Positions 1 through 64,000 of a DNA stretch of 64,000 nucleotides are shown here, one piece after another. Positions within the stretch are counted from its first letter, which is position 1. Every line of letters begins with the position of its first letter. The DNA comes from Pseudomonadota bacterium (GTDB lineage: Bacteria > Pseudomonadota > Gammaproteobacteria > Burkholderiales > UBA9220). The stretch spans positions 8,218-72,217 of the forward strand of contig JAJZVC010000009.1 of the NCBI GenBank assembly GCA_021845865.1, given 5' to 3'. The translations under genes and the position numbers were made by a program. Below the pieces are notes generated by a model. It made no database searches. It worked only from the letters and a program-made list of their open reading frames with translations, and was not told the origin of the DNA.

Positions 1-1
1 T

Positions 2-613
2 TGGCAGTTGGCCCTGGGGTCGCTGCCGCGCCATTTCCGCCGCGCCCTGGGCGATTTTCCGTCCCATGGCGGTTATTTGCGCGCCGACCCGGCCAGGGCC
101 GCCGCCTGGGGAGAACGGCTGGGAAAGGCGGGAAAACTGCGCGTGGGCCTGAACTGGGCGGGCAACCCGGCATTCCGCCACGACCGCTGGCGCTCGGCCA
201 GCCTGGCGGACTTCGCGCCCTTGGGCGGCGTTCCTCATGTGGAGTGGTTCAACCTGCATCAGGGCGTGCGCAAGAGCGAATTGGCAATCGCGCCATTCCC
301 CCTCCACGACTACGCCGGCGAGTGGCGTGATTTGGATGACACCGCGGCGTTCATGGCGAATCTGGACCTGGTGATTTCCACCTGCACCGTGATTCCCCAC
401 CTGGCGGGGGCCCTTGGGAAACCGGCATGGGTTCTGGTCCATGGTCTGCCTTATTGGGCCTGGGGAGGCGAGGGGAAAGCCACGCCCTGGTACCCTTCTG
501 TCAGGGTGTTTCGTCAGCGGGGTTGGGGGGACTGGCCGGCGGTGATGGCGGAAGTGGCCGCTGCCCTGGGAGAGTTGGCCGTGGGGGGGGCGGAACTGGC
601 TCCTAAGGCATGA
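2..613 (+). CDS. 3'-terminal part of a glycosyltransferase family 9 (heptosyltransferase-like) domain protein; the 5' end lies outside the window
   Basis: Open frame from the window edge to the stop at 611-613. The translation (LNWAGNPAFRHDRWRS...DLVISTCTVIPHLAGALGKPAWVLV...PWYPSVRVFRQ) is colinear with the C-terminal half of the TPR-GT9 protein at 23130-24599 (LRWAGNPDNTQDRGRS...DLVISVDTAVLHLAGALGRPVWGLL...PWYPSARLFRQ). Confidence 0.6.
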   Translation, partial: WQLALGSLPRHFRRALGDFPSHGGYLRADPARAAAWGERLGKAGKLRVGLNWAGNPAFRHDRWRSASLADFAPLGGVPHVEWFNLHQGVRKSELAIAPFPLHDYAGEWRDLDDTAAFMANLDLVISTCTVIPHLAGALGKPAWVLVHGLPYWAWGGEGKATPWYPSVRVFRQRGWGDWPAVMAEVAAALGELAVGGAELAPKA

Positions 614-1727
614 AGAGTTTCAGGGCCTCCGAGACCTGGTCTACGTGTTCCAGAGGCATGGCAGGGTAGAGGGGTAAGGACAGGGTTTCTTCGCCCATCT
701 GCTCTGCTGACGGAAAACGTCCCTTCGGATAAGCGAGCGTGGTCTGAAAATGGCTGAGCAGATGGATGGCACGGTAATTCACAGTGGTTCCGATGCCCAG
801 GGACTGGAGATGGGCCACAAGGCTGTCGCGGTGTTCCGGGCTGACCCGGATGGGGAAGAGGTGGCGGGCATGCCGGCTATTGGGGCGTGTGGCGGGAAGG
901 GTGATACCAGGAATACCAGCCAATTGCTTACGATAACGCTCAGCGAGTTTTTCCCGCTTTGTCCGATTGATTTCCAGCCGTTGCATCTGGGGCAGGAGCA
1001 TGGCGGCCTGGATGTTGTCCATGTTGTATTTCCATCCAAGCATGGTCATGTCCCAGTGTTGATAGCCTTCCCGGTAACGATCGGAGGCGGTCTTGGTCAT
1101 GCCGTGCAGGCGAAGCTTCTTGAGGGTTTCGTGCAGGGCGCTGTCCCGGTACGCTAAAGCGCCGCCTTCCCCACAGGTCATGTTCTTGGTGGCGAAGAAG
1201 GAAAAGCAGGCGGCGTCGCCGAGTTGTCCCGGCTTCACGCCATCCCGTTCGCCTTCTATACAGTGAGCCGCATCCTCGATGAGCGCCAGGCCATGGCGGT
1301 CAGCGATGGCTCGCAGACGGCGCATGTCGCACATCAGGCCATAGAGGTGCACTGCCAGGATGGCGCGGGTGCGGGGCGTGATGGCGGCCTCAACCTGTTC
1401 GGCATCCAAGTTGCCGCTGTCCGGTTCCACGTCCACGAACACGGGGCGCGCGCCGGCTTCCTGAATGGCGGCTGCCGTGGCGATGAACGTCATGGGAGTG
1501 GTGATGACCTCGTCGCCGGGACCGATTCCCAATGCCAGCAGCACCATGTGCAGCGCCCCGGTGCAACTGGTTGTGCCCAGGGCATGAGGAACCCCCAGAT
1601 AGGCGGCGAATTCGTTCTCAAAGCGGGCCACCCATTCCCCGGTGGTCAGGATCGGGCTTTTGAATACTTCGGCAATGTTGGCAAGCTCGGCCTCGCCCAG
1701 GTCGTGCATGAAGAAAGGAACACGCAT
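603..1727 (-). CDS. DegT/DnrJ/EryC1/StrS-family PLP-dependent sugar aminotransferase
   Basis: ORF 603-1958 trimmed to ATG 1727-1725 (MRVPFFMHDLGEAEL...), which overlaps the stop of the upstream dehydratase by 1 nt (TGATG). Family hallmarks are GTTSCTGALHMVLLALGIGPGDEVITTPMTF and the PLP-lysine region SFFATKNMTCGEGGA. Confidence 0.85.
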   Translation of the reverse strand: MRVPFFMHDLGEAELANIAEVFKSPILTTGEWVARFENEFAAYLGVPHALGTTSCTGALHMVLLALGIGPGDEVITTPMTFIATAAAIQEAGARPVFVDVEPDSGNLDAEQVEAAITPRTRAILAVHLYGLMCDMRRLRAIADRHGLALIEDAAHCIEGERDGVKPGQLGDAACFSFFATKNMTCGEGGALAYRDSALHETLKKLRLHGMTKTASDRYREGYQHWDMTMLGWKYNMDNIQAAMLLPQMQRLEINRTKREKLAERYRKQLAGIPGITLPATRPNSRHARHLFPIRVSPEHRDSLVAHLQSLGIGTTVNYRAIHLLSHFQTTLAYPKGRFPSAEQMGEETLSLPLYPAMPLEHVDQVSEALKLFMP

Positions 1728-2755
1728 CAGTGCATTTCCCGCTTGCCCGAGGCGGTGATGATGGGGATGTGGCGCATCCAGCGCTGGTTTTCCCACCAAT
1801 CCGGGTTGTCGCGGTACCAGGCCACGGTTTTCGCCAGGCCATCGGCGAATGACGTTGCTGGCGTCCAATCCAGCAGGGCCGCGGCCTTGCTGGAATCCGC
1901 CGTGTGGCGGAAAACCTGGCCGGGGCGTTCGCCCACGGTCTGGATTTCGCTTTGGCAATGGGGGATGAGTTCCCGTATGGCGTGAGCGATTTCCAAAACG
2001 CTCATGTCCACGCCGCTGCCCAGGTTGATGACTTCGCCGCAGTATTTATCAATATCGCCGTGCAGCAGGCGGTCCAGCGCCTCGCAATGGTCCTGGACGA
2101 AGAGGAAATCCCGCCGGGCGGAGCCGTCGCCATGGACGGTAAGCGGCTCGCCGAGCAGGCAACTGGTGATGAAGCGAGGGATGACCTTTTCCAGGTGCTG
2201 GCGGGGGCCGTAATTGTTGAACGGCCTCACGATGACGGTCGGTATGCGGTAGGTCTGCCAATAGGAATAGACCAGCCGATCGGCGCCGCATTTCGCGGCG
2301 GCGTAGGGACTCATGGGATTCAGGGGGTGGCTCTCGTCCATGACGGGGGAAAGGGCGGAGCCGTACACCTCGGAGGTGGAGATGTGAATGAACAGCTGGA
2401 TGCGGTCCCGGTAGCGCAGCACGGAATTGGCGACCACCTGGGTGCCGAGGACATCGGTTTCGACGAACTGCCGGTTGTCGAAAATGGAACGGGTGACGTG
2501 GGATTCCGCCGCGAAGTGGACCACCATGTCGCTGCGGCTCACCAGCGAATCGACAATATCCGCATTGAGCACGTTGCCGTGCCAGAACTCGAAACGATTC
2601 GAGTCGAAGCCGCCTTCCGGAAGATTATGCACGCTGCCGGCATAGGTGAGGGCGTCAAGGACGATCAGCCGGTAATCGGGATATTTATCGTACAGGTGAT
2701 GAACGAAGTTGCTGCCAATGAATCCGGCGCCTCCGGTAATCAAGACGGTCTTCAC
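1727..2755 (-). CDS. NDP-hexose 4,6-dehydratase (RmlB-like extended SDR)
   Basis: 342-aa ORF with MKTVLITGGAGFIGSNF, HFAAESHVTRSI, STSEVYG, SPYAAAKCGADRL (YxxxK) and NNYGPRQHLEKVIP. The nucleotide carrier cannot be determined from sequence. Confidence 0.85.
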   Translation of the reverse strand: MKTVLITGGAGFIGSNFVHHLYDKYPDYRLIVLDALTYAGSVHNLPEGGFDSNRFEFWHGNVLNADIVDSLVSRSDMVVHFAAESHVTRSIFDNRQFVETDVLGTQVVANSVLRYRDRIQLFIHISTSEVYGSALSPVMDESHPLNPMSPYAAAKCGADRLVYSYWQTYRIPTVIVRPFNNYGPRQHLEKVIPRFITSCLLGEPLTVHGDGSARRDFLFVQDHCEALDRLLHGDIDKYCGEVINLGSGVDMSVLEIAHAIRELIPHCQSEIQTVGERPGQVFRHTADSSKAAALLDWTPATSFADGLAKTVAWYRDNPDWWENQRWMRHIPIITASGKREMH

Positions 2756-3462
2756 GCCCTTCCTTCCAGGATCGAAATGCTTGCGGGACCCATGTTCAGT
2801 ACCAGGTCGAGGGCCGACAGATAGGGCATGAAATCACCGTGCAGTTGCGGGTAAACAGGGTGGACATAGTCCTGCCATTCTAGCTTTACCCCCGCCTGGG
2901 CGAAAAGACCGGCATCCAGGTAATTGCGCGCCGCATCGCCGGTGAGATAGCAATCGGCCCCGAAATGGCGGCAGATGTTCAATAAGCGTTCGCTTTTATC
3001 CCCGGAGATACCCAGTTGCGACGAGCGCACGAGGGTGCGGCGCAGCCCCAGCCATTCGCACATCAGGGCCACAACCGCGATATCGAGGTCAACCAGCCGT
3101 TGCCAGGGTTGGTTCAAGAGCGCTTCCAGCGGTGGCAGATAGCGGTCGAGATAGGGGGATTTGGCGTAATTCTGGGCGATGGCGGCAATGTGCTTGCGCG
3201 CCCAGGGATGGGACGTGACGATTTCGGTATCCGCGATCCGTTGACCCTGGCAGCCGCTCGTTTTGACCGGGACGGTGAGCCAGAGTGGCCCCGTGGGGGA
3301 TTTGATGCGGTTCCGGTTGCGCCAGCCATGCTTGTCGAACTGGACATCATCGTAATAGACGAAGATGTCGCTGCGACGCATTTGGTCGAAGAAGCCCAGC
3401 CAGGGAAGATAGCCGGGCTGGAGAATGACCAGTCTAATGCTGGATGGGGACGTCTTTGACAA
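2752..3462 (-). CDS. WbqC-like family protein (copy 1)
   Basis: ORF 2752-3846 trimmed because its upstream part overlaps the acetyltransferase gene. TTG 3462-3460 lies 2 nt after that gene's stop. LVILQPGYLPWLGFFDQM...DDVQFDKHGWRNRNRIK...WLTVPV matches the paralog at 14857-15579. The start codon is uncertain. Confidence 0.7.
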   Translation of the reverse strand: MSKTSPSSIRLVILQPGYLPWLGFFDQMRRSDIFVYYDDVQFDKHGWRNRNRIKSPTGPLWLTVPVKTSGCQGQRIADTEIVTSHPWARKHIAAIAQNYAKSPYLDRYLPPLEALLNQPWQRLVDLDIAVVALMCEWLGLRRTLVRSSQLGISGDKSERLLNICRHFGADCYLTGDAARNYLDAGLFAQAGVKLEWQDYVHPVYPQLHGDFMPYLSALDLVLNMGPASISILEGRA

Positions 3463-3464
3463 GA

Positions 3465-4157
3465 TTACTTTACTGTTGCAGCGGATGTTTTGCGTGCTTC
3501 CGAGGAATGTTCTCGAAAGAATAATTCCCACGGCTGCCGGTCGGTTATCTTCTGAGGCTGGCAGTCTTGCCGCACGTAGTGGGTTGGCGGGATGTCTTTT
3601 ACAACGATGCTTCCCATGGCCACGATGCTCCAGTCGCCTACAGTAATGTCTGAACGAATGGCTGTATTTATGCCGAACATGCAACCGGCGCCTATGCGCG
3701 TATACCCGCCGACACTGACGCCTGGCGCAAAGAAGCAGGTGGCGCCGACAATACAGTCGTGGCTGATGGAGACGCCACTCCACAGAAGCGTTCCTTTGCC
3801 CAAGGAGACGTTCGGGCCGATGAAGGAGTGCGCGTTCACAAAGCAATTTCCAGCGATGGTGGCGGTTTTGGATATGGCTGCCTGCGGATGGTAAACATTA
3901 GCCAGGTTGAATCCATGGCTTGTAATTATCTCCATCCATTTTGCACGGGTCGTCGGTGTGCCGACGGCAACGAAGAACTCCGCTGAAGGCATGTCCTTGA
4001 ATGCCGCGAAGGGGCCAAGGACGGGGTGTCCCGATACCGATTGGCCAGCCAGTTCTCGCCGGTCATCGAGAAATGCCACTTCATATCCCGAAAGGGAAGC
4101 GGCTTCGGCTACTTCCCTGCCTAGGCTTTCCGCACCAAGAATTATCAGTTTTGTCAT
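3465..4157 (-). CDS. NeuD/PglD-type left-handed beta-helix sugar acetyltransferase (copy 1)
   Basis: 230-aa ORF with an N-terminal KLIILGAESLGREV Rossmann-like part and hexapeptide repeats (GKGTLLWSGVSISHDCIVGATCFFAPGVSVGGYTRIGAGCMFGINTAI). Confidence 0.8.
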   Translation of the reverse strand: MTKLIILGAESLGREVAEAASLSGYEVAFLDDRRELAGQSVSGHPVLGPFAAFKDMPSAEFFVAVGTPTTRAKWMEIITSHGFNLANVYHPQAAISKTATIAGNCFVNAHSFIGPNVSLGKGTLLWSGVSISHDCIVGATCFFAPGVSVGGYTRIGAGCMFGINTAIRSDITVGDWSIVAMGSIVVKDIPPTHYVRQDCQPQKITDRQPWELFFREHSSEARKTSAATVK

Positions 4158-4174
4158 AGTCAGGACAGGGTACG

Positions 4175-5878
4175 TTACTCTTTGGTCAGGAGAATGTTGT
4201 CAATGGCGAGGACATCCAAGCCGCTGGTTACGAATGTTCTCAAAGCGTCTTCAGGAGAATTGACTATCGGTTCGCCATTGGTGTTAAAAGAGGTGTTAAT
4301 GAGGATTGGTGTGCCCGTATTTTCTTGAAATTTCATCAGTAATTCGTATAGCAAAGGTTCCCGCTCTTCCATAATGGTTTGGAGGCGGCCAGTCCCATCG
4401 GCATGAACGGCGCCGGGCGCTTTTTGGGCGGCGTTGGCGTGGAAGTGAAAGGCTTTTTCCATGAACAGTACCGGATCCGTATCCTGGGTTTGAAAGTAAC
4501 GTCCTACGGAACTGTAAGGAAGCATGGGCGCAAAAGGTCGAAATCCCTCGCGGTATTTAATGCTGGCGTTAAGTCTGTCCTTGATCTCCGCCTTGAGGGG
4601 ATTGGCAAGAATGGAGCGATGCCCGAGCGCACGCTGGCCAAATTCGGCTCGGCCTTGGAACCAACCCACAACGAACCCAGCAGCGATCAAGTCTGCTACG
4701 TCGGAGGCAATGTTGCCGCTTATCCGATGCTTCAAGCGATACTTTTCAATGATATCGCCAATTTCAGATTGTTCGAAGGCTGGCCCTACTGCCGGGACGA
4801 TGGAATTTGTTTCGATCTTTATGTTTCTTCTGATCGAGGCGTCAAGCGCGGCGCCAATAGCATTGCCACTATCGTCAGGGGCAAAACCTATGTAGGAACG
4901 CGAGAATGGCGTACGCGAGGTAATGGCGCCATTGAAGAGGCAATTCATGGCCACGCCACCGGCAAAGCACAGATGGGTGGAGTCAGTCAGCCGATGCGCT
5001 CGGGTAAGTAACCGGATAAGGGTGGTTTCCAGGAGTTGCTGCATGGCAGCAGCGAGGTCGAAATGGCATGGCAATAGAGGATCATCTGGCGATCTTGGCT
5101 TTCCCAGTAGGTCAACCAAGTGTTTTCCATACATTTCTGGACGGTCAAAATTGTAGAAATCGAAGAATTTGAGGTTGACCTCGTAGCGGCCATCGTCTTC
5201 CAGTTGGATCAGTTTCTTAATTTGGGGGGCGTTGGCGGGGTTGCCATAAGCGGCCATTCCCATAATTTTCCATTCATCCGAGAAGGGGCGGAAACCGAGG
5301 AACTGAGTGATGGCCGCATAGACGCACCCGATGGAGTTAGGAAATACCTCCGATTCCAGCAAGGTAAGTTCCCCCCCTTTGCCATGGAAAATAGAGGTCG
5401 TTTTTTGCTCACTCCAGCCATCTACGATGACGACCGCTGAATCCTCGAATCCCGAGGCATGAAATGCCAGGCGTGCATGCGCCAGGTGGTGGTCAACATA
5501 CTCAATGACCACCTGGCGGCCGTTGCTGGCGGTAAATTTCTGCTCTGTCAGATGGGGGAGCAGCAGGCCAGGAAGCAGATGGTTGGGAACGGACGTCAGC
5601 CATTCGCCGGGATATCTCATCCAGTCCGAGAAACCGGGGCGATACTTGAGGGCAATGTTTTCACCGGGATTCCACGCAATGGAAAAACAATCCACGCGGT
5701 CCATGCCTATTTTTGCCACGTCAAGGCAGTAGCTTAGAGCCTGATGGGGAAAAGAACGGTCATGCTTGATGCGGCTGAAGCGCTCTTCAGGCACGGCGGC
5801 AATCAGTTGACCATCGTGCATGAGGGCCGCGGAACTGATCGGCCCTGACATATGGATTCCTAGGACGTAGGTTGACAA
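4175..5878 (-). CDS. NodU/CmcH-family carbamoyltransferase
   Basis: 567-aa ORF. The N-terminus MSTYVLGIHMSGPISSAALMHDGQLIAAVPEERFSRIKHD and the overall length are typical of this family. The gene is visibly AT-richer than its neighbours. Confidence 0.85.
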   Translation of the reverse strand: MSTYVLGIHMSGPISSAALMHDGQLIAAVPEERFSRIKHDRSFPHQALSYCLDVAKIGMDRVDCFSIAWNPGENIALKYRPGFSDWMRYPGEWLTSVPNHLLPGLLLPHLTEQKFTASNGRQVVIEYVDHHLAHARLAFHASGFEDSAVVIVDGWSEQKTTSIFHGKGGELTLLESEVFPNSIGCVYAAITQFLGFRPFSDEWKIMGMAAYGNPANAPQIKKLIQLEDDGRYEVNLKFFDFYNFDRPEMYGKHLVDLLGKPRSPDDPLLPCHFDLAAAMQQLLETTLIRLLTRAHRLTDSTHLCFAGGVAMNCLFNGAITSRTPFSRSYIGFAPDDSGNAIGAALDASIRRNIKIETNSIVPAVGPAFEQSEIGDIIEKYRLKHRISGNIASDVADLIAAGFVVGWFQGRAEFGQRALGHRSILANPLKAEIKDRLNASIKYREGFRPFAPMLPYSSVGRYFQTQDTDPVLFMEKAFHFHANAAQKAPGAVHADGTGRLQTIMEEREPLLYELLMKFQENTGTPILINTSFNTNGEPIVNSPEDALRTFVTSGLDVLAIDNILLTKE

Positions 5879-5910
5879 TTGAATTTCCCTCTAAGGAGCC
5901 TGTCTCGTCT

Positions 5911-7785
5911 TTATTCCATGATTTTTTCGAGAGGGGCATGGCGTTCCCACCATTTCTGGAACATCAGCAGGTTCCAGAGCCGGGGGCCATGGTTGGCGCG
6001 GCCTTCAACGTGTTCCTCCATCAGTTGCTGGACGGTTTCTGGCCGGAGCAAGCCGTGCAGGGCCAGGCGCTCGGGTGTCAGGGTGGCCTTGAGCGTTGGC
6101 TGAAGCGCGTTTCGCAGCCATCCATCCACCGGCAGCACGAATCCTTCCTTGGGCCGGTTGATGATGTTGTCGGGCAACAGATCGCGCACAGCTTCCTTGA
6201 GAATATGCTTGCTCCGTCCTGTGCGGATTTTCATCGAACCCGGCAGGCGCGCGGCGAACTCCATCAGGCGGTAATCCAGGAAGGGCGGCCTCACCTCCAC
6301 CGAATGGGCCATGGAGAGCCGGTCCACGAAGGCTAGTACCTGATCCGGCAGCAGGGTGGCGAAGTCGCAAGCCAACGCGCGGTTGAGCGGGTCGGGCGTG
6401 GCGCATCCATCATAGATGTGCCGCAGGAGGCTTTCGCTGCTTTCCCCCGCGCAAAGGGCCAGCATCTTGCTGCTCAGCAGGCTCCGCTTGCCTTCGTCCG
6501 TCCACAGCGTGAGGCTGGCGCGGCGCGCGGCTTCGTCGCCGTATTTTAGCAGGGAGCGCAGATAGTCCGGCTGGTCCTGGTAGGGACGCAGCAAGTCCCA
6601 TTCAGCCTCAGTCAGGGTATCCAGTTTTTCGGCCAGGGAGGGGAAGTGGTGCAGGGGCTGCGCCAGGCGATGGGCCAGATAGCTGCCGAACAGTTCGTCC
6701 GCGCCATCGCCGGAAAGGGCGACCTTGACATGCCGGGCAATCAGACTTGTGACGAAATAGGTTGAGGTCACGCCGGAAAAGGGTTCGTCGAAGGCATCAA
6801 CCACCGCGTCGAGATTGTCCACGATATCCTGCGCCGTCAGGACGTGCTCGTGATGGTCGGTGCCGTAAAGACTGGCCACTTGCCGGGCGCAGTCCCGATC
6901 CGCCTGCTTGTGCGGGATGTCGTCCTCATAGACGAGAGAAAAGGTCTGCACGCGCTGGCCGCCAAGACGGCTCATCAGGGCAACGACGCTGGAACTGTCC
7001 AGCCCGCCGGAGAGGTATGCGCCGAAGGGAAAATCGGCGCGCATGCGCAGGCGCACGCTGTCCTCCAGCAGCTCCCGTATCCGTGCGGCCGCCGTGGCGT
7101 CGTCCATTTGCGGGTCTTCGTTGAAACGCAGGGACCACCACGTATCGCGCCGCAAGGCGCCCTGCTCGAAGATAACCCGTTCCCCCGGCCTTAATTGTTC
7201 GATGCCCGCAAAGGCGCTCCAGGGCGAGGGGATGTTCTTGAAGCTGAAGTAATGGTAGAGGGCGCGGTAGTCCGGCGTGCGTGGGGTGTCCGGATGGGCG
7301 AGGAGGGATTTGATCTCCGAGGCAAACAGCAAGCGGCCATTGGCGCGGCAGAAGTACAACGGCTTGATACCAGCGCGGTCCCTCGCCAGGAGCAGTTTCT
7401 TGCGGCGCTCGTCCCAAAGGGCGATGGCGAACATGCCGTTGAGATGATGGAGGAAATCGTCGCCGTGGGCTTCATACAAATGCACCAGGGTTTCGGTGTC
7501 GGAGTGGTGGCTGGAAAAGCGGTGTCCTTCGGTCTCAAGCCGCGCGCGCAGCTCGGGGTGGTTGTAGATTTCGCCATTGAAAATCACGGCGATACTGCCG
7601 TCTTCGTTGAATACCGGCTGCTGGCCGCTTTGGGGGTCGATGATGGCGAGCCGTCGCATGCCGAGGGAGATGCCGGGGCTTTCCCAATAGCCCGCATCAT
7701 CCGGGCCGCGATGGACAACGGCCTGGGTCATTCGCCTCAGGGCGGCGCCATTCGCCGGCCCCGTGAAGCCGCATATGCCGCACAT
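5911..7785 (-). CDS. Asparagine synthetase B-family glutamine-dependent amidotransferase
   Basis: 624-aa ORF starting MCGICGF (Cys2 nucleophile of class II amidotransferases) with the PP-loop YLSGGLDSSSVVALM. Its start overlaps the upstream stop by 1 nt. Confidence 0.9.
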   Translation of the reverse strand: MCGICGFTGPANGAALRRMTQAVVHRGPDDAGYWESPGISLGMRRLAIIDPQSGQQPVFNEDGSIAVIFNGEIYNHPELRARLETEGHRFSSHHSDTETLVHLYEAHGDDFLHHLNGMFAIALWDERRKKLLLARDRAGIKPLYFCRANGRLLFASEIKSLLAHPDTPRTPDYRALYHYFSFKNIPSPWSAFAGIEQLRPGERVIFEQGALRRDTWWSLRFNEDPQMDDATAAARIRELLEDSVRLRMRADFPFGAYLSGGLDSSSVVALMSRLGGQRVQTFSLVYEDDIPHKQADRDCARQVASLYGTDHHEHVLTAQDIVDNLDAVVDAFDEPFSGVTSTYFVTSLIARHVKVALSGDGADELFGSYLAHRLAQPLHHFPSLAEKLDTLTEAEWDLLRPYQDQPDYLRSLLKYGDEAARRASLTLWTDEGKRSLLSSKMLALCAGESSESLLRHIYDGCATPDPLNRALACDFATLLPDQVLAFVDRLSMAHSVEVRPPFLDYRLMEFAARLPGSMKIRTGRSKHILKEAVRDLLPDNIINRPKEGFVLPVDGWLRNALQPTLKATLTPERLALHGLLRPETVQQLMEEHVEGRANHGPRLWNLLMFQKWWERHAPLEKIME

Positions 7786-8840
7786 CAGCCGGATTCCGTC
7801 GCGGATGACTGGAAATCGTCATTTTCCGTCAGGCGCAGCAAGGTTATGGCGCGTTGCGCTTCAGCGTTGTTGACAACTTTCCAATAGTTGTGTTGCCATG
7901 AGCGGTACTGCCAATCCGGGCAGGTGGCGCAAAGGGGCAGGTCGCGTCCCTGGCCCGCTAGGTGCTTTTCCCGGTAGAGGCGAAAGCCCTCCCCATGCCA
8001 GATTTCCGCGATGGACTGATGATTAACGTTACCCATGCTAGTGTTGGCGGCGATATCATAGCCACAGACCATGACGTTGCCCCGGCTGTCGATGTTCAGG
8101 CGCTCGAAGATGAAAGGGCAGGGCACGGCTTCGGTATCGATGTAGGGGGTGGCGTCCGCCGAGCGTTCGGCATCCAGTCGGGTGTTGCTGCCCCAGGTGA
8201 GAAATTTGCGCCCGATGAAATTGTCCACGCCGATCTCCTCGCGCCAGAAGGCTTCCACGGCGTCAATGTCCACGCCCTTCTGGTTGACGCCGGAGGCGAC
8301 GATTTTCGACGGGCTGTTCATCGCGTTGCGCAGGCGGAGCATGCGGCGGACATTGTCCACCAGCTTGTGCCATTTCAGGCCCTTGCGCACCACCGAATAA
8401 GTGGCCTCGTCCCTGGCATCAACGGAAAATTCGATCATGTCCACCCCCGCGCGCAACAGGGCAAGGGTGGTCTTTTCCGTGAACTTGGAGCCGTTGGTGA
8501 TCAAGCCGATGCGGCAGCCCGCTTCCTTGGCGTACACCAATAGTTCTTTCGCCTTGGGATGGAGCATGGGCTCGCCACCCCCGGAGATGCGCAGATAGGC
8601 GCCATGCTGTCCCGCCTCGTCGGCGATTTTCCGGAAAAGCGCTTCCGGCATGAAGGGGGCGTCACGGTAATCATCGCGGATGTTGGACTGCGTATAGGGG
8701 CAGTGGGGGCACTTCGCGTTGCAGGGATAGACGAAGGAAAGTACCAGCATCATGGGAAAACGGGCCGCCTCGGGGCGAAGGCCATAATTCGTCTCCCTGG
8801 AGGTGTCCTGCGCTTCTGCTGGCTGTTTGCTCATGGACAT
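7785..8840 (-). CDS. Radical SAM enzyme with C-terminal SPASM/twitch-like Cys cluster (paralog A)
   Basis: 351-aa ORF with YPCNAKCPHCPY (CxxxCxxC), GGGEPMLHP, and C-terminal VPCPF...GNVMVCGYD...LCATCPDW. Confidence 0.85.
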   Translation of the reverse strand: MSMSKQPAEAQDTSRETNYGLRPEAARFPMMLVLSFVYPCNAKCPHCPYTQSNIRDDYRDAPFMPEALFRKIADEAGQHGAYLRISGGGEPMLHPKAKELLVYAKEAGCRIGLITNGSKFTEKTTLALLRAGVDMIEFSVDARDEATYSVVRKGLKWHKLVDNVRRMLRLRNAMNSPSKIVASGVNQKGVDIDAVEAFWREEIGVDNFIGRKFLTWGSNTRLDAERSADATPYIDTEAVPCPFIFERLNIDSRGNVMVCGYDIAANTSMGNVNHQSIAEIWHGEGFRLYREKHLAGQGRDLPLCATCPDWQYRSWQHNYWKVVNNAEAQRAITLLRLTENDDFQSSATESG

Positions 8841-9832
8841 TCCGCAGTGACGGGTTCGCCCTGGTGATACCAGAAGGGGCGGGTTCCAGGCAATTTTTCC
8901 TCATCGTAGCTGGCTCCGGCAGTTTGCCAGTCCCGGCATCCCTGACAGATGGACGGCAAGGCATTCCAGCGGTGTTCCCGGTGGGGAGTGCGGACAGCCG
9001 CCCCTAGGCGTTGCCAGGCTTCCTTGACGGAGAGCGTGTCACCGATGGCGCCGACGCTGAAGAGTCCTTCGTAATCCACGGCGCAGGTCACGACCTTGCC
9101 ATCCTGGTGGATGGCCATGGTGTTGTTGCCCCAGGGACAGGCGATGCGGAAATCGGAATCGTGGTCAATGTTGGGCGCATGCACCACGCCGCCCCATTCC
9201 AGTTGCGGGCGTACCTTGACCTCGGCACCACGCTCCTGCCAGTGGCGGCGATATTCCTCCACCTCGTGGCCGTTGATGTCCTGAAGCACGGAGAACTGGC
9301 AGATGATGGCGGGGTAGGCCTGTCCCCTCTGGGCTTTCCGGTTCAGCAGATTTTCGACCTGGGCGTAAATCTTTTCCCTCTTTCCCCCTACCCGGACTTT
9401 CTCGTAGGTTTCGGTGCTGAAGCCGTCAATGGAAAGAATGAAGCGCTTGAGTGGGGACTCCAGTACCCGCTCGATGTTGTCCCAGCGATCGAGCAGCATG
9501 GCGTTGGAGTTGAGCACCAGGTTGTTGCAGCCCACCTTGGCGGCGTAGTCGAGCCGGTTCCACAGTTCGTTGTCCTTGGCGAGAATCAGCGCTTCGCCGT
9601 AGAACGTCGGCCAGAGCTCGGTGCCGGGCGACTCGCGCCCCACTTCCTCGACGATCCGGTTCCACAGCTGCCGTTCCATGTGCTTTTTGGGGCGCACCAG
9701 GTTGCGGTGGTTGCAGTGGATGCACTTCTGGTTGCAATAGCTGGTGTTTTCCACCACTAGCTGAGGCGGAAAGGGGTGTTCCACGAGTTGGGACTCAATG
9801 GCAAGAAGTTTGTCTTGATGGGCTCTATCCAT
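8831..9832 (-). CDS. Radical SAM enzyme with C-terminal SPASM/twitch-like Cys cluster (paralog B)
   Basis: 333-aa ORF with SYCNQKCIHCNH and C-terminal IACPW...GKVVTCAVD...ICQGCRDW. It overlaps the downstream paralog by 10 nt. Confidence 0.85.
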   Translation of the reverse strand: MDRAHQDKLLAIESQLVEHPFPPQLVVENTSYCNQKCIHCNHRNLVRPKKHMERQLWNRIVEEVGRESPGTELWPTFYGEALILAKDNELWNRLDYAAKVGCNNLVLNSNAMLLDRWDNIERVLESPLKRFILSIDGFSTETYEKVRVGGKREKIYAQVENLLNRKAQRGQAYPAIICQFSVLQDINGHEVEEYRRHWQERGAEVKVRPQLEWGGVVHAPNIDHDSDFRIACPWGNNTMAIHQDGKVVTCAVDYEGLFSVGAIGDTLSVKEAWQRLGAAVRTPHREHRWNALPSICQGCRDWQTAGASYDEEKLPGTRPFWYHQGEPVTAECP

Positions 9833-11816
9833 GGGGTAGCGCGCTCATTTTGCTAGTGGTGATTTCCTCGATATGGACTAGTAAGGTACGTGCCATTTCT
9901 GCGATGTCCATAACGAATGCCTCAACAAACTCCTGTCCTGCATGGCCTACGGCATCCCTGAAAGGTTTATCGTCAATGAGGCGTAACGCCATCTTCGTGT
10001 ATTCCTGATTATTAGTGGCGCAAAGGAAAAGCGTTTCCCCATTTTCGGCGGTGTATATGTGTTGGGCGCGCTCTCGTTTGTCAGGGGTGCCTACCTGCCC
10101 ATTTAGCAAGGGTAAGATCACCATGGGAACACCGCTTTCCATCGCCTCGGGACTCAGGTGGAATACTGTCGGCTTGCCTGCGGCCATGCACTCGAATACC
10201 GTGATCCCGCCGCCGAAGGGGAAAGTGTCGAGGCAAACATCCAGTACCTGGGCGTAAAGCCGAGTGTCGATCCAGCCCACGAAAAAGCATCGATCCGCTA
10301 CGCCGGCCCTTTCAAAACATTCCTGGATTCGCGGCAAACGGGATTGGCCGCTCCACAGAAAACCTGTATCGGGACGTGCCTGTAGAATATCGGCTACGGC
10401 GTCGAGATATTGAGGGTTGTCCAGTTTTTCCACGCGGCCCATGCAGCCCAGCAGGGTTTTCACTGGAAACTGCTGTCGAATTTTTCTTGCTTGATTGTTC
10501 AGGTCGGCGTCATAAAGATCGCCTACTGCACCATGAACGCACCGCCAGTTGCGGCTGCCGATACGTTTGAATTTTTCCAGGGTGCCGAGGGCGAAATAGC
10601 CGTCGATGTCCTCGAGTTCGACACTGTGGTATTTCATGGACCACCAGATTTGCGCCGGGGCCAAGCGAAGACCGAAGGCAAAGGACATATGTGCGATGTT
10701 GGTTGCCCACAGGATGGCGGCTGTGCCGTCGTTTGCCAAACGTCGCCGCAGTTCCAGCAACAACTGGTAGGCCATGCCGCGCAGGTGGGGACACTCGTCG
10801 CTCAGGGCGACGATGCGGACACCTGTGTCGAGGAAGGAGGAAAGGGCGCGTTGGTCCACATCGCTCAATACATATACCGATACGGCGCGGCTGGTTTGGT
10901 CCATGCTGCGCAGAGCGTCCAAAAGCACCCGGTTTGGCCCGAGGGAATCAAGATGATGGACGACAAAAGCCACGCTGGCGGTATTGGGATTGGCCGGTGA
11001 AGGTGTTGGAGGAAGCCGGTTACGCAGTTGGCGTCCTGCCCCGTTCATGAGGGGGGCGACAGTCCGGTAATGGCGGGCGTAGTGTTCCTCGGTTTCGGTC
11101 TGATGGACATAGCGCAGATCAAGCTGTAATTCGAGCCAAAGGGCGAGATCGAACCATTCCCGTTCCAGAGCTTGTTGCAGCCAGGGGAGGACAAGGGTCT
11201 CCACCGTTGTCCGATTGTCCGTTGCCGGGGTATTGAGGGACAGGCCCACCAAGTCCATGAGGTAGCGGATAGCGGCGTGGGCCGTCGCCTCGTTGGAACT
11301 ATTGGTGATCACGTTCCGGCTGTGGAGCTGTTCGAGCAAGCTGGAGCGGAGAAGGGCGGCCTGCGGTCGGGCATGCAGCAGTTTCAAATAGTTCTCGAAA
11401 TAGACGGAGGGTTCCGTCAGGGCTTGAGGGGCGATGGTGGCCACTTGAGCCAAATTCAGCAACATCTCCCCCGTATCAGCCGCATGCCCTCTCTGCTTCA
11501 GGAAAAGTTTGAACCCTAATTCAAAAGCGGAAATTGCCTCGTTGACGTGCCCTAATCCTGTGAGAACTTGGCCGAGATTGCAACAATAGACGGGGTCTTC
11601 CGGGGAAAACGTTACTGCTTGGACGGCATAAGGCAATGCCTGGCTCGCAAAGCCTAGCCGACTAAGTATGACCGCCTTGAGGTTGAGGGCGGGCGGTGCG
11701 TCTGGTGCTATGGCCAGCAGAGGGTCTAATAGCTCATTGGCTTCGCTGAGTCGTTCCTGACGGAAATATCCCAGGGCACGGTTGAACAGGTCGTTGGCTC
11801 GTTCTTGCGGGTGCAT
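9825..11816 (-). CDS. TPR-repeat protein with GT41/OGT-like C-terminal glycosyltransferase region
   Basis: 663-aa ORF with N-terminal TPR-like repeats (ANDLFNRALGYFRQERLSEANELLDPLLAIAPDAPPALNLKAVILSRLG). The C-terminal DVCLDTFPFGGGITVFECMAAGKPTV resembles DLFLDTLPYNAGTTASDALWAGVPVL of 61847-63829. Confidence 0.65.
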   Translation of the reverse strand: MHPQERANDLFNRALGYFRQERLSEANELLDPLLAIAPDAPPALNLKAVILSRLGFASQALPYAVQAVTFSPEDPVYCCNLGQVLTGLGHVNEAISAFELGFKLFLKQRGHAADTGEMLLNLAQVATIAPQALTEPSVYFENYLKLLHARPQAALLRSSLLEQLHSRNVITNSSNEATAHAAIRYLMDLVGLSLNTPATDNRTTVETLVLPWLQQALEREWFDLALWLELQLDLRYVHQTETEEHYARHYRTVAPLMNGAGRQLRNRLPPTPSPANPNTASVAFVVHHLDSLGPNRVLLDALRSMDQTSRAVSVYVLSDVDQRALSSFLDTGVRIVALSDECPHLRGMAYQLLLELRRRLANDGTAAILWATNIAHMSFAFGLRLAPAQIWWSMKYHSVELEDIDGYFALGTLEKFKRIGSRNWRCVHGAVGDLYDADLNNQARKIRQQFPVKTLLGCMGRVEKLDNPQYLDAVADILQARPDTGFLWSGQSRLPRIQECFERAGVADRCFFVGWIDTRLYAQVLDVCLDTFPFGGGITVFECMAAGKPTVFHLSPEAMESGVPMVILPLLNGQVGTPDKRERAQHIYTAENGETLFLCATNNQEYTKMALRLIDDKPFRDAVGHAGQEFVEAFVMDIAEMARTLLVHIEEITTSKMSALPHG

Positions 11817-11822
11817 GCGGGG

Positions 11823-12761
11823 TTACAGGGGTTTGCGCAGAACAGCGGTGAGTATGAAGGTGCGCAAATCCTCTTCTGGCAGGTCACGGAACTCCTCGCG
11901 GACACGCTGCCGGATGTCAGGTGGAGTAGGGAAGTGGGGGGTGCATTGCCAACTCAGGATTTGGTAACCGCTTTTCTCGAACCATGCGCGCCAGTGGGAA
12001 ACCCGCAGGCCGTTGATCCACAAATCGGGGCGAACCGTGCTGGCGGGACCGTATTCCCCGTCCTCCATGAAAGTCCAGGCGGTGAACTGGTCGGGGTTCT
12101 CGTAATGCCGGTGGTCATCCAGGCCGATTCTGTGCTGGACGATGCCTCCCGGTTTGAGCAGTTTATAGTGCCAGGCCAGCGCGTCTTCCGGTTCGTGGAC
12201 ATGCTCCAGGACGGCATTCGAGAACATGAAGTCGATCTGCCCCTCGGGCAAAAGGGTACGAGCCGCATCCAGGCCCGCATAGGCGAAGCGGGCGGCCTGG
12301 GTGGTGAGCAGGGCGTTCCAGTCGCCTTTTTGCAGGGCGTCAAGGGGGAGCGCATAGGCCCGTTGGCGGATGGCTTCAGGGTGGGTGCCCAGCAGGACGT
12401 AGCGCTCCGGAAAGGCGATGACGTGAAGCAGGAGTTCAAAGCAAGCCTGGGCCGCTTGTTCGGTGTTGTGGAGATGTTCGGAAACATCCACGGCCAAGGC
12501 GGTTTCGGCGCCATTGAGGTAGAGAATCAAGCCATGGGCCAGGGGCTGGAAAGAGCCAGCCCCCATTTCCAGCACAGTACGGGGATGCTCATGAAGCATG
12601 GCCGTCCAGGCGGGGGAAATATCCTGAATAATGCGCGAGGCCCGTTGTGGATTGTAGGACCATTGATCCGGCCAGCGGGTCTCCAGAAGACGGCGGGAGT
12701 GCCATGAGAGGTCGTTGAGTTGCACCCAGTTCAGGTCGGCGAGATCGGGCATAAAGGCCAT
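11823..12761 (-). CDS. Class I SAM-dependent methyltransferase
   Basis: 312-aa ORF with motif I VLEMGAGSF and DFMFSNAVLEHVHEPEDALAWHYKLLKPGGIV. It is the first gene of the minus-strand string. Confidence 0.7.
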   Translation of the reverse strand: MAFMPDLADLNWVQLNDLSWHSRRLLETRWPDQWSYNPQRASRIIQDISPAWTAMLHEHPRTVLEMGAGSFQPLAHGLILYLNGAETALAVDVSEHLHNTEQAAQACFELLLHVIAFPERYVLLGTHPEAIRQRAYALPLDALQKGDWNALLTTQAARFAYAGLDAARTLLPEGQIDFMFSNAVLEHVHEPEDALAWHYKLLKPGGIVQHRIGLDDHRHYENPDQFTAWTFMEDGEYGPASTVRPDLWINGLRVSHWRAWFEKSGYQILSWQCTPHFPTPPDIRQRVREEFRDLPEEDLRTFILTAVLRKPL

Positions 12762-12841
12762 GGAATAGTGACTGATGCCCCATTATATCGTTCAGTCCAT
12801 CGCTATGACCACACGGTGGGATGGTGGTTACCGCCCTCTAG

Positions 12842-12853
12842 CGGAAATTTCCG
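12842..12853. promoter_or_regulatory. Perfect 12-bp palindrome CGGAAATTTCCG in the divergent intergenic region (possible operator)
   Basis: Read directly from the sequence. It lies between the divergent starts at 12761 (minus) and 12909 (plus). A second inverted repeat, CCAGGCC-AAAT-GGCCTGG, is at 12869-12886. Confidence 0.2.
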
Positions 12854-12908
12854 AGGAGTTATCATGGACCAGGCCAAATGGCCTGGGTGATAATGGAAAA
12901 AATTCTTA

Positions 12909-14867
12909 ATGGAGAGAATGGTGGAGCTATCGCAGGTACTGGCGGCGGGGGTTGCGGCTTACGGTGCAGGCCAATTGGAGGAGGCTGAAGCGGCCAGCGA
13001 GGAATTGATTCGCTCCTTCCCGAATCGGGCGGAGGGATATGAGTTGAAGGGGGTGCTGCGTTTCAAATTGAAGCAGCATGATGAAGCGTTGCAGTATCTT
13101 CAACGCAGTTTGACCCTTAATCCTGATAATGCTGGTGCCTGGAATAATCTGGGTGTGGTTCTGATGGACCTGGAGAAGTGGGGGGAGGCTGGAAATGCTT
13201 TTCTCAAAACCCTGGAGCGAAGTCCGGACCACCTCAGCGCTGCACGCCATCTTGGAGTTGTCCTGGAAAAGCTGGAGCGGCCAGGGGACGCGGCAACGCA
13301 TTATCTTGCCCTGATGCAGCGTTTCGGTCCCCAGGACGATGTGCTGGAGGACTACATTCGTGTCATGGTGGCGCAGGGGCAAGCGGACGCTATCCAGGAC
13401 AGCTTGCCGGAGGGTTTCATTCCTGCCGTTGTGGCGTTGCTGACGGCGCGTTCGTTTTTGGAGCGCGAGGATTGGGAGTCGGCGGAACGATACAGCTTGG
13501 CATCTCTTGCTCTGGTGGGTGGAAAATGGCCAACCCCGGACGTCCATTTGGAGTATTTCCGGGCTATGTATTACATGCTGATCGACGCTTTGCCGCAGAA
13601 GGGCTACGGCAAAGGGGGGGAGGCATGTTTTCGTGAGTGCTATCTCGACGGTATCCGCGCAGCGTTTCATGCCAGCGGGGCGCAACTTCCCCGACCTGGC
13701 CCTTCGACGGTACGGCGTCTGGCTGTGGTTATTCCGGGCTTTATCAATGAGCACTTCGGCCCCACCGTTCTGGCGATGGGGCTTCTCATCCGTTTCATGG
13801 AAAATCTGGGGTGGGAAGCGGTGCTGATCAATTGCGATTACTCGTTTTATAACCAAGCCCTGGCCGGTATCCATGACATCGTGAAACTTCCGGCGGGGCG
13901 CTCGCATTATATCTTTGCCGGTCGTGAGTTAACGGTGTTTACACCGGCAGCGGCAGCATTCCGCGAGCGTTTCGAGGAGGTCGGGCGCTTCCTCACAGAT
14001 TTTGCGCCATCGGTTATTTTTACCGCGGGCACTGAACTCAATCCCTATTCCGACCTGTTGGCCGCGAGTTGGCCAACCCTGGTGGTGCCCATGAATTGGC
14101 GCCCACCTTTCTGCTATGGCCATCTGTACCATGTTCCCTCCGAGGACCCGACCATCGTGGGTGCCTTCCGCCGGGTCTTGCCGCCGCAGGCGGATTTGCT
14201 GCCCTATGAACGCCTGTTTCCCTTTGTCTTGCCGAACCCCGCTACGCTACGGGAACGGGCCGAGTTCGGCTTGGACGGCGGCGATTTTGTTTACCTGCTC
14301 TCGGGTCTGTTGATGGAGGCGGCATATACCCCCGAATATCAGCTTATCCTGGCGGAAATACTCGAACAGGTCGAGCGCGCGCGCTTTCTGATTATCGGCT
14401 CGACGGAAGACGCGTTTCCCTGGAGCGAGCCGCGGCTTGAACGCTGGCGCGGGTCCCGGCTAGTCTTTTCCGCGTATCAGCCAGATTTGCGTTCGGTGTT
14501 GCGTCTCGGGGATGTCTTTCTTCATCCGCCGGCACCGCGCAACGGCGGCACGGTGCGCCTGTGCCTTGCCGAGGGCCTTCCCGTGGTGGTGGAGAAGCGG
14601 AGCGGTTTGAAACTGGTGGTGCCGGATGAGGACATGCTGGACGGGCTGGAGGCATACCGGGATGCGGCGGTCCGCCTCGCCCGTGACCCTGCCTTCCGTG
14701 ACCGTGCCGCAGCCCGTTCCCGGGAACTCGATGCCCGCTTTGAAGCGGAAGCTGCCGAATACATGCAAACCTTGGAGGAGGCCGCCTTCAGGACGGTGGA
14801 GATATTTCAGCGCATCCGCGGTACCCATTTTTTATATTCGGATAAGGGTGTTTTCAGTGGCGGATAA
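12909..14867 (+). CDS. TPR-repeat protein with GT-B-like C-terminal half
   Basis: 652-aa ORF with TPRs (AEGYELKGVLRFKLKQHDEALQYLQRSLTLNPDNAGAWNNLGVVLMDLEKWGEAGNAF). The C-terminus has RFLIIGSTED and LGDVFLHPPAPRNGGTVRLCLAEGLPVVV. Confidence 0.6.
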   Translation: MERMVELSQVLAAGVAAYGAGQLEEAEAASEELIRSFPNRAEGYELKGVLRFKLKQHDEALQYLQRSLTLNPDNAGAWNNLGVVLMDLEKWGEAGNAFLKTLERSPDHLSAARHLGVVLEKLERPGDAATHYLALMQRFGPQDDVLEDYIRVMVAQGQADAIQDSLPEGFIPAVVALLTARSFLEREDWESAERYSLASLALVGGKWPTPDVHLEYFRAMYYMLIDALPQKGYGKGGEACFRECYLDGIRAAFHASGAQLPRPGPSTVRRLAVVIPGFINEHFGPTVLAMGLLIRFMENLGWEAVLINCDYSFYNQALAGIHDIVKLPAGRSHYIFAGRELTVFTPAAAAFRERFEEVGRFLTDFAPSVIFTAGTELNPYSDLLAASWPTLVVPMNWRPPFCYGHLYHVPSEDPTIVGAFRRVLPPQADLLPYERLFPFVLPNPATLRERAEFGLDGGDFVYLLSGLLMEAAYTPEYQLILAEILEQVERARFLIIGSTEDAFPWSEPRLERWRGSRLVFSAYQPDLRSVLRLGDVFLHPPAPRNGGTVRLCLAEGLPVVVEKRSGLKLVVPDEDMLDGLEAYRDAAVRLARDPAFRDRAAARSRELDARFEAEAAEYMQTLEEAAFRTVEIFQRIRGTHFLYSDKGVFSGG

Positions 14868-15579
14868 AACCGTTGCCATCCTCCAGTCCTGCTACATCCC
14901 GTGGAAGGGGTTTTTCGACATCATCCGGCGGGTGGACGAATTCATCCTCTACGACGAGGTGCAGTTCACCCGCCGCGACTGGCGCAACCGCAACCTGATC
15001 AAGACCGCGGAGGGACTCAAGTGGCTGACCATCCCGGTCATGAACAAGGGGCACTACCACGCGCCTATTCGCGACATGCTGGTCGCCGACCCGGCCTGGG
15101 CCGGCCAGCACTGGCAGTCACTGCTTCATGCCTACCGCAAGGCAGCCTGCTTTGACGAGGTGGCACCCTTCGTCGAGGAACTGTACCGGGGTTGCACGGA
15201 AACCCGGCTGAGCGAGGTAAACCACCGTTTTATCGCGGCCCTGTGCGCATATTTGGAGATCACCACCCCTCTATCCTGGTCCTGGGACTACCCGGTGCAG
15301 AGCGATGACCGTACCCAGCGCTTGGTGGAACTGTGCCGAGCAGCGGGAGCGACCCGCTACCTGTCCGGCCCCTCCGCCAAGGCCTACATGGACTTGGAGC
15401 GTTTCCATCGGGCTGGCATCGAGGTGGAGTACATGGATTATTCGGGCTACCCGGCTTATCGCCAGCTCCATGGCGCGTTCGAGCACGGCGTGTCGGTGCT
15501 CGATCTGCTATTCAACGAAGGAAAGGAGGCGCGGCGCTTCCTCGACCGCTCTCCGCTGGAGGAGAAACGCCATGGCTGA
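14857..15579 (+). CDS. WbqC-like family protein (copy 2)
   Basis: ORF 14626-15579 trimmed to GTG 14857 (VADKTVAILQSCYIPWKGFFD), which overlaps the upstream gene by 11 nt. Contains EVQFTRRDWRNRNLIKT...WLTIPV. Confidence 0.7.
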   Translation: MADKTVAILQSCYIPWKGFFDIIRRVDEFILYDEVQFTRRDWRNRNLIKTAEGLKWLTIPVMNKGHYHAPIRDMLVADPAWAGQHWQSLLHAYRKAACFDEVAPFVEELYRGCTETRLSEVNHRFIAALCAYLEITTPLSWSWDYPVQSDDRTQRLVELCRAAGATRYLSGPSAKAYMDLERFHRAGIEVEYMDYSGYPAYRQLHGAFEHGVSVLDLLFNEGKEARRFLDRSPLEEKRHG

Positions 15580-16207
15580 CCCCTCGCTCTTCGCCCAGGT
15601 GTCCGACTACTACACAGGCAAGCTGCGCGCCCACGGCGAGACGGCCCAGGGAGTGGACTGGAAGGATGAGGTCTCCCAGGCGCTGCGTTTCGAACAACTT
15701 GTCAAACTTCTCCCGCTGGAAGGGGATTATCTTGTCCTGGATTATGGTTGCGGTTACGGGGCGTTGCTGGACTACCTAAGGGATAAAGGTTACGGTTGCC
15801 GCTACCTGGGGCTGGACGTGAGCCCGGAGATGGTGGCGGTCGCGGCGAAGCGCCATGCTGCCGATGCTCGGGCAAAGTTCCGCCAGGGAGTGGGGATTCC
15901 CGCCGGGGTGGATTACATTCTGTGCAGCGGCGTGTTCAACGTTCGCCTGGGGCGGGGGGACGAGGAATGGCAGGCCTACCTCATGGAAACCCTGCGGGCT
16001 TTCGCCGCCGCTGCTCGTCGTGGTTTTGCATTTAACCTTCTCACCACCTATGCCGATAAGGACAAAATGCGCCCCGATCTCCATTACGCCGATCCCTGTC
16101 GCCTGTTCGACTGGGCCAAGCGGGAGGTTTCGCGCCACGTGGCTTTGCTGCACGACTATGATTTATACGAATTCACTCTCATCGTCCGCAAAATTTTAGA
16201 GGGGTAG
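15572..16207 (+). CDS. Class I SAM-dependent methyltransferase
   Basis: ORF 15305-16207 trimmed to ATG 15572 (MADPSLFAQV), an 8-nt overlap with the WbqC stop. Motif I is VLDYGCGYGALLDYL. Confidence 0.8.
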   Translation: MADPSLFAQVSDYYTGKLRAHGETAQGVDWKDEVSQALRFEQLVKLLPLEGDYLVLDYGCGYGALLDYLRDKGYGCRYLGLDVSPEMVAVAAKRHAADARAKFRQGVGIPAGVDYILCSGVFNVRLGRGDEEWQAYLMETLRAFAAAARRGFAFNLLTTYADKDKMRPDLHYADPCRLFDWAKREVSRHVALLHDYDLYEFTLIVRKILEG

Positions 16208-16209
16208 CC

Positions 16210-16872
16210 ATGAAGCCTCTGATTATATTCGGCCTTGGCCAGATTGCCGAGGTGGCCCATTTCTACTTTACGGTCGATGCCCGGCGCAGCGTGGCTGCCT
16301 TCACTGTTGACCAGGACTACCAGACGGAAACGGTGTTTTGCGGCTGTCCGGTAGTGCCTTTCGAAACCGTGGCGGATCGGTACCCTCCGGCGGACTACGA
16401 TTTTTTCGTGGCCACCGGCTACGCCAAGCTCAACCGTCTGCGGGAAGAGAAATGCGCCGCAGCCAGGGCTAAGGGGTATGTCCTGGCTTCCTATATCAGC
16501 TCCAAGGCCACCGCTTGGCCGGGACTGGTGACGGGAGAGAACTGCTTCATCCTGGAGGACAACACCCTCCAGCCTTTTGTCGAGATTGGCGACAACGTGT
16601 TCCTCTGGAGCGGCAACCATGTCGGCCACCATGCGCGGATCGGCGCCAACGCTTTCATTTCCTCCCACGTAGTGGTGTCCGGCGGGGTGACGGTGGGGCG
16701 CAACTGCTTTGTCGGCGTCAACGCTACCCTGCGTGATCACATCCAGGTGGGGGAGGCATGTGTTATCGGCGCGGGGGCCGTGGTGACCCAGGACTTGGCG
16801 GACAAATCGGTGATGGTGGCCCCGGAATCGGTGCTGTCCAAGGTGCCTAGCGACCGGTTGCGGCGGATTTGA
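16210..16872 (+). CDS. NeuD/PglD-type left-handed beta-helix sugar acetyltransferase (copy 2)
   Basis: 220-aa ORF with KPLIIFGLGQIAEVA and hexapeptide repeats IGDNVFLWSGNHVGHHARIGANAFISSHVVVSGGVTVGRNCFVGVNATL. Confidence 0.8.
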   Translation: MKPLIIFGLGQIAEVAHFYFTVDARRSVAAFTVDQDYQTETVFCGCPVVPFETVADRYPPADYDFFVATGYAKLNRLREEKCAAARAKGYVLASYISSKATAWPGLVTGENCFILEDNTLQPFVEIGDNVFLWSGNHVGHHARIGANAFISSHVVVSGGVTVGRNCFVGVNATLRDHIQVGEACVIGAGAVVTQDLADKSVMVAPESVLSKVPSDRLRRI

Positions 16873-16876
16873 GCCC

Positions 16877-17878
16877 ATGGGAAGACTAGCCAAGGACGAT
16901 TTCGACGCCGCCCTGCTGCCGGGTATCCGGGCCGAACTGGCCGAGGCCTATCGCTCCTTCCGCCGTGATGAGGCAGCGGCTATTTCCTCTTGGCTGGGCC
17001 CCGACGGATGTTTCGCTCCGGGGACCTATTTCGAGCGTCCTTGCCCCCTCTGCGGCGGTAGCGCCGCCGACCGCTATCTGTTCGCACGGGGGCTGGATAT
17101 CGTGCGCTGCGACAGCTGCGGCCTGGTTTATTCACGCAACGTGCTGCTGCCGGAGGTGGACCGGCAGCGCTACGAAAACGACCCGGCCGCCGTTGCTCAC
17201 GTGGCTCTGCGCCAAAGCCCCGCTTATCGGCGCCTGGAGGAAGGCAAGCTGCATTACCTGTTCCAGTCCCTGGCGCGGCTGGGTGCTCGGGGCGGCGAGT
17301 TGCTCGACATCGGCGCGGCCGATGGGAGACTGCTTGTCGTGGCCAGGGATTACGGCTGGGCGGGGAGAGGCGTTGAACTCAACCGTGGTTACTGGGACGT
17401 GCACCGGGAGCAGGGGCTGGCGGTATCCTACGGCGCCTTCCCCGAGGATTTTCCCGATGATGGCCGGCGTTTCGCGCTCGTGACCATGCTTGATGTGCTG
17501 GAGCACACCGTCGACCCTGTAGCCTTTTTGAGGCAAGTCGGGGAGCGCTTGACGACGAGGGGGTATCTTGCGGTGCAGGTTCCCAACGTGGACAGCCTGC
17601 TGCTGCGGCTCGAAGGCGCGACCAACAACAACTTTTGTCCCGGACACTGGAATTATTTTTCCGCTGCCAGCCTGCAAAAAGCCGGTGAAGCGGCGGGTCT
17701 GAGGACCCTCCACCAGGAAACCTATATCACTGAGTTGGACCGGATTCTCTCCTATGACAGGGAGAAAATAAGGCAGGCCTTCGGTCGGGAACTCCCGATT
17801 GAATTTGAGTTGACGCCGGAGCTGCTACACCGCCATTTGCAGGGCTATAAACTGTTCACTGTGTTTGCCAAGGAGTGA
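16877..17878 (+). CDS. Class I SAM-dependent methyltransferase with N-terminal 4-Cys ribbon
   Basis: 333-aa ORF with CPLCGG...CDSCGLVY, then LLDIGAADGRLL and VTMLDVLEHTVDP. Confidence 0.8.
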   Translation: MGRLAKDDFDAALLPGIRAELAEAYRSFRRDEAAAISSWLGPDGCFAPGTYFERPCPLCGGSAADRYLFARGLDIVRCDSCGLVYSRNVLLPEVDRQRYENDPAAVAHVALRQSPAYRRLEEGKLHYLFQSLARLGARGGELLDIGAADGRLLVVARDYGWAGRGVELNRGYWDVHREQGLAVSYGAFPEDFPDDGRRFALVTMLDVLEHTVDPVAFLRQVGERLTTRGYLAVQVPNVDSLLLRLEGATNNNFCPGHWNYFSAASLQKAGEAAGLRTLHQETYITELDRILSYDREKIRQAFGRELPIEFELTPELLHRHLQGYKLFTVFAKE

Positions 17879-17882
17879 TGCC

Positions 17883-18698
17883 ATGGACCCTAAAGCCTAC
17901 GGGCATTTGACCGTTGCGGAATCGAAGCAGGACTGGCTCTCTCGCGCCCTCGAGGATATTGAGGTGCTGGGTTATACCGTCTTGCCTGGATTGCTGGACG
18001 AGGCGGAACTGGAAACGGCGCGGGAACGGGTGGATGCCCTGTATGTCCGCCAGGAAAAGGCCTACGGCGCCGAGCGCCTGGCGGCCATCGGTGATTCCTG
18101 GACCGCCCGGGCGCCCTTGCTGTACGACGATTACTTTCTGCGTTTTGCCACCCATCCCTCCGTGCTGCAACTGGTGACGGCACTCCTCGGCGAGTATTTC
18201 ATCCTCAATCTGCAGAATGCCATCCTCAATAATTCCCAAGGGCATCCCCAAACCGCCTGGCATCGGGACCTTCCCTACCAGGAATGGGTGCCGAGCCGAC
18301 CGGTGGCGATAAACGTTCTCTATGCCCTGGATGATTTCACTGCCGCCAGCGGCGGTACCTTGCTGCTGCCTTTTAGCCACCGGCTGGAAAACCTGCCGAG
18401 CTGGGATTTCTTCGAGCGCCACCAGCTGGTGGCGGAGGCCCCGGCGGGCTCTGCCCTGGTGTTCAACTCCTGGCTGGTGCACCGGGCCGGCGATAACGTT
18501 TCCGGCCGGCCGCGGCGGGCCATGAACCACCTTTACACCAGCCCCATCATCAAGCAGCAGTATGATTTCCCCAAGGCCTTGAAGGGCAAGTGGTCCGACG
18601 ATCCGCGGCTTGCTCGTCTCCTCGGCTACGATTCACGGGTGGCGGACGACGACGTGGCCTGGCGCGACCGCCGCAGCGCACGCCTCACGGGGGAATGA
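17883..18698 (+). CDS. PhyH-family Fe(II)/2-oxoglutarate dioxygenase
   Basis: ORF 17865-18698 trimmed to ATG 17883, preceded by AAGGAG (17869-17874). Facial-triad candidates are WHRDLP (HxD) and LVHRAGDN. Confidence 0.7.
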   Translation: MDPKAYGHLTVAESKQDWLSRALEDIEVLGYTVLPGLLDEAELETARERVDALYVRQEKAYGAERLAAIGDSWTARAPLLYDDYFLRFATHPSVLQLVTALLGEYFILNLQNAILNNSQGHPQTAWHRDLPYQEWVPSRPVAINVLYALDDFTAASGGTLLLPFSHRLENLPSWDFFERHQLVAEAPAGSALVFNSWLVHRAGDNVSGRPRRAMNHLYTSPIIKQQYDFPKALKGKWSDDPRLARLLGYDSRVADDDVAWRDRRSARLTGE

Positions 18699-18705
18699 AG
18701 CGGTT

Positions 18706-19605
18706 ATGGGTTGGAAGCGGTTGGGATGGGTATTTTGCGCTTCGGGGGAGCGGCCCTGGATGGTGTCCCATGGCGCCAATCCCCTGGCGGTTCCTGGCGT
18801 AGGAGATATCCGCCGCATCCTGTTCAACTGCCGGGACAGGGAGGGGCGTTCCCACGTCGCCTGGCTGGATATTTCCCTTTCCGATCCTACCTGTGTCCTG
18901 GCCTTGGCAGAGCGTTCTTTACTGTCCCCCGGGGGGCTTGGGGAATTCGATGATGCGGGGGTGTCGGTGGGCAGCCTGGTGTCACTCGACGGAGACTGGC
19001 ATCTGTACTATCTGGGTTGGAACCTAGGGGTGTCGGTGCCATTCCACAACAGCATCGGCCTAGCCCAAGGAAACCCGATATCGGGCTTTGCACGCCATGG
19101 CCGGGCTCCAGTGCTGGACCGCAGCGAACTGGACCCCTTGACCCTGTCCTATCCGTGGGTGGTGAGGAACGGTGATGAATGGCGCATGTGGTATGGTTCC
19201 ACTACCGCTTGGAGGGAGGGTGGAGCCATGACCCATGTCCTTCACCAGGCAAGTTCCGGTGACGGTATCCACTGGCAGCCCCATGAGGGCATTGTGCTGC
19301 CGCTAAATGAAGGGGAAGACGCCCACTCCCGTCCCTGTGTCATGCAGGAGGAAGAAGGCTGGCGTATGTGGTTCGCCTGCAAGACTGGGAAAGGTTATCG
19401 TATCGGATACGCCGAGTCTGAAGACGGTGTGGCTTGGCGACGTCTGGACGACGTGGGGGGGCTGTTGCCTTCAGGCGTAGGCTGGGATAGCGATGAGGTT
19501 TGTTATCCCAGCGTTTTCGAGCACGGTGGGCGGCGCTATTTGCTTTATTGCGGCAACGGTTACGGCCGGACAGGTTTTGGCCTGGCGGTGTGGGAGGCAG
19601 GATGA
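18706..19605 (+). CDS. Hypothetical protein, probable beta-propeller (GH43/32/130-like fold)
   Basis: ORF 18610-19605 trimmed to ATG 18706 (MGWKRLGW), 7 nt after the upstream stop. Recurrent blade-like motifs are DWHLYYLGW, EWRMWYGS, GWRMWFAC and RRYLLYCGN. The fold call is tentative. Confidence 0.5.
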   Translation: MGWKRLGWVFCASGERPWMVSHGANPLAVPGVGDIRRILFNCRDREGRSHVAWLDISLSDPTCVLALAERSLLSPGGLGEFDDAGVSVGSLVSLDGDWHLYYLGWNLGVSVPFHNSIGLAQGNPISGFARHGRAPVLDRSELDPLTLSYPWVVRNGDEWRMWYGSTTAWREGGAMTHVLHQASSGDGIHWQPHEGIVLPLNEGEDAHSRPCVMQEEEGWRMWFACKTGKGYRIGYAESEDGVAWRRLDDVGGLLPSGVGWDSDEVCYPSVFEHGGRRYLLYCGNGYGRTGFGLAVWEAG

Positions 19606-20744
19606 CGGACAAGAAAAATATCCCTTTCGGCAAGCCTTTCATCGCCGGCAAGGAGCTGTACTACATTGCCCAGGCCGTGATGGAAGGGCATTTGTCCGGT
19701 GACGGTCCCTTTTCCGCCCGCTGCGAAAACTGGCTGGAACGCCATATCGGCGCGCCCAAAGCCCTATTGACGCCTTCCGGGACGGATGCCCTGGAATTGG
19801 CGGCGCTGCTGCTGGATATCGGGCCGGGGGACGAAGTCATCATGCCGTCCTTTACCTTCGTTTCCACGGCAACGGCCTTTGTGCTGCGGGGAGCAGTGCC
19901 GGTGTTCGTGGACATCCGGGAGGATACCCTCAACCTGGACGAGCGTCTGGTGGAAGCCGCCGTCACGCCCCGTACCCGTGCCATCGTGGCGGTTCATTAC
20001 GGCGGCTGCGGCTGCGAAATGGACGCCCTGCGGGCGATCGCGGACCGGCATGGGCTGGCGCTGGTCGAGGATGCCGCCCATGCCCTCGGCGCCAGCTACC
20101 GGGACAAGCCCCTGGGCGGTTTCGGCGACCTGGCCTGTTTCAGTTTCCACGAAACCAAGAATGTGATTTCCGGCGAGGGGGGCGCCTTGGTGGTCAATCG
20201 TCCCGAGCTGGTGGAACGAGCCGCCGTCATCCGTCAGAAGGGCACCAACCGTCAGCAGTTCCTCGCTGGGCAGACCGACAAATACACCTGGGTGGATATC
20301 GGCTCATCGTTCGTTGCCAGCGAAATCGTTGCGGCTTTCCTTTGGGGACAGTTGGAGCGGGTGGAAGAAATTACCGCCAAACGGATGAATATTTGGCGGC
20401 AGTATCACTCGGCGTTGGCTCCCTTGGCAAAGCGAGGCGAGGTTTCCCTGCCGGAACCGCCGGCCCATTGCCATGTCAATGGGCATATTTTCTATCTGCT
20501 GGTACGGGACGAGAACGCGCGGAACTCCTTGTTGAGGCAGCTTAATGGGCAGGGAGTCAATGCGGTGTTCCATTACGTGCCCCTCCACTCCTCGCCGGCC
20601 GGCTTGCGTTATGGGCGGAGCCACGGAAATTTGGCGGTGACGGAATCCGTGGCCCAGCGGCTGTTGCGCTTGCCGTTATTTTTCGACATGGAAAGCGATG
20701 ACGTGGAGAGGGTAGTGGCGGCCGTCTCGGCGTGTCATGCCTAG
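19602..20744 (+). CDS. WecE/DegT-family PLP-dependent sugar aminotransferase
   Basis: ORF 19500-20744 trimmed to ATG 19602 (ATGA overlap). Contains MTDKKNIPFGKPFIAGKELYYIAQAV, GDEVIMPSFTFVSTA and SFHETKNVISGEGGA. Confidence 0.85.
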   Translation: MTDKKNIPFGKPFIAGKELYYIAQAVMEGHLSGDGPFSARCENWLERHIGAPKALLTPSGTDALELAALLLDIGPGDEVIMPSFTFVSTATAFVLRGAVPVFVDIREDTLNLDERLVEAAVTPRTRAIVAVHYGGCGCEMDALRAIADRHGLALVEDAAHALGASYRDKPLGGFGDLACFSFHETKNVISGEGGALVVNRPELVERAAVIRQKGTNRQQFLAGQTDKYTWVDIGSSFVASEIVAAFLWGQLERVEEITAKRMNIWRQYHSALAPLAKRGEVSLPEPPAHCHVNGHIFYLLVRDENARNSLLRQLNGQGVNAVFHYVPLHSSPAGLRYGRSHGNLAVTESVAQRLLRLPLFFDMESDDVERVVAAVSACHA

Positions 20745-20784
20745 ACTGGCCCAGTGGGGCGGTTTGCGGCCGTGATCAGGAGGC

Positions 20785-23037
20785 TTAAGCGGGTCTTCGT
20801 GCCCAGAATTGATACATTCCGGAAAATTGGGCCGGGTGCGCTTTTTCCCATTCATGCCAAGACCCCAGATCGCACATGCCCTGGTCTTCTGGGTAGCGGT
20901 CCCGGTATTTCAGCGGAATAGCCGGGCCGCTGAATTCAAAGCCAAGGAACTGGAGCCTCAAGGCCTCGATCATGGTGGCAATCTCATCCAGGCCGAATTC
21001 ACGCTCGTGCACATGAAACAATAGATCGCGGCAGGTGCTGAGGGTATAGAAGTCGTGCCTTACCGTGATGGCTGACCAGTCTGACGGGGCCTCCCGGGCG
21101 AGGGCCTGGGCCCGCACGGTACGGATTTCGTCCGCCGCGCCGACCAGTCCACGTTTGCGGATCGCTTCTTGCAAGGGTTTCAGGTCGGCGCGTCCCAGCC
21201 GGCTGTAGAGGCCGATTTTCATTACCCCTCCCGGCGCGAGGAGGTTCGCGAGGATGCGCCAGGCGCCGAGGGTGTCGTCCATGTGGTGCAGGACGCCGAC
21301 GGATTCAATGACGTGAAAATGCTCCGGCCAAGACGTCAAATTCAGGATGTCCGCTTGGGCAAAATGAATGTTCGTATGGCCGAGCTCCCTTGCCTTGCGG
21401 GCGGCATAGGCGAGGCTGGCGCGGCTGAGATCGATGGCCAGGATATCCGCCGAGGGGAAGCGGCGTGCCGTCAAGATGGCATTGAGACCGGTGCCGGTGC
21501 CGGCGATGAGGATTCTGGGCGACGCCGGCAGACCGAAAGGAGAATGGCCGGGAAAGAGGGTGGCCATGGCTTGGCTGGGTGAGCCGGCGGGGGCGAGGAG
21601 AGGAACGGAGTTCCAGCGAGGATAGGGGTTTTCCTCGTATTGCTGCCGCACCCGTGCGGATAGGCCCTGGGCGATGGGGGTCAGGCTTGGCAGGGTCGCG
21701 GCGATTTCCATTTCCTCTTGCGGTTCCGAGACCTGCTGGCGAAAAAGCCTATCCAGGCAGGGCGGCAGGGCCCCGCGCTCAGGGAGGGGGATAGGGAGGG
21801 AGGAGAGAGGCCGGTAGGCGGCGTAGACGGCCAGGGCTCCATGGACGTCGGGCCCGGCCAGGGAAAGCTGGGATAGACGTTCCCCCAAGAGGTCCAGTTG
21901 CTGTTTTTCCTCCGCGGTCAGCATGAAAACGTATTCGTTGTGGAAACACTGCTCGGCGAGGGCCGTGGCGAGTTCGAGCTGTTCCGATGGAAAGCGCGGG
22001 GTGTCGAGGACGTCAGCGAGCCACTGTTTGCGCAGGTCGGTAAGACGGATTTCCCACAGGGGGTGGTTGACGAGCCCATGCCGAAGCACCGCCAGCAACA
22101 GGGGGTGAGGCTGATTTGGCGCCGGTCCGTTCCCGTGTCCGGGGACGAGTCCCAGCAGATGCCATGCGGCGGAGGACAGGGCCGTCGTTTCCGACCAGCC
22201 CTCCTTCAGGGCGGTGGCCAGCAGGTTGGCATGAGACGGCGCGTATTGTGCCGGGCGGTATTGGCACAATACGTTCCCCGCGAGAACCTTCAGCCCGAGA
22301 TGTTCGGGGGACCGGCTTAGTCCGTCCATGGCGATGGCTAGAGCGGCGGCGTGGTCGCCCAGGCGGTGGTGTGCGTAGGCCTGGTTGTGCAAGATGTCGG
22401 GCCGCGCCGGGGCGAGCCGGGCGGATTGACGGTAGGCGGCGAGGGCTTCCTGATGATAGCCCAGTCCTCCCAGGGCGTTTCCCAGGGTGTTGGTCAAGTC
22501 GGCGTCTTCGGGGAAGCGCTGGGAGGCGCGCTGGAGCAGATCGACGGCTTCAGCGGCCCTGGCGTGGCCGAGGAGCAGGCTTCCCAGATTTATCCACGGC
22601 GCCGGCCACGCCGGGGCGAGTTTGATGGTCCGCTGGTAAGCCGCCATGGCTTCGTCGTCCTTCCCGGCGTCGTGCTGGGCACGGGCCAAATCGAACAGGA
22701 ATTCCGGCTCGCCGGGCTGAAGCTGCGCGGCGCGTTCAAGAAGAGGGAGGGCTTCGTCGTGGTCATGTCGAAGCGCAAGGGCCAGCCCCAGCATGTGCAG
22801 TACCGATGGGTCCATGGGGGCGTTTTCATGTGCCGTGCGGCAGAGGTTCTCGGCTTCGGCTAGCTGGCCTGTTTGCATTGCATGGCGGGCCTGTGCGAGG
22901 AGGGCGGTGATGTCCATGGCCATATCCTGAGGGCTGTTTTCCGGCTTGAGTGAGGAGAGCAATTGTGTGATGCTGTCAGAGCCAATGAAGGGCACGGCGT
23001 CCCGCATCCTGGGGATGGACGGGCGCGCCGGCCTCAA
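20785..23037 (-). CDS. TPR-repeat protein fused to a class I SAM-dependent methyltransferase
   Basis: 750-aa ORF (TTG 23037, with alternative ATGs at 23007 and 22923). TPRs (HMLGLALALRHDHDEALPLLERAAQLQPGEPEF...) are followed by QYEENPYPRW and the MT core ILIAGTGTGLNAI...VIESVGVLHHMDD. Confidence 0.75.
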   Translation of the reverse strand: MRPARPSIPRMRDAVPFIGSDSITQLLSSLKPENSPQDMAMDITALLAQARHAMQTGQLAEAENLCRTAHENAPMDPSVLHMLGLALALRHDHDEALPLLERAAQLQPGEPEFLFDLARAQHDAGKDDEAMAAYQRTIKLAPAWPAPWINLGSLLLGHARAAEAVDLLQRASQRFPEDADLTNTLGNALGGLGYHQEALAAYRQSARLAPARPDILHNQAYAHHRLGDHAAALAIAMDGLSRSPEHLGLKVLAGNVLCQYRPAQYAPSHANLLATALKEGWSETTALSSAAWHLLGLVPGHGNGPAPNQPHPLLLAVLRHGLVNHPLWEIRLTDLRKQWLADVLDTPRFPSEQLELATALAEQCFHNEYVFMLTAEEKQQLDLLGERLSQLSLAGPDVHGALAVYAAYRPLSSLPIPLPERGALPPCLDRLFRQQVSEPQEEMEIAATLPSLTPIAQGLSARVRQQYEENPYPRWNSVPLLAPAGSPSQAMATLFPGHSPFGLPASPRILIAGTGTGLNAILTARRFPSADILAIDLSRASLAYAARKARELGHTNIHFAQADILNLTSWPEHFHVIESVGVLHHMDDTLGAWRILANLLAPGGVMKIGLYSRLGRADLKPLQEAIRKRGLVGAADEIRTVRAQALAREAPSDWSAITVRHDFYTLSTCRDLLFHVHEREFGLDEIATMIEALRLQFLGFEFSGPAIPLKYRDRYPEDQGMCDLGSWHEWEKAHPAQFSGMYQFWARRPA

Positions 23038-23129
23038 GAGTGGCGAAATTTTGTCGAGAACATCTTTGTATGGCCCGCAAGACGGTTGACATAACGTTAT
23101 CCTACATCCTGTTGGAGAATAGAGAATAA

Positions 23130-25599
<2,470 letters not shown>

Positions 25600-25601
25600 A
25601 G

Positions 25602-26759
25602 ATGATTCCTTACGGTCGGCAAGACATCTCGGATCGTGATATTCAGGCCGTTGTCGATATCCTGAAATCAGACTGGCTTACCCAGGGGCCGGCGGTGGAG
25701 CGATTCGAAACAGCGGTTTCCCACTATTGCGGCGCCCCTTATGCCGTTGCTGTCAGCAGCGCCACGGCGGCGCTGCATCTGGCCTGTCTGGCAGCCGGTC
25801 TGGGACCGGGGGATATCCTGTGGACGTCTCCCAACAGCTTTGTCGCTTCCGCCAACTGCGCGCTCTATTGCGGCGCCAGTGTGGATTTCGTCGACATTGA
25901 GCCAGCCACCGGCAACCTGAGCGTGGCCAAGCTGGAAGAAAAACTGGTTGAAGCACAGCAACAAAACAGTCTGCCCAAGGTGGTGGTGCCAGTGCATTTT
26001 GCTGGCCAACCCTGTGACATAGCGCCCATTGCAGAACTGGCGCGGTGCTATGGCTTCGTGGTCATTGAAGACGCCTCCCACGCCATTGGCGCCAGTTACC
26101 AGGGTGGCAAGATTGGCAACTGTGCCCATGCCGATTTCACGGTGTTTAGTTTTCATCCCGTCAAGATCGTCACCACCGGGGAAGGCGGCATGGTGCTGAC
26201 CCGGTCGGCGGAACATTACCAGCGGCTGTTGCGCCTGCGCTCTCATGGCATCACCCGTGACCCCGTCGAAATGGTCGGCCCCAGCGAGGGGCCCTGGTAT
26301 TACCAGCAGGTCGAACTGGGGTTCAATTACCGCATCACCGACATCCAGTGCGCCCTCGGCGCAAGCCAGATGGCACGCTTGGATGACTTTGTCGCCCGAC
26401 GAGCGGCGCTGGCCGAACGCTATCGCCAGAAACTTTCCGGCTTACCGCTGCGTGTTCTGGAACGGCGAGCGGACAGGACGTCTGCTTGGCACCTGTTCGT
26501 GGTTTGCCTCAAGCTGGATGAACTGACTGTTACGCGCCGCGAAGTCTTCGAACGGCTGCGCAATGCCGGCATCGGCGTCAACGTCCATTACATCCCCATT
26601 CACACCCAGCCCTATTACCAGCGACTGGGCTTCCATCACGGCGACTTTCTGGCAGCGGAACAGTATTACCGCGAGGCGCTGACCCTGCCGCTGTATCCAG
26701 GACTGAGTGAGGTGGAGCAGGACAAGGTTGTCTCATTACTTGCGGAAGCGTTGCAATGA
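25602..26759 (+). CDS. pseC: UDP-4-amino-4,6-dideoxy-N-acetyl-beta-L-altrosamine transaminase, PseC
   Basis: 385-aa ORF with MIPYGRQDISDRDIQAVVDILKSDWLTQGPAVERFE and the PLP-Lys region SFHPVKIVTTGEGGM. Confidence 0.9.
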   Translation: MIPYGRQDISDRDIQAVVDILKSDWLTQGPAVERFETAVSHYCGAPYAVAVSSATAALHLACLAAGLGPGDILWTSPNSFVASANCALYCGASVDFVDIEPATGNLSVAKLEEKLVEAQQQNSLPKVVVPVHFAGQPCDIAPIAELARCYGFVVIEDASHAIGASYQGGKIGNCAHADFTVFSFHPVKIVTTGEGGMVLTRSAEHYQRLLRLRSHGITRDPVEMVGPSEGPWYYQQVELGFNYRITDIQCALGASQMARLDDFVARRAALAERYRQKLSGLPLRVLERRADRTSAWHLFVVCLKLDELTVTRREVFERLRNAGIGVNVHYIPIHTQPYYQRLGFHHGDFLAAEQYYREALTLPLYPGLSEVEQDKVVSLLAEALQ

Positions 26760-27457
26760 ATGTTGCCATCATTCCCGCCCGTGGCGGCAGCAAGCGCATT
26801 CCCCGCAAGAACATCAAATCCTTCCTGGGTAAGCCGATGATTGCCTATTCCATCGAGACAGCGCTGGCGAGCGGCCTGTTCGACAGGGTGCTGGTGTCAA
26901 CCGACGACGAGGAAATTGCTTCAGTGGCCCAGGCACACGGCGCGGAAACCCCTTTTTTGCGTCCCAAAGAACTGGCCGACGAACACACCGGCACCAATGC
27001 CGTGGCAGGCCATGCCCTAGCCTGGTTACGCGAGAGCGGAAAAGAATATGCCCATGCCTGCTGTATCTACGCCACGGCGCCGTTCATGACCGTGGCGGAT
27101 TTGCAGGAAGCACACCGCCTGTTGCAGGAAAGCGGCAAGTCCTTTGTCTTTCCGGTCACCACGTTTCCTTTTCCCGTTCAGCGGGCCGTGCGGCTCACCG
27201 CGCAGGGGGAGGTGGAGGCGATATACCCGGAATATGCGTCCACCCGTTCCCAGGACCTGGAGGAAGCCTACCATGACGTGGGGCAATTCTACTGGGGACG
27301 GACCGAGGCGTTCCTTTGCGGCAAGGCTCTGCTCACTCACGATTCCCTGGGGTTGGTGATTCCCCGCCATCGTGCCCAGGATATCGATACCGCTGAAGAT
27401 TGGGAGCGGGCGGAACTGATGTATGAAGTGCTGCAGGCTAGGGAAAATCGCCCATGA
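26756..27457 (+). CDS. pseF: Pseudaminic acid cytidylyltransferase, PseF
   Basis: 233-aa ORF with the AIIPARGGSKRIPRKNIK motif and 4-nt overlaps on both sides. Confidence 0.85.
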   Translation: MNVAIIPARGGSKRIPRKNIKSFLGKPMIAYSIETALASGLFDRVLVSTDDEEIASVAQAHGAETPFLRPKELADEHTGTNAVAGHALAWLRESGKEYAHACCIYATAPFMTVADLQEAHRLLQESGKSFVFPVTTFPFPVQRAVRLTAQGEVEAIYPEYASTRSQDLEEAYHDVGQFYWGRTEAFLCGKALLTHDSLGLVIPRHRAQDIDTAEDWERAELMYEVLQARENRP

Positions 27458-28500
27458 AGGTGGTGGTGCGTGCGGATGCTTCTGTCGAGCTGGGGGGCGG
27501 GCACGTCATGCGCTGTCTGGCCCTTGCGGAGCGCCTCCGTGAAGGCGGTGGCGAGGTAGGGTTCCTCTGCCGCGATTTGCCCGGCAACTTGAACAGCGTG
27601 GTCGCCGGGCAGGGTTTTACCGTTTTTCCCCTTCCACCAGGGGAACGCGATGCGGAATTCAGCTGGGAAGCGGACGTTCGGCATAGCCTCGCTGCACTCG
27701 AATCCTGGGGCGAGTTGGATTGGCTCATCGTGGACCACTACAGTCTGGATATCCGCTGGGAGACGGCCATGCGTAGTCGTGTGAGAGGTATCCTGGCGAT
27801 CGACGATCTGGCCGACCGTCCCCATGGCTGTGATTTGCTCCTGGACCAGAATTATCATGTCGCCGCGGAACAGCGCTATCGTGGTCTGGTGCCGCAGTCC
27901 TGTCGCGTCATGTTGGGGCCGGACTATGCCTTGCTGCGGCCGGAGTTCGAGAGCATGCGCAAGAAAATGCGCAGCAGAAGTGGTACGGTTGCTCGCCTGC
28001 TGATTTTTTTTGGCACCACGGACCCTGGCGATGAAACCAGCAAGGCCCTGGCGGCCTTGGCGCTTTTGCCCCTGGAAAAACTCCGGGTGGACGTGGTGGT
28101 GGGAATGACCAACCCTCATGGGGAGCAGGTTCGCAAGCAGTGTGCCGCCATGTCCAACGTGTACTTCCATCGCCAGCCTGAAAATCTTGTGGCATTGATG
28201 GCGGGGGCTGATCTGGCCTTGGGGGCCGGCGGGAGCATTCATTGGGAGCGCTGCGTCCTCGGCTTGCCGGCACTGGTTGTTGCGGTGGCCGCTAATCAGA
28301 TCGCCATCTCGGAAGCCTTGGCGCGGAAAGGGGCTATCGTTTATCTCGGCACGGCAGAGCAAGTCACGGTGGCGCTGATAGCGGAAAGGCTTTTGCAGGC
28401 CATGGCAGAACCAGAAGCCCTGAGAAGCATGTCGGCCATGGCATCCACCTTGACGGATGGTGGTGGTGCACGGCGTGTAGCAGGTATGATGCGTCTATGA
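27454..28500 (+). CDS. pseG: UDP-2,4-diacetamido-2,4,6-trideoxy-beta-L-altropyranose hydrolase, PseG
   Basis: 348-aa ORF with the N-terminus MKVVVRADASVELGGGHVMRCLALAERL. There is no fused GNAT domain. Confidence 0.85.
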   Translation: MKVVVRADASVELGGGHVMRCLALAERLREGGGEVGFLCRDLPGNLNSVVAGQGFTVFPLPPGERDAEFSWEADVRHSLAALESWGELDWLIVDHYSLDIRWETAMRSRVRGILAIDDLADRPHGCDLLLDQNYHVAAEQRYRGLVPQSCRVMLGPDYALLRPEFESMRKKMRSRSGTVARLLIFFGTTDPGDETSKALAALALLPLEKLRVDVVVGMTNPHGEQVRKQCAAMSNVYFHRQPENLVALMAGADLALGAGGSIHWERCVLGLPALVVAVAANQIAISEALARKGAIVYLGTAEQVTVALIAERLLQAMAEPEALRSMSAMASTLTDGGGARRVAGMMRL

Positions 28501-29147
28501 GAATTTCCATCCTTTGTTCCGATGACAAGCACCCCGTGTATCCTTGGTTGGAGGGCTGGCTGAAGCGTCAGGCTGCGCATCAAGTCGAACTGGTGCAGCA
28601 GAAAGATCGGCTGAGTGGTGGTGAGATTCTTATTCTTGTCTCTTGCCATGACTTCATTGATCGCGAAACCCGAGCAAAATATGGTGTGACACTCGTTATT
28701 CATGCCAGTGACCTTCCCCGGGGCCGTGGTTGGTCTCCTCACATATGGCAGGTTCTCGAGGGAAAAAACAAGATAGTCGTGACCCTTTTGGAGGCCGATG
28801 ACAATATCGATAGCGGTGCTATCTGGACTCAGAAGCTGATTAGTCTCGAAGGGCACGAACTGGTGGATGAAATCAATGCCGCCTTGTTTGATGCCGAAGT
28901 GGCCCTGATGGATTTTGCCGTGGAAAATTACGGCAAGATCACGCCTCGTTCTCAAGACGGGAGAGAGGCCACTTATTACCCACGGCGTATCCCGCAGGAC
29001 AGCCGTATCGACCCCTACCGCGATTTGGCTAGCCAGTTTGACCTTTTGAGAGTGGCTGACCCGTGCCGCTACCCGGCTTTCTTTGACCTGCGTGGCAAAC
29101 GGTATGCAATCAGAATTGAAAAAATCGGAGATGCGGAAAGCTCATGA
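28497..29147 (+). CDS. Formyltransferase-fold protein occupying the pseH position
   Basis: 216-aa ORF with VIHASDLPRGRGWSP (compare HxSLLPxxRG) and EADDNIDSGAI. ATGA-type 4-nt overlaps link it to pseG and pseI. The gene is AT-richer than its neighbours. Confidence 0.7.
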   Translation: MRISILCSDDKHPVYPWLEGWLKRQAAHQVELVQQKDRLSGGEILILVSCHDFIDRETRAKYGVTLVIHASDLPRGRGWSPHIWQVLEGKNKIVVTLLEADDNIDSGAIWTQKLISLEGHELVDEINAALFDAEVALMDFAVENYGKITPRSQDGREATYYPRRIPQDSRIDPYRDLASQFDLLRVADPCRYPAFFDLRGKRYAIRIEKIGDAESS

Positions 29148-30196
29148 CGTCCCACATTACCATCGGCGCGTATCCGGTTAGTGGCCATCACCCACCTCTG
29201 GTCGTGGCTGAAATGTCCGGCAACCACAACCAGTCGCTGGAGCGGGCCTTGGCCATTGTCGAAGCGGCAGCAAAGGCAGGTGCGCATGCTCTAAAAATCC
29301 AGACCTATACGGCGGATACCATGACCCTCAATCTGCCGGGAGAGGACTTTGCCATCGCCGACCCCGACAGTCTGTGGACAGGGAAAAACCTCTATCAACT
29401 CTACCAAGAGGCTCACACACCCTGGGAGTGGCACCAGCCCATCTTTGACCGTTGCCGGGAGCTGGACATGGTGGCATTCAGCACCCCCTTTGACGAAACC
29501 GCCGTGGACTTTCTTGAAAGCCTCAACGTACCGGCCTACAAGATCGCGTCCTTTGAGAACACCGACCTGCCGCTGATCCGCAAGGTGGCGGCTACCGGAA
29601 AGCCACTTATCATATCCACAGGCATGGCCACGGTGGCCGAATTGGACGAAACGGTGCGGGCTGCGCGGGAGGCGGGCTGTCGCGACCTGATATTGCTCAA
29701 ATGCACCAGCACCTATCCGGCGACACCGGAGAACAGCAATATCGCCACCATTCCCCATATGCGCGAACTGTTCGGCTGCGAGGTGGGCCTCTCCGACCAC
29801 ACGCCGGGTATCGGTGCGGCCGTGGCGAGCGTGGCGTTGGGGGCGTGCCTGATCGAGAAACACTTTACCCTGTGTCGGGCGGAGGGTGGCGTAGATGCGG
29901 CCTTTTCCCTCGAACCGGAAGAATTGGCGGCTCTGGTAACGGAGAGCGAACGGGCTTGGCTGGCGCTTGGCGAGGTGCGTTATGGCCCTGGCGAGGCAGA
30001 GCGCAAGTCGATGGTATTCCGCCGTTCGCTGTATGTTACCCGTGACGTGGCGGCGGGAGAGGTCTTCACGGCGGAAAACGTGCGCGCCATACGTCCGGGT
30101 TTCGGCTTGCCGCCCAAATATATCGAGGTTGTCCTTGGCAAGACTGCACGCTGTGCGGTCAAAGCAGGGACACCCCTGTCATGGGATATTTTATGA
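29144..30196 (+). CDS. pseI: Pseudaminic acid synthase, PseI
   Basis: 350-aa ORF with PLVVAEMSGNHNQSLERALAIVEAAAKAGAHALKIQTY and a C-terminal SAF-like VTRDVAAGEVFTAENVRAIRPG. Confidence 0.9.
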   Translation: MTSHITIGAYPVSGHHPPLVVAEMSGNHNQSLERALAIVEAAAKAGAHALKIQTYTADTMTLNLPGEDFAIADPDSLWTGKNLYQLYQEAHTPWEWHQPIFDRCRELDMVAFSTPFDETAVDFLESLNVPAYKIASFENTDLPLIRKVAATGKPLIISTGMATVAELDETVRAAREAGCRDLILLKCTSTYPATPENSNIATIPHMRELFGCEVGLSDHTPGIGAAVASVALGACLIEKHFTLCRAEGGVDAAFSLEPEELAALVTESERAWLALGEVRYGPGEAERKSMVFRRSLYVTRDVAAGEVFTAENVRAIRPGFGLPPKYIEVVLGKTARCAVKAGTPLSWDIL

Positions 30197-30205
30197 GGAG
30201 GCAGG

Positions 30206-31474
30206 ATGGCTGATGTCGACCAGTTGATTCAGTGGAAGACCAACGCCTGGAAGGATTCCAATATGGTGGCCTGGTACTCCGGTCGCATGGTCGAATCCAG
30301 TGGCACTAATCCACTGAAGAATGCCGTGGAAGTGGGGCTGTGCGGAAAGTACGCGACAGGACCGCGCATCCTCGACGTCGGCATCGGCACCGGGCGTGGG
30401 TCGCTGCCCCTGGCGCGCCAGGGACGGGAAGTGGTCGGCATCGACAGCTCCCAGGCCATGCTGGACGAAACCCGCCGCCTGGCGGGGGATACCCCGATCA
30501 CCTTGCAGCAGGGGGATGTGGAAAGGCTGTCCTTTCCGGAGGCGTCGTTCGATACGCTGCTGTCCCTGAACGTGGTGGTGCATTTCCCCCATTGGCGCAG
30601 GCTCCTGGCCGAATGGAAGCGGGTGGTGCGGCCCGGCGGCAGGATCGTTTTCGATGTGCATTCCCTGGACAACTACCGTTGCGCCTATGGCGAGGGCGTG
30701 ACGGAACAGGGATTGCTGCAGCAGGTGGAGCAGAGCGGCGACTTTTCCACCTACGTCCTACGCGTGGCCGCCGAGGACATGGTTGCCGAGGCGGACAGGC
30801 TCGGTCTCCGGGTGGCGGCGCTGGTCCCCTACGGGGCCTTTCTCGGCGGTGGCAACGTCAATTATCTGATGGAAGGCCTGGAACGGCAGTGGGGTTGGAA
30901 ACGGTTGTTGTCCTGGATGGCCCTGGACGAGCGCTTCCATGCTTTCGGCCTGTATCTCGAACAGGAGCTGGTGGCAAAACTGAGCACACGGGTTACCGGC
31001 CGCTACATGGTGGTGCTCGACAACGTCGCCGACCCGGAAGCCAACCGGGCCTGGCTGGCGCGCAATGCGGAAATGAATCGTCTGATGCGGTCGAGCGACT
31101 CCCTCGCGGAGCTGTTCGATTTCATTGGTTTGCGCGGCCAGGAATTTCGCGGGGCGCTCAACCATCACGTGGGCGCTAGTTTGCGCAACTTCACCTTCTT
31201 TTATGCGCTTTATCGGGAAATGATGGAGAAGGGGTGGGGGGAGTTGCCGGAGGGTATTTTGGAACAACAGCACAAGGCCCGGGTTCTTGCTTGGCGCAAA
31301 AACGAACGCGCCGACGACGAGGCGCTGCGCATGGCCCGGACATGGTATGCCCAGCCTGAAATGAAGCAGGCGACGGAGAATCGCGGTATTTCGATGGGCG
31401 AGGCGATGGAGTATTTCCTGGTGGAGCGGCTTCTTACCGACTATTTGGGCATGTTCACGGGGGAGCGCGTATGA
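30206..31474 (+). CDS. Class I SAM-dependent methyltransferase with an unassigned ~220-aa C-terminal extension
   Basis: 422-aa ORF with ILDVGIGTGRGSL, VVGIDSSQAMLD and FDTLLSLNVVVHF. I recognise no motif in the C-terminal half. Confidence 0.7.
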   Translation: MADVDQLIQWKTNAWKDSNMVAWYSGRMVESSGTNPLKNAVEVGLCGKYATGPRILDVGIGTGRGSLPLARQGREVVGIDSSQAMLDETRRLAGDTPITLQQGDVERLSFPEASFDTLLSLNVVVHFPHWRRLLAEWKRVVRPGGRIVFDVHSLDNYRCAYGEGVTEQGLLQQVEQSGDFSTYVLRVAAEDMVAEADRLGLRVAALVPYGAFLGGGNVNYLMEGLERQWGWKRLLSWMALDERFHAFGLYLEQELVAKLSTRVTGRYMVVLDNVADPEANRAWLARNAEMNRLMRSSDSLAELFDFIGLRGQEFRGALNHHVGASLRNFTFFYALYREMMEKGWGELPEGILEQQHKARVLAWRKNERADDEALRMARTWYAQPEMKQATENRGISMGEAMEYFLVERLLTDYLGMFTGERV

Positions 31475-34400
31475 GCGGTCATGCCATCGTTTCCTGCCTA
31501 TGGCAAAAGAATATCGGCGTCTTGGAGTCCTACGCCAAGCGGCACCCCGGCGTATCGATCATTATCCCGTCCACCTTCATTGGCAAGTCCGATGAGGAGA
31601 GGCTGCTGGCCGCGGGCGGCAAGGTCGTCTACCTGGAGAAGCTGTTGCCGGCTTCGGAAATGGATGCGGTCAAGAACTTGGCCAACGGTATCCTGGCGCG
31701 CACTGGGGAAATGCTGGCCAGCACGTCCTGGCGGTCTTACTGCGTCAGCCAGGGTTGGGACGGAGAGCGATTCGCGCCGATTCTGGCCGCACGCGCCAAT
31801 GCGGAGGCCCTCAGCTTCGTCGTTCTGCTGGAGGCGCTGGAACAGGCCAAGAAACAGTATGAAATCGCCCTGGCGGTGGTCAACGAAGACCTGATGCCGG
31901 TGGGCCGGGTGGTGGCGAATTGGGCGAGGAACAACGGCATCCCCAGCCTGGTGGTTTCCCACAGCCTGATCCTTTTCCGCCCCTACACCGTGCACGACAC
32001 CCTCCACGCCGACGTGATGGCGCTTTTCGGCGAGCGGGGAGCGGAGGGCTACCTCGACCTCGGCGTTGAGGCCAAAAGGTTGCGTGTTGTCGGCAACCCG
32101 GCCTGGGACAGGTATTTCGCGCTGAAAAGGGAGCGCTCGGCCATCCGGCGGGAAGTGGCGGGGCGCTTGGGCCTGGATGCGGCCCGCCCGATCGTGCTGT
32201 TCGGCACCACTTGGGCGGCCAATCTGTCGGCCTTCGGCGATGAAAGAATCTACAGCAAGACCCTGGCGGCCTTTTTCCGCGGCTGCGCCCTATTGCGGGA
32301 CCAAGGGATGGCTGTTCAGCCGGTGATCAAGGACCGCATGCAGAACGCCGCGTTCAGCCATGATTTGATTCCTTCCGTGGCGGCCGAATCCGGGTTCCGC
32401 CCAGGGGAATACGCCTATACCGCCGAGGGCGTGGAGTCCCTGATCGTGGCGGCGGACGTGGTGGTGTCGGTGGAATCCAACATGTCGGTAGAGGCCATGA
32501 TGGCGGGGGTGCCCGCCATCAACATGGTGACGGAATTCGGCATGCGCCTGGGGCCGTGCTTCGATGCGGATGCGGGCATCGTCGAAAGCGAGCCGGACGA
32601 ATTGGCGATGTGGCTGCGGCGGACGCTGACCGACGATGCCTTCCGATCGGGGCTGCTGGCCGCGATGGAGGCCAAGGCGCCCTATTACAACATGGGGGTC
32701 GACGGCAATGCGACTTTGCGCATGGTGGCGCTGATGGAAGAACTCGCTCTGCCGGTCAAGGGCAACGACAGGAAAAAATACATCTGGCAGACTCTGCTCA
32801 ACGTCAGCGAATCGGACACCAACCAATACCACAACTGGTGCCGCAGCGACCTGGTCGAGATGTTCCGCCACCCGCCCAGGCTGGTGCTGGATATCGGCTG
32901 CGGCGCCGGGGCCACGGGAGAATACATCAAGAAGCGCTATCCCGCCGCTCGGGTGGTGGGCATCGAGGTCAACGCCGGCGCGGCGAGGGTGGCGGCTACC
33001 CGCATCGACCAGGTGCTCCAGGGTAAATTCGAGGATTTCGACCTGGAGGCCGAGGGCATCCGCAAGGGGAGCATCGATACCGTCATCGTCGCCGACGTCC
33101 TGGAGCACATGTACGATCCCTGGGGGGTAATGGCCGGCATCGCGCCCTATCTCACTCCCGACGCGCAGGTGGTGGCGAGCATTCCCAACACTCGCAACCT
33201 GGTGCTGATGAGCGAATTGGCGGATGGAGGCTGGACCTACGATTCCTGGGGCCTGCTGGACATTACCCACATCCGCTTTTTCACCTTGCGCGAAATCCGA
33301 CGCTTTTTCCACGAAACCGGCTACCGCATCGCCCGCCTGCATTACAACATGGACAGCCGCCTCGGCGAGTTCTACCAGCGCAATAAGGACAAGGCCCAGG
33401 TGGACGTGGACATGGGAAAACTCACCATCAAGGGGGTGAGCCGCGACGATTTGGCGGAACTATGCACCTGGCAATTCTATGTCCTGGCCGAGCCGGGAGC
33501 CGTCGCTGACGAAGCGTTTCAGGCGGAGGAAGCCAGGCGTGCTGGCGATGAGGAAAAGAAAAGCGCCTACGAGAGGTGGCAGGAATACCGACAGTTCGAC
33601 GAGGCCACGGCGGCCATCGTCAATCAACGCATAGAACGGTGGGAAACGCTACCGCGCATTCATCTCGCCCTGTTGGCGTCGCCTGTCGATGTGGAGCGCA
33701 TCGGGGACACCCTGCGCTCCCTGGCCGTCCAAAATTACCAGAACCTGGCGGTCACGGTGGTCTCCCCTGCGGCGGCCCCCTCGGCTTGGAAGGACACGGA
33801 GAAGCTCTCTTGGCTGCGCAGCCCGGGGGACAACCTGCTTCATGGGGTGAACCAAGCCCTGCTGGCCTCGCCCGCGGACTGGGTGGGGATCGTGGATGCC
33901 GGCGACAGGCTGGCCGACGCCGCCCTCGTGTTCCTGATGGAGGGGGCGGTCGAGAACCCGGCATGGCAGTTAATATACAGCGACGAGGATGTGCTCCAGG
34001 CTGACGGCGAATACGGCCTGCCTCATTTCAAACCCGACTTCAACCTCGATATGCTGCGCAGCTTCCCCTACGTGGGGGGGCTGCTGCTGGCCCGGCAAAG
34101 GCTGTTCAGTGATTTGAGCGGGTTCCGGCCAGGCTGTCTGGGGGTCGAGGAGTACGATCTTGCATTCCGGGCCTATGAAGCGGGGGGCGAGGCGATCATG
34201 GGTCATTGTCCGGGGGTGTTGTACCACCGGCGTGCCGATGGGGGGCACTGCCGCAAGCCGGCGCTGGAACTGGTCGAAAGCGGGCGTCAGGTAGTCGCCG
34301 AGCACCTGCGGCGCCAGGGGATTGCCGCCGAAGTGGAAAAGGGGCTGTTTCCCGGCAGCTATCGGGTCCGCTACCGTCACGAGGGCGCGCCCCTCGTGTC

Positions 34401-36234
34401 CATTCTGGCCGCGGTCCGCGACCAGGTGGACAAGGTGCAGCGCCTGGTTGAAACGCTCCTGGCCAACACCCGCTATCCCAATTTCGAGCTGGTGCTGCTC
34501 AATAGTGCCAGCACCTCGGACGCGGCCCGCGCCTTCCTCGCCGGTATCCAGGCCCTCGGCGATTCGCGGTTGAGGGTGCTCGACCACCCGGTGAAGGAGC
34601 CGCTTCCTGCATTGCACAACATACTGGCTGGACAGGCACGGGGCGACTACCTGTTGTTCATGTATTTCGATAGCGCCGCCTTGCAGCCTGACTGGCTGGA
34701 CAGCCTCATGGAGCATGGCCGCCGGCCCGACGTGGGGGCGGTGGGCCCGAAGCTGCTGAATGCGGACGGCACGGTGCGGCAAACCGGCATCATCCTGGGC
34801 CTCGACGGCAGCGCCGGCACCGTCTTTTCGGGTCATCCCCTGGATTATCCCGGCTATTTCGGCCGCGCCCATATGGAACAGGATTTCTCCGCCCTCGGCG
34901 GCGGTTGCCTGCTGACGTCCAAGGCGCTGTTCGATGCCGTGGGCGGCTTCGACGGCGCGGCTTTGCCCCAACGCTTCGCCGAAGTGGATTACTGTCTCCG
35001 CTTGCGGGAAAAAGGCTACCGCCTGGTATGGACGCCCCACGTGAGCCTTCTCAACGATGGTCTTGCCGCGGCGATGAAGTGGGTCGAGTCGGAGGCGGGC
35101 GAGGACGAGGGCGAGGAGGAGGCCTTCCTACGCCGCCATCTCAAGGCGCTGGCCCTTGACCCGGCCTATAATCCCAATCTCAGCCTGGCCGGCGAAGCCA
35201 GTTTCAAAATCGAAACCCGCAAGCCCCTGGTTTGGAATCCCTTGCCCTGGCGGCCCCTTCCCCGCGTGCTGGCCCAGCCCGGAGACAGTGCCGGCTGCGG
35301 CGAATACCGTATTTTTTCCCCCATGCGCGCCTTGACCCAGGCGAAGAAAATTCAGGGGTGGGCGGATTTCCATGTTTTTTCGCCACCGGAAATGGAACGC
35401 CTGGACGTGGATGCCATCATTCTTCAACGCCAGACGCACCCGGACCAGGTGGACGCCATCGCGCGGCACAAGAAATACTCCCGCGCGTTCCGTGTTTACG
35501 AACTGGACGATTTGATCACCCACGTTCCGGTGCGGAACGCGCACAAGGACACCATGCCCAAGGATGTGGAGTTCTGGCTGCGGAAAGGGGTGGGCCTCTG
35601 CGATCGATTCGTGGTTTCCACCGTTCCGCTGGCCGAGGCCTTCAGGGGATGGAACCCGGACATACGAGTGGTGCCCAATTTCATCGAGAAGGCCCGCTGG
35701 GGTGAACTGAACCCCCAGCGCCGCCAGGGGAGGAAACCGCGAGTCGGCTGGGCGGGGGGCGTCGGACATGCCGGGGACCTGGAAATAATCACCGACGTGG
35801 TCAAGGAGTTGGCCGGGGAAGTGGAATGGGTGTTTCTCGGCATGTGTCCCGAAGGCATCCGCCAGTATGTGCAGGAGTTTTATCCCGGCGTGCCCATTCC
35901 CCTCTATCCGGCAAAATTGGCGAGCCTGAATCTGGACCTGGCTCTGGCTCCCTTGGAGCTGCATCCCTTCAACGAAGGCAAAAGCCACCTCCGTCTTCTG
36001 GAGTACGGCATTCTGGGCTATCCAGTCGTTTGCACCGACATTTACCCCTACCAGGGGGAGTATCCCGTCAAGCGGGTAAAAAATCGTCACCGTGACTGGG
36101 TGGAGGCTATTCGAGAAAGAATCAACGACTTGGATGCTTGCGCACGGGAAGGGGATGTTTTGCGCGAGCACGTGCGTTCCAGATGGATGCTGGAGGATAA
36201 TTTGGATTGGTGGATGCGGGGCTGGCTACCGTAA
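31471..36234 (+). CDS. 1587-aa multidomain enzyme: GT-B-like N-domain, class I methyltransferase, two GT2 domains, C-terminal GT-B (GT1/4-like) domain
   Basis: Uninterrupted 4764-nt ORF, ATGA-coupled to the upstream gene. Motifs include ADVVVSVESNMSVEAMMAGVPAINM, LVLDIGCGAGATG (nt 32881), PRIHLALLASP...IVDAGDRL...SDEDVL, LVSILAAVRDQ...FELVLLNSAS...GAVGPKLLNADGTVRQTG...AEVDYCLRLREKGYRLVWTPH, and RVGWAGGVGHAGDLEII...LLEYGILGYPVVCTD. Confidence 0.8.
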   Translation: MSGHAIVSCLWQKNIGVLESYAKRHPGVSIIIPSTFIGKSDEERLLAAGGKVVYLEKLLPASEMDAVKNLANGILARTGEMLASTSWRSYCVSQGWDGERFAPILAARANAEALSFVVLLEALEQAKKQYEIALAVVNEDLMPVGRVVANWARNNGIPSLVVSHSLILFRPYTVHDTLHADVMALFGERGAEGYLDLGVEAKRLRVVGNPAWDRYFALKRERSAIRREVAGRLGLDAARPIVLFGTTWAANLSAFGDERIYSKTLAAFFRGCALLRDQGMAVQPVIKDRMQNAAFSHDLIPSVAAESGFRPGEYAYTAEGVESLIVAADVVVSVESNMSVEAMMAGVPAINMVTEFGMRLGPCFDADAGIVESEPDELAMWLRRTLTDDAFRSGLLAAMEAKAPYYNMGVDGNATLRMVALMEELALPVKGNDRKKYIWQTLLNVSESDTNQYHNWCRSDLVEMFRHPPRLVLDIGCGAGATGEYIKKRYPAARVVGIEVNAGAARVAATRIDQVLQGKFEDFDLEAEGIRKGSIDTVIVADVLEHMYDPWGVMAGIAPYLTPDAQVVASIPNTRNLVLMSELADGGWTYDSWGLLDITHIRFFTLREIRRFFHETGYRIARLHYNMDSRLGEFYQRNKDKAQVDVDMGKLTIKGVSRDDLAELCTWQFYVLAEPGAVADEAFQAEEARRAGDEEKKSAYERWQEYRQFDEATAAIVNQRIERWETLPRIHLALLASPVDVERIGDTLRSLAVQNYQNLAVTVVSPAAAPSAWKDTEKLSWLRSPGDNLLHGVNQALLASPADWVGIVDAGDRLADAALVFLMEGAVENPAWQLIYSDEDVLQADGEYGLPHFKPDFNLDMLRSFPYVGGLLLARQRLFSDLSGFRPGCLGVEEYDLAFRAYEAGGEAIMGHCPGVLYHRRADGGHCRKPALELVESGRQVVAEHLRRQGIAAEVEKGLFPGSYRVRYRHEGAPLVSILAAVRDQVDKVQRLVETLLANTRYPNFELVLLNSASTSDAARAFLAGIQALGDSRLRVLDHPVKEPLPALHNILAGQARGDYLLFMYFDSAALQPDWLDSLMEHGRRPDVGAVGPKLLNADGTVRQTGIILGLDGSAGTVFSGHPLDYPGYFGRAHMEQDFSALGGGCLLTSKALFDAVGGFDGAALPQRFAEVDYCLRLREKGYRLVWTPHVSLLNDGLAAAMKWVESEAGEDEGEEEAFLRRHLKALALDPAYNPNLSLAGEASFKIETRKPLVWNPLPWRPLPRVLAQPGDSAGCGEYRIFSPMRALTQAKKIQGWADFHVFSPPEMERLDVDAIILQRQTHPDQVDAIARHKKYSRAFRVYELDDLITHVPVRNAHKDTMPKDVEFWLRKGVGLCDRFVVSTVPLAEAFRGWNPDIRVVPNFIEKARWGELNPQRRQGRKPRVGWAGGVGHAGDLEIITDVVKELAGEVEWVFLGMCPEGIRQYVQEFYPGVPIPLYPAKLASLNLDLALAPLELHPFNEGKSHLRLLEYGILGYPVVCTDIYPYQGEYPVKRVKNRHRDWVEAIRERINDLDACAREGDVLREHVRSRWMLEDNLDWWMRGWLP

Positions 36235-36243
36235 AAAATTTTC

Positions 36244-36270
36244 TAAAGTTTCCCTTGGGGCGGACGATAA
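36244..36270 (+). promoter_or_regulatory. Sigma-28 (FliA) promoter of fliC
   Basis: TAAAGTTT (36244-36251), an 11-nt spacer, then GACGATAA (36263-36270). The enterobacterial FliA consensus is TAAAGTTT-N11-GCCGATAA, so 15 of 16 positions match. It lies 89 nt upstream of the fliC ATG. Confidence 0.75.
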
Positions 36271-36285
36271 CCAAACCAAAAGGAT

Positions 36286-36316
36286 GGTTCGGCACATGAT
36301 GGATAAAGGCCGAATC
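36286..36316 (+). promoter_or_regulatory. fliC 5'-UTR hairpin presenting a GGA motif in its loop (CsrA/RsmA-type site candidate)
   Basis: GGTTCGGC (36286-36293) pairs with GCCGAATC (36309-36316) as 7 Watson-Crick pairs plus one G-U. The 15-nt loop ACATGATGGATAAAG carries GGA at 36301-36303. A second GGA lies in the Shine-Dalgarno AAGGAGAG (36346-36353). Confidence 0.3.
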
Positions 36317-36358
36317 GGGATTTTCGACGTGACTTAAACTGATCAAAGGAGAGTCATC

Positions 36359-37879
36359 ATGCCGCAGGTAATTAATACCAATATCGCGTCTCTGAATGCT
36401 CAGCGCCAGCTGAACAGCTCCCAGAGCGCTCTTTCCACCGCGCTGCAGCGCCTGTCTTCCGGTCTGCGGATTAACTCCGCCAAGGACGATGCCGCCGGCT
36501 TGGCGATTTCCGAGCGTTTCACCGCTCAAATTCGCGGCATGGATCAAGCTCAGCGCAACGCCAATGATGGCGTGTCCCTGGCGCAGACCGGCGAAGGCGC
36601 CCTGGGTCAGATGGGCGACCTGCTGCAGCGCGTGCGTGAGCTGGCAGTGCAGTCCGCCAACGCCACCAACACCGCCAGCGACCGCCAGGCCCTGAACCAG
36701 GAAGTTTCCCAGCTGGTGTCGGAACTGGACCGTTTTGCCCAGACCACCGACTTCAACGGCCTGAAGCTGCTGGACGGCTCCTTTACCTCCGCCACCTATC
36801 AGATCGGCGCCAACGCCAACCAGGTGATTACGGCCACCTCCACCAACTTCCGTACCGACAAATACGGCACCAACCAGCTGCTGTCCAATTCCTCCATTAC
36901 CCTGGCTAGTAGCGCGGGCGTTTCCGCAGCCACCACCACCACGGGCGGCGCGGCTACGCTGACCATCAACGGTTCCTCGGGTTCCGGCACGGTGTCCCTG
37001 GCCAACAGCACGGCCGACAGCGCCAAGGCCCTGGCGAATTCCATCAATACCCAGTCTCAGACTGGGGTGAAGGCTTCCGCCATGACCCAGTTTGACGTTA
37101 CCCTCACCACCAACAGCAACTACGTGGTGAACGTGCTGGGCACCAACAGCGCCGCTGAGCAGGTTTCCTTCACCGTCGGCGCGAACAACGATGCCGATGG
37201 CCTGTCCGCCGCGATCCAGGCCTTCAACGACAAATCCTCCAAGACCGGCGTGACCGCCAAGCTGAACGACGCCGGGACGGGCATCACCCTCACCGCGCTG
37301 GACGGCAGCAACGTCACCCTGGGTACCACTGCCGCCACTTCCGGCGCCATTACCGTGGCGGCTACTGCCACGACCAGCCGTGAGGCGACCACGGCAGCAA
37401 CTCAGGGTACCGCGGCTGGTGCGCTGTCTGGCGGTAACTCCGTGACCGTGATGGGTACGGTGACCCTGGACTCCGACAAGTCCTACTCCATCACTCAGAG
37501 CGCCACGGCAGCATCCGGTCTGTTCGGTACCGGCGCGGCCAATAGCCAGTCTTCGTCTTCGCTGCAGAAGGTTTCTGGGCTCGATATCACCTCCGCGGTG
37601 CTGGCGACCAAGGCCATCCGCATCGCGGACAACGCCCTGACCCTGATCAACGGTCAGCGCGCCGCCTTCGGTGCCTTGCAGAACCGCTTTAGCGCGACGA
37701 TCTCCAACCTGCAGACTTCTTCCGAGAACATGCAGGCTGCCCGTAGCCGGATCCGCGACGCCGACTTCGCGGCGGAAACCGCGAACCTGACCCGTGGTCA
37801 GATCCTGCAACAGGCCGGTACGGCGATGTTGGCCCAGGCTAACGCCTTGCCCAATAGCGTCCTGACCCTGCTGCGGTAA
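36359..37879 (+). CDS. fliC: Flagellin
   Basis: 506-aa ORF with the conserved N-terminus [54 protein letters not shown] and C-terminus [47 protein letters not shown]. The central domain is rich in Ser/Thr/Ala. Confidence 0.97.
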
Positions 37880-37908
37880 TCCGGAGTTAGGCTAGCGTAG
37901 TGCATCGG

Positions 37909-37940
37909 GGGACCATTCACGGATGGTCCCTCTTTGCTTT
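37909..37940 (+). terminator. Rho-independent terminator after fliC
   Basis: GGGACCAT (37909-37916), loop TCACGG, ATGGTCCC (37923-37930), followed by TCTTTGCTTT. Confidence 0.7.
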
Positions 37941-38002
37941 AAGCTGTTTCGAGCTTGCAAAAGCTAGATGGTTATCCCGAAGTTAGGGAAGCGAGGTGGG
38001 TT

Positions 38003-38395
38003 ATGTCGATTGAACAGGTAGGAAGCACAGTGCAGCCCATGGTCAGTCACGTGGACAACAACACGGTCCGCTCCGCGACTGGCACTGATAAACAGGTGCC
38101 GACTGAGCACGCAGCCAAGCCGGCTTCCACCAATGACGTGCTGAATGCTCAGGCCAAGAGCCAGCAGGACAGTCAAAAAGAACTGAATAGCGCGGTAAAG
38201 ACCGCCAACAAGTTCATGCAGGCGCTGTCCCAGAACCTTCAATTCAGTATCGATAAGGATACCGAGAAGGTTGTCGTCAAACTGGTGGATAATTCGACCA
38301 AGGAAGTCGTCAAACAGATCCCGTCGGAAGAAATGCTGGCCATAGCCAAGGCATTGGACAAGCTGCAAGGGCTGTTGGTCAAGGAAAAGGCCTAA
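38003..38395 (+). CDS. flaG: FlaG family flagellar protein
   Basis: ORF 37955-38395 trimmed to ATG 38003, preceded by GAGGTGG. The C-terminal LQFSIDKDTEKVVVKLVDNSTKEVVKQIPSEEMLAIAKAL is the FlaG signature region. Confidence 0.8.
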   Translation: MSIEQVGSTVQPMVSHVDNNTVRSATGTDKQVPTEHAAKPASTNDVLNAQAKSQQDSQKELNSAVKTANKFMQALSQNLQFSIDKDTEKVVVKLVDNSTKEVVKQIPSEEMLAIAKALDKLQGLLVKEKA

Positions 38396-38441
38396 TAACC
38401 TTTCTTAGGCTCATGGCGGTTACTAGGTAAAGGAGACAGTC

Positions 38442-40745
38442 ATGGCTATCGCATCGCCAGGAATCGGTTCCAATCTGGATGTTAATGGCATTGTCAGCCA
38501 ATTGATGACCATTGAGCGCCAGCCCATTAACGACTTAGTCAAGAAAGAAGCGAGTTTTCAAGCGAAACTCACGGCTTATGGGTCATTGCGCGGAGCCTTG
38601 TCGTCTTTTCAGAGTTCGGTAAGCGCCCTGAATAGTCCTCTCAAGTTTACCTCCATCAAGGCGAGCGTTGGGGACTCTACCGTTGCCACTGCCTCCGCCT
38701 CCAGCATTGCCGCGAGTGGAACGTACAATCTTGAAGTGACAAGCCTGGCAAGGGCGCAAAGCCTGGTTTCGGGGGCGTTCACCAATGTGACGGACGCGGT
38801 CGGCACGGGCCAGCTGACTTTTCAGTTTTACGACACCAGCACCGGAACGGTAAACAGTTCCATGCCCGCCACGACCGTCACCATCGATTCGGCCCACAAT
38901 TCGCTGGCGGGCGTTCGGGATGCCGTGAACAGCGCTAACGCCGGCGTGACGGCCACGATTATCAATGACGGCACCGGCAATAAACTGGTATTCACGTCCA
39001 ACAGCACCGGGACGGCCAATAGCCTCAAAATCAGCGTCACGGATAATGACGGCAACAACACCGACAACAGCGGATTGTCCCAGTTGGCCTACGACCCCGC
39101 TGGAAGCGCGGGGGCTGGGAAGAATCTGACGCAAAGCCAGGCGGCCCAGAATGCCGTGCTGAAAGTAAACGGATTGACGGTCACCAAGTCTTCCAACACC
39201 GTTACGGATGCGATCCAGGGTGTAACGCTGAATCTCTTGTCCACCACCACGGCCCCCACGACAGTCAGCGTGGCGCGAGATTCCAGTTCCGTTTCGTCTT
39301 TAGTGGATAGTTTTGTCAAAGCCTATAACGATCTGAACAAGACCATCGGCGACCTGACATCCTATGATCCCTCAACCAAGCAAGCGGGCTTGCTGCAGGG
39401 GGACTCCACCACGCGCAACATCCAGCAACGCATTCGTTCCCTGCTCGGCAATTCCATCATGGGGGTTGACGGCAGCATGACCAATTTGTCGGCCATCGGT
39501 GTCAGTTTCCAGAAGGATGGCTCCTTGGCGCTGGATACCACGAAGCTGCAAAATGCGTTGAATTCCAATCCGGACAGCGTGACGGGATTGTTCGCCGCAT
39601 TTGGCAAACCGTCGGACAGTTTGGTCAGTTACATTAGCTCCACCACCAACACCCAGCCGGGCTCTTACGGTCTTGACGTTACGCAGATCGCAACGCAGGG
39701 CAAGGCCGTGGGAAGCCAAGCGGCGACGCAGGGCTACGCGCTGGGTGCTGCTTCCGTTGGCGCAGGCGTGACCATCACCGCCGGCGTGAATGATGCGCTA
39801 TCGATGACCGTAGATGGCCAAGCGGTGGCCGTCACACTGACGGCGGGCTCCTATACGGCCAGTACGTTGGCCACTGAGGTTCAGAACCAGCTCAACGCCG
39901 CGCTGACCGGAGGAAAATCGGTAACCGCCAGCGAATCAGGCGGGGTGTTGTCCGTTCTGTCCAATAGCACGGGGGCATCCTCCACCATAAGCGGGATCGG
40001 TGGCAGTTCGGTCAGTACGATTTTTGGCGGGACGCCAACGGCCACGACGGCAGTGAAAATCACCTCGGCCATCAATGATTCCCTCAGCCTTCAGGTGGAT
40101 GGCATCAGCGCCAGCGTTACCTTGGGGGCGGGCGTGTACACGACGGCCGCGCTGACAGCCGAAATACAGTCGAAAATCAATGGCGCCTCGGCGTTTAGCG
40201 GAAACGGCATTTCCGTTGCCGTTGCTTACAGCAGCGGGACCTATACGATCACATCCAACCGTTACGGTTCTGCATCCTCGGTGCAAAACATGGCGGGCAA
40301 CGCCTTGTCCACCGTTATGGGAGGCACGCCAGTCAGCACGACGGGCCTGGATGTCGCGGGAACTATCAACGGCCTAAGCGCCACAGGCTCGGGTCAATAC
40401 CTGACGGGCTCGGGAGGCGGCGTGGCTGGGTTGCAAATTCAGGTGACTGGCGGGTCTACCGGTTACCGAGGCACCGTGAACTTTACCCAGGGGTTTGCCT
40501 ATCAGCTGGACCAACTGGTGGGGGATATGCTTGCCAGCGATGGGCCGCTTAGCGGTAGGACCAATGGCATCAATAACAGCATCGATGACCTGAACAAACA
40601 GATGCAAACCCTGCAGAATCGGATGACGGACACCGAGGCACGTTACCGGCAGCAATTCACGGCACTCGATCAGATGATTGGTAAAATGAAGCAGACGAGC
40701 GATTACCTGGCGCAGCAGTTGGCCAACTTGCCAAAAGTAGGCTAA
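38442..40745 (+). CDS. fliD: Flagellar filament capping protein FliD (767 aa)
   Basis: N-terminus GIGSNLDVNGIVSQLMTIERQPINDLVKKEASFQAKLTAYGSL and C-terminus RMTDTEARYRQQFTALDQMIGKMKQTSDYLAQQLANL. AGGAG is present upstream of the ATG. Confidence 0.9.
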   Translation: MAIASPGIGSNLDVNGIVSQLMTIERQPINDLVKKEASFQAKLTAYGSLRGALSSFQSSVSALNSPLKFTSIKASVGDSTVATASASSIAASGTYNLEVTSLARAQSLVSGAFTNVTDAVGTGQLTFQFYDTSTGTVNSSMPATTVTIDSAHNSLAGVRDAVNSANAGVTATIINDGTGNKLVFTSNSTGTANSLKISVTDNDGNNTDNSGLSQLAYDPAGSAGAGKNLTQSQAAQNAVLKVNGLTVTKSSNTVTDAIQGVTLNLLSTTTAPTTVSVARDSSSVSSLVDSFVKAYNDLNKTIGDLTSYDPSTKQAGLLQGDSTTRNIQQRIRSLLGNSIMGVDGSMTNLSAIGVSFQKDGSLALDTTKLQNALNSNPDSVTGLFAAFGKPSDSLVSYISSTTNTQPGSYGLDVTQIATQGKAVGSQAATQGYALGAASVGAGVTITAGVNDALSMTVDGQAVAVTLTAGSYTASTLATEVQNQLNAALTGGKSVTASESGGVLSVLSNSTGASSTISGIGGSSVSTIFGGTPTATTAVKITSAINDSLSLQVDGISASVTLGAGVYTTAALTAEIQSKINGASAFSGNGISVAVAYSSGTYTITSNRYGSASSVQNMAGNALSTVMGGTPVSTTGLDVAGTINGLSATGSGQYLTGSGGGVAGLQIQVTGGSTGYRGTVNFTQGFAYQLDQLVGDMLASDGPLSGRTNGINNSIDDLNKQMQTLQNRMTDTEARYRQQFTALDQMIGKMKQTSDYLAQQLANLPKVG
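39765..40343 (+). repeat. Tandem duplication of a ~95-aa module inside FliD
   Basis: aa 442-536 (GVTITAGVNDALSMTVDGQAVAVTLTAGSYTASTLATEVQNQLNAAL...GGTPTATT) aligns colinearly with aa 537-634 (AVKITSAINDSLSLQVDGISASVTLGAGVYTTAALTAEIQSKINGAS...GGTPVSTT). Confidence 0.6.
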
Positions 40746-40815
40746 TTCCACTTTGTTTCTGGCTGCTGTGAGGCTAAACTGAGGCAATTTTGATTGGAAG
40801 CCGGAGTTCGTTTAT

Positions 40816-41286
40816 ATGACTAAAGAATCAGCAGTTAATCACTATGCCCAAGTGGGGGTTGAAACGGGCCTGATGGATGCGTCCCCGCATAGCCTTATTC
40901 TCATGCTTTTGGAAGGGGCGATCATCTCCACCAATATCGCCAAGATGCAGCTTGAAAATCACAATATTCCCGAGAAGTGCGCCGCTATTTCGAAGGCCTT
41001 GGCGATTATCGACGAGGGATTGCGTGCCAGCCTGGACAAGAAGGCGGGCGAGGAAATCGCGGAGAACCTGGATTCCCTGTATGAATACATGGGCAACCGC
41101 TTGGTCATGGCAAATCTTCATAACCAGACCGAACCCTTGGATGAGGTTGTCCGCCTGTTGACAGAGATTAAAGAGGCTTGGGAGCAGATTAAGCCAAAGT
41201 CCGATGTGCCGGCCAGCGCTCCGCAGCCGTCAGCCAGCGTGGAGCAGCCGCCTAAACGCGAGTCGCAGAGCTATGGAAAAGCCTGA
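40816..41286 (+). CDS. fliS: Flagellin-specific chaperone FliS
   Basis: 156-aa ORF with YAQVGVETGLMDASPHSLILMLLEGAIISTNIAKMQLE and LDSLYEYMGNRLVMANL, typical of FliS. Confidence 0.9.
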   Translation: MTKESAVNHYAQVGVETGLMDASPHSLILMLLEGAIISTNIAKMQLENHNIPEKCAAISKALAIIDEGLRASLDKKAGEEIAENLDSLYEYMGNRLVMANLHNQTEPLDEVVRLLTEIKEAWEQIKPKSDVPASAPQPSASVEQPPKRESQSYGKA

Positions 41287-41611
41287 CGTCCAAGGGGGCG
41301 AAGAGACTATCTCCATATATGCGCATCTTCTGGAACTGACTCAGAAAATGCTGACGCTTGCAAAACAATCGGCTTGGGATGACCTCGCTCCCATCGAAGC
41401 GCAGCGGGCTCAGCTGGTTGCCAGGCTGAAGCTCATGGACGACAAGGCAGACAACAGGGATACAAAGCTCCAGGAAGCGGTGCTTATTCAACAGATACTC
41501 AGCCTCGATGAGGAAACGAGGAAGCTATGTTCTGAATGGATGGTGGAGTTAAGGAGTATCCTCGATAGCTTCGATGCAAAAAAAAAAATTAACAAGGCCT
41601 ACGACCTCTAA
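41273..41611 (+). CDS. fliT: FliT-like flagellar chaperone
   Basis: ORF 41204-41611 trimmed to ATG 41273, overlapping the fliS end by 14 nt. It is a 112-aa helical protein (LLELTQKMLTLAKQSAWDDLAPIEAQRAQLVARL) located downstream of fliS. Confidence 0.6.
   Translation: MEKPDVQGGEETISIYAHLLELTQKMLTLAKQSAWDDLAPIEAQRAQLVARLKLMDDKADNRDTKLQEAVLIQQILSLDEETRKLCSEWMVELRSILDSFDAKKKINKAYDL
41578..41588 (+). repeat. A11 homopolymer tract inside the fliT 3' end
   Basis: Counted directly: gatgc-AAAAAAAAAAA-ttaac, encoding DAKKKIN. Confidence 0.9.
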
Positions 41612-41728
41612 TTCCAAATACCACGCCTCATCCGCCAGCACACTGCAGTCGCCTCAAGGCTGTCAGCAGTTCAATTCTGTTCTCTGCAACACCTTAATTC
41701 ATCCAACGGGCGTTTCAAGGAGGCCGCA

Positions 41729-42121
41729 TTGGATGCGCTGGTAATCACCTGGCGGGAATTGCTGGTGGTGGTAATACTCGTGCTGGCCGTTTATGTTGCG
41801 GAGATGCTGCTATTCATCCGTTCTGGAGGGCAACGGCCGCGTATCAGGCTCTGGCAAAACAAGGATACGGGGGGCGGCGCCTCGGCCCGGGAAATTAGAG
41901 TATTACGGGAAGAAGTGGGGGAATTGCGCGATGAGCTTGCCGAAATGCGCGGTGAGCTGGAAGTACTGAAGAATATTCAGGTATCTGGAAATTCACCCTA
42001 CACCCAGGCGATTCAAATGGCTCGCGAAGGCTCCAGCGCGGGAGAGGTGGCCGAGACCTGCGGTATCTCCCGCGGAGAGGCAGAGCTGATTGTAGCCATG
42101 CACCGGGGCGATGCGCCATGA
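41729..42121 (+). CDS. Small membrane-anchored protein with C-terminal HTH-like segment (DUF2802-like)
   Basis: TTG start, 5 nt after AAGGAGG (41717-41723). The N-terminus is hydrophobic (LLVVVILVLAVYVAEMLLFI) and the C-terminus is GISRGEAELIVAMHRG. An ATGA overlap couples it to fliK. Confidence 0.5.
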   Translation: MDALVITWRELLVVVILVLAVYVAEMLLFIRSGGQRPRIRLWQNKDTGGGASAREIRVLREEVGELRDELAEMRGELEVLKNIQVSGNSPYTQAIQMAREGSSAGEVAETCGISRGEAELIVAMHRGDAP

Positions 42122-43200
42122 TACCCAACGATGTGCTGACCCAGCTCCAGTCGCTGATTCGTACCTCGGCACCGCCGCTATTAGAGGTTTCGGAACACCC
42201 AACGGAGATGCCCCAGTGGGTTCCGGGGCAGAAGCTGACAGCAACGGTCCTTGCCACCCTGCCAAACGGTCGTTTTCAAGTACTGGTCTCCGATATGTTC
42301 TTGGACATGAATTTGCCCAAGAATACCCAGCCAGGTCAAAACATCGAGTTAACCTTCATATCCAGCCAGCCGCGTCTGACATTTGCCCTCTCCAAGGACC
42401 TGGAGATGGCCGCGCAGTCACAGTCCAACGTCAAACTTAGCGATACGGCCCGTTTTCTAGGAGGGCTGCTGGAGCGGCTTTCCACGATGAAAAGCGATGA
42501 AAGCGCGCCGATGGCGAAAATGGCCCCGCTTATCGCCGGTGAGCCTGCGAACACCAAGGAACTGGCCCAGGTCCTGCATGGGGCTATTTCAAAAAGCGGA
42601 TTATTCTACGAATCCCACCAAGCCCAGTGGGTTGCCGGGCAACGCCCCCTTTCCGAGCTTCTGCAAGAGCCGCAGGGGCGCCTTTCCTCCAGTCCCATGA
42701 TGCCCAAGGAGGCCGGCGGGCAGACGGTGCCCCTTGGCCACAATACCCAAGACAATCCCAAGCTGCCCGTTGGGAACGAAAACCTGCAACATCTAGCGAC
42801 AAAACCAGGTGGGACGATGGAAGAAAAGGTTCATCCGCAGACCTTGCCCCTGGTGCAACAGCAAATCGAGACGCTGGATAGCCGACAGATGGTTTGGCAG
42901 GGCCAGGTCTGGCCCCAGCAGTCCATGCGTTGGGAAATCGAGGAAAGAGCGGCGCGGGATGGCGAAGGAGAGGAGTTCCCCGTCTGGCAGACGCGGCTGC
43001 GCTTGCAGATGCCGAATCTCGGCGATGTGACGGCGATACTGGCTTTTGCGCCTCAAGGCATCAAAATTGACATCGACGTGGCGGAAGACGCTACGGGAAC
43101 CTTGATGCGGGCTTCGCAGCCGGAGCTTGGTCAGGCCTTTGATCGTGCGGGCTTGAAGCTGACGGGGATGGCGGTACATGCCAAACGACAACCCGATTGA
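42118..43200 (+). CDS. fliK: Flagellar hook-length control protein FliK
   Basis: 360-aa ORF with a C-terminal Flg_hook-type region LRLQMPNLGDVTAILAFAPQGIKIDIDVAEDATGTLMRASQPELGQAFDRAGLKLTGMAV. Confidence 0.75.
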   Translation: MIPNDVLTQLQSLIRTSAPPLLEVSEHPTEMPQWVPGQKLTATVLATLPNGRFQVLVSDMFLDMNLPKNTQPGQNIELTFISSQPRLTFALSKDLEMAAQSQSNVKLSDTARFLGGLLERLSTMKSDESAPMAKMAPLIAGEPANTKELAQVLHGAISKSGLFYESHQAQWVAGQRPLSELLQEPQGRLSSSPMMPKEAGGQTVPLGHNTQDNPKLPVGNENLQHLATKPGGTMEEKVHPQTLPLVQQQIETLDSRQMVWQGQVWPQQSMRWEIEERAARDGEGEEFPVWQTRLRLQMPNLGDVTAILAFAPQGIKIDIDVAEDATGTLMRASQPELGQAFDRAGLKLTGMAVHAKRQPD

Positions 43201-43504
43201 GAAACAGCGCCAGGCCGTGGCGTTGGCTTATTCAACAGGAGATGCCGCCCCGAAAGTCGTGGCGAAAGGGCGGGGCATTTTGGCGCAAACCATTATCGAG
43301 CGCGCCAAGGAGGCGGGGGTCTACGTTCATGAATCTCCTGAACTGGTGTCGCTTCTGATGCAGGTGGACTTGGATCAGCATATTCCGCCCGAACTCTATC
43401 TGGCCGTCGCGGAACTGCTGGCCTGGCTTTATCGACTGGAGCATGGAAAAACCGGCCTACCGCCTCCGGATTTGTTATCCAAGCTGCCGCCGGCGACTCA
43501 GTAA
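43178..43504 (+). CDS. Stand-alone FlhB/YscU C-terminal-domain homolog (EscU/YscU/HrcU family)
   Basis: 108-aa ORF. AVALAYSTGDAAPKVVAKGRGILAQTIIERAKEAGVYVHESPELVSLLMQVDLDQHIPPELYLAVAELLAWLY is colinear with the FlhB-C region after the NPTH site. It overlaps fliK by 23 nt. Confidence 0.8.
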   Translation: MPNDNPIEKQRQAVALAYSTGDAAPKVVAKGRGILAQTIIERAKEAGVYVHESPELVSLLMQVDLDQHIPPELYLAVAELLAWLYRLEHGKTGLPPPDLLSKLPPATQ

Positions 43505-43510
43505 CTCATC

Positions 43511-46084
43511 TCATTGGACCGGCTGCAATTGATGCAGCAAATCCGTCTCCAACCTTAGAATTTCCTTGGGCTTGCTTAATTCCTTGCCGGTGACAAGGAA
43601 GGTATCCTCGGCCCGCTCGCCGAGGGTGGTGATTTTTGCCGTGTGCAAATGGATATGGTGCTTAACGAAAATCTGGGCGATTTCGGATAAAAGCCCGGGC
43701 CGGTCACCGGCCACCAGGGACAGGACATGGTAGATGTTTTTCTCGTCCGGCCCGATGTTGACCTGGGGAAGAATGGGAAAATGCTTCAAATGGCGGCTGA
43801 CGCGCCGCTTTGGCGTCAATTCAGGGGGCGTTCTGACTTCCAGATACTTGCTGAGTTCATATTCCACGAAATTGAGCACGTCCCGGTAGTGGGAAACGCG
43901 CTTGCCCTCGTCCAGCACGACAAAACTATCCAGCGCATAGCCGTGGCGAGTGGTGTGGATTTTCGCTTCGACGATGTTGTAATGGGCGCGTTCGAAAAAG
44001 CTGCAAATGCGGGCGAACAGGTAGTCGTGGGAGTGAGTGTAAATCAGCACCTGCAATCCTTCGCCTTCCTGTACCACGCGGGCGCGCACCACAGGCTGCG
44101 CGCCGTCCACGCGACGGTGGAGGAGACGAGTGTGCCAAGCGATTTCGTCGGCGTCGTGGCGCAGGAAATAACTATCGTCCAGTTGCCGCCACAGGGCCAG
44201 ATGGGCATCGTCGGCAACCGCGTGGTGACGAAGGATAGCCAGTGCTTCCGCTTGACGCTCCTCCAAGTAGGTATGGGACGGGGTTTCGCCTAGCTCCCGT
44301 AGGCGGCGCAGGGTGGCGTTGTACAGGTCCTCCAGCAGTTTGCCTTTCCATGCGTTCCAGACCTGAGGGCTGGTGCCGCGGATGTCCGCCACCGTCAGGA
44401 GGTAAAGGGCAGTCAGGTGGCGTTCGTCCCGCGCCCGGGCGGCAAAAGCGGCGATGATGTCAGGGTCGGACAAATCCTGCTTTTGGGCGGTAGCGGACAT
44501 CACCAGGTGGTTCTCCACCAGCCAGCAGATCAGTTCGGTATCTTCGTCGTCAATCCCGTGCTGTTTGCAGAAGCGGCGCGCATCCTTGGTCCCGAGTTGG
44601 GAGTGATCGCCGCCGCGCCCCTTGGCGATGTCGTGGAACAAGGCCGCGACCATCAGTATTTCCTGGCGTTTGAACCCCTTGATCAGCCGACTGCAGGAGG
44701 GAAACTCATGGGCGAATTCGGGAACGGTGAAACGCCGCAGGTTGCGCACGACGAAGAGGATGTGTTCGTCCACGGTGTAAACGTGGAACAAATCATGCTG
44801 CATTTGGCCGATGATGCGGCCGAAGGCGGGCAGATAACGGCCGAGGATGCCGTAGCGGTTCATGCGGCGCAATTCATGGGTAATGCCGTGGTGTTCCCGC
44901 AGAATCCGCATGAACAGCTCGCGGTTTTCCGCTTGGCGGCGGAAGGTGGCGTCGATCAGCGGGGCGGCACGCCAAAGGGCGCGCAAGGTGGAAGGGCTCA
45001 GGCCCTCCAGCTTGGTATTGCGCTCCAACACCAGGAAGGTTTCCAGAATGGCGGAAGGGCGTTGCTGGTATAGGTTTTCATCGCGGATTTCCAGGTAGCG
45101 GTTGCGTATCTGGAAGTGATCGTCGATGGGTTGGATATCGGCTTGCCGGTCCGGCAGGGAAAACTCCCGCAGGGTGTTGAGGAGCAACTCGTTCAACATC
45201 GCGACAGCCTTGGCGGTCCGGTAGTAGCGCTGCATCAGCCTTTCGCTGGCGATACGCTGGCCGGAATCGGCAAATCCCATTTCTTCGGCCAGCGCTTTTT
45301 GGTGATCGAACAGCAGCCGGTCTTCCTTGCGCTTGGCCAGGTAATGAAGGCGGATGCGCAGGTTCTGCAGCAACAGCTCGTGGCGGCGTATTTCCTGGGT
45401 TTCCTCTCGGGTCAGGAGGCCGTTCTGGGACAGTTCGTGCCAGTTGTAGCCGAGGCCGAGAGCGCCGCTGACCCAGAGGATGTTCTGTAAGTCGCGCAGG
45501 CCACCCGGGCTTTCCTTCAGGTTGGGCTCCAGATTGTAGGAGGTGCCATGGTAGCGCTGGTGGCGCTGCTGTTGCTCCAGCAACTTGGCTTCGACAAAGG
45601 ACACGGGGTTGAGCTGGCGGCGTATGGCCTGCTTGAAACGGCAAAAAAGCTCGGCTTTGCCGCAAATGAAACGGGCTTCCAGCAAGTTGGTCTGGACGGT
45701 GATGTCCTTGCCGGCCTCCTCCAGGCACTGGGATAGGGTGCGGACGCTGTGCCCCACCTCCAGGCCGATATCCCAGAGAAAGCGAATCAGTTCCTCGAGA
45801 GAGCCATCATGCTCTGCGGTTTCTCCCTCGGGCAGGAGGATGAGAAGGTCGATATCGGATTGGGGGTAGAGTTCTCCCCGGCCATAGCCCCCCACAGCCA
45901 TCAGGACCAACCCCGGCGCAAGGGCCATTTCCTGCCACAGGTCCGTCAATAGCTGGTCGATGAACCGGCTGAGATGGCGCAGCAGCGCCAGGGCGTTGCC
46001 GTTGTGCTGATATTGGCGATGCAGCTCCTCCTTGCCCTCGGTCAGTCGTGCGCGCCAATGGGCGAGGGACAGGGCAGGGGACAT
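43511..46084 (-). CDS. glnD: [Protein-PII] uridylyltransferase / uridylyl-removing enzyme
   Basis: 857-aa ORF with AVGGYGRGELYPQSDIDLLILLPEG (nucleotidyltransferase), an HD domain (FHDIAKGRGGDHS) and two C-terminal ACT-like regions. Confidence 0.92.
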   Translation of the reverse strand: MSPALSLAHWRARLTEGKEELHRQYQHNGNALALLRHLSRFIDQLLTDLWQEMALAPGLVLMAVGGYGRGELYPQSDIDLLILLPEGETAEHDGSLEELIRFLWDIGLEVGHSVRTLSQCLEEAGKDITVQTNLLEARFICGKAELFCRFKQAIRRQLNPVSFVEAKLLEQQQRHQRYHGTSYNLEPNLKESPGGLRDLQNILWVSGALGLGYNWHELSQNGLLTREETQEIRRHELLLQNLRIRLHYLAKRKEDRLLFDHQKALAEEMGFADSGQRIASERLMQRYYRTAKAVAMLNELLLNTLREFSLPDRQADIQPIDDHFQIRNRYLEIRDENLYQQRPSAILETFLVLERNTKLEGLSPSTLRALWRAAPLIDATFRRQAENRELFMRILREHHGITHELRRMNRYGILGRYLPAFGRIIGQMQHDLFHVYTVDEHILFVVRNLRRFTVPEFAHEFPSCSRLIKGFKRQEILMVAALFHDIAKGRGGDHSQLGTKDARRFCKQHGIDDEDTELICWLVENHLVMSATAQKQDLSDPDIIAAFAARARDERHLTALYLLTVADIRGTSPQVWNAWKGKLLEDLYNATLRRLRELGETPSHTYLEERQAEALAILRHHAVADDAHLALWRQLDDSYFLRHDADEIAWHTRLLHRRVDGAQPVVRARVVQEGEGLQVLIYTHSHDYLFARICSFFERAHYNIVEAKIHTTRHGYALDSFVVLDEGKRVSHYRDVLNFVEYELSKYLEVRTPPELTPKRRVSRHLKHFPILPQVNIGPDEKNIYHVLSLVAGDRPGLLSEIAQIFVKHHIHLHTAKITTLGERAEDTFLVTGKELSKPKEILRLETDLLHQLQPVQ

Positions 46085-46089
46085 GGCGC

Positions 46090-46893
46090 CTAGGCGGTAT
46101 TACGGGAAGGCCGGGGGGGAGTGCCGGCTGAAAGCGTCAACACTTCGCAGCCGGTGGGCGTGACGAGTACCGTGTGCTCCCACTGGGCGGAAAGACTGTG
46201 GTCCTTGGTGACCACGGTCCAGCCGTCGCCGAGCTGCTTGATGTCGCGACGCCCCGCATTGATCATGGGCTCGATGGTGAAGGTCATTCCGGCTTCAAGC
46301 TTGATCCCGGTACCCGCTCGGCCATAGTGCAGGACTTGGGGGTCTTCGTGGAAATTTCGTCCGATGCCGTGGCCGCAGAACTCACGAACGACACTGAAGC
46401 CGTTTTTTTCGGCGAAGGTCTGGATGGCATGGCCGATGTCCCCCAAATGAGCGCCTGGCCTGACCTGATCGATGCCAAGCCACAGGCTCTCGTAGGTCAA
46501 TTCGCACAGACGGCGCGCCTGGATGGAGGGTTCGCCGACGTAGTACATGCGGCTGGTATCGCCGTGGAAACCGTCTTTGATAACGGTGATGTCCAAGTTG
46601 ACGATATCCCCCGGCTTGAGCTTCTTTTCTCCCGGCACGCCATGGCACACCTGGTGGTTGACGGAGGTGCAAATCGACTTGGGATAGGGGCGGTGGCCAT
46701 GGGGCGCATAATTGAGGGGGGCGGGAATGGCGCCCTGGACGTTGACCATGTAGTCATGGCACAGCCTATCCAACTCCCCTGTGGTAACGCCTACCTGAAC
46801 GTAGGGCTCGATGTAGTCCAATACTTCGGAGGCCAGCCTTCCGGCCAGGCGCATTTTTTCGATTTCTTCGGGGGTCTTGATGGTTACTGCCAT
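46090..46893 (-). CDS. map: Type I methionine aminopeptidase
   Basis: 267-aa ORF with CHGVPG, IVNLDITVIKDGFHGDTSRMY, FCGHGIG and TIEPMIN. Confidence 0.95.
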   Translation of the reverse strand: MAVTIKTPEEIEKMRLAGRLASEVLDYIEPYVQVGVTTGELDRLCHDYMVNVQGAIPAPLNYAPHGHRPYPKSICTSVNHQVCHGVPGEKKLKPGDIVNLDITVIKDGFHGDTSRMYYVGEPSIQARRLCELTYESLWLGIDQVRPGAHLGDIGHAIQTFAEKNGFSVVREFCGHGIGRNFHEDPQVLHYGRAGTGIKLEAGMTFTIEPMINAGRRDIKQLGDGWTVVTKDHSLSAQWEHTVLVTPTGCEVLTLSAGTPPRPSRNTA

Positions 46894-46998
46894 GGGGCGG
46901 TCTTCGGTTAAAATCCGTTTAGGATAGTGGATTGCGTAGCCGACTTCAATCCAAGGCCGCCGCGGAACGATTTTTAAACCCCATGGACCAAGGGCATT

Positions 46999-47655
46999 AT
47001 GCCAAAACGCTTTGAACTGCTTGTCTTCGATTGGGACGGTACGCTGATGGATTCAGCGGCTGTCATCGTTTCATCTATTCAGGCCGCCTGTCGCGACCTC
47101 GATCTTCCCGTGCCGGACAAGGCCGCCGCCAGCCATATCATCGGCCTCGGTCTCAATGAGGCCATGCAGGCGCTGCTGCCGGACTTGGACGCAGCCGACT
47201 ATGGCCGGATGGTGGACCGCTATCGCTTTCATTACCTTGGCCGGGATGCGGAAATTCCCCTTTTCAGCGGCGTGGAGGAAAGCCTGCGGGATTTGGCCGA
47301 GGCCGGTTTCATGCTGGCCGTCGCGACGGGAAAAAGCCGCAAGGGCCTTGACCGTGCCCTGGGTTACACCGGCCTCGGCGAGAGGTTCCATGCCACCCGC
47401 TGTGCCGATGAATGCTTCTCCAAACCCCACCCGCAAATGTTGCTGGAGCTGATGGATGAACTGGGAGTGGCCGCGGAGCAGACCCTGATGATCGGCGATA
47501 CCACCCACGACCTCCTGATGGCGCAGAATGCCAACGTGGCGGCGGTCGGCGTGGGCTACGGCGCCCACCCCCGGGAGAATCTGGAGGCGCTGTCTCCACT
47601 GGAGTGCTTTTCGGACTACGCTGGGCTCCACGACTGGTTGGCGGCACATGCCTGA
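46999..47655 (+). CDS. HAD-IA family hydrolase (phosphoglycolate phosphatase-like)
   Basis: 218-aa ORF with LVFDWDGTLMDS (DxDGT), VATGKSRKGL and MIGDTTHDLLMAQNA. Confidence 0.8.
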   Translation: MPKRFELLVFDWDGTLMDSAAVIVSSIQAACRDLDLPVPDKAAASHIIGLGLNEAMQALLPDLDAADYGRMVDRYRFHYLGRDAEIPLFSGVEESLRDLAEAGFMLAVATGKSRKGLDRALGYTGLGERFHATRCADECFSKPHPQMLLELMDELGVAAEQTLMIGDTTHDLLMAQNANVAAVGVGYGAHPRENLEALSPLECFSDYAGLHDWLAAHA

Positions 47656-47705
47656 TATCCGTGTACAATTCCTGTCATCCTTAGCCTTCGAACGGACCGC
47701 CCGCC

Positions 47706-48647
47706 ATGCCGGATGAGAATAACTGGGAACGCCAGACCCTGGAAAAGCTGGCTCTTTCCGCCCTCCAGGAACAAAGGCGGGCGCGTCATTGGGGCATTTT
47801 CTTCAAGCTGCTGACCTTCATTTTTCTTTTCTTGGTGTTGTTTTCCATCATGGGATGGATCGGCCATGGCGAGCCGCCCATCGCCGGCAAGCACACGGCC
47901 CTGGTGGAACTGCGCGGCGTCATCGGTCCCGATGGCGATGCCAGCGCCGACAACATCATCAGCGGCCTGCAGGAGGCCTTCAAGGACAAGAATACCAAGG
48001 GGGTCATCCTGCGTATCAACAGCCCCGGCGGCAGCCCTGTCCAGGCCGGGCAGATTTACGACGAAATACGCCGCCTGCGAGCCCTCTATCCGGCGATTCC
48101 CCTCTATGCCGTGGTGGATGACATCTGCGCTTCCGGTGGCTACTACGTTGCCGCCGCAGCGGACAAGATCTATGTGGACAAGGCCAGTATCGTCGGTTCC
48201 ATCGGGGTCATCATGGACGGCTTCGGTTTTACCGGCACCATGGAAAAGCTCGGTGTCGACCGCCGTGTGCTGACGGCAGGGGAGAATAAGGCTTTTCTCG
48301 ACCCGTTCTCTCCGGTGAACAAAGACCAGCAACAGTATGCCGAGCAGATGCTGGAGGAAATACACGGCCAGTTCATCCAGGTGGTGCGCCAGGGTCGAGG
48401 CCAGAGACTGAAGGAAATTCCGGGCATGTTCAGCGGTCTGGTATGGACCGGCGAGAAGAGCGTCAGCCTCGGCTTGGCTGACGGTTTGGGGAGCATGGAT
48501 TCGGTGGCCAGGGATGTCATCAAGGCGGAAGACATCGTGGATTTCACGCCCCGCGAAGGGTTCGCGGAGCGCTTCGCCAAGCGTCTCGGCGCGGCCGCGG
48601 CACAGAATTTCAACCCCCTGTCGCGCTACGGCGCTTTGCTGCATTGA
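47706..48647 (+). CDS. sppA: Signal peptide peptidase SppA, 36K type (S49 family)
   Basis: 313-aa ORF with an N-terminal TM segment (WGIFFKLLTFIFLFLVLFSIMGWI), INSPGGSPVQAG and CASGGYYVAAAADKIY. Confidence 0.85.
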   Translation: MPDENNWERQTLEKLALSALQEQRRARHWGIFFKLLTFIFLFLVLFSIMGWIGHGEPPIAGKHTALVELRGVIGPDGDASADNIISGLQEAFKDKNTKGVILRINSPGGSPVQAGQIYDEIRRLRALYPAIPLYAVVDDICASGGYYVAAAADKIYVDKASIVGSIGVIMDGFGFTGTMEKLGVDRRVLTAGENKAFLDPFSPVNKDQQQYAEQMLEEIHGQFIQVVRQGRGQRLKEIPGMFSGLVWTGEKSVSLGLADGLGSMDSVARDVIKAEDIVDFTPREGFAERFAKRLGAAAAQNFNPLSRYGALLH

Positions 48648-48892
48648 GCTTGGGGGACTACCAGCCCATTCCCTGCATCCAGCATGAACGGCTGGAATTC
48701 AGCGTGTTGCGGCGTATTCCCCTGCGGCTTGAGTATCGCCTGGGGGATGAATCGAGGTCGGAGACCGTTTTGCCCCGTGACGTTTATACTCGCGGTGGGG
48801 CGGAATGGTTGAGATTCCAACGCCGCGATGGCGAAGAGGTGGAAATCCGCCTGGACGCCATCACGGCATTCAGCGAGTCGGCCAAAGCGTAG
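48644..48892 (+). CDS. Rof-like (Rho-binding antiterminator family) small protein
   Basis: 82-aa ORF whose TTG start overlaps the sppA stop. DYQPIPCIQHERLEF...EIRLDAITAFS follows the YQPIxC...LE...RLDxITxFS pattern I recall for E. coli Rof/YaeO. Confidence 0.5.
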   Translation: MSLGDYQPIPCIQHERLEFSVLRRIPLRLEYRLGDESRSETVLPRDVYTRGGAEWLRFQRRDGEEVEIRLDAITAFSESAKA

Positions 48893-49046
48893 TCGACGCC
48901 CTTGAGGGGTGCGGTACAATCCCTTCACGCATAATCAAAGCACGGACACACCCTTTCCAATGCCTGGCTGATTTCTTGCTTAGCCAGTAATACACAAAAT
49001 CATAAGCATTGCGCCAAGCCTTGGCGGGCGCCTTACGGGGGTTATT

Positions 49047-49502
49047 ATGACGATTAAAGCGGTGCCGCTTAGTCCGGAGGACTTTTGTCTGGATCCGGAC
49101 GCCAGCCTGATGGATGCCTTGAAACTGATGCTGGAAAAGGGAATAAACCATGTTCCCGTTTGTGACCCAGAGAGGTTTGTCGGCATCGTGGGCATCAACG
49201 ATATTTTGCTGGAGCTGATTCCGGTCAGCGCCCGGGTCGAACACGGGCTGGCGGACCTCGCGTTCGCCGGCGACGCCACCCGCTTGCTGGCGGCCCATGT
49301 GGAGGGTCTCAAGCGCCGCACCGTCAAGGAACGGGTGAAAAAAGGGCAGGTGCTGGATGAAAGCTGTCCGCTGCTGGAAGCCGCCTTGCTTCTCAGCCAA
49401 AACCCGTCCCCCTTGCCGGTGGTGGGGGCCAAGGGCGAGTTCCGCGGCATGCTGAGCCGCCGCGCGCTCCTGGGTTATCTCGCCGCGCAAGAGGAGGGTT
49501 GA
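49047..49502 (+). CDS. CBS domain pair protein
   Basis: 151-aa ORF with two CBS-like units (LMDALKLMLEKGINHVPVCDPERFVGIVGINDIL and LLEAALLLSQNPSPLPVVGAKGEFRGMLSRRALL). Confidence 0.7.
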   Translation: MTIKAVPLSPEDFCLDPDASLMDALKLMLEKGINHVPVCDPERFVGIVGINDILLELIPVSARVEHGLADLAFAGDATRLLAAHVEGLKRRTVKERVKKGQVLDESCPLLEAALLLSQNPSPLPVVGAKGEFRGMLSRRALLGYLAAQEEG

Positions 49503-49503
49503 G

Positions 49504-50844
49504 ATGCACGGCGCCACTTCCAGTGTCAGCGAGGTTATCTTCGGCTTGAGCCCGCTGGCCGTTTCCCTGACGGTTTTCGTCCTGACCTACGCCGTAATCG
49601 TGACCGAAAAGATCAACCGCTCCATCGTCGCCCTGCTGGGCGCCGGGGTGATGATTTTTACGGGGGTGCTGCACCAGTCCGAAGCCTTTGCCGGCATCGA
49701 CTTCAATACCATCGGCCTGTTGACCGGCATGATGGTGATCGTGGCCATCACCCAGAAAAGCGGGGTGTTCCAATACGTGGCCATCGTCGCCGCCAAGTCG
49801 GTCAAGGCCGACCCCTGGTGGCTGCTGGTGATGCTGTCGGCGGTGACGGCGGTGTTCTCCGCGCTGCTGGACAACGTGACCACCGTTTTGCTGATTGCGC
49901 CGGTTACCCTGCTGATTACCGACGCCCTGCGCATATCGCCCTATCCTTACCTCTTCTCGGTGATCTTCGCCTCCAATATTGGCGGGACGGCCACCCTGAT
50001 CGGCGACCCGCCCAATATCATGATCGGCTCGGCGGTAAAGCTTACCTTCAACGATTTTCTCTTCAACCTGACGCCCATCGCCGTGCTGGTGTTTCTCCTG
50101 ACCCTGATTCCGATTTATTTCATCTGGGGCCGCAAGCTCAAGGCCAGCGACGAGGATCGGGAGCAGGTCATGGCGTTCAACGAGAAAGAGGCGATCACCG
50201 ACGTGAAGCTGCTCAAGCAGTCCCTGTCGGTGATTTCCCTGGTGATACTCGGCTTCGTCCTGGCACACTCCATGAACCAGGAGCCGGGAACCATCGCCAT
50301 GTTCGGCGCCGCGCTGCTGCTGTTGCTGCGGGCGCTGGGCAAGGACGCCGAGGAGCAGTCCCATGACGTCCACCACTCCTATGCCGAGGTGGAGTGGGTC
50401 ACCATCTTCTTCTTCGTCGGCCTATTCATCGTCGTGGCGGGCATCGAGAAAGCAGGGGCCTTGTCCTTGCTGGCGGACGAGCTGGTGTCACTGACCGGCG
50501 GCGACTTCAAGGCCACGGCCTTTGTCATCCTGTGGGTCTCCGCCATCTTTTCGGCGGTGGTGGACAACATCCCCTTCGTCGCCACCATGATTCCCGTTAT
50601 CCAGAGCATGGGCTCGGTATTTGCCGGCCAGAGCCTGACGCCGTTGTGGTGGTCCCTGGCGTTGGGGGCCTGCCTGGGAGGCAACGGCAGCCTGGTGGGG
50701 GCCAGCGCCAACCTGGTGGTGGCGGGTTTTGCCGAAAGGGCGGGGCAGCCGATCCGCTTCCTGCCCTTCATGCTGATGGCCTTCCCGCTGATGCTGATGA
50801 GCATCCTGGTCAGCACGGGCTACATCTACTTGCGTTACCTGTAG
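49504..50844 (+). CDS. ArsB/NhaD (SLC13/CitMHS-like) superfamily permease
   Basis: 446-aa ORF, strongly hydrophobic with multiple TM segments. Contains FSALLDNVTTVLLIAPV and FSAVVDNIPFVATMIPV, duplicated hairpin motifs. It starts 1 nt after the CBS gene's stop codon. Confidence 0.75.
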   Translation: MHGATSSVSEVIFGLSPLAVSLTVFVLTYAVIVTEKINRSIVALLGAGVMIFTGVLHQSEAFAGIDFNTIGLLTGMMVIVAITQKSGVFQYVAIVAAKSVKADPWWLLVMLSAVTAVFSALLDNVTTVLLIAPVTLLITDALRISPYPYLFSVIFASNIGGTATLIGDPPNIMIGSAVKLTFNDFLFNLTPIAVLVFLLTLIPIYFIWGRKLKASDEDREQVMAFNEKEAITDVKLLKQSLSVISLVILGFVLAHSMNQEPGTIAMFGAALLLLLRALGKDAEEQSHDVHHSYAEVEWVTIFFFVGLFIVVAGIEKAGALSLLADELVSLTGGDFKATAFVILWVSAIFSAVVDNIPFVATMIPVIQSMGSVFAGQSLTPLWWSLALGACLGGNGSLVGASANLVVAGFAERAGQPIRFLPFMLMAFPLMLMSILVSTGYIYLRYL

Positions 50845-50857
50845 CCGAAAGCCCGGG

Positions 50858-51571
50858 TCAACTCGGGCTGAGGAGCAGAAAAATCGCCGGCCGCTTGTCC
50901 AGGTCCGGCGATTGTTTTTTCCATTCGCCGACCGTTCGGGTGTGGATGGACTGGGTCGAGAGGGTCAGGTCGACGGCCACCGTGACCAGGGTATTGGGCT
51001 TGCAGGCGGCCTGGAGATCGTCCAGCAGCCGGCGGTTGCGATAAGGCGTCTCGATGAAAATCTGGGTCCGCTTGAGGCGCAGCGATTCGGCCTCCAGTTC
51101 CTTGATCCGTTTGCTCCGCTCCGCCTTGTCCACCGGCAGGTAGCCGTGGAAGGCGAAGCTCTGGCCGTTGAGCCCGGAGGCCATGAGCGCCAGGAGGATG
51201 GAGGAGGGGCCGGCCAGGGGGACGACGCGGATGCCGTGCTGATGAGCCAGGCGCACCAGCTCGGCGCCGGGGTCGGCTACTGCGGGGCAGCCTGCCTCGG
51301 ACATCAGCCCGATGTCTTTCCCTTCCAGCAGGGGGTCAAGCAGGGCGGAGACCGCCGTCGCGGCGGTATGCTCGTTGAGCTCAGCGAGCTGGATTTCCTG
51401 CAGGGGGCGGCTGAGGCCGAGCTGTTTCAGATGCCGGCGGGCGGTTTTGGGGTGTTCGACGACAAAGCTGTCGAGGCCGGCGACCAACTGCCGGACCTGT
51501 TCCGGAATCGCCGCCAGGGCCGAGTCTTCATCCCCCAGTGGGGTCGGAATCAGGTACAGGGTGCCCGCCAC
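50858..51571 (-). CDS. Tetrapyrrole-methylase-superfamily SAM-dependent methyltransferase (RsmI-related)
   Basis: 237-aa ORF with GTLYLIPTPLGD, GLMSEAGCPAVADPG and PLAGPSSILLALMASGL. Confidence 0.7.
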   Translation of the reverse strand: MAGTLYLIPTPLGDEDSALAAIPEQVRQLVAGLDSFVVEHPKTARRHLKQLGLSRPLQEIQLAELNEHTAATAVSALLDPLLEGKDIGLMSEAGCPAVADPGAELVRLAHQHGIRVVPLAGPSSILLALMASGLNGQSFAFHGYLPVDKAERSKRIKELEAESLRLKRTQIFIETPYRNRRLLDDLQAACKPNTLVTVAVDLTLSTQSIHTRTVGEWKKQSPDLDKRPAIFLLLSPS

Positions 51572-51577
51572 AGCGCT

Positions 51578-52159
51578 TCAGACGACCTCGAAACCTTCGT
51601 TCTGCAGCATGGTGATCAGGGCGATCAGCGGCAGGCCGATCAGGGCGTTGGGGTCGTCGCCCGTCATGCGCTCGATCAGGGCGATGCCCAGCCCCTCCGA
51701 CTTGGCGCTGCCGGCACAGTTATAGGGCTGTTCCTTGGCGAGGTAGCGCTCGATGAGGGCGTCGTCGTAGTCCCTGAACTTGACCTCGAAGGGAATCACT
51801 TTGGCCTGGGTATGGCCGCTGCGGCTGTTGTGCAGGCATAGCGCGGTCTGGAAAAAGACACTCTTGCCGCGCATCATCCGCAATTGTTTCAAGGCATTCT
51901 CGTGATTGCCCGGCTTGCCCAGTTGCATGTCGCCCAGCATGGCCACCTGGTCCGAGCCGATGATCAGGGCATCGGGATGGGCGGCGGCGACCGCTTTGGC
52001 CTTGGCAATGGCAAGGCGCAGGGCCGTGGCGTCGGGAGCCTCTCCGGGAAGAGGCGTTTCGTCCACGTCGGGGGAGGTAACGCTGAAGGGGACCTTCAGG
52101 CGGGACAGCAATTCCCGGCGATAGGGGGAGGTGGAGGCAAGAACCAGTTCCTGCGTCAT
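51578..52159 (-). CDS. maf: Maf-family nucleoside triphosphate pyrophosphatase (YceF-like)
   Basis: 193-aa ORF with [23 protein letters not shown] and [19 protein letters not shown]. Confidence 0.85.
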
Positions 52160-52179
52160 GATGCTTGCCTCCGGTTGGC

Positions 52180-54048
52180 TTACTCGGGTTGGATTTCGAT
52201 CAGTGCTTCGTCCGGGGTGACGCTGTCACCCTTTTCCACGAAGATGCCGATGACGGTGCCGGAAACCGAGGTTTGCACTTCGTTTTCCATTTTCATCGCC
52301 TCGATCACCAGCACGGCGTCGCCGGCCTTCACCTTCTGGCCAGCGGCCACTTTCACTTCCACGATGGTGCCGGGCATGGCGGTGGTGACATGGCCCTGGT
52401 GGGTGGGGCGAGGGCACTTGCCCGCGGACTGGGCCGGCTTGTCGCCGCTGGATTTCTTGCTGCTGGCGGCAGTGGCCACCGCGCCACCGCTGCCGGCGTA
52501 GACTTCGATTTCGTTCAGGGCTTCGACGATGACCTCTTCCGGCACGCCATCCACGGAGACGAAGAACGGACGCTGCTCTTCGCCCTTGTGGCCGGAGCCG
52601 GAAATCTTGATGTGGTAGGTCTCGCCGTGGAGGGTGACGTTGAACTCGTCGGCGGAATACATCGGCCCGCAGTTGAGGTTGGTGCCCGGGGGCAGCAGGG
52701 GTTCGGCCTTGAGACTGCCGGCGGCCCGCTCCTGGAGGAAGGTGCGGCCGAGGTCGGGGAACATGGCGTAGGTGAGGATGTCTTCCTCGGACTTCGCCAG
52801 TCCTTCCACTTCGCCGCGCAGCTTGTCCATTTCGTCTTCCAGCAGGTCGGCGGGACGGCAGGTGATGACCTCGACGTTGCCGATGGCGATGCTGCGCACT
52901 TCGCTGTTGACGTGGCCGGGGGCCTTGCCGTAGCGGCCCTGGAGGTAGTTTTTCACCTCGGTGGTGACGGACTTGTAACGCTCGCCGGTGAGCACGTTGA
53001 GCACCGCCTGGGTGCCGACGATCTGGGAGGTGGGGGTGACCAGCGGGGGGAAACCCAGGTCTTCCCGGACGCGGGGAATTTCCGCCAGCACCTCGTCCAT
53101 GCGCTCCAGGGCGCCCTGCTCCTTGAGCTGGTTGGAGAGGTTGGAGATCATGCCGCCGGGTACCTGGTTGACCAGTACGCGGGTATCCACGCCGGTAAAG
53201 GCGCTTTCGAACTGCCAGTATTTCTTCCTCACTTCGCGGAAATAGGCGGTGATTTCCTGCAGCAGGGGCAGGGAGAGGCCGGTATCGTACTCGGTGCCCG
53301 CCAGGGCGGCCACGATGCTCTCGGTGGAGGAGTGGCTCGCGCCTTCGCCGAAGGAAGAGTTGCAAGTATCGAGGATGGTGGCGCCCGCTTCCACGCCCTT
53401 GAGGAAGCACATGGCGGAGAGGCCGGAAGTGGCGTGACTGTGGAGGTGGATGGGCATGTTCACCGCGGCCTTGAGGGCCTTCACCAGTTCACCGGTGGTG
53501 TAAGGAGTCAGCAGGCCGGCCATGTCCTTGATCGCCAGGGTGTCGCAGCCCATGGCTTCCAAGTCCTTGGCCATCTGGACGAAATAGGGGATATCGTGCA
53601 CCGGGCTGGTGGTGTAGCTGATGGCGCCCTCGGCGGTCTTGCCGGCTTTCTTCACCGCTTCGATGGAAATCTGCATGTTGCGCAGGTCGTTCATGGCGTC
53701 GAAGACGCGGAACACGTCCACGCCGTTGTCAGCGGATTTCTGCACGAAGGCTCGCACGACATCATCGGAGTAGTGGCGATAGCCGAGCAGGTTCTGCCCG
53801 CGCAGCAGCATCTGGATGCGGGTATTGGGCAGGGCGGCGCGCAGCTTGCGCAGACGCTCCCAGGGGTCCTCGCGCAGGAAACGGACGCAGGAGTCGAAGG
53901 TCGCGCCACCCCAGGCTTCGAGGGACCAGAAACCGACGCTGTCGAGCTTGCCGCAAATGGGCAGCATGTCTTCGGTGCGCATGCGGGTTGCGATCAGCGA
54001 CTGATGACCGTCGCGTAACACCAGTTCGGAAATGTAGACTTTTGCCAT
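52180..54048 (-). CDS. Pyruvate carboxylase subunit B / oxaloacetate decarboxylase alpha-type carboxyltransferase with C-terminal biotinyl domain
   Basis: 622-aa ORF with [17 protein letters not shown] and the C-terminal biotin motif EAMKMENE. It is adjacent to a biotin carboxylase gene, and there are no membrane OadB/OadG genes nearby. Confidence 0.85.
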
Positions 54049-54107
54049 ACTCCAACCTACGTAATTGAATTATTGGGATGCTTCGCCGTTAGAGGTGCGC
54101 ACCGGAA

Positions 54108-55526
54108 TTATATGCCCTCGTGGGCCGCAATGGCTGCCGCAATGGCTGCGGCCAGCAGTTCCGGCGGACGGCGGATAGCGTAGTTCGCCAGTTCCGGATG
54201 GGATTCCACGAAACTGGTATTGAACCGGCCGCTGCGGAACTCGCTGTTTTTCAGGATTTCCTTGTAATAAGGAATCGTGGTTTTGACGCCATACACCGTC
54301 ATGTCGGAGAGGGCGCGCAAACCCCGCTCGATGGCGCTTTCCCAGGTCAGGTTCCAGACCGTGAGCTTGGCGCACATGGAATCATAATAGGGGGGGATGA
54401 CGTAGCCCGTATACATGGCCGCATCAGTACGCACGCCGGGCCCGCCCGGGGCGTAATAACGGGTTACCCGGCCGAAACTGGGCAGGAAGCCATTCTGGGG
54501 GTCTTCCGCGTTGATGCGGAATTCCATGGCGAAACCGTTGTAACTGATGTCCGCCTGCTTATATTGCAAGGGAAGGCCGCTGGCAACGCGAATCTGCTCC
54601 TGGACGATGTCGATGCCGGTGATCTGCTCGGTGACAGTGTGTTCCACCTGCAGCCGGGTGTTCATTTCCATGAAATAAAAGTTGTTGTCGGAATCCAGCA
54701 GGAACTCCACCGTGCCGGCATTTTCGTAGCCCACGGTCTTGGCCGCCTGCACCGCGAGGCCACCGATATAGTCGCGCTGGGCGCGGGTGAGCTGGGGAGA
54801 GGGGGCGATTTCGATCAGTTTCTGGTTGCGGCGCTGGATGGAGCAATCGCGCTCGAAGAGGTGTACCGCGTTGCCCTGGCTATCCGCCAGGACCTGAACC
54901 TCGATGTGCTTGGGATTGACCACGCATTTTTCGAGGAACACTTCCGGTTTGCCGAAGGCTTTGGCGGCTTCGGAAACCACGCGCTCGTAGTTGCGGATCA
55001 ACTCATCTTCGCTGTTGCAGCGGCGAATGCCGCGGCCGCCGCCGCCGTTGGTGGCTTTCAGCATCACGGGGTAGCCGATCTTGTTAGCCAGTTGGCGCGC
55101 CTCTTCCACGTTGGCCAGGTTGCCGTCGCTGCCGGGAATGACGGGAATGCCGGCCTTGATCATGGCCTTGCGGGCTTCGATCTTGTCGCCCATCTGGCGA
55201 ATGACTTCGGCGGAGGGGCCGATGAAGCGAATGCCCCGGCGGGCGCAAATTTCGGCCAACACCGGGTTCTCGGACAGGAAACCGTAACCGGGGTGGAGGG
55301 CGTCGCAGCCCGAGGCAACGGCCAGGTTGACGATATTATGGGCGTTCAGGTAGCCGATCACCGGATCGGAACCGATGTTGTAGGCTTCATCGGCTTTCTT
55401 GACGTGCAGGGCATGCCGATCGGCATCGGTGTATATCGCGACCGACTTGATGCCCATTTCGGCGCAGGCGCGCACGATGCGCACCGCAATTTCGCCCCGG
55501 TTGGCAATAAGTATTTTTTTGATCAT
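54108..55526 (-). CDS. Biotin carboxylase (pyruvate carboxylase subunit A / AccC-type)
   Basis: 472-aa ORF with MIKKILIANRGEIAVRIVRAC, YPVMLKATNGGGGRGIR and MEMNTRLQVEHTVTE. Confidence 0.88.
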   Translation of the reverse strand: MIKKILIANRGEIAVRIVRACAEMGIKSVAIYTDADRHALHVKKADEAYNIGSDPVIGYLNAHNIVNLAVASGCDALHPGYGFLSENPVLAEICARRGIRFIGPSAEVIRQMGDKIEARKAMIKAGIPVIPGSDGNLANVEEARQLANKIGYPVMLKATNGGGGRGIRRCNSEDELIRNYERVVSEAAKAFGKPEVFLEKCVVNPKHIEVQVLADSQGNAVHLFERDCSIQRRNQKLIEIAPSPQLTRAQRDYIGGLAVQAAKTVGYENAGTVEFLLDSDNNFYFMEMNTRLQVEHTVTEQITGIDIVQEQIRVASGLPLQYKQADISYNGFAMEFRINAEDPQNGFLPSFGRVTRYYAPGGPGVRTDAAMYTGYVIPPYYDSMCAKLTVWNLTWESAIERGLRALSDMTVYGVKTTIPYYKEILKNSEFRSGRFNTSFVESHPELANYAIRRPPELLAAAIAAAIAAHEGI

Positions 55527-55648
55527 TAGAAGCCTAAATCTCGTAAAAGACGGTTACCGTGATTCGAGCCGGCGGGAACTTTAGATTCGCCCCCGGCTAT
55601 TCAAGCTTTTTTGACAGCCAAAGCCAAGAATTGTATCATGCGCGCCCA

Positions 55649-56146
55649 ATGTCTGAACAGCCAGCTATCAACGGTCTGGAGTTCGCCCGGAAAGGTGAAA
55701 AGCTAAGCGGGGATGTCTCCGTGGCGGCGTTGCGCCGGGTGAGCGGCCTGCTTTCATCCCGCGACGGGGTAGTTCATTATGAACTTTCCGGGCTCGTGAA
55801 TGAAGCGGGCAAGCCTGTGCTGCAGCTCAAGTTGCGGGGCCGACTCTGGGTGGTTTGCCAGCGTTGCCTGGGGGAGATGGAATACCCTCTGGCGACGGAC
55901 ACCGAGTTGGAGCTCGTGGCCGATGAGGGTGGCCTCAAGCCGCTTGAAGAAGAAGCCGAGTCGGTCGATACGGTTGTCGCAGACAAAGAAATGGATGTGG
56001 TGTCTTTGGTGGAGGAAGAAATCCTGCTGGAGATACCGATGTCGCCCAAGCACCCCGAAGGCGAGTGTGGCGAGGCCGGACACGTTCCCGCCCAGCCAAA
56101 AAGCAATCCCTTCAGCGTCTTGGCGGCCTTGAAGAAGCAACGTTAA
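55649..56146 (+). CDS. yceD: YceD (DUF177) large-ribosomal-subunit accumulation protein
   Basis: ORF 55559-56146 trimmed to ATG 55649 (MSEQPAINGLEF). Contains CQRCLGEM and EEEILLEIPMSPKH, and lies immediately upstream of rpmF as in most bacteria. Confidence 0.8.
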   Translation: MSEQPAINGLEFARKGEKLSGDVSVAALRRVSGLLSSRDGVVHYELSGLVNEAGKPVLQLKLRGRLWVVCQRCLGEMEYPLATDTELELVADEGGLKPLEEEAESVDTVVADKEMDVVSLVEEEILLEIPMSPKHPEGECGEAGHVPAQPKSNPFSVLAALKKQR

Positions 56147-56167
56147 AGTTTTTATTAAGGAGCAATC

Positions 56168-56347
56168 ATGGCTGTTCAGCAGAACAAGAAGTCCCCTTCC
56201 AAGCGTGGCATGCACCGTGCCCACGATTTCCTGACCAACCCGCCCCTGGCCGTGGAACCCACCACCGGTGAAGTGCACCTGCGCCATCACATCAGCCCCA
56301 ACGGGTACTACAAGGGTCGCAAAGTCGTTCGCACCAAGGGCGAGTAA
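56168..56347 (+). CDS. rpmF: 50S ribosomal protein L32
   Basis: Not in the ORF track because it is 59 aa. Hand translation gives [65 protein letters not shown] lies upstream. Confidence 0.92.
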
Positions 56348-56399
56348 CGCCTTGTCCGGCATCTTCATGCTTGAATCGGCTGCCGGAACCCTGTCATAA

Positions 56400-57422
56400 A
56401 TGGATATTACCGTCGCAATTGACGCCATGGGCGGCGACCATGGCGCGCACGTGACCGTGCCTGCCGCCCTGGAATATCTGAAGCGGGACCTTGAAGTCAA
56501 TATCGTCCTGGTAGGCCTCCAGGACGTTCTGGAAAAAGAGCTGAGGGCGCGCGGCGCCTCTACCGGCCCGCGTCTGCGCATCCATCACGCCAGCGAGGTC
56601 GTCACCATGGACGACCCTTTGTCATCGGCGCTGCGGACCAAAAAAGATTCTTCCATGCGCGTGGCGATCAACCTGGTGAAAACCGGGGAGGCCAATGCCT
56701 GCGTGTCTGCCGGCAATACCGGCGCCCTGATGGCGATTTCCCGCTTCGTCCTCAAAACCCTGGCGGGCATCGAACGGCCCGCCATTGCCACCACGCTTCC
56801 CACACGGCGCGGCCATACCTACGTTTTGGACCTGGGGGCCAACGTGGACTGCTCGGCCGAGCACTTGCTGCAATTCGGCATCATGGGCGCCATGCTGGCT
56901 TCCGCCGTCGACCACAAGGAAGCCCCTTCAGTCGGCCTTCTCAATATCGGCGAGGAGGAGATCAAGGGCAACGAGGTGGTGAAGGAGGCCGGGGATTTGT
57001 TGCGCTCCAGCCACCTCAACTTCTTCGGCAACGTGGAAGGGGACGATATCTACAAGGGCACCACCGACGTGGTGGTGTGCGATGGTTTCGTCGGCAACGT
57101 GGCCTTGAAAACATCCGAGGGTCTGGCCCAGATGCTGGCCACCTTTCTGCGGGAAGAGTTCCAGCGTAACCTTCTCACCAAGATCATGGGGCTGTTGGCG
57201 CTCCCCGTTCTGAAAGCTTTCAAAAAGCGCGTCGATCACCGCCGCTACAACGGCGCCAGCCTGTTGGGACTGCGTGGGATCGTCATAAAAAGCCATGGTT
57301 CGGCCGATTCCTTTGCCTTCCTGTTCGCCATTGAACGAGCGGTGGAAGAGGTGAGGAACGGCGTGCTGCGACGCATCAGCGACCAAATGGCGATCCTGAC
57401 CAACGAGAGGACACATTCTTGA
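56400..57422 (+). CDS. plsX: Phosphate acyltransferase PlsX
   Basis: 340-aa ORF with [24 protein letters not shown] and [13 protein letters not shown]. Confidence 0.93.
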
Positions 57423-58378
57423 TTTATTCCCGAATCACCGGAACTGGCAGCTATCTGCCGGAAAAAGTCCTGACCAACCACGATCTGGCAAAAATCGTGG
57501 ACACCTCGGACGAATGGATCGTCGAACGTACTGGCATTCGTGAACGTCACATCGTGGCCGAAGGGGAAAATACCAGCGACTTGGCCCTCCACGCCAGCCG
57601 CAAGGCCATCGAGGCCGCCGGCATCGACCCCAAGCAGATCGATCTCATCGTGGTGGCGACCACTACCCCCGATTTCGTTTTTCCCAGCACGGCCTGCCTG
57701 CTGCAGGAAAAGCTCGGTATTCGCGGTTGTCCGGCCTTTGACGTGCAGGCGGTGTGCAGCGGCTTCATCTACGGTGTTTCCGTGGCAGACCAATTCATCC
57801 ACTCCGGTCAGAGCAAATGCGCCCTGGTGGTGGGCGCGGAGACCATGTCCCGCATCCTCGACTGGCAAGACCGCGGCACTTGCGTGCTGTTCGGCGACGG
57901 GGCGGGGGCGGTGATTATTCAGGCCAGCGATAAGCCGGGCATTGTTTCCACCCATCTCCACGCCGACGGCAGTCAGCACCACCTCCTGGAAACGCCTGCC
58001 CGCATCGAGAACGGCAAGGTGGTGGGCAATCCCTATTTGGTGATGGATGGCGGGGCTGTATTCAAGTATGCCGTCAACGCACTCGATTCCATTGTCGAAG
58101 AGGCCCTGGCCGCCAACGACATGGACAAGTCCGAGGTGGACTGGCTGGTTCCCCACCAGGCCAACCTCCGCATCATCAAAGGCACGGCGAAGAAACTGGG
58201 CATGAGCATGGACAGAGTGGTGGTGACTCTGGACAAGCACGGCAATACTTCCGCCGCCTCCATTCCCCTGGCCCTGGACAGCGCGGTGCGGGAAGGCAAG
58301 ATCAAGGCCGGCGAAACCGTGCTGCTGGAAGGCATCGGTGGCGGCTTCGCCTGGGGCGCCGTTCTGGTGCGCTGGTAA
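57419..58378 (+). CDS. fabH: 3-oxoacyl-ACP synthase III
   Basis: 319-aa ORF (TTG start, 4-nt overlap with plsX) with [22 protein letters not shown] and [12 protein letters not shown]. Confidence 0.93.
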
Positions 58379-58403
58379 TCAATCAAAACACTCGAGAGGG
58401 ATA

Positions 58404-59333
58404 ATGAGCTTCGCTTTCGTATTTCCCGGACAAGGTTCTCAATCCGTGGGCATGATGGGTGCCTACGGCGATCTGGCGGCACTGCGCGACACTTTTGCGG
58501 AAGCCTCCGATGTGCTTAAGCAGGATATCTGGTCCATGGTGGCTGAGGGGCCCGCCGAAGCGCTCAACCAAACCATCAACACCCAGCCGGTGATGCTGAC
58601 GGCCGGCGTGGCCGTTTACCGCGCTTGGCAGGCCCAGGGTGGCGCGGCGCCTGCTTTCATGGCCGGTCACAGCCTGGGCGAATACACCGCTCTGGTGGCG
58701 GCTGGCGCCTTGGCATTCGCCGATGCGTTGCCTTTGGTGCGGTACCGTGCCGAGGTGATGCAGTCCGCCGTGGCCGAGGGCGTGGGCGCCATGGCCGCCA
58801 TCCTGGGACTGGACGACGACGCCGTGCGTGCCGTGTGCGCCGAAGCGGCCCAGGACGACGTGGTGGAGGCGGTGAATTTCAACTCTCCCGGCCAGGTGGT
58901 GATCGCCGGCAACAAGGCCGCCGTGGAGCGGGGCATGGAATTGGCCAAAGCCAAGGGCGCCAAGCGGGCGCTGCCCCTTCCCGTGAGCGTGCCGTCCCAC
59001 TGCGCCCTGATGCGGCCCGCTGCCGAGAAGCTGTCCCAGTATCTGGCCTCCGTGCCCGTGAAGGCGCCGGCGATCCCCGTGTTGCACAACGCCGACGTGG
59101 TTTCCTACGACAATGAAGCCGCCATCAAGGACGCTCTGGTGCGCCAGCTGTACAGCCCGGTGCGCTGGGTGGAAACCGTGCGCGCCCTGGCCGACCGGGG
59201 CGTGACCCATGTTGCCGAATGCGGCCCCGGCAAGGTGCTGGCAGGCCTCAACAAGCGCATCGACGAGCGGGTACAGGCCCTCGCGCTGACGGACGGCGCC
59301 TCTATTTTAGACGGTAAATCCGTTTTAATTTAA
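58404..59333 (+). CDS. fabD: Malonyl-CoA:ACP transacylase
   Basis: ORF 58338-59333 trimmed to ATG 58404 (MSFAFVFPGQGSQSVGMM). Contains GHSLGEYTALV. Confidence 0.93.
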   Translation: MSFAFVFPGQGSQSVGMMGAYGDLAALRDTFAEASDVLKQDIWSMVAEGPAEALNQTINTQPVMLTAGVAVYRAWQAQGGAAPAFMAGHSLGEYTALVAAGALAFADALPLVRYRAEVMQSAVAEGVGAMAAILGLDDDAVRAVCAEAAQDDVVEAVNFNSPGQVVIAGNKAAVERGMELAKAKGAKRALPLPVSVPSHCALMRPAAEKLSQYLASVPVKAPAIPVLHNADVVSYDNEAAIKDALVRQLYSPVRWVETVRALADRGVTHVAECGPGKVLAGLNKRIDERVQALALTDGASILDGKSVLI

Positions 59334-59386
59334 TGCGTTGCGATATTTTGTTTATATAACGAATAAACACAAGGGAGAGACGGAAA

Positions 59387-60124
59387 GTGGATAATCGGGT
59401 TGCATTGATCACTGGCGCCAGCCGTGGCATCGGCAAGGCGATTGCACTGGAACTGGGCAGGGCGGGCGCAACGGTTATCGGCACTGCGACCAGCGACAGC
59501 GGCGCGGAGGCGATTTCCGCATACCTTAAGGAAGCGGGCGTGAAAGGCGCCGGCATGGCGCTCAACGTTACCGACGCCGCCCAGGTCGAAACCGTGCTGG
59601 AGAGCATCCGTGGTCAGTTCGGCGAGGTGGCGATCCTGGTCAACAATGCCGGTATCACCCGCGACAACCTCCTGATGCGCATGAAGGAATCCGAGTGGGA
59701 CGACATCATGGAAACCAACCTCAAGTCGGTGTTCCGCATGTCCCAGGCCGTGCTCAAGGGCATGATGAAGGCCCGTTACGGGCGCATCATCAGCATTGCC
59801 TCGGTGGTGGGGGTGGCGGGAAACGCCGGCCAGACCAACTACGCAGCCGCCAAGGCCGGCATTATCGGCTTCTCCAAGTCCTTGGCACGGGAGGTGGGCA
59901 GCCGCAATATCACCGTCAACTGCGTGGCACCCGGTTTCATCGACACCGACATGACCCGCGCGCTTTCCGAGGAGCACCGCAATGCCCTGCTGAAGCAGAT
60001 TCCCCTGGGAACCCTGGGGCAGGCTGAGGACATTGCCGCCGCCGTGGCCTTCCTGGCATCGTCCCGGGCCGGTTACGTCACCGGCGAGACGCTGCATGTC
60101 AACGGCGGCATGTACATGGGCTGA
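59387..60124 (+). CDS. fabG: 3-oxoacyl-ACP reductase
   Basis: 245-aa ORF (GTG start) with ALITGASRGIGKAIA, NNAGITRD and YAAAKAG. Confidence 0.93.
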   Translation: MDNRVALITGASRGIGKAIALELGRAGATVIGTATSDSGAEAISAYLKEAGVKGAGMALNVTDAAQVETVLESIRGQFGEVAILVNNAGITRDNLLMRMKESEWDDIMETNLKSVFRMSQAVLKGMMKARYGRIISIASVVGVAGNAGQTNYAAAKAGIIGFSKSLAREVGSRNITVNCVAPGFIDTDMTRALSEEHRNALLKQIPLGTLGQAEDIAAAVAFLASSRAGYVTGETLHVNGGMYMG

Positions 60125-60228
60125 AGTCCGCGCCGCGCGGAAATTGCAGCGGTTTGTTGAAAGTTTAAACTCTGGTAGAATCTCGTCGATTTTGCCTCAT
60201 TCTCAGTGAACTGAAAGGGAAATAACAG

Positions 60229-60465
60229 ATGGAAAACATCGAACAACGCGTCATCAAGATCGTGGCCGAGCAACTGGGCGTTAGCGAAGCCGAAGTGAAG
60301 AGCGAGTCCTCCTTCGTGGACGACCTCGGCGCGGATTCCTTGGACACCGTTGAGCTGGTGATGGCGCTCGAAGAAGAATTCGACTGCGAAATCCCTGACG
60401 AAGAAGCGGAAAAGATCACCACCGTGAAGCAGGCCGTCGATTACATCAACGCCCACCTCAAGTAA
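60229..60465 (+). CDS. acpP: Acyl carrier protein
   Basis: 78-aa ORF with the [18 protein letters not shown] phosphopantetheine-attachment motif. Confidence 0.96.
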
Positions 60466-60510
60466 TTCAACCGCATCAAACCATTCCGCATTTAGATTAA
60501 CGGAGTTGTT

Positions 60511-61743
60511 TTGTCCCGACGCAGAGTAGTCATCACCGGTCTCGGGGTTGTTTCCCCGGTCGGCATCGGTGTCGGCGAGGCTTGGTCCAACCTCCTCGCC
60601 GGCAAATCCGGTATCACCCGCATCACCCGCTTCGACGCTTCCGGCTTCGCCTCCCAGGTGGCCGGGGAGGTCAAAGGGTTCGATGTCACCCAGTACCTTT
60701 CCGCCAAGGATGCGCGCCGCATGGATGTCTTCATCCACTACGGCATGGCGGCCGGCATCGAGGCCATCAAGGACTCGGGCCTGGCGGTGACGCCGGAGAA
60801 CGCCGACCGCATCGGCGTGAACATCGGTTCCGGCATCGGCGGCCTGCCGATGATCGAAGACACCCACGGCACCTTCCTGGAGGGGGGGCCCCGCAAGATT
60901 TCGCCGTTCTTCATTCCCGGCACCATCATCAACATGATCTCGGGCAACCTGTCGATCATGTTCGGCATGAAGGGCCCAAACCTGGCCGTGGTCACCGCCT
61001 GCACCACCGGTCTCCACGCCATCGGCCTCAGCGCCCGCACCGTCGCCTATGGCGATGCGGACGTCATGGTCTGCGGCGGCGCCGAATCCACCGTATCGCC
61101 CCTGGCCATCGGCGGCTTCTCCGCCGCCAAGGCCCTCTCCACCCGCAACGATGACCCCGCCACCGCCAGCCGTCCCTGGGACAAGGACCGCGACGGCTTC
61201 GTGCTGGGCGAGGGCGCCGGGGTGATGGTGCTGGAGGAATACGAGCACGCCAAGGCGCGCGGTGCCAAGATTTACGCCGAACTGGCGGGCTTCGGCATGA
61301 GCGGCGATGCCTTCCACATGACCGCCCCGGATACCGACGGCCCCAAGCGTTCCATGGCCAACGCCCTGCGCGACGCTGGCGTCAACCCGGACCAGGTGCA
61401 GTACGTCAACGCCCACGGCACTTCCACCCCGCTGGGAGACAAGAACGAAACCGAGGCCATCAAGCTGGCCTTCGGCGACGCGGCCTACAAGCTGGTGGTG
61501 AACTCCACCAAGTCCATGACCGGCCACCTCCTCGGCGGGGCGGGCGGACTGGAATCGGTGTTCACCGCCCTGGCCGTGCATCACCAGGTTTCGCCGCCCA
61601 CCATCAACATCTTCGAGCAGGACCCGGAGTGCGATTTGGACTACTGCGCCAATACCGCCCGGGAGATGAAGATCGACGTGGCGCTGAAAAACAACTTTGG
61701 CTTCGGCGGCACCAACGGCAGCTTGGTCTTCAAGCGGATATAA
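60511..61743 (+). CDS. fabF: 3-oxoacyl-ACP synthase II
   Basis: 410-aa ORF (TTG start after GGAG) with [24 protein letters not shown] and [14 protein letters not shown]. Confidence 0.93.
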
Positions 61744-61764
61744 GCTTTTCTTTCATCATCGAAG

Positions 61765-61793
61765 CGGGCCGGTACATCCGGCCCGTTTTGTTT
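61765..61793 (+). terminator. Rho-independent terminator after fabF
   Basis: CGGGCCGG (61765-61772), loop TACAT, CCGGCCCG (61778-61785), then TTTTGTTT. Confidence 0.7.
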
Positions 61794-61846
61794 ACGGGAC
61801 CATTCAGCGGGTACAATGGCTCACCTGCAAACCGGCCAACTGAAGC

Positions 61847-63829
61847 ATGCCCACGGACCTCGATCAAGCCATCAGCCTTCACCAGGCGGGACGCATAACG
61901 GAGGCGGAAGCAATCTATCGGCAGATATTGCGGCGCCAGCCCAATCAGCCTGACGCCTTGCATCTCCTCGGCGTGGCAGCACACCAGCAGGGCAATGGGG
62001 CCTTGGCCAGGGAGCTAATCGAACGCGCCGTCCGGCAGCGTCCCCAAGTGGCGATGTTTCACAACAATTTGGGGGAGGTGCTGCGGGCAGCGGGAAAACT
62101 CGCCGAAGCGGCGGGAAGCTACCAACAGGCTATCGAACGGGACCCTGAGTTCGCCGCCGCCTGGGCCAATCTCGGCCTGGCGCTGCACCAGCTCGACCAC
62201 CAGGCCGATGCCCGTGTCTGCCTCGAACGGGCGCTACAGTTGCAGGAACGCTTTCCGGATGCCTGGAACAACCTGGGCCTGGTGGCCCAGTCCCAGAAAC
62301 GTCTGGAAGAGGCGGAGGCCTGCTACCGGCGGGCCATTGAACAGAACCCCTCCCATGGCTTGGCCCTTAATAATCTGGCAAACCTGAAGGCGGAACAAAA
62401 GTCCTTTCCCGAGGCCATCGCCCTTTACCGGCGGTCTCTGGCCGCGGATTCCGGCAACGCCATGGCCGCCATGAACCTGCTGCACCACCGCCTCAATATC
62501 GCCGACTGGGACGAAAGCCTGGACCCGCTTGCCCAACAGGTGCGTGATGCCGTGGGAGCGGGGAGGGATTACGGCGTCAGTCCTTTCTCGTTTTCCACCC
62601 TTTTCGCCTCGGCCGAAGAACAGCGCCGGTGCGCGGACCATTGGGCAGCCAGCCGCCTGACCCCCCTGGCGGCAAACGCGGGGGGACTGGGGCAAGCGCC
62701 GTTGGATGCGCCGGAGGGCAAGCTGCGCATCGGCTACCTGTCGCCGGACTTCCGCCTGCATCCCGTGTCGCTGCTGGCGGTGGGACTGCTCGAAGGCCAC
62801 GACCGTTCCCGTTTCCAGATTCATGGCTACGGCATCGGTGCCGACGACGGCAGCGCACTGCGCCGGCGCATCGCCGGGGCCTGCGACGCCTTCCGCGACC
62901 TGTCCGGCCTGCCCGCCCTGGAGGCGGCCCGTGTTATCCGGGGCGATGGGGTGGACATTCTCATCGACCTGGCGGGCTATACCCAGGGCGCGCGGCCGGA
63001 AATTCTCGCCCTGCGGCCTGCCCCCATCCAGGTGGGGTACCTCGGCTATCTGGGCACCATGGGCGACGGCATTCTCGACTACCTCATCAGCGACGACATC
63101 CTAACGGCCGCCGGCAGCGAGGGCGGCTACGCGGAAAAACTGGTCCGCCTTCCCTGGTACCAGGTCAACAGCCGGGAGGCGCTGGCTCCGCCACCGGCGC
63201 GCCGGGAGGCTGGCCTGCCCGAGGGGGCGACGGTGCTGTGCTGCTTCAACCAGACCATGAAAATCCAACCCGTGGTTTTCGACCTTTGGCTGGACCTGCT
63301 GCGCCAGGTTCCCCGGGCGGTGCTGTGGCTGCTGGCGGAGAACGAATGGGCGCGGGAAAACCTGCTGCGCCATGCCGCCAAAGCCGGCATCGGGCCGGAG
63401 CGCCTGGTTTTCTCCCCCCGCGTCGCCCCCGAGGACCACTACGCACGCCTGCAACTGGCCGATTTGTTCCTCGATACCTTGCCCTACAACGCCGGCACGA
63501 CGGCGTCGGACGCGCTCTGGGCAGGGGTGCCGGTGCTGACCGTCCAAGGAGAAACCTTTCCGGGCCGCATGGCGTCGAGCGTGCTCGCCGCATTCGGCCT
63601 GCCGCAACTGATTGCCCATTCCCTCGACGAATACCGGCAACAGGCGCTGGAGCTCCTGGGAGACCAGGAGAAGTTGGCCGCCCTCAAGACAGAAACCGCC
63701 CGTCTGCGAGCCGGGGCACGTCTGTTCGACACCGCTGCCTTCACTCGCCATTTCGAGGCGGCCCTGGAAAAGATGGCGGCACGCCAGCGCCAGGGCCTTC
63801 CGCCCGAGCCCATCGCCATCATCGAATAG
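61847..63829 (+). CDS. TPR-repeat protein fused to a GT41 (O-GlcNAc transferase/SPINDLY-like) domain
   Basis: 660-aa ORF with TPRs (AEAIYRQILRRQPNQPDALHLLGVAAHQQG...) followed by IGYLSPDFRLHPVS and LFLDTLPYNAGTTASDALWAGVPVLTV. Confidence 0.8.
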   Translation: MPTDLDQAISLHQAGRITEAEAIYRQILRRQPNQPDALHLLGVAAHQQGNGALARELIERAVRQRPQVAMFHNNLGEVLRAAGKLAEAAGSYQQAIERDPEFAAAWANLGLALHQLDHQADARVCLERALQLQERFPDAWNNLGLVAQSQKRLEEAEACYRRAIEQNPSHGLALNNLANLKAEQKSFPEAIALYRRSLAADSGNAMAAMNLLHHRLNIADWDESLDPLAQQVRDAVGAGRDYGVSPFSFSTLFASAEEQRRCADHWAASRLTPLAANAGGLGQAPLDAPEGKLRIGYLSPDFRLHPVSLLAVGLLEGHDRSRFQIHGYGIGADDGSALRRRIAGACDAFRDLSGLPALEAARVIRGDGVDILIDLAGYTQGARPEILALRPAPIQVGYLGYLGTMGDGILDYLISDDILTAAGSEGGYAEKLVRLPWYQVNSREALAPPPARREAGLPEGATVLCCFNQTMKIQPVVFDLWLDLLRQVPRAVLWLLAENEWARENLLRHAAKAGIGPERLVFSPRVAPEDHYARLQLADLFLDTLPYNAGTTASDALWAGVPVLTVQGETFPGRMASSVLAAFGLPQLIAHSLDEYRQQALELLGDQEKLAALKTETARLRAGARLFDTAAFTRHFEAALEKMAARQRQGLPPEPIAIIE

Positions 63830-63901
63830 CTTCCACCTGGCTGCGCCCACCCGAGTCTCGCGCTATCCTGTAGAATCAGTTTGATAGGAGGGAGGCACCC
63901 C

Positions 63902-64000
63902 ATGAAGCTCACCGTCCTCGGCGCCAGCGGCGGCATAGGCCGCGGCCTGCGCACCATCTCCTTCCTGGTGGACGATGATATTCTCATCGACGCCGGCACC
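63902..64000 (+). CDS. 5' end of an MBL-fold hydrolase gene (class II cyclic-nucleotide phosphodiesterase-like), truncated by the window edge
   Basis: ATG 63902 after GGAGGGAGG. The translation MKLTVLGASGGIGRGLRTISFLVDDDILIDAGT covers only 33 codons, so the family call is tentative. Confidence 0.4.
   Translation, partial: MKLTVLGASGGIGRGLRTISFLVDDDILIDAGT

Follow-up and report, generated by a model that had tools for sequence, protein, structure and literature searches.

NovN, TobZ and NodU carbamoylate the hydroxyl groups of sugars. Among AsnB-like proteins, we take WbpS of Pseudomonas aeruginosa O6, WbtH of Francisella tularensis and the product of the GalNAcAN gene of Escherichia coli O121 and Shigella dysenteriae 7 to be amidotransferases of O-antigen clusters. 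In P. aeruginosa, the core-LPS gene cluster encodes the carbamoyltransferase WapO (PA5005), which links this enzyme class to the carbamoylation of LPS. The UDP-GalNAcAN pathway is classed as proposed, and not based on experimental data (PMC7685785). StdF, which is NodU-like, N-carbamoylates the epsilon-amine of lysine to give homocitrulline (PMC13174530). The flagellin pseudaminyltransferase of Caulobacter, FlmG, has N-terminal TPR repeats and a C-terminal GT-B domain (PMC7591256).

We have analyzed a 64-kb stretch of DNA (the window), from the metagenome-assembled genome of an uncultured bacterium resembling Sulfuricellaceae, in which enzymes of both families are encoded side by side, together with a flagellar island. 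We propose, with a probability of roughly 0.55, that both act as functional tailoring enzymes within a portable cassette for sugar biosynthesis, the product of which would be transferred onto flagellin by the pathway outlined below.

Results

A ten-gene operon encodes the two enzymes

The minus strand carries a tightly packed operon, in which no gap or overlap exceeds 32 nt. Its genes are, in order:

11823-12761, minus strand: SAM-dependent methyltransferase, 312 aa, the operon's first gene (Methyltransf_23, Methyltransf_11)
9825-11816, minus strand: TPR + GT-B glycosyltransferase (TPR-GT), 663 aa, N-terminal TPR repeats and C-terminal Glyco_trans_1_4
8831-9832, minus strand: radical SAM/SPASM protein 1 (rSAM1), 333 aa (Radical_SAM, SPASM)
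7785-8840, minus strand: radical SAM/SPASM protein 2 (rSAM2), 351 aa (Radical_SAM, SPASM)
5911-7785, minus strand: AsnB-family glutamine-dependent amidotransferase, member of a cassette-specific subfamily, 624 aa, beginning MCGICGF
4175-5878, minus strand: NodU/CmcH/TobZ-class (class III) carbamoyltransferase (CT), 567 aa from TTG 5878
3465-4157, minus strand: NeuD/PglD/VioB-family sugar N-acetyltransferase (PglD-like), 230 aa, low-GC partner of the CT (PglD_N, Hexapep)
2752-3462, minus strand: WbqC-family protein, 236 aa from TTG 3462 (Pfam WbqC, E = 1.3e-78)
1727-2755, minus strand: RmlB-like NDP-sugar SDR, 342 aa, STSEVYG instead of STDEVYG (TIGR01181, 327 bits, below the cut-off of 365)
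603-1727, minus strand: DegT/DnrJ/EryC1 C4-type sugar aminotransferase, 374 aa, also called as 374 aa in public records (Pfam DegT, E = 6e-125)

The first-pass annotation had described an AsnB-family gene followed after 32 nt (5879-5910) by a NodU/CmcH-type carbamoyltransferase, both in one string with the radical SAM pair and the dehydratase and aminotransferase genes, and the CT being visibly AT-richer than its neighbors. All of this was confirmed, including the exact coordinates of both genes. A sigma-70-like sequence, TGGTCA-18-TATAAT (a match to the consensus only), lies at 12811-12782 on the minus strand, just 5′ of the methyltransferase gene; no sigma-28 promoter match was found for the operon.

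The SDR is matched best in the PDB by dTDP-glucose 4,6-dehydratases such as 6bi4 and 1r66, and the catalytic Asp is replaced by Ser in 14 of 14 cassette orthologs. For the aminotransferase the best NCBIfam models are PseC (330 bits), ArnB (309) and WecE (246), all below their cut-offs, while the PglD-like protein exceeds that of TIGR03570 (182 bits; cut-off 161). The top PDB sequence matches of rSAM2 are the sugar-acting radical SAM enzymes BlsE, BtrN and DesII (E = 8e-9 to 4e-5); rSAM1 has no PDB sequence match. The AF2 model of the WbqC protein has a pLDDT of 91, and a Foldseek search of the PDB with it gave nothing at E < 1e-3, with faint HUP-class matches only. GNAT domains are fused to six of the ten long WbqC proteins examined.

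The amidotransferase

The 624-residue protein matches Pfam GATase_7 (E = 1.3e-47) and Asn_synthase (E = 7.5e-97), and scores 475 bits on TIGR01536 against a cut-off of 267. It lies below the cut-offs of the AsnB equivalog NF006949 (306 bits; 499) and of TIGR03108 (530 bits; 817). Every member of its subfamily with a full N-terminus has kept Cys1, RRLxI[IV]D, NGE and SDTE, together with the PP-loop SGG[LVI]DS and the Lys of RPKEGF; the motif SGEGSDE has become SGDGADE. Judged by these motifs, the gene encodes an intact glutamine-dependent amidotransferase of the AsnB family. The closest solved structure is 7ylz (263 bits), deposited as a hydroxyamidotransferase and not as an asparagine synthetase, with E. 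coli AsnB (1ct9) behind at 177 bits. Residues 364-388 of E. coli AsnB, on the acceptor side, are unaligned, and some 110 residues are found instead. The gene overlaps that of rSAM2 by 1 nt, so that their translation is coupled.

The carbamoyltransferase

The CT matches Carbam_trans_N (E = 7e-49) and Carbam_trans_C (E = 3e-62), and in the PDB 7xb6 (300 bits), NovN (285), GdmN (277) and TobZ (252); on the NodU equivalog it scores 138 bits against a cut-off of 1000. Public records start it at ATG 5851 (558 aa), dropping the clade-conserved N-terminal VLGIH. We prefer the 567-aa form of the first-pass annotation because the TTG at 5878 retains VLGIH and is preceded, 8 nt upstream, by the Shine-Dalgarno sequence GAGGG. 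The Fe ligands H130, H134, D153 and D336 are unchanged in 121 of 121 clade members, and the protein is an intact two-domain enzyme of the NodU/CmcH/TobZ class. Taken together, the catalytic machinery of the two enzymes is mostly intact. The expectation that an amide nitrogen and a carbamoyl group are added to a glycan stands.

The base composition of the CT (GC 0.525, GC3 0.585) resembles that of the adjoining PglD-like gene (GC 0.545, GC3 0.593), against a GC3 of 0.72-0.79 in the genes for the amidotransferase, both radical SAM proteins, WbqC, SDR and DegT. In addition, the PglD-like gene occupies the slot that holds a GNAT gene in CT-less cassettes (L009, L011, L013 and L108 in our numbering of loci). 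From this GC3 difference and the GNAT slot we conclude that the CT is of mosaic origin: it arrived with the PglD-like gene, and this low-GC pair took the place that a GNAT normally fills.

Does the CT act on oxygen or nitrogen? The carbamoyl group might be placed on an amine, either of the sugar or of an aminoacyl side arm, to give a ureido group, as an alternative to N-acetylation by the GNAT. In GdmN the essential H27 deprotonates the acceptor hydroxyl; the equivalent position in the CT is Pro13, and is never His in the 121 clade members. His9 is the only His nearby, and is kept in 77 of the 121. N-carbamoylation by StdF (PMC13174530) is a precedent, and a GNAT is found in five CT-less lineages and is missing from the four CT-bearing lineages outside that of the window. 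This either-or pattern is weak, however, since four cassette lineages have neither. Moreover, the CT of the window is accompanied by an N-acetyltransferase of the PglD/VioB family, and in another lineage a clade member is fused to a sugar N-formyltransferase-like domain, with a WbqC gene 3 nt downstream. Both suggest that the amine is acylated by another enzyme and that the CT acts elsewhere. We therefore regard N-directed transfer as possible but rather doubtful.

Both enzymes are linked to a portable cassette

The conserved cassette comprises two radical SAM/SPASM genes, the amidotransferase, an N-acyltransferase, WbqC, the RmlB-like SDR and the DegT aminotransferase. It is carried by all of the approximately 10 lineages with an amidotransferase at least 45% identical to that of the window (L005-L017, L038, L108). 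At every one of these loci two radical SAM/SPASM genes, WbqC and the SDR lie within 10 kb, usually with DegT. The loci come from metagenome-assembled genomes (MAGs) of Betaproteobacteria, Alphaproteobacteria, Magnetospirillum, Rhodocyclaceae, Thalassobaculaceae, Desulfobacterales and Rifleibacterium, and from further contigs. rSAM1 co-occurs with the amidotransferase subfamily, and rSAM2 is found at every cassette locus. At 36-42% identity no cassette genes were found near the amidotransferase at 73 of 75 loci, the exceptions being L044 (a 38% identical WbqC and weak radical SAM matches) and L063 (faint DegT and WbqC). This difference shows that the subfamily is genetically locked to the cassette, and not to Pse or uronic-acid genes.

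The CT behaves similarly. Homologs of 50-56% identity lie beside cassette genes in L094 and L096 (Portnoybacteria), L095, L097, L098, L101 and L104; L094-L097 carry the core of radical SAM, WbqC and SDR genes, and on the short contigs L098, L101 and L104 the amidotransferase, radical SAM and DegT genes are seen. L109 is the only exception seen, and CTs of 34-45% identity have no cassette linkage. The clade (at least 50% identity) is thus found with the cassette in bacteria of widely separated phyla, one of them a CPR bacterium. Rosetta-stone links point the same way, namely the fusion of a clade member to a formyltransferase beside a WbqC gene, and the fusions of WbqC to GNAT domains. The cassette is widespread and uncharacterized, and is predicted to build a modified amino sugar. 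Since both enzymes are linked to it, they most likely tailor its 4-amino sugar.

The flagellar island and the fate of the sugar

The window provides a real flagellar glycosylation setting, with fliC, fliD and fliK in the island and these features on the plus strand:

24607-30196, plus strand: pseudaminic acid pathway with PseB, PseC, PseF, PseG, a gene resembling formyltransferases, and PseI; part of the setting, unlinked to the cassette
36359-37879, plus strand: flagellin, 506 aa (Flagellin_N, Flagellin_C)

The fliC gene has a sigma-28-type promoter at 36244-36270, TAAAGTTT-N11-GACGATAA, with one mismatch to the consensus. Five Pse equivalogs (PseB, PseC, PseF, PseG and PseI) score above their cut-offs, and no GNAT-type PseH is present in the island. 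No PseA-family match was found, consistent with the first-pass annotation, which had put PseA in a separate family. The island holds three TPR-glycosyltransferases, and there is a TPR/GT41 gene at 61847-63829.

The first-pass annotation had placed the amide on a uronic or nonulosonic acid carboxylate. In this reading an enzyme of the WbpS/WbtH type forms the amide on a uronic acid or, in pseudaminic acid, on the C1 carboxylate, and the CT O-carbamoylates the same flagellar glycan. In a refined form, a housekeeping NDP-hexuronate would be amidated, and C4 oxidation by the SDR and transamination would yield a 4-amino-4-deoxy-hexuronamide. AsnB-like genes such as WbpS and WbtH sit in O-antigen clusters that make GalNAcAN, the full Pse pathway is 17 kb from the cassette, two UDP-sugar dehydrogenase genes flank L095, and the DegT protein scores on ArnB almost as well as on PseC. 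The SDR also has the Ser-Glu pair (in STSEVYG) that marks the UDP-glucuronate decarboxylases UXS and ArnA; the same pair is, however, present in GMD, a true 4,6-dehydratase, and overall the SDR scores 249 bits against dTDP-glucose 4,6-dehydratases but only 128 bits against UXS. UDP-sugar 6-dehydrogenases were not detected in the scanned ORFs of the window or in the Pfam-annotated cassette loci L005, L009, L011, L013, L094 and L108, and at no other locus does the cassette have a close relative of PseI nearby. The constant partners of the amidotransferase are instead the two radical SAM/SPASM proteins, WbqC, the RmlB-like SDR and DegT. The proposed acceptor has thus lost its footing, and we consider this reading unlikely.

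Could the product be destined for LPS or another polysaccharide, the flagellar genes being incidental neighbors? Two MAGs, one of Magnetospirillum and one of Rhodocyclaceae, have the cassette inside clusters of the O-antigen/LPS type; in L011 the cassette adjoins Wzy, flippase and GT4 genes, and in L108 WaaA, a heptosyltransferase and a flippase. In the window the operon promoter is sigma-70-like and not sigma-28, and 28 kb separate the cassette from fliC. That stretch is, however, filled with sugar-modification genes, the operon itself encodes an FlmG-like TPR-GT, and the scanned ORFs of the window included no flippase, polymerase, chain-length or initiating-transferase family. In L009 a flagellin gene is 5 kb from the cassette, and homologs of the TPR-GT (32-35% identity) adjoin the cassette there and in L017. 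A destination other than flagellin is improbable here. The flagellar setting noted earlier holds, but the cassette is not exclusively flagellar. Because it serves O-antigen-type clusters elsewhere, it is context that points to flagellin as the target, and the cassette sugar is probably placed on the flagellar filament in this organism.

That the 624-aa protein is the cell's asparagine synthetase B is very hard to sustain: it passes the broad TIGR01536 cut-off, and automatic annotation would call it asparagine synthase, but its score is below the AsnB equivalog, the acceptor-side stretch is replaced, its cassette linkage is strict in approximately 10 lineages, and its translation is coupled to that of rSAM2. 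In the reading proposed here the two enzymes are neither an asparagine synthetase nor a stray carbamoyltransferase.

Discussion

We propose a pathway in which the order of steps is conjectural. The RmlB-like SDR and DegT would generate an NDP-4-amino-4-deoxy hexose, most likely 4,6-dideoxy. This aminosugar would be elaborated by WbqC, by the pair of radical SAM/SPASM enzymes and by the N-acyltransferase, which is PglD/VioB-like in the window and a GNAT in other cassettes. The AsnB-like enzyme may then hydrolyze glutamine at its Cys1 site and adenylate a carboxylate at its PP-loop site, on the cassette sugar or its N-linked side arm, to form a primary amide; the cassette encodes no obvious enzyme that would make this carboxylate. 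The CT would convert ATP and carbamoyl phosphate into carbamoyl-AMP and transfer the carbamoyl group, probably onto a sugar hydroxyl, and the TPR-GT could finally attach the finished sugar to flagellin. In the open-access literature we found neither a NodU-type carbamoyltransferase nor an AsnB-type amidotransferase described as acting on flagellin glycans; the first-pass annotation was likewise aware of no report of either decoration there.

How does this compare with known systems? In common with 7ylz and 1ct9, the amidotransferase has an Ntn glutaminase with Cys1 and an Arg/Asn-Gly-Glu/Asp glutamine pocket, and a PP-loop SGGxDS with the catalytic Lys; it differs in having SGDGADE for SGEGSDE and approximately 110 residues replacing the stretch between the aligned synthetase blocks. 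It shares with the WbpS, WbtH and GalNAcAN-gene type, for which conversion of a carboxylate into a primary amide with glutamine and ATP has been proposed, the long (approximately 620 aa) AsnB-like form in surface-glycan clusters. Compared by description, the WbpS/WbtH clusters carry a uronic-acid pathway, whereas the enzyme of the window is tied to radical SAM/SPASM, WbqC and amino-sugar genes.

The CT has the Kae1-like plus YrdC-like two-domain build of TobZ, NovN, GdmN, NodU and WapO, with the class III Fe ligands H-x3-H/D/D and conserved YrdC-domain motifs. Its clade differs from them in a distinct N-terminal motif, LGIH[HQN]SGPIxSAAL; at 567 aa the CT lacks the C-terminal dimerization domain of GdmN and NovN (680 aa), and H27 of GdmN aligns with Pro. 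StdF, of the same class, demonstrates that amines can be acceptors, but it is a peptidase fusion acting on a RiPP peptide, while the CT has no peptide context (PMC13174530).

The dTDP-viosamine and bacillosamine trios (RmlB/PglF, VioA/PglE, VioB/PglD) combine an SDR, a DegT protein and a NeuD/PglD/VioB-family N-acetyltransferase, and the window has such a set in one operon. Here, by contrast, Ser takes the place of the SDR's catalytic Asp, and the trio is embedded with WbqC, two radical SAM/SPASM proteins, an amidotransferase and a CT, all foreign to those pathways. The 663-aa TPR-GT resembles FlmG in architecture, the one property compared, and in size (PMC7591256), but would take another donor sugar.

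A ten-gene operon in a flagellar island

The first-pass annotation placed an AsnB-like amidotransferase gene at 5911-7785(-) and, 32 nt downstream, a carbamoyltransferase (CT) gene at 4175-5878(-), in one minus-strand string with a radical SAM pair and with dehydratase and aminotransferase genes. These coordinates are exact. Both genes belong to a ten-gene operon in which successive genes overlap or are separated by at most 32 nt.

Genes of the minus-strand operon (scores against Pfam or NCBIfam models)
11823-12761 (-): methyltransferase, first gene of the operon
9825-11816 (-): TPR plus GT-B glycosyltransferase
8831-9832 (-): radical SAM/SPASM protein 1 (rSAM1)
7785-8840 (-): radical SAM/SPASM protein 2 (rSAM2)
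5911-7785 (-): AsnB-like protein, 624 aa, N-terminus MCGICGF; GATase_7, E 1.3e-47; Asn_synthase, E 7.5e-97 (Pfam)
4175-5878 (-): CT, 567 aa from TTG; Carbam_trans_N, E 7e-49; Carbam_trans_C, E 3e-62 (Pfam)
3465-4157 (-): NeuD/PglD/VioB-family N-acetyltransferase (PglD-like); TIGR03570, 182 bits against a cut-off of 161
2752-3462 (-): WbqC, true start TTG 3462
1727-2755 (-): RmlB-like SDR
603-1727 (-): DegT aminotransferase

The public gene calls for the CT and WbqC appear to start too late. The CT is recorded from ATG 5851 (558 aa), which cuts off the 'VLGIH' N-terminus conserved in its clade, and there is a GAGGG Shine-Dalgarno sequence 8 nt upstream of TTG 5878; for both reasons the predicted 567-aa reading is preferable. 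The public WbqC start, ATG 3381, similarly removes the family-conserved N-terminus, and TTG 3462 is the better fit. The CT had also been described as AT-richer than its neighbors, and the difference is real. Its GC content is 0.525 and its GC3 0.585, against a GC3 of 0.72-0.79 for AsnB, both radical SAM genes, WbqC, SDR and DegT; the adjacent PglD-like acetyltransferase is likewise low (0.593). A candidate promoter for the operon, with a sigma-70-like TGGTCA-18-TATAAT match, lies at 12782-12811(-). No sigma-28 promoter was found upstream of the operon; fliC alone has one, at 36244-36270(+) (TAAAGTTT-N11-GACGATAA, one mismatch from the consensus).

The source is an uncultured, Sulfuricellaceae-like betaproteobacterium, judged by the names of cluster mates of PlsX and GlnD at 90% identity or more. 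To the right of the operon lie a second amino-sugar module, then the pseudaminic acid (Pse) pathway, with PseB, PseC, PseF, PseG and PseI all above their equivalog cut-offs, and then a 1587-aa protein with flagellin, FliD and FliK. The second module, 14884-20744(+), comprises WbqC2, a methyltransferase, a NeuD/VioB-family acetyltransferase (TIGR03570, 177 bits), another methyltransferase, a PhyH-type dioxygenase, a 331-aa ORF and a WecE-type dTDP-4-amino-4,6-dideoxygalactose transaminase (577 bits against a cut-off of 375), so that WbqC again stands beside a DegT enzyme and an acetyltransferase. The Pse operon is canonical except that the position expected for the GNAT PseH is taken by a 216-aa formyltransferase-like gene of low GC (28497-29147(+); GC 0.518, GC3 0.548). 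There are hints here that the Pse derivative may be N-formylated rather than N-acetylated. The 1587-aa protein (31471-36234(+)), directly upstream of flagellin, contains a SAM methyltransferase (residues ~470-620) and a GT2 domain (~990-1190), with large remaining regions that have no assigned domain. Large TPR/GT41 (O-GlcNAc-transferase-like) genes occur on both sides of the island, at 61847-63829(+), beyond housekeeping genes, and in the left flank (L001, 7885-14323). No flippase, polymerase, chain-length or initiating-transferase family turned up in the ORFs that were scanned over the 64 kb.

The AsnB-like enzyme

The assignment of the two proteins to the AsnB/Ntn amidotransferase superfamily and to the NodU/CmcH/TobZ class III carbamoyltransferases is borne out, with most catalytic motifs intact. 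The AsnB-like protein passes the broad model TIGR01536 (475 bits against a cut-off of 267) and fails the orthodox AsnB equivalog NF006949 (305.6 against 499). Its best-scoring model is that of the XrtA/PEP-CTERM amidotransferase, TIGR03108, yet the 530.4 bits fall below the cut-off of 816.9. PseA had been set apart as a member of a different family; consistent with this, no model of the PseA/WbpG/WbuX PP-loop family (acetamidino formation) is among the nine NCBIfam matches of the protein.

Cys1 directly follows the initiator Met, and is Cys in all 92 subfamily sequences with a full N-terminus. The glutamine pocket of human ASNS consists of R48, N74-G75-E76 and D96 (PMC6748925). In the AsnB-like protein RRLAIID, NGEIYNH and SDTE align with the pocket of E. 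coli AsnB, and the key residues are conserved in 121/121 subfamily sequences, in the form RRLxI[IV]D, NGE, SDTE. The PP-loop SGGLDSS at residue 259 and the Lys of RPKEGF, the catalytic lysine being K449 in AS-B and K466 in the human enzyme (PMC6748925), are also present in all 121. The SGEGSDE motif, whose Glu (human E364) contacts the aspartate alpha-carboxylate via water (PMC6748925), reads SGDGADE in the subfamily, with Asp in every one of the 121 sequences. Where E. coli residues 364-388 lie between the aligned synthetase blocks, there are instead ~110 unalignable residues. The nearest solved structure is a hydroxyamidotransferase (PDB 7ylz, 263 bits), ahead of AsnB (177 bits). These features fit glutamine-dependent formation of a primary amide on a putative acceptor other than aspartate.

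The AsnB clade is tied to a conserved cassette

We constructed a tblastn presence matrix over 93 genomic and metagenomic loci (L-numbers), with later loci added afterwards. Loci with AsnB at 36-42% identity, carrying the generic FNGEIYNH pattern, formed the negative control set. The relatives of the AsnB homolog make a smooth identity series from 91% to ~57%, including Methylobacter, Rhodocyclaceae, Magnetospirillum, Magnetococcales and Methylocapsa; in the cultured Methylocapsa acidiphila and M. polymorpha the homolog is 65% identical. At every locus where AsnB is at least 45% identical, WbqC, the SDR and the two radical SAM/SPASM genes all lie within 10 kb, as does DegT in most cases. These loci span about 10 independent lineages, Desulfobacterales and Rifleibacterium MAGs among them. 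In the control set, 73 of 75 loci lack any cassette gene; the two exceptions are L044 (38% WbqC, weak rSAM) and L063 (faint DegT and WbqC). The genes are usually arranged as rSAM-rSAM-AsnB-GNAT-WbqC-SDR-DegT, and their stop and start codons overlap.

The surroundings of the cassette vary. At L009 a flagellin gene lies 5 kb away and rml-type genes adjoin; a Magnetospirillum MAG (L011) carries the cassette with Wzy, flippase and GT4 genes, and a Rhodocyclaceae MAG (L108) with WaaA, heptosyltransferase and flippase. The cassette is evidently portable between flagellar and O-antigen loci and between distant phyla. The last two loci also contain a second AsnB-like gene, 649 aa, next to GT4 (L011, 1493-3442; L108, 18667-20616), such that two different AsnB-like clades coexist in one polysaccharide cluster.

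The carbamoyltransferase is a recurrent accessory

The CT is a two-domain chain, with Carbam_trans_N at residues 15-345 (Kae1-like) and Carbam_trans_C at 395-566 (YrdC-like). It can be aligned over its full length with 7xb6, NovN and GdmN, and fails the NodU equivalog NF041651 (138 bits against a cut-off of 1000). The Fe ligands of GdmN are H133, H137, D156 and D333; H130, H134, D153 and D336 of the CT align with them and are found in 121/121 clade members. The YrdC-domain motifs REGFRPFAP and NTSFN..GEPIV are conserved relative to GdmN and NovN, and the CT is predicted to form carbamoyl-AMP from ATP and carbamoyl phosphate. The general base of GdmN is H27, and the H27N mutant is inactive. This residue aligns with CT Pro13, in a column that holds P, I, Y or W in the clade and never His. 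Four residues upstream, His9 lies within LGIH[HQN]SGPI and is present in 77 of the 121 members. Since the GdmN histidine is never conserved, and the upstream one only in this fraction, the clade is by alignment a distinct, uncharacterized branch of the class III carbamoyltransferases. The class has been linked to carbamoylation in P. aeruginosa LPS through WapO.

The foreign GC of the gene, together with a sharp drop in identity among its relatives from 78% to 57%, might suggest a random insertion. We reject this, as homologs of 50-56% identity lie in the same cassette in other phyla. In a Portnoybacteria (CPR) MAG the order is GT2-AsnB-MT-CT-rSAM-rSAM-WbqC-SDR-DegT, and in another MAG (L095) it is GT-CT-rSAM-WbqC-SDR. 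Metagenomic loci with a CT of at least 50% identity contain the rSAM-WbqC-SDR-DegT core (L096 and L097) or, on short contigs, AsnB, rSAM and DegT (L098, L101 and L104). The single exception, L109, is an isolated CT beside transposases. Linkage to the cassette is missing for CTs at 34-45% identity. The CT is thus a recurrent accessory of the same cassette, and not a stray gene.

Its companions vary. At L099 (536-3735) the CT is naturally fused to a C-terminal formyltransferase domain (Pfam Formyl_trans_N) in an 837-aa protein, with WbqC 3 nt downstream. Cassettes lacking a CT have a GNAT in the slot that, in the window lineage and in the relative at 78%, is filled by the CT together with the PglD-like acetyltransferase; the pair would fit a low-GC replacement event. 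A related-looking yet different island is present in a cultured bacterium, on Azospirillum oryzae KACC 14407 plasmid NZ_CP054615.1 (L110, 223762-249459). There GNAT comes directly after a CT of 45% identity, and four radical SAM genes, methyltransferases and a TPR protein lie around the two.

The putative sugar-forming and remodeling enzymes

The cassette SDR is overall closest to dTDP-glucose 4,6-dehydratases. Nevertheless it does not reach TIGR01181 (RmlB; 327 bits against a cut-off of 365), and has STSEVYG for STDEVYG, Ser replacing the catalytic Asp in 14/14 orthologs, which come from distant phyla. The enzyme is possibly not a classical RmlB. A Ser-Glu pair is found in both GDP-mannose 4,6-dehydratase and the UDP-glucuronate decarboxylases, and taking the substitution as proof of a uronate decarboxylase would be an over-interpretation. 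We take the sugar to be a 4-keto, probably 6-deoxy, intermediate, a uronate-derived one being less likely.

Sequence searches of the PDB matched rSAM2 best, if weakly, to BlsE, BtrN and DesII, all of which act on sugars; such searches gave no match for rSAM1 or for WbqC. More than 17,000 clusters at 50% identity make up the WbqC family, and in the cultured Methylogaea oryzae the protein is 65% identical. The AF2 model of WbqC is confident (pLDDT 91), with no significant fold match in the PDB. Among the ten long family members that we inspected, six join WbqC and GNAT in one chain, with either domain first, and one joins WbqC to a methyltransferase (fusion proteins P0409, P0424, P0453, P0476, P0494, P0543 and P0524). 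This argues that WbqC and GNAT work together on the same molecule. Our literature search on WbqC returned nothing beyond remarks that its function is unknown. As a tentative lead, WbqC could be connected with the N-acetylglycyl-Qui4N of E. coli O121. Of this, a review (PMC7685785) confirms only the amide-linked N-acetylglycine of O121.

Proposed pathway and acceptors

In the pathway we propose, the SDR and DegT would generate an NDP-4-amino-4-deoxy(6-deoxy)hexose. The PglD-like transferase (GNAT elsewhere), WbqC and the radical SAM pair would then build or remodel an N-linked or C-linked substituent. The AsnB homolog would amidate a carboxylate on that structure, the CT would add a carbamoyl group, and the TPR-glycosyltransferase of the operon would transfer the product to flagellin.

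What does the CT modify? We consider an O-carbamate the probable product, because two lineages pair the CT with an acyltransferase dedicated to sugar amines, namely the PglD-like enzyme in the window lineage and the fused formyltransferase in the other. An N-directed CT, giving a urea, would accord with the missing canonical histidine and has a precedent in StdF (PMC13174530), but these same acyltransferases speak against it, and we regard it as rather unlikely.

For the AsnB homolog, we lean slightly toward a carboxylate that belongs to a side-arm or is derived from the radical SAM chemistry. The first-pass annotation expected amide and carbamoyl groups on a flagellar glycan, with the amide possibly on a uronic or nonulosonic acid. 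The prediction of these decorations and the flagellar setting are supported; the acceptor is not. AsnB-like genes found in O-antigen clusters have long been candidates, still untested, for the making of uronamides (PMC7685785). Yet the UDP-sugar 6-dehydrogenase family (UDPG_MGDP_dh), expected beside uronamide-forming enzymes of the WbpS/WbtH type, is absent among the ORFs scanned across the 64-kb window and from six cassette loci (L005, L009, L011, L013, L094 and L108), flanking copies being seen in L095 only. Nor, among the loci compared, does any close PseI relative accompany the cassette outside the window. An NDP-hexuronate or the Pse carboxylate is therefore an improbable acceptor.

As the first-pass annotation had supposed, we found no report of either decoration on a flagellin glycan in the open-access literature searched, a set outside which most subscription journals fall. 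The 'carbamoyl' matches in papers on C. difficile and Dickeya flagellin refer to ATP-grasp 'carbamoyl-phosphate-synthase-like' proteins, and not to the NodU-type family.

Discussion

The boldest reading compatible with the data is that the cassette makes a structurally unprecedented sugar, a radical-SAM-remodeled 4-amino sugar with a carboxamide and a carbamate or urea, placed on flagellin or O-antigen in bacteria from Proteobacteria to CPR, with WbqC as a new type of enzyme. The cassette so understood consists of two radical SAM/SPASM proteins, WbqC and its GNAT partner, the Ser-variant SDR and DegT, with the AsnB-type enzyme and the His-shifted CT as optional members. This is tentative; we put its probability at roughly one in three.

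If the proposed pathway is right, it would point to a widely distributed, unstudied route to a decorated amino sugar on flagella and O-antigens, provide a first functional handle on the large WbqC family, and define a cassette-specific AsnB clade and a CT clade in which the usual catalytic histidine is missing. At the surface of the filament, carbamoyl and carboxamide groups alter charge and hydrogen bonding, so phage and immune recognition could be affected. The variants of the cassette, with or without the CT and with GNAT or the PglD-like enzyme, are a natural experiment for assigning steps by mass spectrometry, and related genes are present in cultured bacteria (the Methylocapsa AsnB homolog and the Methylogaea oryzae WbqC).

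How does the system compare with those already known? Both proteins belong to known superfamilies, so the proposed chemistry is ordinary for those families. What is new is the tight tie of one AsnB clade and one CT clade to an uncharacterized rSAM/WbqC/amino-sugar cassette, the presence of that cassette in flagellar as well as O-antigen loci of distant phyla, and the apparent deviation of the CT clade at the catalytic histidine. The TPR and GT-B protein of the operon has the same architecture as FlmG, the Caulobacter enzyme that glycosylates flagellin and binds it through its TPR domain (PMC7591256).

Follow-up and report, generated by a model that had tools for sequence, protein, structure and literature searches.

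BtrN, the 2-deoxy-scyllo-inosamine dehydrogenase of the butirosin pathway (PDB 4M7T), is a twitch-type radical SAM enzyme that acts on a small amino-carbohydrate and partners a DegT-family aminotransferase. Its auxiliary cluster is fully Cys-ligated, with a spacing of C-x17-C-x44-C-x2-C; other twitch enzymes catalyze dehydrations (BlsE, AprD4) or epimerisations (NeoN, HygY), and DesII is without an auxiliary cluster. BtrN, with four Cys ligands to its cluster, performs a two-electron oxidation, and MoaA, in which three Cys bind the cluster and one site is left open, is redox-neutral (PMC9012708). BlsE (cytosylglucuronate radical SAM enzyme, PDB 7VOB) and DesII (TDP-4-amino-4,6-dideoxyglucose deaminase, PDB 8HZV) are sugar-directed enzymes of secondary metabolism, neither of which has a paralogue or AsnB as its partner. 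The name WbqC stems from the O-antigen cluster (wbq) of E. coli O121 / Shigella dysenteriae 7, which combines VioA (DegT), RmlB, WbqC, a formyltransferase-like gene and an AsnB-like amidotransferase, and whose O-unit includes N-acylated Qui4N as well as a uronamide. To our knowledge that cluster has no radical SAM genes, nor do we know of a radical SAM enzyme in any characterised flagellin glycosylation pathway. In the literature searched there was no paper connecting radical SAM enzymes with flagellin glycosylation, in line with the original prediction, which had placed radical SAM enzymes outside the known pathways of this kind.

In the window, the whole stretch of 64,000 nucleotides that was analyzed, two adjacent radical SAM genes (rSAM-A and rSAM-B) are part of a minus-strand operon (Table 1). 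The pair belongs to the core of a portable and strongly conserved cassette that comprises rSAM-B, rSAM-A, AsnB, WbqC, an RmlB-like SDR and DegT, and that also carries a variable N-acyltransferase. This six-gene module most likely builds an unusual amino sugar by radical chemistry, for flagella or the outer membrane.

Table 1. Features of the minus-strand operon and the flagellin gene in the window
Feature	Position	Strand	Size	Remarks
DegT/ArnB/PseC-type sugar aminotransferase	603..1727	minus	~375 aa	core cassette member
RmlB-like extended SDR	1727..2755	minus	342 aa	
WbqC-family protein	2752..3441	minus	229 aa	core cassette member
PglD-like left-handed-beta-helix (LbH) N-acyltransferase	3465..4157	minus	230 aa	PglD_N + Hexapep
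NodU/CmcH-type carbamoyltransferase	4175..5878	minus	567 aa	Carbam_trans_N + Carbam_trans_C
AsnB-type glutamine-dependent amidotransferase	5911..7785	minus	624 aa	core cassette member
rSAM-A	7785..8840	minus	351 aa	ATG start; twitch-domain radical SAM enzyme
rSAM-B	8831..9832	minus	333 aa	ATG start; twitch-domain radical SAM enzyme
TPR + GT-B glycosyltransferase	9825..11816	minus	663 aa	coupled to rSAM-B
SAM-dependent methyltransferase	11823..12761	minus	312 aa	first gene of the operon
Sigma-70-like promoter match	12782..12811	minus		TGGTCA, 18 nt, TATAAT; within the divergent intergenic region ahead of the operon
Flagellin	36359..37879			

The stop codon (TGA) of rSAM-B and the ATG of rSAM-A at 8840 create a 10-nt overlap (GAATGTCCATGAGC), and an alternative in-frame ATG at 8834 would give the classic 4-nt ATGA overlap. 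The junction with the TPR-glycosyltransferase (ATGGATAG) is an 8-nt overlap and that between rSAM-A and AsnB (TGATG) a 1-nt overlap, exactly as first described, and the pair is translationally coupled to both the upstream glycosyltransferase and the downstream amidotransferase. Since the Pfam scores of rSAM-A and rSAM-B lie above the cut-offs for both Radical_SAM (62.3 and 39.6 bits; cut-off 29.5) and SPASM (46.6 and 27.9 bits; cut-off 21.5), the two are real genes and not chance ORFs. The proteins are homologous along ~300 residues (26% identity, E 3e-19), which bears out the tandem paralogues of the original prediction; they are ancient paralogues with one orthologue family apiece, one of more than 1356 homologues for rSAM-A (the best 120 listed being 67-99% identical) and one of 670 for rSAM-B (the best 120 listed being 61-95% identical).

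All cysteine motifs that had been predicted were recovered, and both copies retain every catalytic motif. The CxxxCxxC motif, which in each enzyme is the site for the SAM-cleaving [4Fe-4S] cluster, reads CNAKCPHC in rSAM-A (C40/44/47), where a GGGEP SAM motif is also present, and CNQKCIHC in rSAM-B (C33/37/40). The C-terminal cysteines (C241, C259, C304 and C307 in A; C232, C250, C296 and C299 in B) are spaced C-x17-C-x44/45-C-x2-C. The motifs proved invariant when followed through the orthologues, both among those of rSAM-A and in the 27 aligned sequences of rSAM-B, and in an alignment of 105 diverse relatives these 3 + 4 cysteines are the only invariant ones, next to an equally invariant E90. 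As there are only four C-terminal cysteines, the domain is of the twitch type and not a seven-Cys SPASM; of the initial 'SPASM/twitch-like' label only the first half had to be given up, and A and B are classed as twitch enzymes, each expected to hold one auxiliary cluster.

An eighth conserved cysteine (C109 in A, C102 in B) comes in addition to the motifs noted before. Its invariance in 60 A-family and B-family sequences would suit radical epimerases at unactivated sugar carbons (NeoN/HygY-like), in which a protein cysteine returns hydrogen to the opposite face; the radical SAM epimerase EpeE turned up among the fold-search matches, and two epimerases would account for two paralogues with near-identical cofactor sites. 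Nevertheless, such a role for one or both enzymes is quite unlikely, considering that C109 is replaced by Ala in the GNAT-fused relative P0241, has no equivalent in either half of P0337 and loses its conservation in the 105-sequence family alignment. In the AF2 model of rSAM-A (pLDDT 85.7), C109 lies just before strand 110-115, at its N-terminal end, which would be the barrel end away from the SAM cluster.

The subgroup assignment had been set beforehand as a possible refutation, and we found that no characterised subgroup claims the pair: no curated NCBIfam family covers rSAM-A, rSAM-B or 104 wider relatives, and the NCBIfam BlsE model, whose cut-off is 400, gave 44.7 bits. Of the solved proteins, those nearest to the pair are BtrN, BlsE and MoaA, all of them twitch enzymes with small-molecule substrates. 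By profile search of the solved structures, BtrN is the best relative of both families, as the top match of rSAM-A (E 6e-12) and the sole match of rSAM-B (E 1.9e-9). The four twitch cysteines are similarly spaced; C259, C304 and C307 of rSAM-A align with cysteines of the C-terminal (twitch) region of BtrN, and an Asp (C-x2-D) aligns as well. However, the similarity is partial (65-115 residues), A and B are 80-100 residues longer, and BtrN serves an aminoglycoside pathway, whereas the pathway here is predicted to supply a nucleotide sugar for a surface glycan, with two paralogues of predicted activity that have AsnB and WbqC as partners. Tentatively, and as the most likely of the readings weighed here, rSAM-A and rSAM-B may be regarded as BtrN-like radical dehydrogenases of an NDP-4-amino sugar, but the resemblance does not fix the chemistry, because similar twitch enzymes dehydrate or epimerise.

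A single-sequence search with the core of rSAM-A matched BlsE (top, 8e-9), BtrN and DesII (3.8e-5), all carbohydrate-directed, and the fold search (Foldseek) retrieved SuiB as top match, along with BtrN, DesII, BlsE, MoaA and EpeE (E 1e-10 to 1e-12, TM 0.5-0.6), a flat structural similarity across radical SAM enzymes. The matches to BlsE and DesII in both searches agree with a redox-neutral 1,2-diol dehydratase or deaminase (BlsE/AprD4/DesII-like) in one or both positions, working on the same NDP-amino sugar and yielding a deoxy-keto product for DegT to aminate. The order of 4,6-dehydratase, DegT and radical SAM enzyme likewise mirrors the DesI/DesII pathway, where the dehydratase and the DegT aminotransferase also come first (on the DesI model the window's DegT reaches 192 bits). 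We hold this to be unlikely, as BtrN ranks first in both profile searches, in which DesII is gone from the matches of both families, as the four auxiliary cysteines are invariant here while DesII has no auxiliary cluster, and as AsnB is explained no better.

Relatives of the pair were found in 282 species-level genomes from many phyla. Within 83 loci, rSAM-A co-occurs with rSAM-B and AsnB (72 each), the SDR (68), WbqC (66) and DegT (59), many of the absences being contig ends; rSAM-A without rSAM-B was seen in a few long loci (L018, L028). The gene order is identical in Dongia, Rhodocyclaceae, Oleiphilaceae and others. rSAM-B lies immediately upstream of rSAM-A in 41 of 80 loci, in 38 of which the genes abut (within ~40 nt) or overlap; in another 30 the two are apart on the same strand, and in none of the 80 are they on opposite strands. 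In one distant relative two twitch enzymes are fused into a single protein, and further relatives of rSAM-A are fused to GNAT (63% identical), to an ArnA-N-like formyltransferase (54% and 48%) or to DegT (29%). The last three fusion types point to an amino sugar, rather than a peptide, as the probable substrate. Together with the cassette partners (in 59-72 of 83 loci) and the kinship with BtrN, BlsE and MoaA, they lend support to the radical step on a nucleotide sugar that was proposed originally.

The slot of the N-acyltransferase is held by the PglD-like protein in the window and by a GNAT (as in L002, L003 and L085) or a formyltransferase elsewhere; over all loci, two GNAT clusters account for 17 and 16 cases and the formyltransferase for 10. 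The PglD-like gene belongs to the operon and was missing from the initial gene list. The N-acyl side chain might be what the enzymes modify, or they might join C-C or C-N, and thus make the carboxylate for amidation by AsnB: the GNAT and formyltransferase fusions place rSAM-A chemically beside the acylation step, and AsnB needs a carboxylate, which a plain 6-deoxy-4-amino sugar lacks. This is improbable, in that no acyl carrier, acyl-CoA ligase or other acceptor gene is conserved in the cassette and the type of acyltransferase (LbH, GNAT or formyltransferase) is interchangeable while rSAM-A remains 60-77% identical, as would not be expected of an enzyme that recognises one particular acyl group.

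Among solved structures, ArnB of the 4-amino-arabinose (Arn) pathway is closest to DegT (5.9e-73), which also matches perosamine synthase, QdtB and the BtrS-type 2-deoxy-scyllo-inosose aminotransferases (~1e-42). A dehydrogenase-then-aminotransferase logic would fit DegT, which is conserved in the cassette, fused to a relative and matched to the BtrS type. The SDR scores 326.8 bits on TIGR01181 (dTDP-glucose 4,6-dehydratase), under the cut-off of 365.1, and 55.6 bits on the ArnA model; as an NDP-hexose C4-oxidising enzyme it is probably a 4,6-dehydratase. At the catalytic motif it has STSEVYG instead of STDEVYG ([T/S]-S-E in 64 of 68 cassette SDRs), an S-T-S-E as in ArnA-C and UXS; with Ser for the catalytic Asp of RmlB, the 6-deoxy status of the sugar is uncertain. 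In GDP-mannose dehydratase a single Glu suffices (PMC8987622). The likeness to Arn extends to the ArnA-N-like formyltransferases, found in 10 loci and fused to rSAM-A relatives, and to ArnC-like GT2 proteins in 29, but the SDR is RmlB-like overall, and radical SAM enzymes, AsnB and WbqC are absent from the pathway to 4-amino-arabinose. AsnB itself (Asn_synthase 325 bits, GATase_7 161 bits) has the N-terminal Cys2 nucleophile (MCGICG). The WbqC orthologues share the length of the window's protein, whose AF2 model (pLDDT 91.9) had no match to solved structures at E <= 1e-3.

From the above we estimate, with a probability of roughly 80%, that a modified NDP-4-amino sugar is the product of the cassette, that both radical SAM enzymes act on a small-molecule sugar intermediate and not on a peptide or flagellin, and that the acceptors differ by lineage. 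The specific mechanism that we favour, at less than even odds, is as follows. The SDR would oxidise an NDP-hexose at C4 and probably also remove the 6-hydroxyl, after which DegT would supply the 4-amino group and the acyltransferase its cap. Each twitch enzyme would then cleave SAM, and the 5'-deoxyadenosyl radical would take a carbinol hydrogen from the sugar; with the second electron passing to the auxiliary cluster, C-OH would become C=O in a BtrN-like two-electron oxidation. The two oxidations may occur at two positions and supply DegT for more amination, as in the BtrN/BtrS pair, or alternatively both on one primary carbon, resulting in a carboxylate. AsnB, with its glutaminase nucleophile intact, could amidate a carboxylate or activated acyl carbonyl to give a carboxamide or an amidine, the origin of the group so amidated being our guess. 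In the window, the carbamoyltransferase and methyltransferases would add decorations before the coupled TPR-glycosyltransferase loads the sugar on flagellin.

The window also carries a FliD gene, a PseB/PseC/PseF/PseI set and three TPR-containing glycosyltransferases, and with its flagellin gene is reminiscent of the FlmG/pseudaminic acid pathway of Caulobacter (PMC7591256). The TPR-glycosyltransferase next to rSAM-B is a candidate flagellin glycosyltransferase, likened to FlmG by its architecture, FlmG also being a TPR-containing glycosyltransferase (PMC7591256); relatives (30-33% identity, >430 aa) adjoin the cassette in L015, L020, L021 and L022. From this gene neighbourhood only, we infer that the sugar is attached to flagellin in this organism. 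Flagellin would be the acceptor, via TPR-glycosyltransferases, here and in several other lineages (flagellin-adjacent cassettes occur in the window, L084, L085, L063 and L065), and in most genomes the route would lead via ArnC-like GT2 to polyprenyl-phosphate or LPS. Most of the 80 loci examined are by appearance of the LPS or lipid-carrier type, without flagellin; LPG_synthase_TM is present in 23, and L002 has KdtA, a heptosyltransferase and Wzx as neighbours.

This distribution speaks against the other option originally raised, radical modification of flagellin itself, and more generally makes protein or peptide maturases, acting on flagellin, on another protein (anSME-like) or on a RiPP precursor, highly improbable. 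Most characterised enzymes that match Pfam SPASM do act on peptides or proteins (anSME, PqqE, sactisynthases and SuiB are full SPASM maturases), A and B match the same model, SuiB tops the fold search and the genes lie within a flagellin island. However, the CX2CX5CX3C block of the seven-Cys SPASM motif is missing, there is no RRE-like domain since the radical SAM core of A and B begins after only ~30 residues, and the conserved partners and fusion domains are sugar enzymes. Neither is there a precursor-peptide gene between these genes, as had been noted from the start: positions 7785 to 11816 are taken up by overlapping genes without a gap, so that a precursor gene cannot fit between them.

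Upstream of the operon, the sigma-70-like promoter match is not evidence of function, because it is a consensus match only and the 2 such matches seen fall short of the 4.1 expected from shuffled sequence. Of the two partner genes whose co-occurrence had been proposed as a check, AsnB recurs as described and the carbamoyltransferase does not, with a full-length counterpart in just one of the 83 related loci (L029). The carbamoyltransferase is an accessory gene specific to the window's locus, and it lies in the 2-kb bin with the lowest GC content of the window (0.528).

The twin radical SAM genes (rSAM-A and rSAM-B) lie side by side on the minus strand of the window, and ORF calls and translations returned them as two overlapping reading frames with the lengths and cysteine motifs that had been predicted originally. 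The junction sequences agree with the overlaps claimed at the same time: 10 nt between rSAM-B and rSAM-A (or 4 nt, as ATGA, with another in-frame ATG as the start), 8 nt between rSAM-B and the upstream gene for a TPR-containing glycosyltransferase (TPR-GT), and 1 nt (TGATG) between rSAM-A and the AsnB-type gene. This gap-free overlap spans 7785 to 11816 and leaves no room between the genes for a precursor-peptide gene. The two proteins are homologous across ~300 residues (26% identity, E 3e-19).

For both proteins the Pfam scores exceed the thresholds of Radical_SAM (PF04055; 62.3 bits for rSAM-A and 39.6 bits for rSAM-B, cut-off 29.5) and of SPASM. The CxxxCxxC motif for the SAM-binding [4Fe-4S] cluster reads CNAKCPHC in rSAM-A and CNQKCIHC in rSAM-B, and the SAM motif reads GGGEP and YGEA, respectively. 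Across 105 more distantly related sequences (24-49% identity), invariance is confined to the 3 + 4 cluster cysteines and E90 of the SAM motif. The AF2 model of rSAM-A is confident (pLDDT 85.7) and has an alternating beta/alpha core that recovers radical SAM structures at a Foldseek probability of 1.00; in both proteins the core begins after about 30 residues only. Beyond residue 200 each protein has four cysteines and no more, all of them invariant, arranged as C241-x17-C259-x44-C304-x2-C307 in rSAM-A and as C232-x17-C250-x45-C296-x2-C299 in rSAM-B. Full SPASM maturases (anSME, PqqE, sactisynthases) have a motif of seven or eight cysteines and bind two auxiliary clusters. Inspection of the sequences showed that neither protein contains the CX2CX5CX3C block of a full SPASM domain, and the cysteine count rules out that class. 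Of the 'SPASM/twitch-like' label that had been proposed, the twitch part is thus retained on account of the four C-terminal cysteines, while the full SPASM part is dropped for want of the seven-cysteine motif. A twitch domain is a SPASM domain in shortened form, with ligands for a single auxiliary cluster (PMC9012708), and the ligand set predicted from the sequences places rSAM-A and rSAM-B among the twitch-domain radical SAM enzymes of the BtrN/MoaA type.

Within the set of solved relatives, the family profile of rSAM-A matched BtrN best (E 6e-12), followed by BlsE and MoaA, which are twitch enzymes as well; for the profile of rSAM-B, BtrN was the sole significant match (E 1.9e-9). The BtrN matches of both profiles span partial stretches only. 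C259, C304 and C307 of rSAM-A align on cysteines of BtrN, and the Asp three residues past C259 aligns on an Asp of BtrN too. Foldseek yielded no close or discriminating structural neighbour of rSAM-A, with SuiB, BtrN, DesII, BlsE, MoaA and EpeE tied at E 1e-10 to 1e-12 and TM 0.5-0.6. The auxiliary cluster of BtrN has four Cys ligands and the enzyme performs a two-electron oxidation (PMC9012708). By analogy, rSAM-A and rSAM-B may oxidize sugar carbinols in the same way, with the electrons passing to a fully Cys-ligated auxiliary cluster, a proposal that we make tentatively. Redox-neutral dehydratase or deaminase chemistry like that of BlsE or DesII, both of which are among the fold matches, seems unlikely.

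The assignment to a subgroup that had been suggested as a check yielded no curated family for either protein or for 104 wider relatives. Neither protein reached the cut-off of any NCBIfam equivalog (W-cofactor maturase, spiro-SPASM, BlsE, PqqE, NirJ, MoaA and others); the top score was 84.7 bits for rSAM-A against a cut-off of 380, and 62.1 bits for rSAM-B with the same model. For the wider relatives the best match was spiro-SPASM (E 1.4e-46). We estimate this match at some 150 bits, where the cut-off is 250, so that apparently all of them remain below the family cut-offs.

More than 1356 homologues of rSAM-A and 670 of rSAM-B were recovered, with 67-99% and 61-95% identity, respectively, among the best 120 listed for each. 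Across phyla the identity of the pair amounts to 60-77%, and the best species-level relative of rSAM-A, from a Methylocella MAG, is only 77% identical. An exhaustive search with rSAM-A, with clustering at 50% identity, gave 149 clusters at E <= 1e-30 and, with the looser limit of E <= 1e-10, 5960; the plasmid collection contained no relative at E <= 1e-40. As the original prediction required, the cysteine motifs are conserved in the orthologues, with all eight cysteines invariant inside and across the two families. The eighth (C109 in rSAM-A, C102 in rSAM-B), invariant in 60 sequences of these families, was considered as the catalytic hydrogen donor that is the signature of epimerases. Its equivalent is Ala in one relative that is 63% identical to rSAM-A (P0241), is missing from another (P0337) and is lost in the 105-sequence alignment. 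C109 is therefore not treated as catalytic. Epimerisation of the sugar appears rather improbable.

Several relatives of rSAM-A are fused to other enzymes. We found a GNAT-rSAM fusion (63% identical to rSAM-A), two formyltransferase(N+C)-rSAM fusions (54% and 48%), a DegT-rSAM fusion (29%) and a double twitch enzyme. The latter shows that tandem twitch enzymes can exist as one polypeptide, and the fused architectures tie rSAM-A to the amination and N-acylation of amino sugars. Acyl-group chemistry or the formation of C-C bonds may be considered next to the acyltransferase fusions, and we regard it as quite improbable.

To describe the genomic context, one genome per species was scanned for relatives of rSAM-A; they occurred in 282 genomes, and loci from 80 of these were examined. 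The loci include some from Alphaproteobacteria (Methylocella, Methylocapsa, Magnetospirillum, Dongia, Roseomonas, Asaia), Beta- and Gammaproteobacteria, Nitrospirota, Desulfobacterota-type organisms, Campylobacterales, Planctomycetota, Omnitrophota, Elusimicrobia and Bacillota. Co-occurrence was counted by BLAST of the window proteins against all six-frame ORFs of 83 loci, a set that includes three redundant loci and in which many gene absences reflect contig ends. Counterparts of rSAM-B and AsnB were present in 72 of the 83 loci each, of the RmlB-like SDR in 68, of WbqC in 66 and of the DegT aminotransferase in 59, while the TPR-GT (4), flagellin (3) and the carbamoyltransferase (1) were rare. 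Of the two associations proposed for checking, that with an AsnB-like gene was borne out and that with a carbamoyltransferase was not. In gene-called and Pfam-labelled maps of other loci the order is rSAM-B, rSAM-A, AsnB, (GNAT), WbqC, SDR and DegT, and the window has the same order from 9832 down to 603, differing in the variable slot, which is taken by a PglD-like acyltransferase and the carbamoyltransferase. rSAM-B is located directly upstream of rSAM-A in 41 of the 80 loci (abutting within ~40 nt in 38 of them), is separated from it on the same strand in 30, by AsnB and a GNAT where inspected, and never occurs on the opposite strand (0/80). Clustering of the neighbours further revealed an ArnC-like GT2 in 29 loci, LPG_synthase_TM in 23, GNATs in 17 and 16, and a formyltransferase in 10. 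A B12-binding radical SAM enzyme of about 480 aa is encoded close to the cassette in 11 loci, most of which are of Deltaproteobacteria or Nitrospirota type (e.g. at 13695-15158 of locus L062), and may be an accessory for radical C-methylation.

The partner enzymes were examined individually. The nearest relatives of the DegT protein of the window are ArnB (5.9e-73), perosamine synthase and QdtB, and it also matches BtrS-type enzymes. The closest relatives of the SDR are dTDP-glucose 4,6-dehydratases (8e-73; the equivalog cut-off is not reached), and it carries S-T-S-E-V-Y-G at the position of the T-D-E motif of RmlB enzymes. The same motif was found in 64 of 68 orthologues (loci L004-L083). 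Considering this replacement of the catalytic Asp by Ser, we do not take the SDR as a plain dTDP-glucose 4,6-dehydratase without reserve. In GDP-mannose dehydratase one Glu is enough for 4,6-dehydration; dTDP-glucose dehydratases use an Asp-Glu couple (PMC8987622). Since a single Glu can suffice, 6-deoxygenation by the cassette SDR is likely but not certain, and the protein may represent a distinct subfamily that dehydrates with a single Glu in the manner of GMD or oxidizes C4 without dehydrating the sugar. AsnB has kept the Cys2 nucleophile of its glutaminase domain and should therefore be able to supply ammonia to an adenylated carboxylate or carbonyl. WbqC (PF08889) is termed uncharacterised in the literature; its confident AF2 model (pLDDT 91.9) matched no solved structure at E <= 1e-3 in Foldseek and has a weak, non-significant likeness to nucleotide-binding HUP-type folds (cytidylyltransferase, universal stress protein). 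A second WbqC paralogue in the window (37% identical to the first) is found with a DegT and an acyltransferase, and without radical SAM enzymes.

The cassette forms the distal portion of an island of sugar genes that runs unbroken from 603 to 36234 and is followed by the genes for flagellin and FliD. The island includes a pseudaminic-acid-type (Pse) set, three TPR-containing glycosyltransferases and many methyltransferases, and among the window ORFs scanned no Wzx/flippase, Wzy/polymerase or polyprenyl-phosphate glycosyltransferase domain was detected. This gene content is that of a flagellin glycosylation island without a lipid-carrier route. TPR joined to GT-B is also how the flagellin glycosyltransferase FlmG is built (PMC7591256). 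Elsewhere, cassettes are found independently next to flagellin in Oleiphilaceae bacterium G1-8 (locus L084) and GCA_030445445.1 (L085), and also in a Sulfurospirillum MAG (L065) and a soil proteobacterial MAG (L063); in MAGs of Rhodospirillaceae and Campylobacterales a TPR-GT and PseI adjoin it. Most other copies are located in loci of the LPS or lipid-carrier type, and the cassette therefore seems to be a portable sugar-donor module and not a flagellum-specific device. This location, together with the sugar enzymes that are its conserved neighbours, speaks against the radical modification of flagellin itself that had been put forward as an alternative. A role of the pair as RiPP or protein maturases was rejected as highly improbable, given the four-Cys twitch domain, the lack of room for a precursor gene, the absence of an RRE domain from both proteins and the sugar-enzyme partners and fusions.

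All functional statements rest on sequence, context and fusions. On this basis both twitch enzymes probably act on an NDP-4-amino-sugar intermediate. Oxidation by rSAM-A and rSAM-B would yield keto groups, to be aminated by DegT and capped by the acyltransferase, a scheme that would explain the DegT and acyltransferase fusions. Alternatively, two oxidations in turn of one carbon would give a carboxylate that could be amidated by AsnB. Taken as a whole, we give a probability of about one half to the reading that the pair, with AsnB and WbqC, provides radical SAM steps toward a never-described monosaccharide, probably amino- and amide-bearing, which bacteria of at least 8 phyla would attach to LPS-type glycolipids or, in several lineages that are independent of one another and include the present one, to flagellin.

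The fold and the cofactor set were known already and carbohydrate-directed twitch enzymes exist; to our knowledge, carbohydrate-directed radical SAM enzymes come almost solely from antibiotic pathways (BtrN, DesII, BlsE, AprD4, NeoN). We found no description of the pair or the cassette in the curated families, solved structures or literature searched. In line with the original prediction, that literature offers no link between radical SAM enzymes and either flagellin glycosylation or this cassette. What appears to be new is the subfamily pair, its obligate link with AsnB and WbqC, its role in making nucleotide sugars for LPS and flagellin glycans, and its very wide spread. If the above reading is correct, radical SAM chemistry would for the first time be assigned to the synthesis of a nucleotide sugar for a primary bacterial surface glycan, and the WbqC family, which lacks a solved structural relative, would gain its first functional foothold. 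The flagellin glycan influences the assembly of the filament and its recognition by hosts and phages. Working out this six-gene cassette, which is present in hundreds of species and tied to flagellin and LPS glycan synthesis, would reveal a new sugar, probably along with a new enzymatic route to it, and would give functions to the two twitch families and WbqC, three large families labelled 'hypothetical'; flagellin glycosylation would gain a radical step in its repertoire. With six to eight genes the cassette is compact and could be transplanted to a laboratory host.

Features of the sugar-gene island and adjoining flagellar genes in the window
Feature	Position	Strand	Size
RmlB-like SDR	1727-2755	-	
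WbqC	2752-3441	-	
rSAM-A	7785-8840	-	351 aa
rSAM-B	8831-9832	-	333 aa
TPR-GT upstream of rSAM-B	9825-11816	-	
Divergent second sugar-modification module	12909-20744	+	
TPR-GT of divergent module	12909-14867	+	
Two methyltransferases, hexapeptide acyltransferase	inside 12909-20744	+	
Second WbqC paralogue	~14884-15579	+	
PhyH-type dioxygenase	17865-18698	+	
Protein without Pfam match	18610-19605	+	331 aa
Second DegT	19500-20744	+	
TPR repeats + SAM methyltransferase domain	20785-23037	-	750 aa
Pseudaminic-acid-type set	24607-30196	+	
Protein without Pfam match, in Pse-type set	27454-28500	+	348 aa
Protein with partial formyltransferase domain, in Pse-type set	28497-29147	+	216 aa
Multidomain protein	31471-36234	+	1587 aa
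Flagellin	36359-37879		
FliD	38442-40745		

The Table also lists features of the island outside the cassette. The Pse-type set comprises PseB-like, PseC-like, cytidylyltransferase and NeuB/PseI proteins, and its partial formyltransferase domain stands in place of the expected acetyltransferase. The multidomain protein encoded directly upstream of flagellin has a methyltransferase domain (residues ~466-620) and a GT2 domain (~986-1190), and its N-terminal ~450 residues match no domain. The TPR-methyltransferase could be flagellin-directed, following an FlmG-like logic of TPR-mediated flagellin recognition. The GC content dips at 4001-6000 and 38001-42000 (0.53-0.56 against about 0.60-0.63 elsewhere), over the carbamoyltransferase gene, an accessory that accompanies the cassette in one other locus only, and over the fliD region, which suggests mosaic acquisition. 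At the Oleiphilaceae locus (1324-8965 of L084), a 1233-aa AsnB-GT1 fusion is encoded between flagellin and the cassette; the locus also has a third radical SAM/SPASM protein of 455 aa with a C2185-like_N domain, which recurs in two neighbouring genes.

What the first reader, a model, noticed from the sequence alone, without database searches (positions are those of the whole stretch)
28497..29147. pseH is missing; its slot in the pse operon holds a formyltransferase-fold gene lacking the catalytic Asn
Seen:
- The gene order is pseB-pseC-pseF-pseG-X-pseI, with 4-nt overlaps on both sides of X.
- No GNAT-type ORF occurs anywhere in the window.
- X (216 aa) has the formyltransferase hallmark VIHASDLPRGRGWSP and a downstream EADDNIDSGAI Asp motif.
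- The residue two positions before the His is Val. Fmt, GART, ArnA and sugar N-formyltransferases carry the catalytic Asn there (Asn-His-Asp triad).
- X is AT-richer than its neighbours. For example, the 60-nt line starting at 28621 has 25 G+C.

Known: PseH acetylates the 4-amino group of UDP-4-amino-4,6-dideoxy-beta-L-AltNAc, which becomes N7 of Pse. 7-N-formyl pseudaminic acid derivatives have been reported from O-antigens (P. aeruginosa O7, from memory).

Inference: X may make a 7-N-formyl Pse, giving a non-canonical Pse. Alternatively it may use another acyl donor, or be non-catalytic with one of the two LbH acetyltransferases (3465-4157, 16210-16872) substituting for PseH.
Basis: partly seen in the sequence, partly recalled or inferred. 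Interest (0 to 1): 0.65.

Follow-up and report, generated by a model that had tools for sequence, protein, structure and literature searches.

The report
Formyltransferase-like enzyme replacing PseH
In this flagellin-glycosylation operon the usual acetyltransferase of pseudaminic-acid synthesis (PseH) is replaced by a widespread, uncharacterised formyltransferase-fold protein. It most likely formylates the sugar's 4-amino group instead of acetylating it, a known kind of swap carried out here by a different protein lineage.

Summary
The window encodes pseB-pseC-pseF-pseG-X-pseI, with ATGA overlaps on both sides of X. No GNAT gene occurs anywhere in the 64 kb. X (216 aa) is a well-folding formyltransferase-fold protein.

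X belongs to a large family (over 3,000 sequences) in which His69, Ser71 and Asp105 are invariant. The "catalytic Asn" slot is Val/Ile/Leu in 133 of 134 aligned members and never Asn.

The 10-formyl-THF dehydrogenase hydrolase domain also has Ile at that slot, and X keeps the His-Ser-Asp triad.

Comparative evidence places X at the PseH step:
- PseG-X-PseI adjacency is conserved across many phyla.
- X is often fused to PseG.
- X and PseH-type GNAT domains are anticorrelated (Fisher p = 0.009).
- In PseG-GNAT-X fusions the GNAT part is mostly decayed.

X most likely transfers formyl from N10-formyl-THF to UDP-4-amino-4,6-dideoxy-beta-L-AltNAc, giving Pse5Ac7Fo on flagellin. That would make it a functional analogue of PseJ but not an orthologue (E = 0.013). 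The acyl group is inferred, not shown.

Verdict: a new variant of a known kind, of moderate interest.

The parts
24607..25599 (+). pseB, UDP-GlcNAc 4,6-dehydratase (inverting)
   Evidence: TIGR03589 at 559 bits against a cutoff of 408; Polysacc_synt_2.
25602..26759 (+). pseC, aminotransferase that makes UDP-4-amino-4,6-dideoxy-beta-L-AltNAc, the proposed substrate of X
   Evidence: TIGR03588 at 549 bits against a cutoff of 424.
26756..27457 (+). pseF, CMP-pseudaminic acid synthetase
   Evidence: TIGR03584 at 334 bits against a cutoff of 206.
27454..28500 (+). pseG, UDP-sugar hydrolase; 348 aa with no C-terminal GNAT tail
   Evidence: TIGR03590 at 301 bits against a cutoff of 154. By contrast, about 500-aa PseG-GNAT fusions are the common form in related operons.
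28497..29147 (+). X, a 216-aa formyltransferase-fold protein in the PseH slot; proposed UDP-4-amino-4,6-dideoxy-beta-L-AltNAc N-formyltransferase
   Evidence: PF00551 at 37 bits against a cutoff of 26. AF2 pLDDT 95.7. Foldseek matches to 1ZGH, ArnA, HypX and FDH. PseG-X-PseI synteny in nearly all of the 63 related genome loci.
28692..28739 (+). Active-site motif LVIHASDLPRGRGWSP: Val67 (28695-28697) in the Asn slot, His69 (28701-28703), Ser71
   Evidence: Across 134 family members, His is present in 133, Ser in 131, and slot 67 is V125/I5/L3. Sequence read.
28791..28823 (+). EADDNIDSGAI loop carrying the catalytic Asp105 (28809-28811)
   Evidence: Asp105 and Gly107 are present in 134 of 134 members.
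28971..29090 (+). C-terminal sub-domain motif TYYPRRIPQDS...LLRVADPCRYPAFF; Arg164 aligns with ArnA Arg201
   Evidence: Alignment to the E. coli and Salmonella ArnA formyltransferase domain. R164, S169, R185 and P193 are near-invariant.
29144..30196 (+). pseI, pseudaminic acid synthase
   Evidence: TIGR03586 at 507 bits against a cutoff of 340.
30206..31474 (+). SAM-dependent methyltransferase directly downstream of pseI; possible glycan or flagellin methylase
   Evidence: Methyltransf_11/25. A homologue (42% identity) lies downstream of the same operon in L017 and directly after pseI in L119.
23130..24599 (+). TPR protein with a partial GT9-like match, 8 nt upstream of pseB; candidate flagellin glycosyltransferase (FlmG-like architecture)
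   Evidence: TPR repeats plus a partial Glyco_transf_9 match. The FlmG concept comes from PMC7591256.
36359..37879 (+). Flagellin, the probable acceptor of the Pse derivative; followed by flaG, fliD and fliS
   Evidence: Flagellin_N and Flagellin_C; FlaG, FliD and FliS follow.

Best explanation
X is the enzyme of the third step of CMP-pseudaminic acid synthesis in this operon, the step normally done by the GNAT acetyltransferase PseH. It binds the PseC product, UDP-4-amino-4,6-dideoxy-beta-L-AltNAc, and N-acylates the 4-amino group. Because X has a folate-dependent formyltransferase fold, the most likely donor is N10-formyl-tetrahydrofolate. His69, Ser71 and Asp105 would form the catalytic set, as in FDH, Fmt and ArnA, with a hydrophobic Val at the position where most transformylases have Asn. 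PseG, PseI and PseF then convert the 4-formamido sugar to CMP-Pse5Ac7Fo, which the island's glycosyltransferases put on flagellin.

Shown:
- gene order and translational coupling;
- absence of a GNAT in the window;
- the fold;
- family-wide conservation of His, Ser and Asp, with Val in the Asn slot;
- conserved PseG-X-PseI synteny and PseG-X fusions;
- anticorrelation with PseH-type GNAT domains.

Inferred: the substrate, the formyl donor and the final glycan.
For: Slot and coupling. X lies between pseG and pseI with ATGA overlaps on both sides.

No alternative in the window. There is no GNAT, PIG-L deacetylase or second formyltransferase anywhere in the 64 kb.

Synteny. Of 63 genome loci with an X homologue, nearly all have PseG-X-PseI. 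About 19 have exactly pseB-C-F-G-X-I and nothing else. They come from Alpha-, Beta-, Gamma- and Deltaproteobacteria, Verrucomicrobia, Dissulfurispiraceae, Cyanobacteria and Myxococcota.

Fusions. Of the 150 best 50%-identity cluster representatives, 71 are free-standing X. 74 are fusions with PseG N-terminal to X, either direct or through a 90-180-aa middle region.

Anticorrelation with PseH. In a PseI-centred metagenome sample of 58 loci, 39 have a strong PseH-type GNAT and no X. 5 have X and no strong GNAT, 1 has both, and 13 have neither (Fisher p = 0.009). The GNATs are PseH-like: TIGR03585 is their best NCBIfam hit, reaching 119 bits for a free-standing one.

Decay of the GNAT when X is fused. 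Only about 4 of 37 middle regions keep the acetyl-CoA loop (R/Q-x-x-G-x-G/A). Many are truncated to 90-120 aa. The triple fusions L117 and L146 give no TIGR03585 hit.

Catalytic residues. H69 is present in 133/134, S71 in 131/134 and D105 in 134/134 members.

Fold and relatives. The AF2 model has pLDDT 95.7. Its nearest structures are 1ZGH, the ArnA formyltransferase domain (a UDP-beta-L-4-amino-sugar N-formyltransferase), the HypX N-domain, Rv3404c, Fmt and the FDH hydrolase domain. X Arg164 aligns with ArnA Arg201 in a shared RRxPxDS motif.

Precedents:
- PseJ replaces PseH and gives Pse5Ac7Fo (PMC11040635).
- In vitro, PseF accepts Pse5Ac7Fo as well as Pse5Ac7Ac, with kcat/Km 4.85 against 4.71.
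- Formyltransferase genes sit inside legionaminic-acid clusters of organisms with N-formyl nonulosonic acids: Halorubrum and Kuenenia.
Against: - No experiment or ligand-bound structure exists for this family. Its closest solved relative, 1ZGH, is an unpublished structural-genomics entry.
- The Asn that all characterised sugar N-formyltransferases use is absent. The Asn-less precedent cited here (FDH) passes formyl to a thiol; HypX, another close structural neighbour, does the same, though its residue at that slot was not checked. Neither acts on an amine.
- A few loci or proteins carry both an apparently intact PseH-type GNAT and X (L052, L117, P0182, P0210). X is therefore not always a simple replacement.
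- Rare fusions of X to a PDH-E1-alpha-like domain (P0127) or to DUF218 (P0149) hint at other chemistry.
- The window is a metagenome contig (128 kb), so a pseH elsewhere in the genome cannot be excluded.
Confidence: 0.55

Rival explanations
1. X does the PseH-step N-acylation but with a donor other than N10-formyl-THF, such as an acetyl, hydroxyacyl or thioester-borne acyl group. The product would then be Pse5Ac7Ac or another 7-N-acyl Pse made by a formyltransferase fold.
For: - The Asn that hydrogen-bonds the formyl oxygen is replaced by Val in 125 of 134 members, and never by a polar residue.
- Very similar PseI proteins (61-76% identity) work with either GNAT-type or X-type operons. This would be easiest if the products were alike.
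- One X is fused to a thiamine-dependent E1-alpha-like domain (P0127), and split transketolase-like genes lie near the Bradyrhizobium cluster.
Against: - Every characterised member of this fold uses a formyl-folate donor (established knowledge; PMC6802093).
- X keeps the strand and loop that correspond by position to the folate-binding region, and the HxSxLPxxRG signature.
- FDH shows that formyl-THF chemistry works with Ile in the Asn slot.
- The E1-alpha fusion is a single representative among 150.
Confidence: 0.12
2. A canonical PseH is encoded outside the window and makes Pse5Ac7Ac. X has a different, accessory role, for example making a second formylated Pse variant in parallel or acting on another amine.
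For: - The window and its parent contig cover only part of a genome.
- X coexists with seemingly intact PseH-type GNAT domains in L052, L117, P0182 and P0210.
- In Caulobacter the PseH-like gene flmH is unlinked to other pse genes, judging by the locus tags in Table 1 of that paper, and is redundant (PMC7591256).
Against: - X and PseH-type GNAT are anticorrelated (p = 0.009).
- 48 of 57 X loci have no GNAT hit within 10 kb. The 6 weak hits that do occur include AAC(6')-like proteins in the two tested, not PseH.
- GNAT remnants decay in PseG-GNAT-X fusions.
- The window has no deacetylase that could free another amine for X.
Confidence: 0.2
3. X is a non-catalytic structural or regulatory partner of PseG, and one of the two LbH acetyltransferases in the island (3465-4157 or 16210-16872) acetylates the PseC product.
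For: - The canonical Asn is missing.
- The LbH at 3465-4157 has a PglD_N domain, as in PglD, which (from memory) N-acetylates a UDP-4-amino sugar.
Against: - His69, Ser71, Asp105 and about a dozen other active-site-region residues are invariant over 134 diverse members. That is not expected for a dead enzyme.
- An LbH homologue accompanies X in only one related locus (L038).
- Each LbH in the window lies in a separate group of sugar-modification genes outside the pse operon, and two further DegT-family aminotransferase genes lie in those outer regions (603-1958, 19500-20744).
Confidence: 0.05

Closest known systems
PseJ (Anoxybacillus kamchatkensis; PDB 6CI2/6CI4/6CI5/6EDK; Reimer et al. 2018, ACS Chem Biol 13:3161)
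   Same: A formyltransferase-fold enzyme reported to fill in the Pse5Ac7Fo pathway in place of PseH (as cited in PMC11040635). It is the proposed functional analogue of X.
   Different: It is not an orthologue. Sequence similarity is marginal (E = 0.013, 18 bits over about 52 residues). X is closer to 1ZGH, FDH, Fmt and ArnA. The X family lacks the Asn and is frequently fused to PseG.
ArnA N-terminal domain (UDP-4-amino-4-deoxy-L-arabinose N-formyltransferase; PDB 1YRW, 2BLN)
   Same: It formylates the 4-amino group of a UDP-beta-L-sugar with N10-formyl-THF. It shares the fold (Foldseek E about 1e-15, TM 0.73), the HxSLLPxxRG and DxG motifs and the RRxPxDS motif of the C-terminal sub-domain.
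   Different: From memory, ArnA has the Asn-His-Asp triad (Asn102). ArnA also has a longer N-terminal half and a full C-terminal sub-domain, and it is fused to a decarboxylase rather than to PseG. X scores 49 bits against a cutoff of 777 for the ArnA model.
[quoted passage not shown]
   Same: It is the second-best PDB sequence match (E = 6e-10). It has a hydrophobic residue (Ile) in the Asn slot and a His-Ser-Asp catalytic set (PMC6802093). It shows that formyl-THF chemistry does not need the Asn.
   Different: Its formyl acceptor is water or a phosphopantetheine thiol, not a sugar amine. It is a eukaryotic multi-domain enzyme.
1ZGH / Formyl_trans_C_2 family ('FT2'; C. thermocellum structural-genomics protein)
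   Same: It is the best PDB match by sequence and by structure. It is also Asn-less (VVFH/VAFH) and also sits in nonulosonic-acid clusters.
   Different: It is a distinct paralogue, 26-28% identical to X. It always sits next to a PIG-L deacetylase and occurs with either PseH-GNAT or X. It probably re-acylates a de-acetylated amine rather than doing the PseH step. It is uncharacterised.
PseH (TIGR03585, GNAT acetyltransferase)
   Same: It occupies the same pathway step and the same genomic neighbourhood, adjacent to or fused with PseG and upstream of PseI.
   Different: The fold (GNAT) and donor (acetyl-CoA) are unrelated. X has no GNAT similarity.

Membership tests
Formyl_trans_N superfamily (PF00551; folate-dependent transformylase fold) | Sequence match above the curated threshold, and the fold | tested here: met
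   PF00551 at 37.4 bits against a cutoff of 26.1, covering profile positions 62-177 of 181. The AF2 model (pLDDT 95.7) matches 1ZGH, ArnA, HypX, Fmt and FDH at Foldseek E 1e-13 to 1e-16.
Formyl_trans_N superfamily | Catalytic His, and Asp in the DxG loop, plus the Ser two residues after His (HxS) | tested here: met
   H69 in 133/134, S71 in 131/134 and D105 in 134/134 members. The triad description is from PMC6802093.
Formyl_trans_N superfamily / sugar N-formyltransferases | Asn two residues before the catalytic His (Asn-His-Asp triad) | tested here: not met
   Val67 in X. The slot is V125/I5/L3 in 134 members, and no invariant Asn occurs anywhere in the family. FDH also lacks it.
Sugar N-formyltransferases (ArnA, VioF, WlaRD, WbkC, Rv3404c) | Formyl transfer from N10-formyl-THF to a nucleotide-sugar amine | not testable with these tools
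   This needs an enzyme assay. Only indirect support is available: the fold, the motifs and the pathway slot.
ArnA / PRK06988 / Fmt / VioF equivalog models (NCBIfam) | Score above the curated equivalog cutoff | tested here: not met
   Best scores are 54 bits (cutoff 316), 49 (777), 46.5 (201.5) and 33.5 (238). No NCBIfam model covers this family.
PseJ (Pse-pathway formyltransferase) | Orthology to the PseJ sequence or structure | tested here: not met
   6CI2/6CI4 match at E = 0.013-0.017, 18 bits, residues 65-117 only. About 30 other PDB sequences match better.
PseJ (functional class: PseH-replacing formyltransferase) | Encoded in a pse operon that lacks pseH, at the PseH step | tested here: met
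   The window operon has no GNAT. X and PseH-GNAT are anticorrelated in related loci.
PseH (TIGR03585, GNAT) | GNAT fold with an acetyl-CoA binding loop | tested here: not met
   X has no GNAT hit in Pfam or NCBIfam.

The most novel reading that the evidence does not exclude
The Asn-less X family (and its paralogue FT2/1ZGH) may not be formyltransferases. They could be a formyltransferase-fold N-acyltransferase class that uses a different acyl donor, for example an acetyl or hydroxyacyl group delivered by a thioester or a thiamine-dependent partner. That would make 7-N-acyl pseudaminic acids by chemistry never described for this fold.
Probability: 0.12. Interest if true: 0.8.

Novelty: new variant of a known kind. 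Interest (0 to 1): 0.5.

Why it matters
Pseudaminic acids decorate flagella, capsules and O-antigens, and their N-acyl groups determine antigenicity, phage recognition and antibody or lectin binding.

If X is the 7-N-formylating enzyme, Pse5Ac7Fo would be far more common in nature than the few known examples suggest. This operon type occurs in many phyla, and the family has thousands of members now annotated as 'methionyl-tRNA formyltransferase' or 'UDP-glucuronic acid dehydrogenase'. Genome-based predictions that require pseH would miss these pathways.

Mechanistically, the family would be the first sugar N-formyltransferase clade working without the conserved Asn. The PseG-GNAT-X fusions with decaying GNAT domains also give a clear natural example of one enzyme fold displacing another at the same pathway step.

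A characterised X would also be a tool for chemoenzymatic synthesis of CMP-Pse5Ac7Fo.

Tried and rejected
Linking X to a known glycan structure failed.
- Paper searches for pse clusters with formyltransferases gave only PseJ, Geobacillus fmt genes, Halorubrum and Kuenenia. None concerns this family.
- No P. aeruginosa protein appeared among the named close homologues of a Pseudomonas X.
- A plasmid tblastn gave only weak generic formyltransferase hits.

The idea that the window might come from Ca. Accumulibacter, which makes Pse5Ac7Ac, was rejected. PlsX is 81-83% identical to Sulfuricella and Sulfurimicrobium proteins.

Sinorhizobium RkpP as a possible X homologue was rejected. The paper names a GNAT-like Rkp3_013 for that step.

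A shifted Asn was rejected, because the family has no invariant Asn.

Low GC as a sign of recent transfer into this genome was rejected as a window-specific signal. It is a family-wide trait (54 of 55 loci).

The listing of cluster members gave no organism names for the fusion proteins. The PseJ paper itself is not held. Comparing the GNAT domain of P0182 with PDB entries gave only generic GNAT hits, not PseH structures.

My first reading, that X often co-occurs with an intact GNAT plus a deacetylase, was corrected. Those 'X' genes are the paralogue FT2.
Full report
**What is in the window**

The 216-aa ORF X (28497-29147, + strand) lies in an operon whose other genes are identified by NCBIfam equivalog models well above their cutoffs. 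These are PseB (24607-25599), PseC (25602-26759), PseF (26756-27457), PseG (27454-28500) and PseI (29144-30196).

The PseG stop and the X start, and the X stop and the PseI start, overlap as ATGA.

X matches Pfam Formyl_trans_N above threshold (37 bits against 26). The match covers only profile positions 62-177, because the N-terminal half of X is compact. X reaches no NCBIfam cutoff; its best score is 54 bits against 316.

X has 52% GC and 55% GC3, against 57-61% and 68-75% for its operon partners.

**No GNAT in the window**

I scanned every substantial ORF of the 64 kb with Pfam. I also searched the six-frame translation with HMMs for PseH-type GNAT, PIG-L deacetylase and the X paralogue FT2. 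No GNAT, deacetylase or second formyltransferase exists in the window.

**Genomic setting**

The operon sits in a large flagellin-glycosylation island. The island holds several TPR-glycosyltransferase proteins, many methyltransferases, two radical-SAM/SPASM proteins, an AsnB-like amidotransferase, a carbamoyltransferase, WbqC and two LbH acetyltransferases. It also holds three DegT aminotransferases (including PseC) and a 1,587-aa methyltransferase-GT2 protein. Flagellin, flaG, fliD and fliS follow immediately.

The host is an uncultured relative of Sulfuricella and Sulfurimicrobium (PlsX 81-83% identical). The sequence comes from a JGI metagenome contig of 128 kb.

**The family**

X has 3,041 homologues in the 90%-clustered database. 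They are annotated only as 'methionyl-tRNA formyltransferase', 'formyltransferase family protein' or 'UDP-glucuronic acid dehydrogenase'. Among the 50%-identity representatives, 3,752 match at E < 1e-3 and 299 at E < 1e-30.

In an alignment of 134 diverse X domains, fusion proteins included, the following are invariant or nearly so: His69, Ser71, Leu73, Pro74, Gly76, Gly78, Pro81, Trp84, Asp105, Gly107, Arg164, Ser169, Arg185 and Pro193.

The slot two residues before the His, where Fmt, GART, ArnA and the sugar N-formyltransferases have Asn, is Val in 125 members, Ile in 5 and Leu in 3. It is never Asn, and no Asn column is invariant anywhere in the family. The missing Asn is therefore a stable family character, not a lesion, and it is not supplied from a shifted position.

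**Is an Asn-less formyltransferase fold plausible as an enzyme?**

- The second-best PDB sequence match is the hydrolase domain of 10-formyl-THF dehydrogenase (E = 6e-10). Its aligned motif reads IIYHPSLLP, with Ile in the Asn slot.
- The HypX structure paper describes His106-Ser108-Asp142 as the catalytic triad of that domain. It says the His-Ser-Asp set is conserved in FDH, Fmt and ArnA (PMC6802093). X keeps all three residues.
- The AlphaFold model is confident (pLDDT 95.7, pTM 0.90). Its closest solved structures are 1ZGH, the ArnA formyltransferase domain, the HypX N-domain, Rv3404c, Fmt, the FDH hydrolase domain, WbkC and VioF (TM 0.70-0.81).
- The C-terminal sub-domain motif of X, TYYPRRIPQDS...LLRVADPxxYPAFF, aligns with ArnA's ATCFGRRTPDDS...MVRAVADPWPGAF. 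X Arg164 falls on ArnA Arg201.
- ArnA formylates the 4-amino group of a UDP-beta-L-sugar. This is the same kind of substrate as the PseC product (the ArnA reaction is established knowledge).

**Where X acts: synteny and fusions**

A scan of one genome per species returned 63 loci with an X homologue. Nearly all show PseG-X-PseI. About 19 have exactly pseB-pseC-pseF-pseG-X-pseI with nothing else. The loci come from Alpha-, Beta-, Gamma- and Deltaproteobacteria, Verrucomicrobia, Dissulfurispiraceae, Cyanobacteria and Myxococcota.

Extra genes, where present, encode aldo-keto reductase, a cytidylyltransferase-aminotransferase fusion, HisH/HisF-like proteins, a second NeuB and similar functions. 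None of those sampled is a GNAT.

Of the 150 best representatives, 71 are free-standing X. 74 carry PseG N-terminal to X, either directly (about 540-600 aa) or through a 90-180-aa middle region (about 640-726 aa). Such fusions tie X to the step next to PseG.

**Relation to PseH**

To obtain a sample not selected for X, I fetched 80 metagenome loci through PseI. In these, the commonest arrangement is a PseG-GNAT fusion of about 500 aa directly upstream of PseI. The GNAT part has TIGR03585 (PseH) as its best NCBIfam hit. A free-standing one scores 119 bits, above the cutoff of 93.

The 58 loci that contain both PseG and PseI fall into four groups (Fisher exact p = 0.009, odds ratio 0.07):

| Strong PseH-type GNAT | X | Loci |
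|---|---|---|
| yes | no | 39 |
| no | yes | 5 |
| yes | yes | 1 |
| no | no | 13 |

In the X-centred genome set, 48 of 57 loci have no PseH-like GNAT within 10 kb. Six have only weak hits (25-39 bits); the two tested with NCBIfam are AAC(6')-like rather than PseH. One locus (L052) has a strong PseH-type GNAT.

In the PseG-middle-X fusions, the middle region is a recognisable GNAT in a few proteins (P0182, P0210, P0266; also P0211, an X-GNAT fusion without PseG). In most it is shortened to 90-120 aa or has lost the acetyl-CoA loop; about 4 of 37 keep R/Q-x-x-G-x-G/A. By contrast, the GNATs of PseG-GNAT fusions without X are almost all full-length with the loop intact.

The simplest reading is an evolutionary series: PseG-PseH, then PseG-PseH-X, then PseG-(fossil)-X, then PseG-X or PseG plus X. 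In this series X makes the GNAT dispensable.

**A paralogue that must be kept apart**

In Bradyrhizobium and several other loci, X is followed by a second formyltransferase-like gene (FT2, 230 aa, with Formyl_trans_C_2) and a PIG-L deacetylase.

FT2 is the true orthologue of PDB 1ZGH (E = 1.5e-56). It is also Asn-less, with motif VAFHAAPLP.

FT2 and PIG-L are found together in nearly every locus that has either, and they accompany either PseH-GNAT or X. They look like a separate module that removes and replaces an N-acyl group, probably the one that becomes N5 (inference). The window has neither gene.

This corrected an intermediate mis-reading in which blastp-labelled 'X' genes next to intact GNATs turned out to be FT2.

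**Most likely mechanism**

X takes the PseC product and formylates its 4-amino group with N10-formyl-THF. PseG, PseI and PseF then process the 4-formamido sugar to CMP-Pse5Ac7Fo, which is transferred to flagellin.

Downstream tolerance is plausible. In vitro, PseF handles Pse5Ac7Fo as well as Pse5Ac7Ac, with kcat/Km 4.85 against 4.71 (PMC11040635).

The concept has a precedent in PseJ, reported as the formyltransferase of the Pse5Ac7Fo pathway. Formyltransferase genes are also embedded in legionaminic-acid clusters of organisms that carry N-formyl nonulosonic acids: Halorubrum and Kuenenia.

X is not a PseJ orthologue: PseJ matches at E = 0.013 over about 52 residues, behind about 30 other PDB sequences.

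I put 0.55 on this full statement. That is roughly 0.7-0.75 that X performs the PseH-step acylation, times about 0.75 that the group is formyl.

**Rivals**

1. *Another acyl donor (0.12).* The strictly hydrophobic Asn slot, one X-E1-alpha fusion, and the fact that very similar PseI proteins serve both operon types leave room for this. No member of the fold is known to use anything but formyl-folate.
2. *A PseH elsewhere and an accessory role for X (0.2).* A contig cannot exclude this, and a few loci carry both. The anticorrelation, the compact six-gene operons and the decaying GNATs argue against it.
3. *Non-catalytic X with an LbH acetyltransferase substituting (0.05).* This is contradicted by the invariant active-site residues and by the lack of any LbH-X association (1 locus).

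**The AT-richness**

X is AT-richer than both neighbours in 54 of 55 loci (mean -5 points; GC3 is lower in 45 of 55; Wilcoxon p = 1e-10). It is a property of the family rather than evidence of recent import into this genome. I have no tested explanation for it.

**Novelty and interest**

Replacement of PseH by a formyltransferase is known (PseJ), so the kind is known. What is new is a second, phylogenetically separate and much more widespread lineage at that step, with three distinguishing features:
- an altered catalytic set (no Asn);
- frequent fusion to PseG;
- a visible trail of GNAT decay.

No curated model (NCBIfam) and no paper in the searchable library describes it. I rate it a new variant of a known kind, with interest about 0.5. 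It would be useful to glycobiologists and annotators and is directly testable, but it is not a categorical surprise.

Noticed in passing
L001:8647-10007; L051:10648-12035; L106, L115, L131, L133, L139, L144, L149: A second Asn-less formyltransferase-like family (FT2, the true 1ZGH orthologues, with Formyl_trans_C_2) is found next to a PIG-L/LmbE deacetylase in nearly every locus that has either. The pair occurs in pse operons with either PseH-GNAT or X. It looks like an N-deacetylate and re-acylate module, probably remodelling N5. It is uncharacterised.
   Followed up: partly
P0157-P0266 (PseG-middle-X fusions); L117:3358-5538; L146:1659-3902: Triple-domain PseG-GNAT-X proteins in which the GNAT is often truncated or has lost its acetyl-CoA loop. 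This looks like a fossil of the displaced PseH domain.
   Followed up: partly
55 related loci and window 28497-29147: X is AT-richer than the flanking pseG and pseI in 54 of 55 loci (about 5 GC points; GC3 is also lower). This is a persistent family trait with no explanation yet.
   Followed up: partly
P0127, P0149, P0187, P0161, P0246, P0257: Rare other fusions of the X domain: to a PDH-E1-alpha/transketolase-like domain, to DUF218, to a canonical PurN-like formyltransferase, to FT2 and to PseI. The E1-alpha fusion hints at a possible link to thiamine-dependent acyl chemistry.
   Followed up: no
window 31471-36234 (+): A 1,587-aa protein overlaps the upstream methyltransferase gene by 4 nt and lies just before flagellin. 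It has a methyltransferase domain (about residues 466-620) and a GT2 domain (about 986-1190), with large regions that match no family. It may be a flagellin-modifying multi-enzyme.
   Followed up: no
window 603-20744: A large accessory sugar-modification region lies upstream of the pse operon. It encodes two further DegT aminotransferases, a GDP-mannose-dehydratase-like SDR, WbqC and a PglD-like LbH. It also encodes a carbamoyltransferase, an AsnB-like amidotransferase, two radical-SAM/SPASM proteins, PhyH, several methyltransferases and two TPR-GT proteins. This suggests a complex, heavily modified flagellin glycan.
   Followed up: partly
window 18610-19605 (+): A 331-aa ORF between the PhyH gene and a DegT aminotransferase has no family above threshold, only faint GH130/GH32-like hits at E about 1e-3.
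   Followed up: no
window 61847-63829 (+): A TPR plus GT41 (OGT-like) protein is encoded beyond the fab genes, separate from the glycosylation island.
   Followed up: no
L004:11728-12249; L010:11699-12268; L098:9008-9583: In a few X-type operons a small GNAT sits directly after pseI. In L004 and L010 it is AAC(6')-like rather than PseH-like (L098 was not tested). Its role is unknown, and the window has no counterpart.
   Followed up: partly
L005:5452-8218; L012; L006:5974-8867: Some X-type pse operons carry extra genes between pseC and pseG. These are HisH/HisF-like genes plus an unassigned 444-aa ORF (possibly acetamidino formation), or an aldo-keto reductase plus a cytidylyltransferase-aminotransferase fusion. 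They point to further Pse derivatisation.
   Followed up: no
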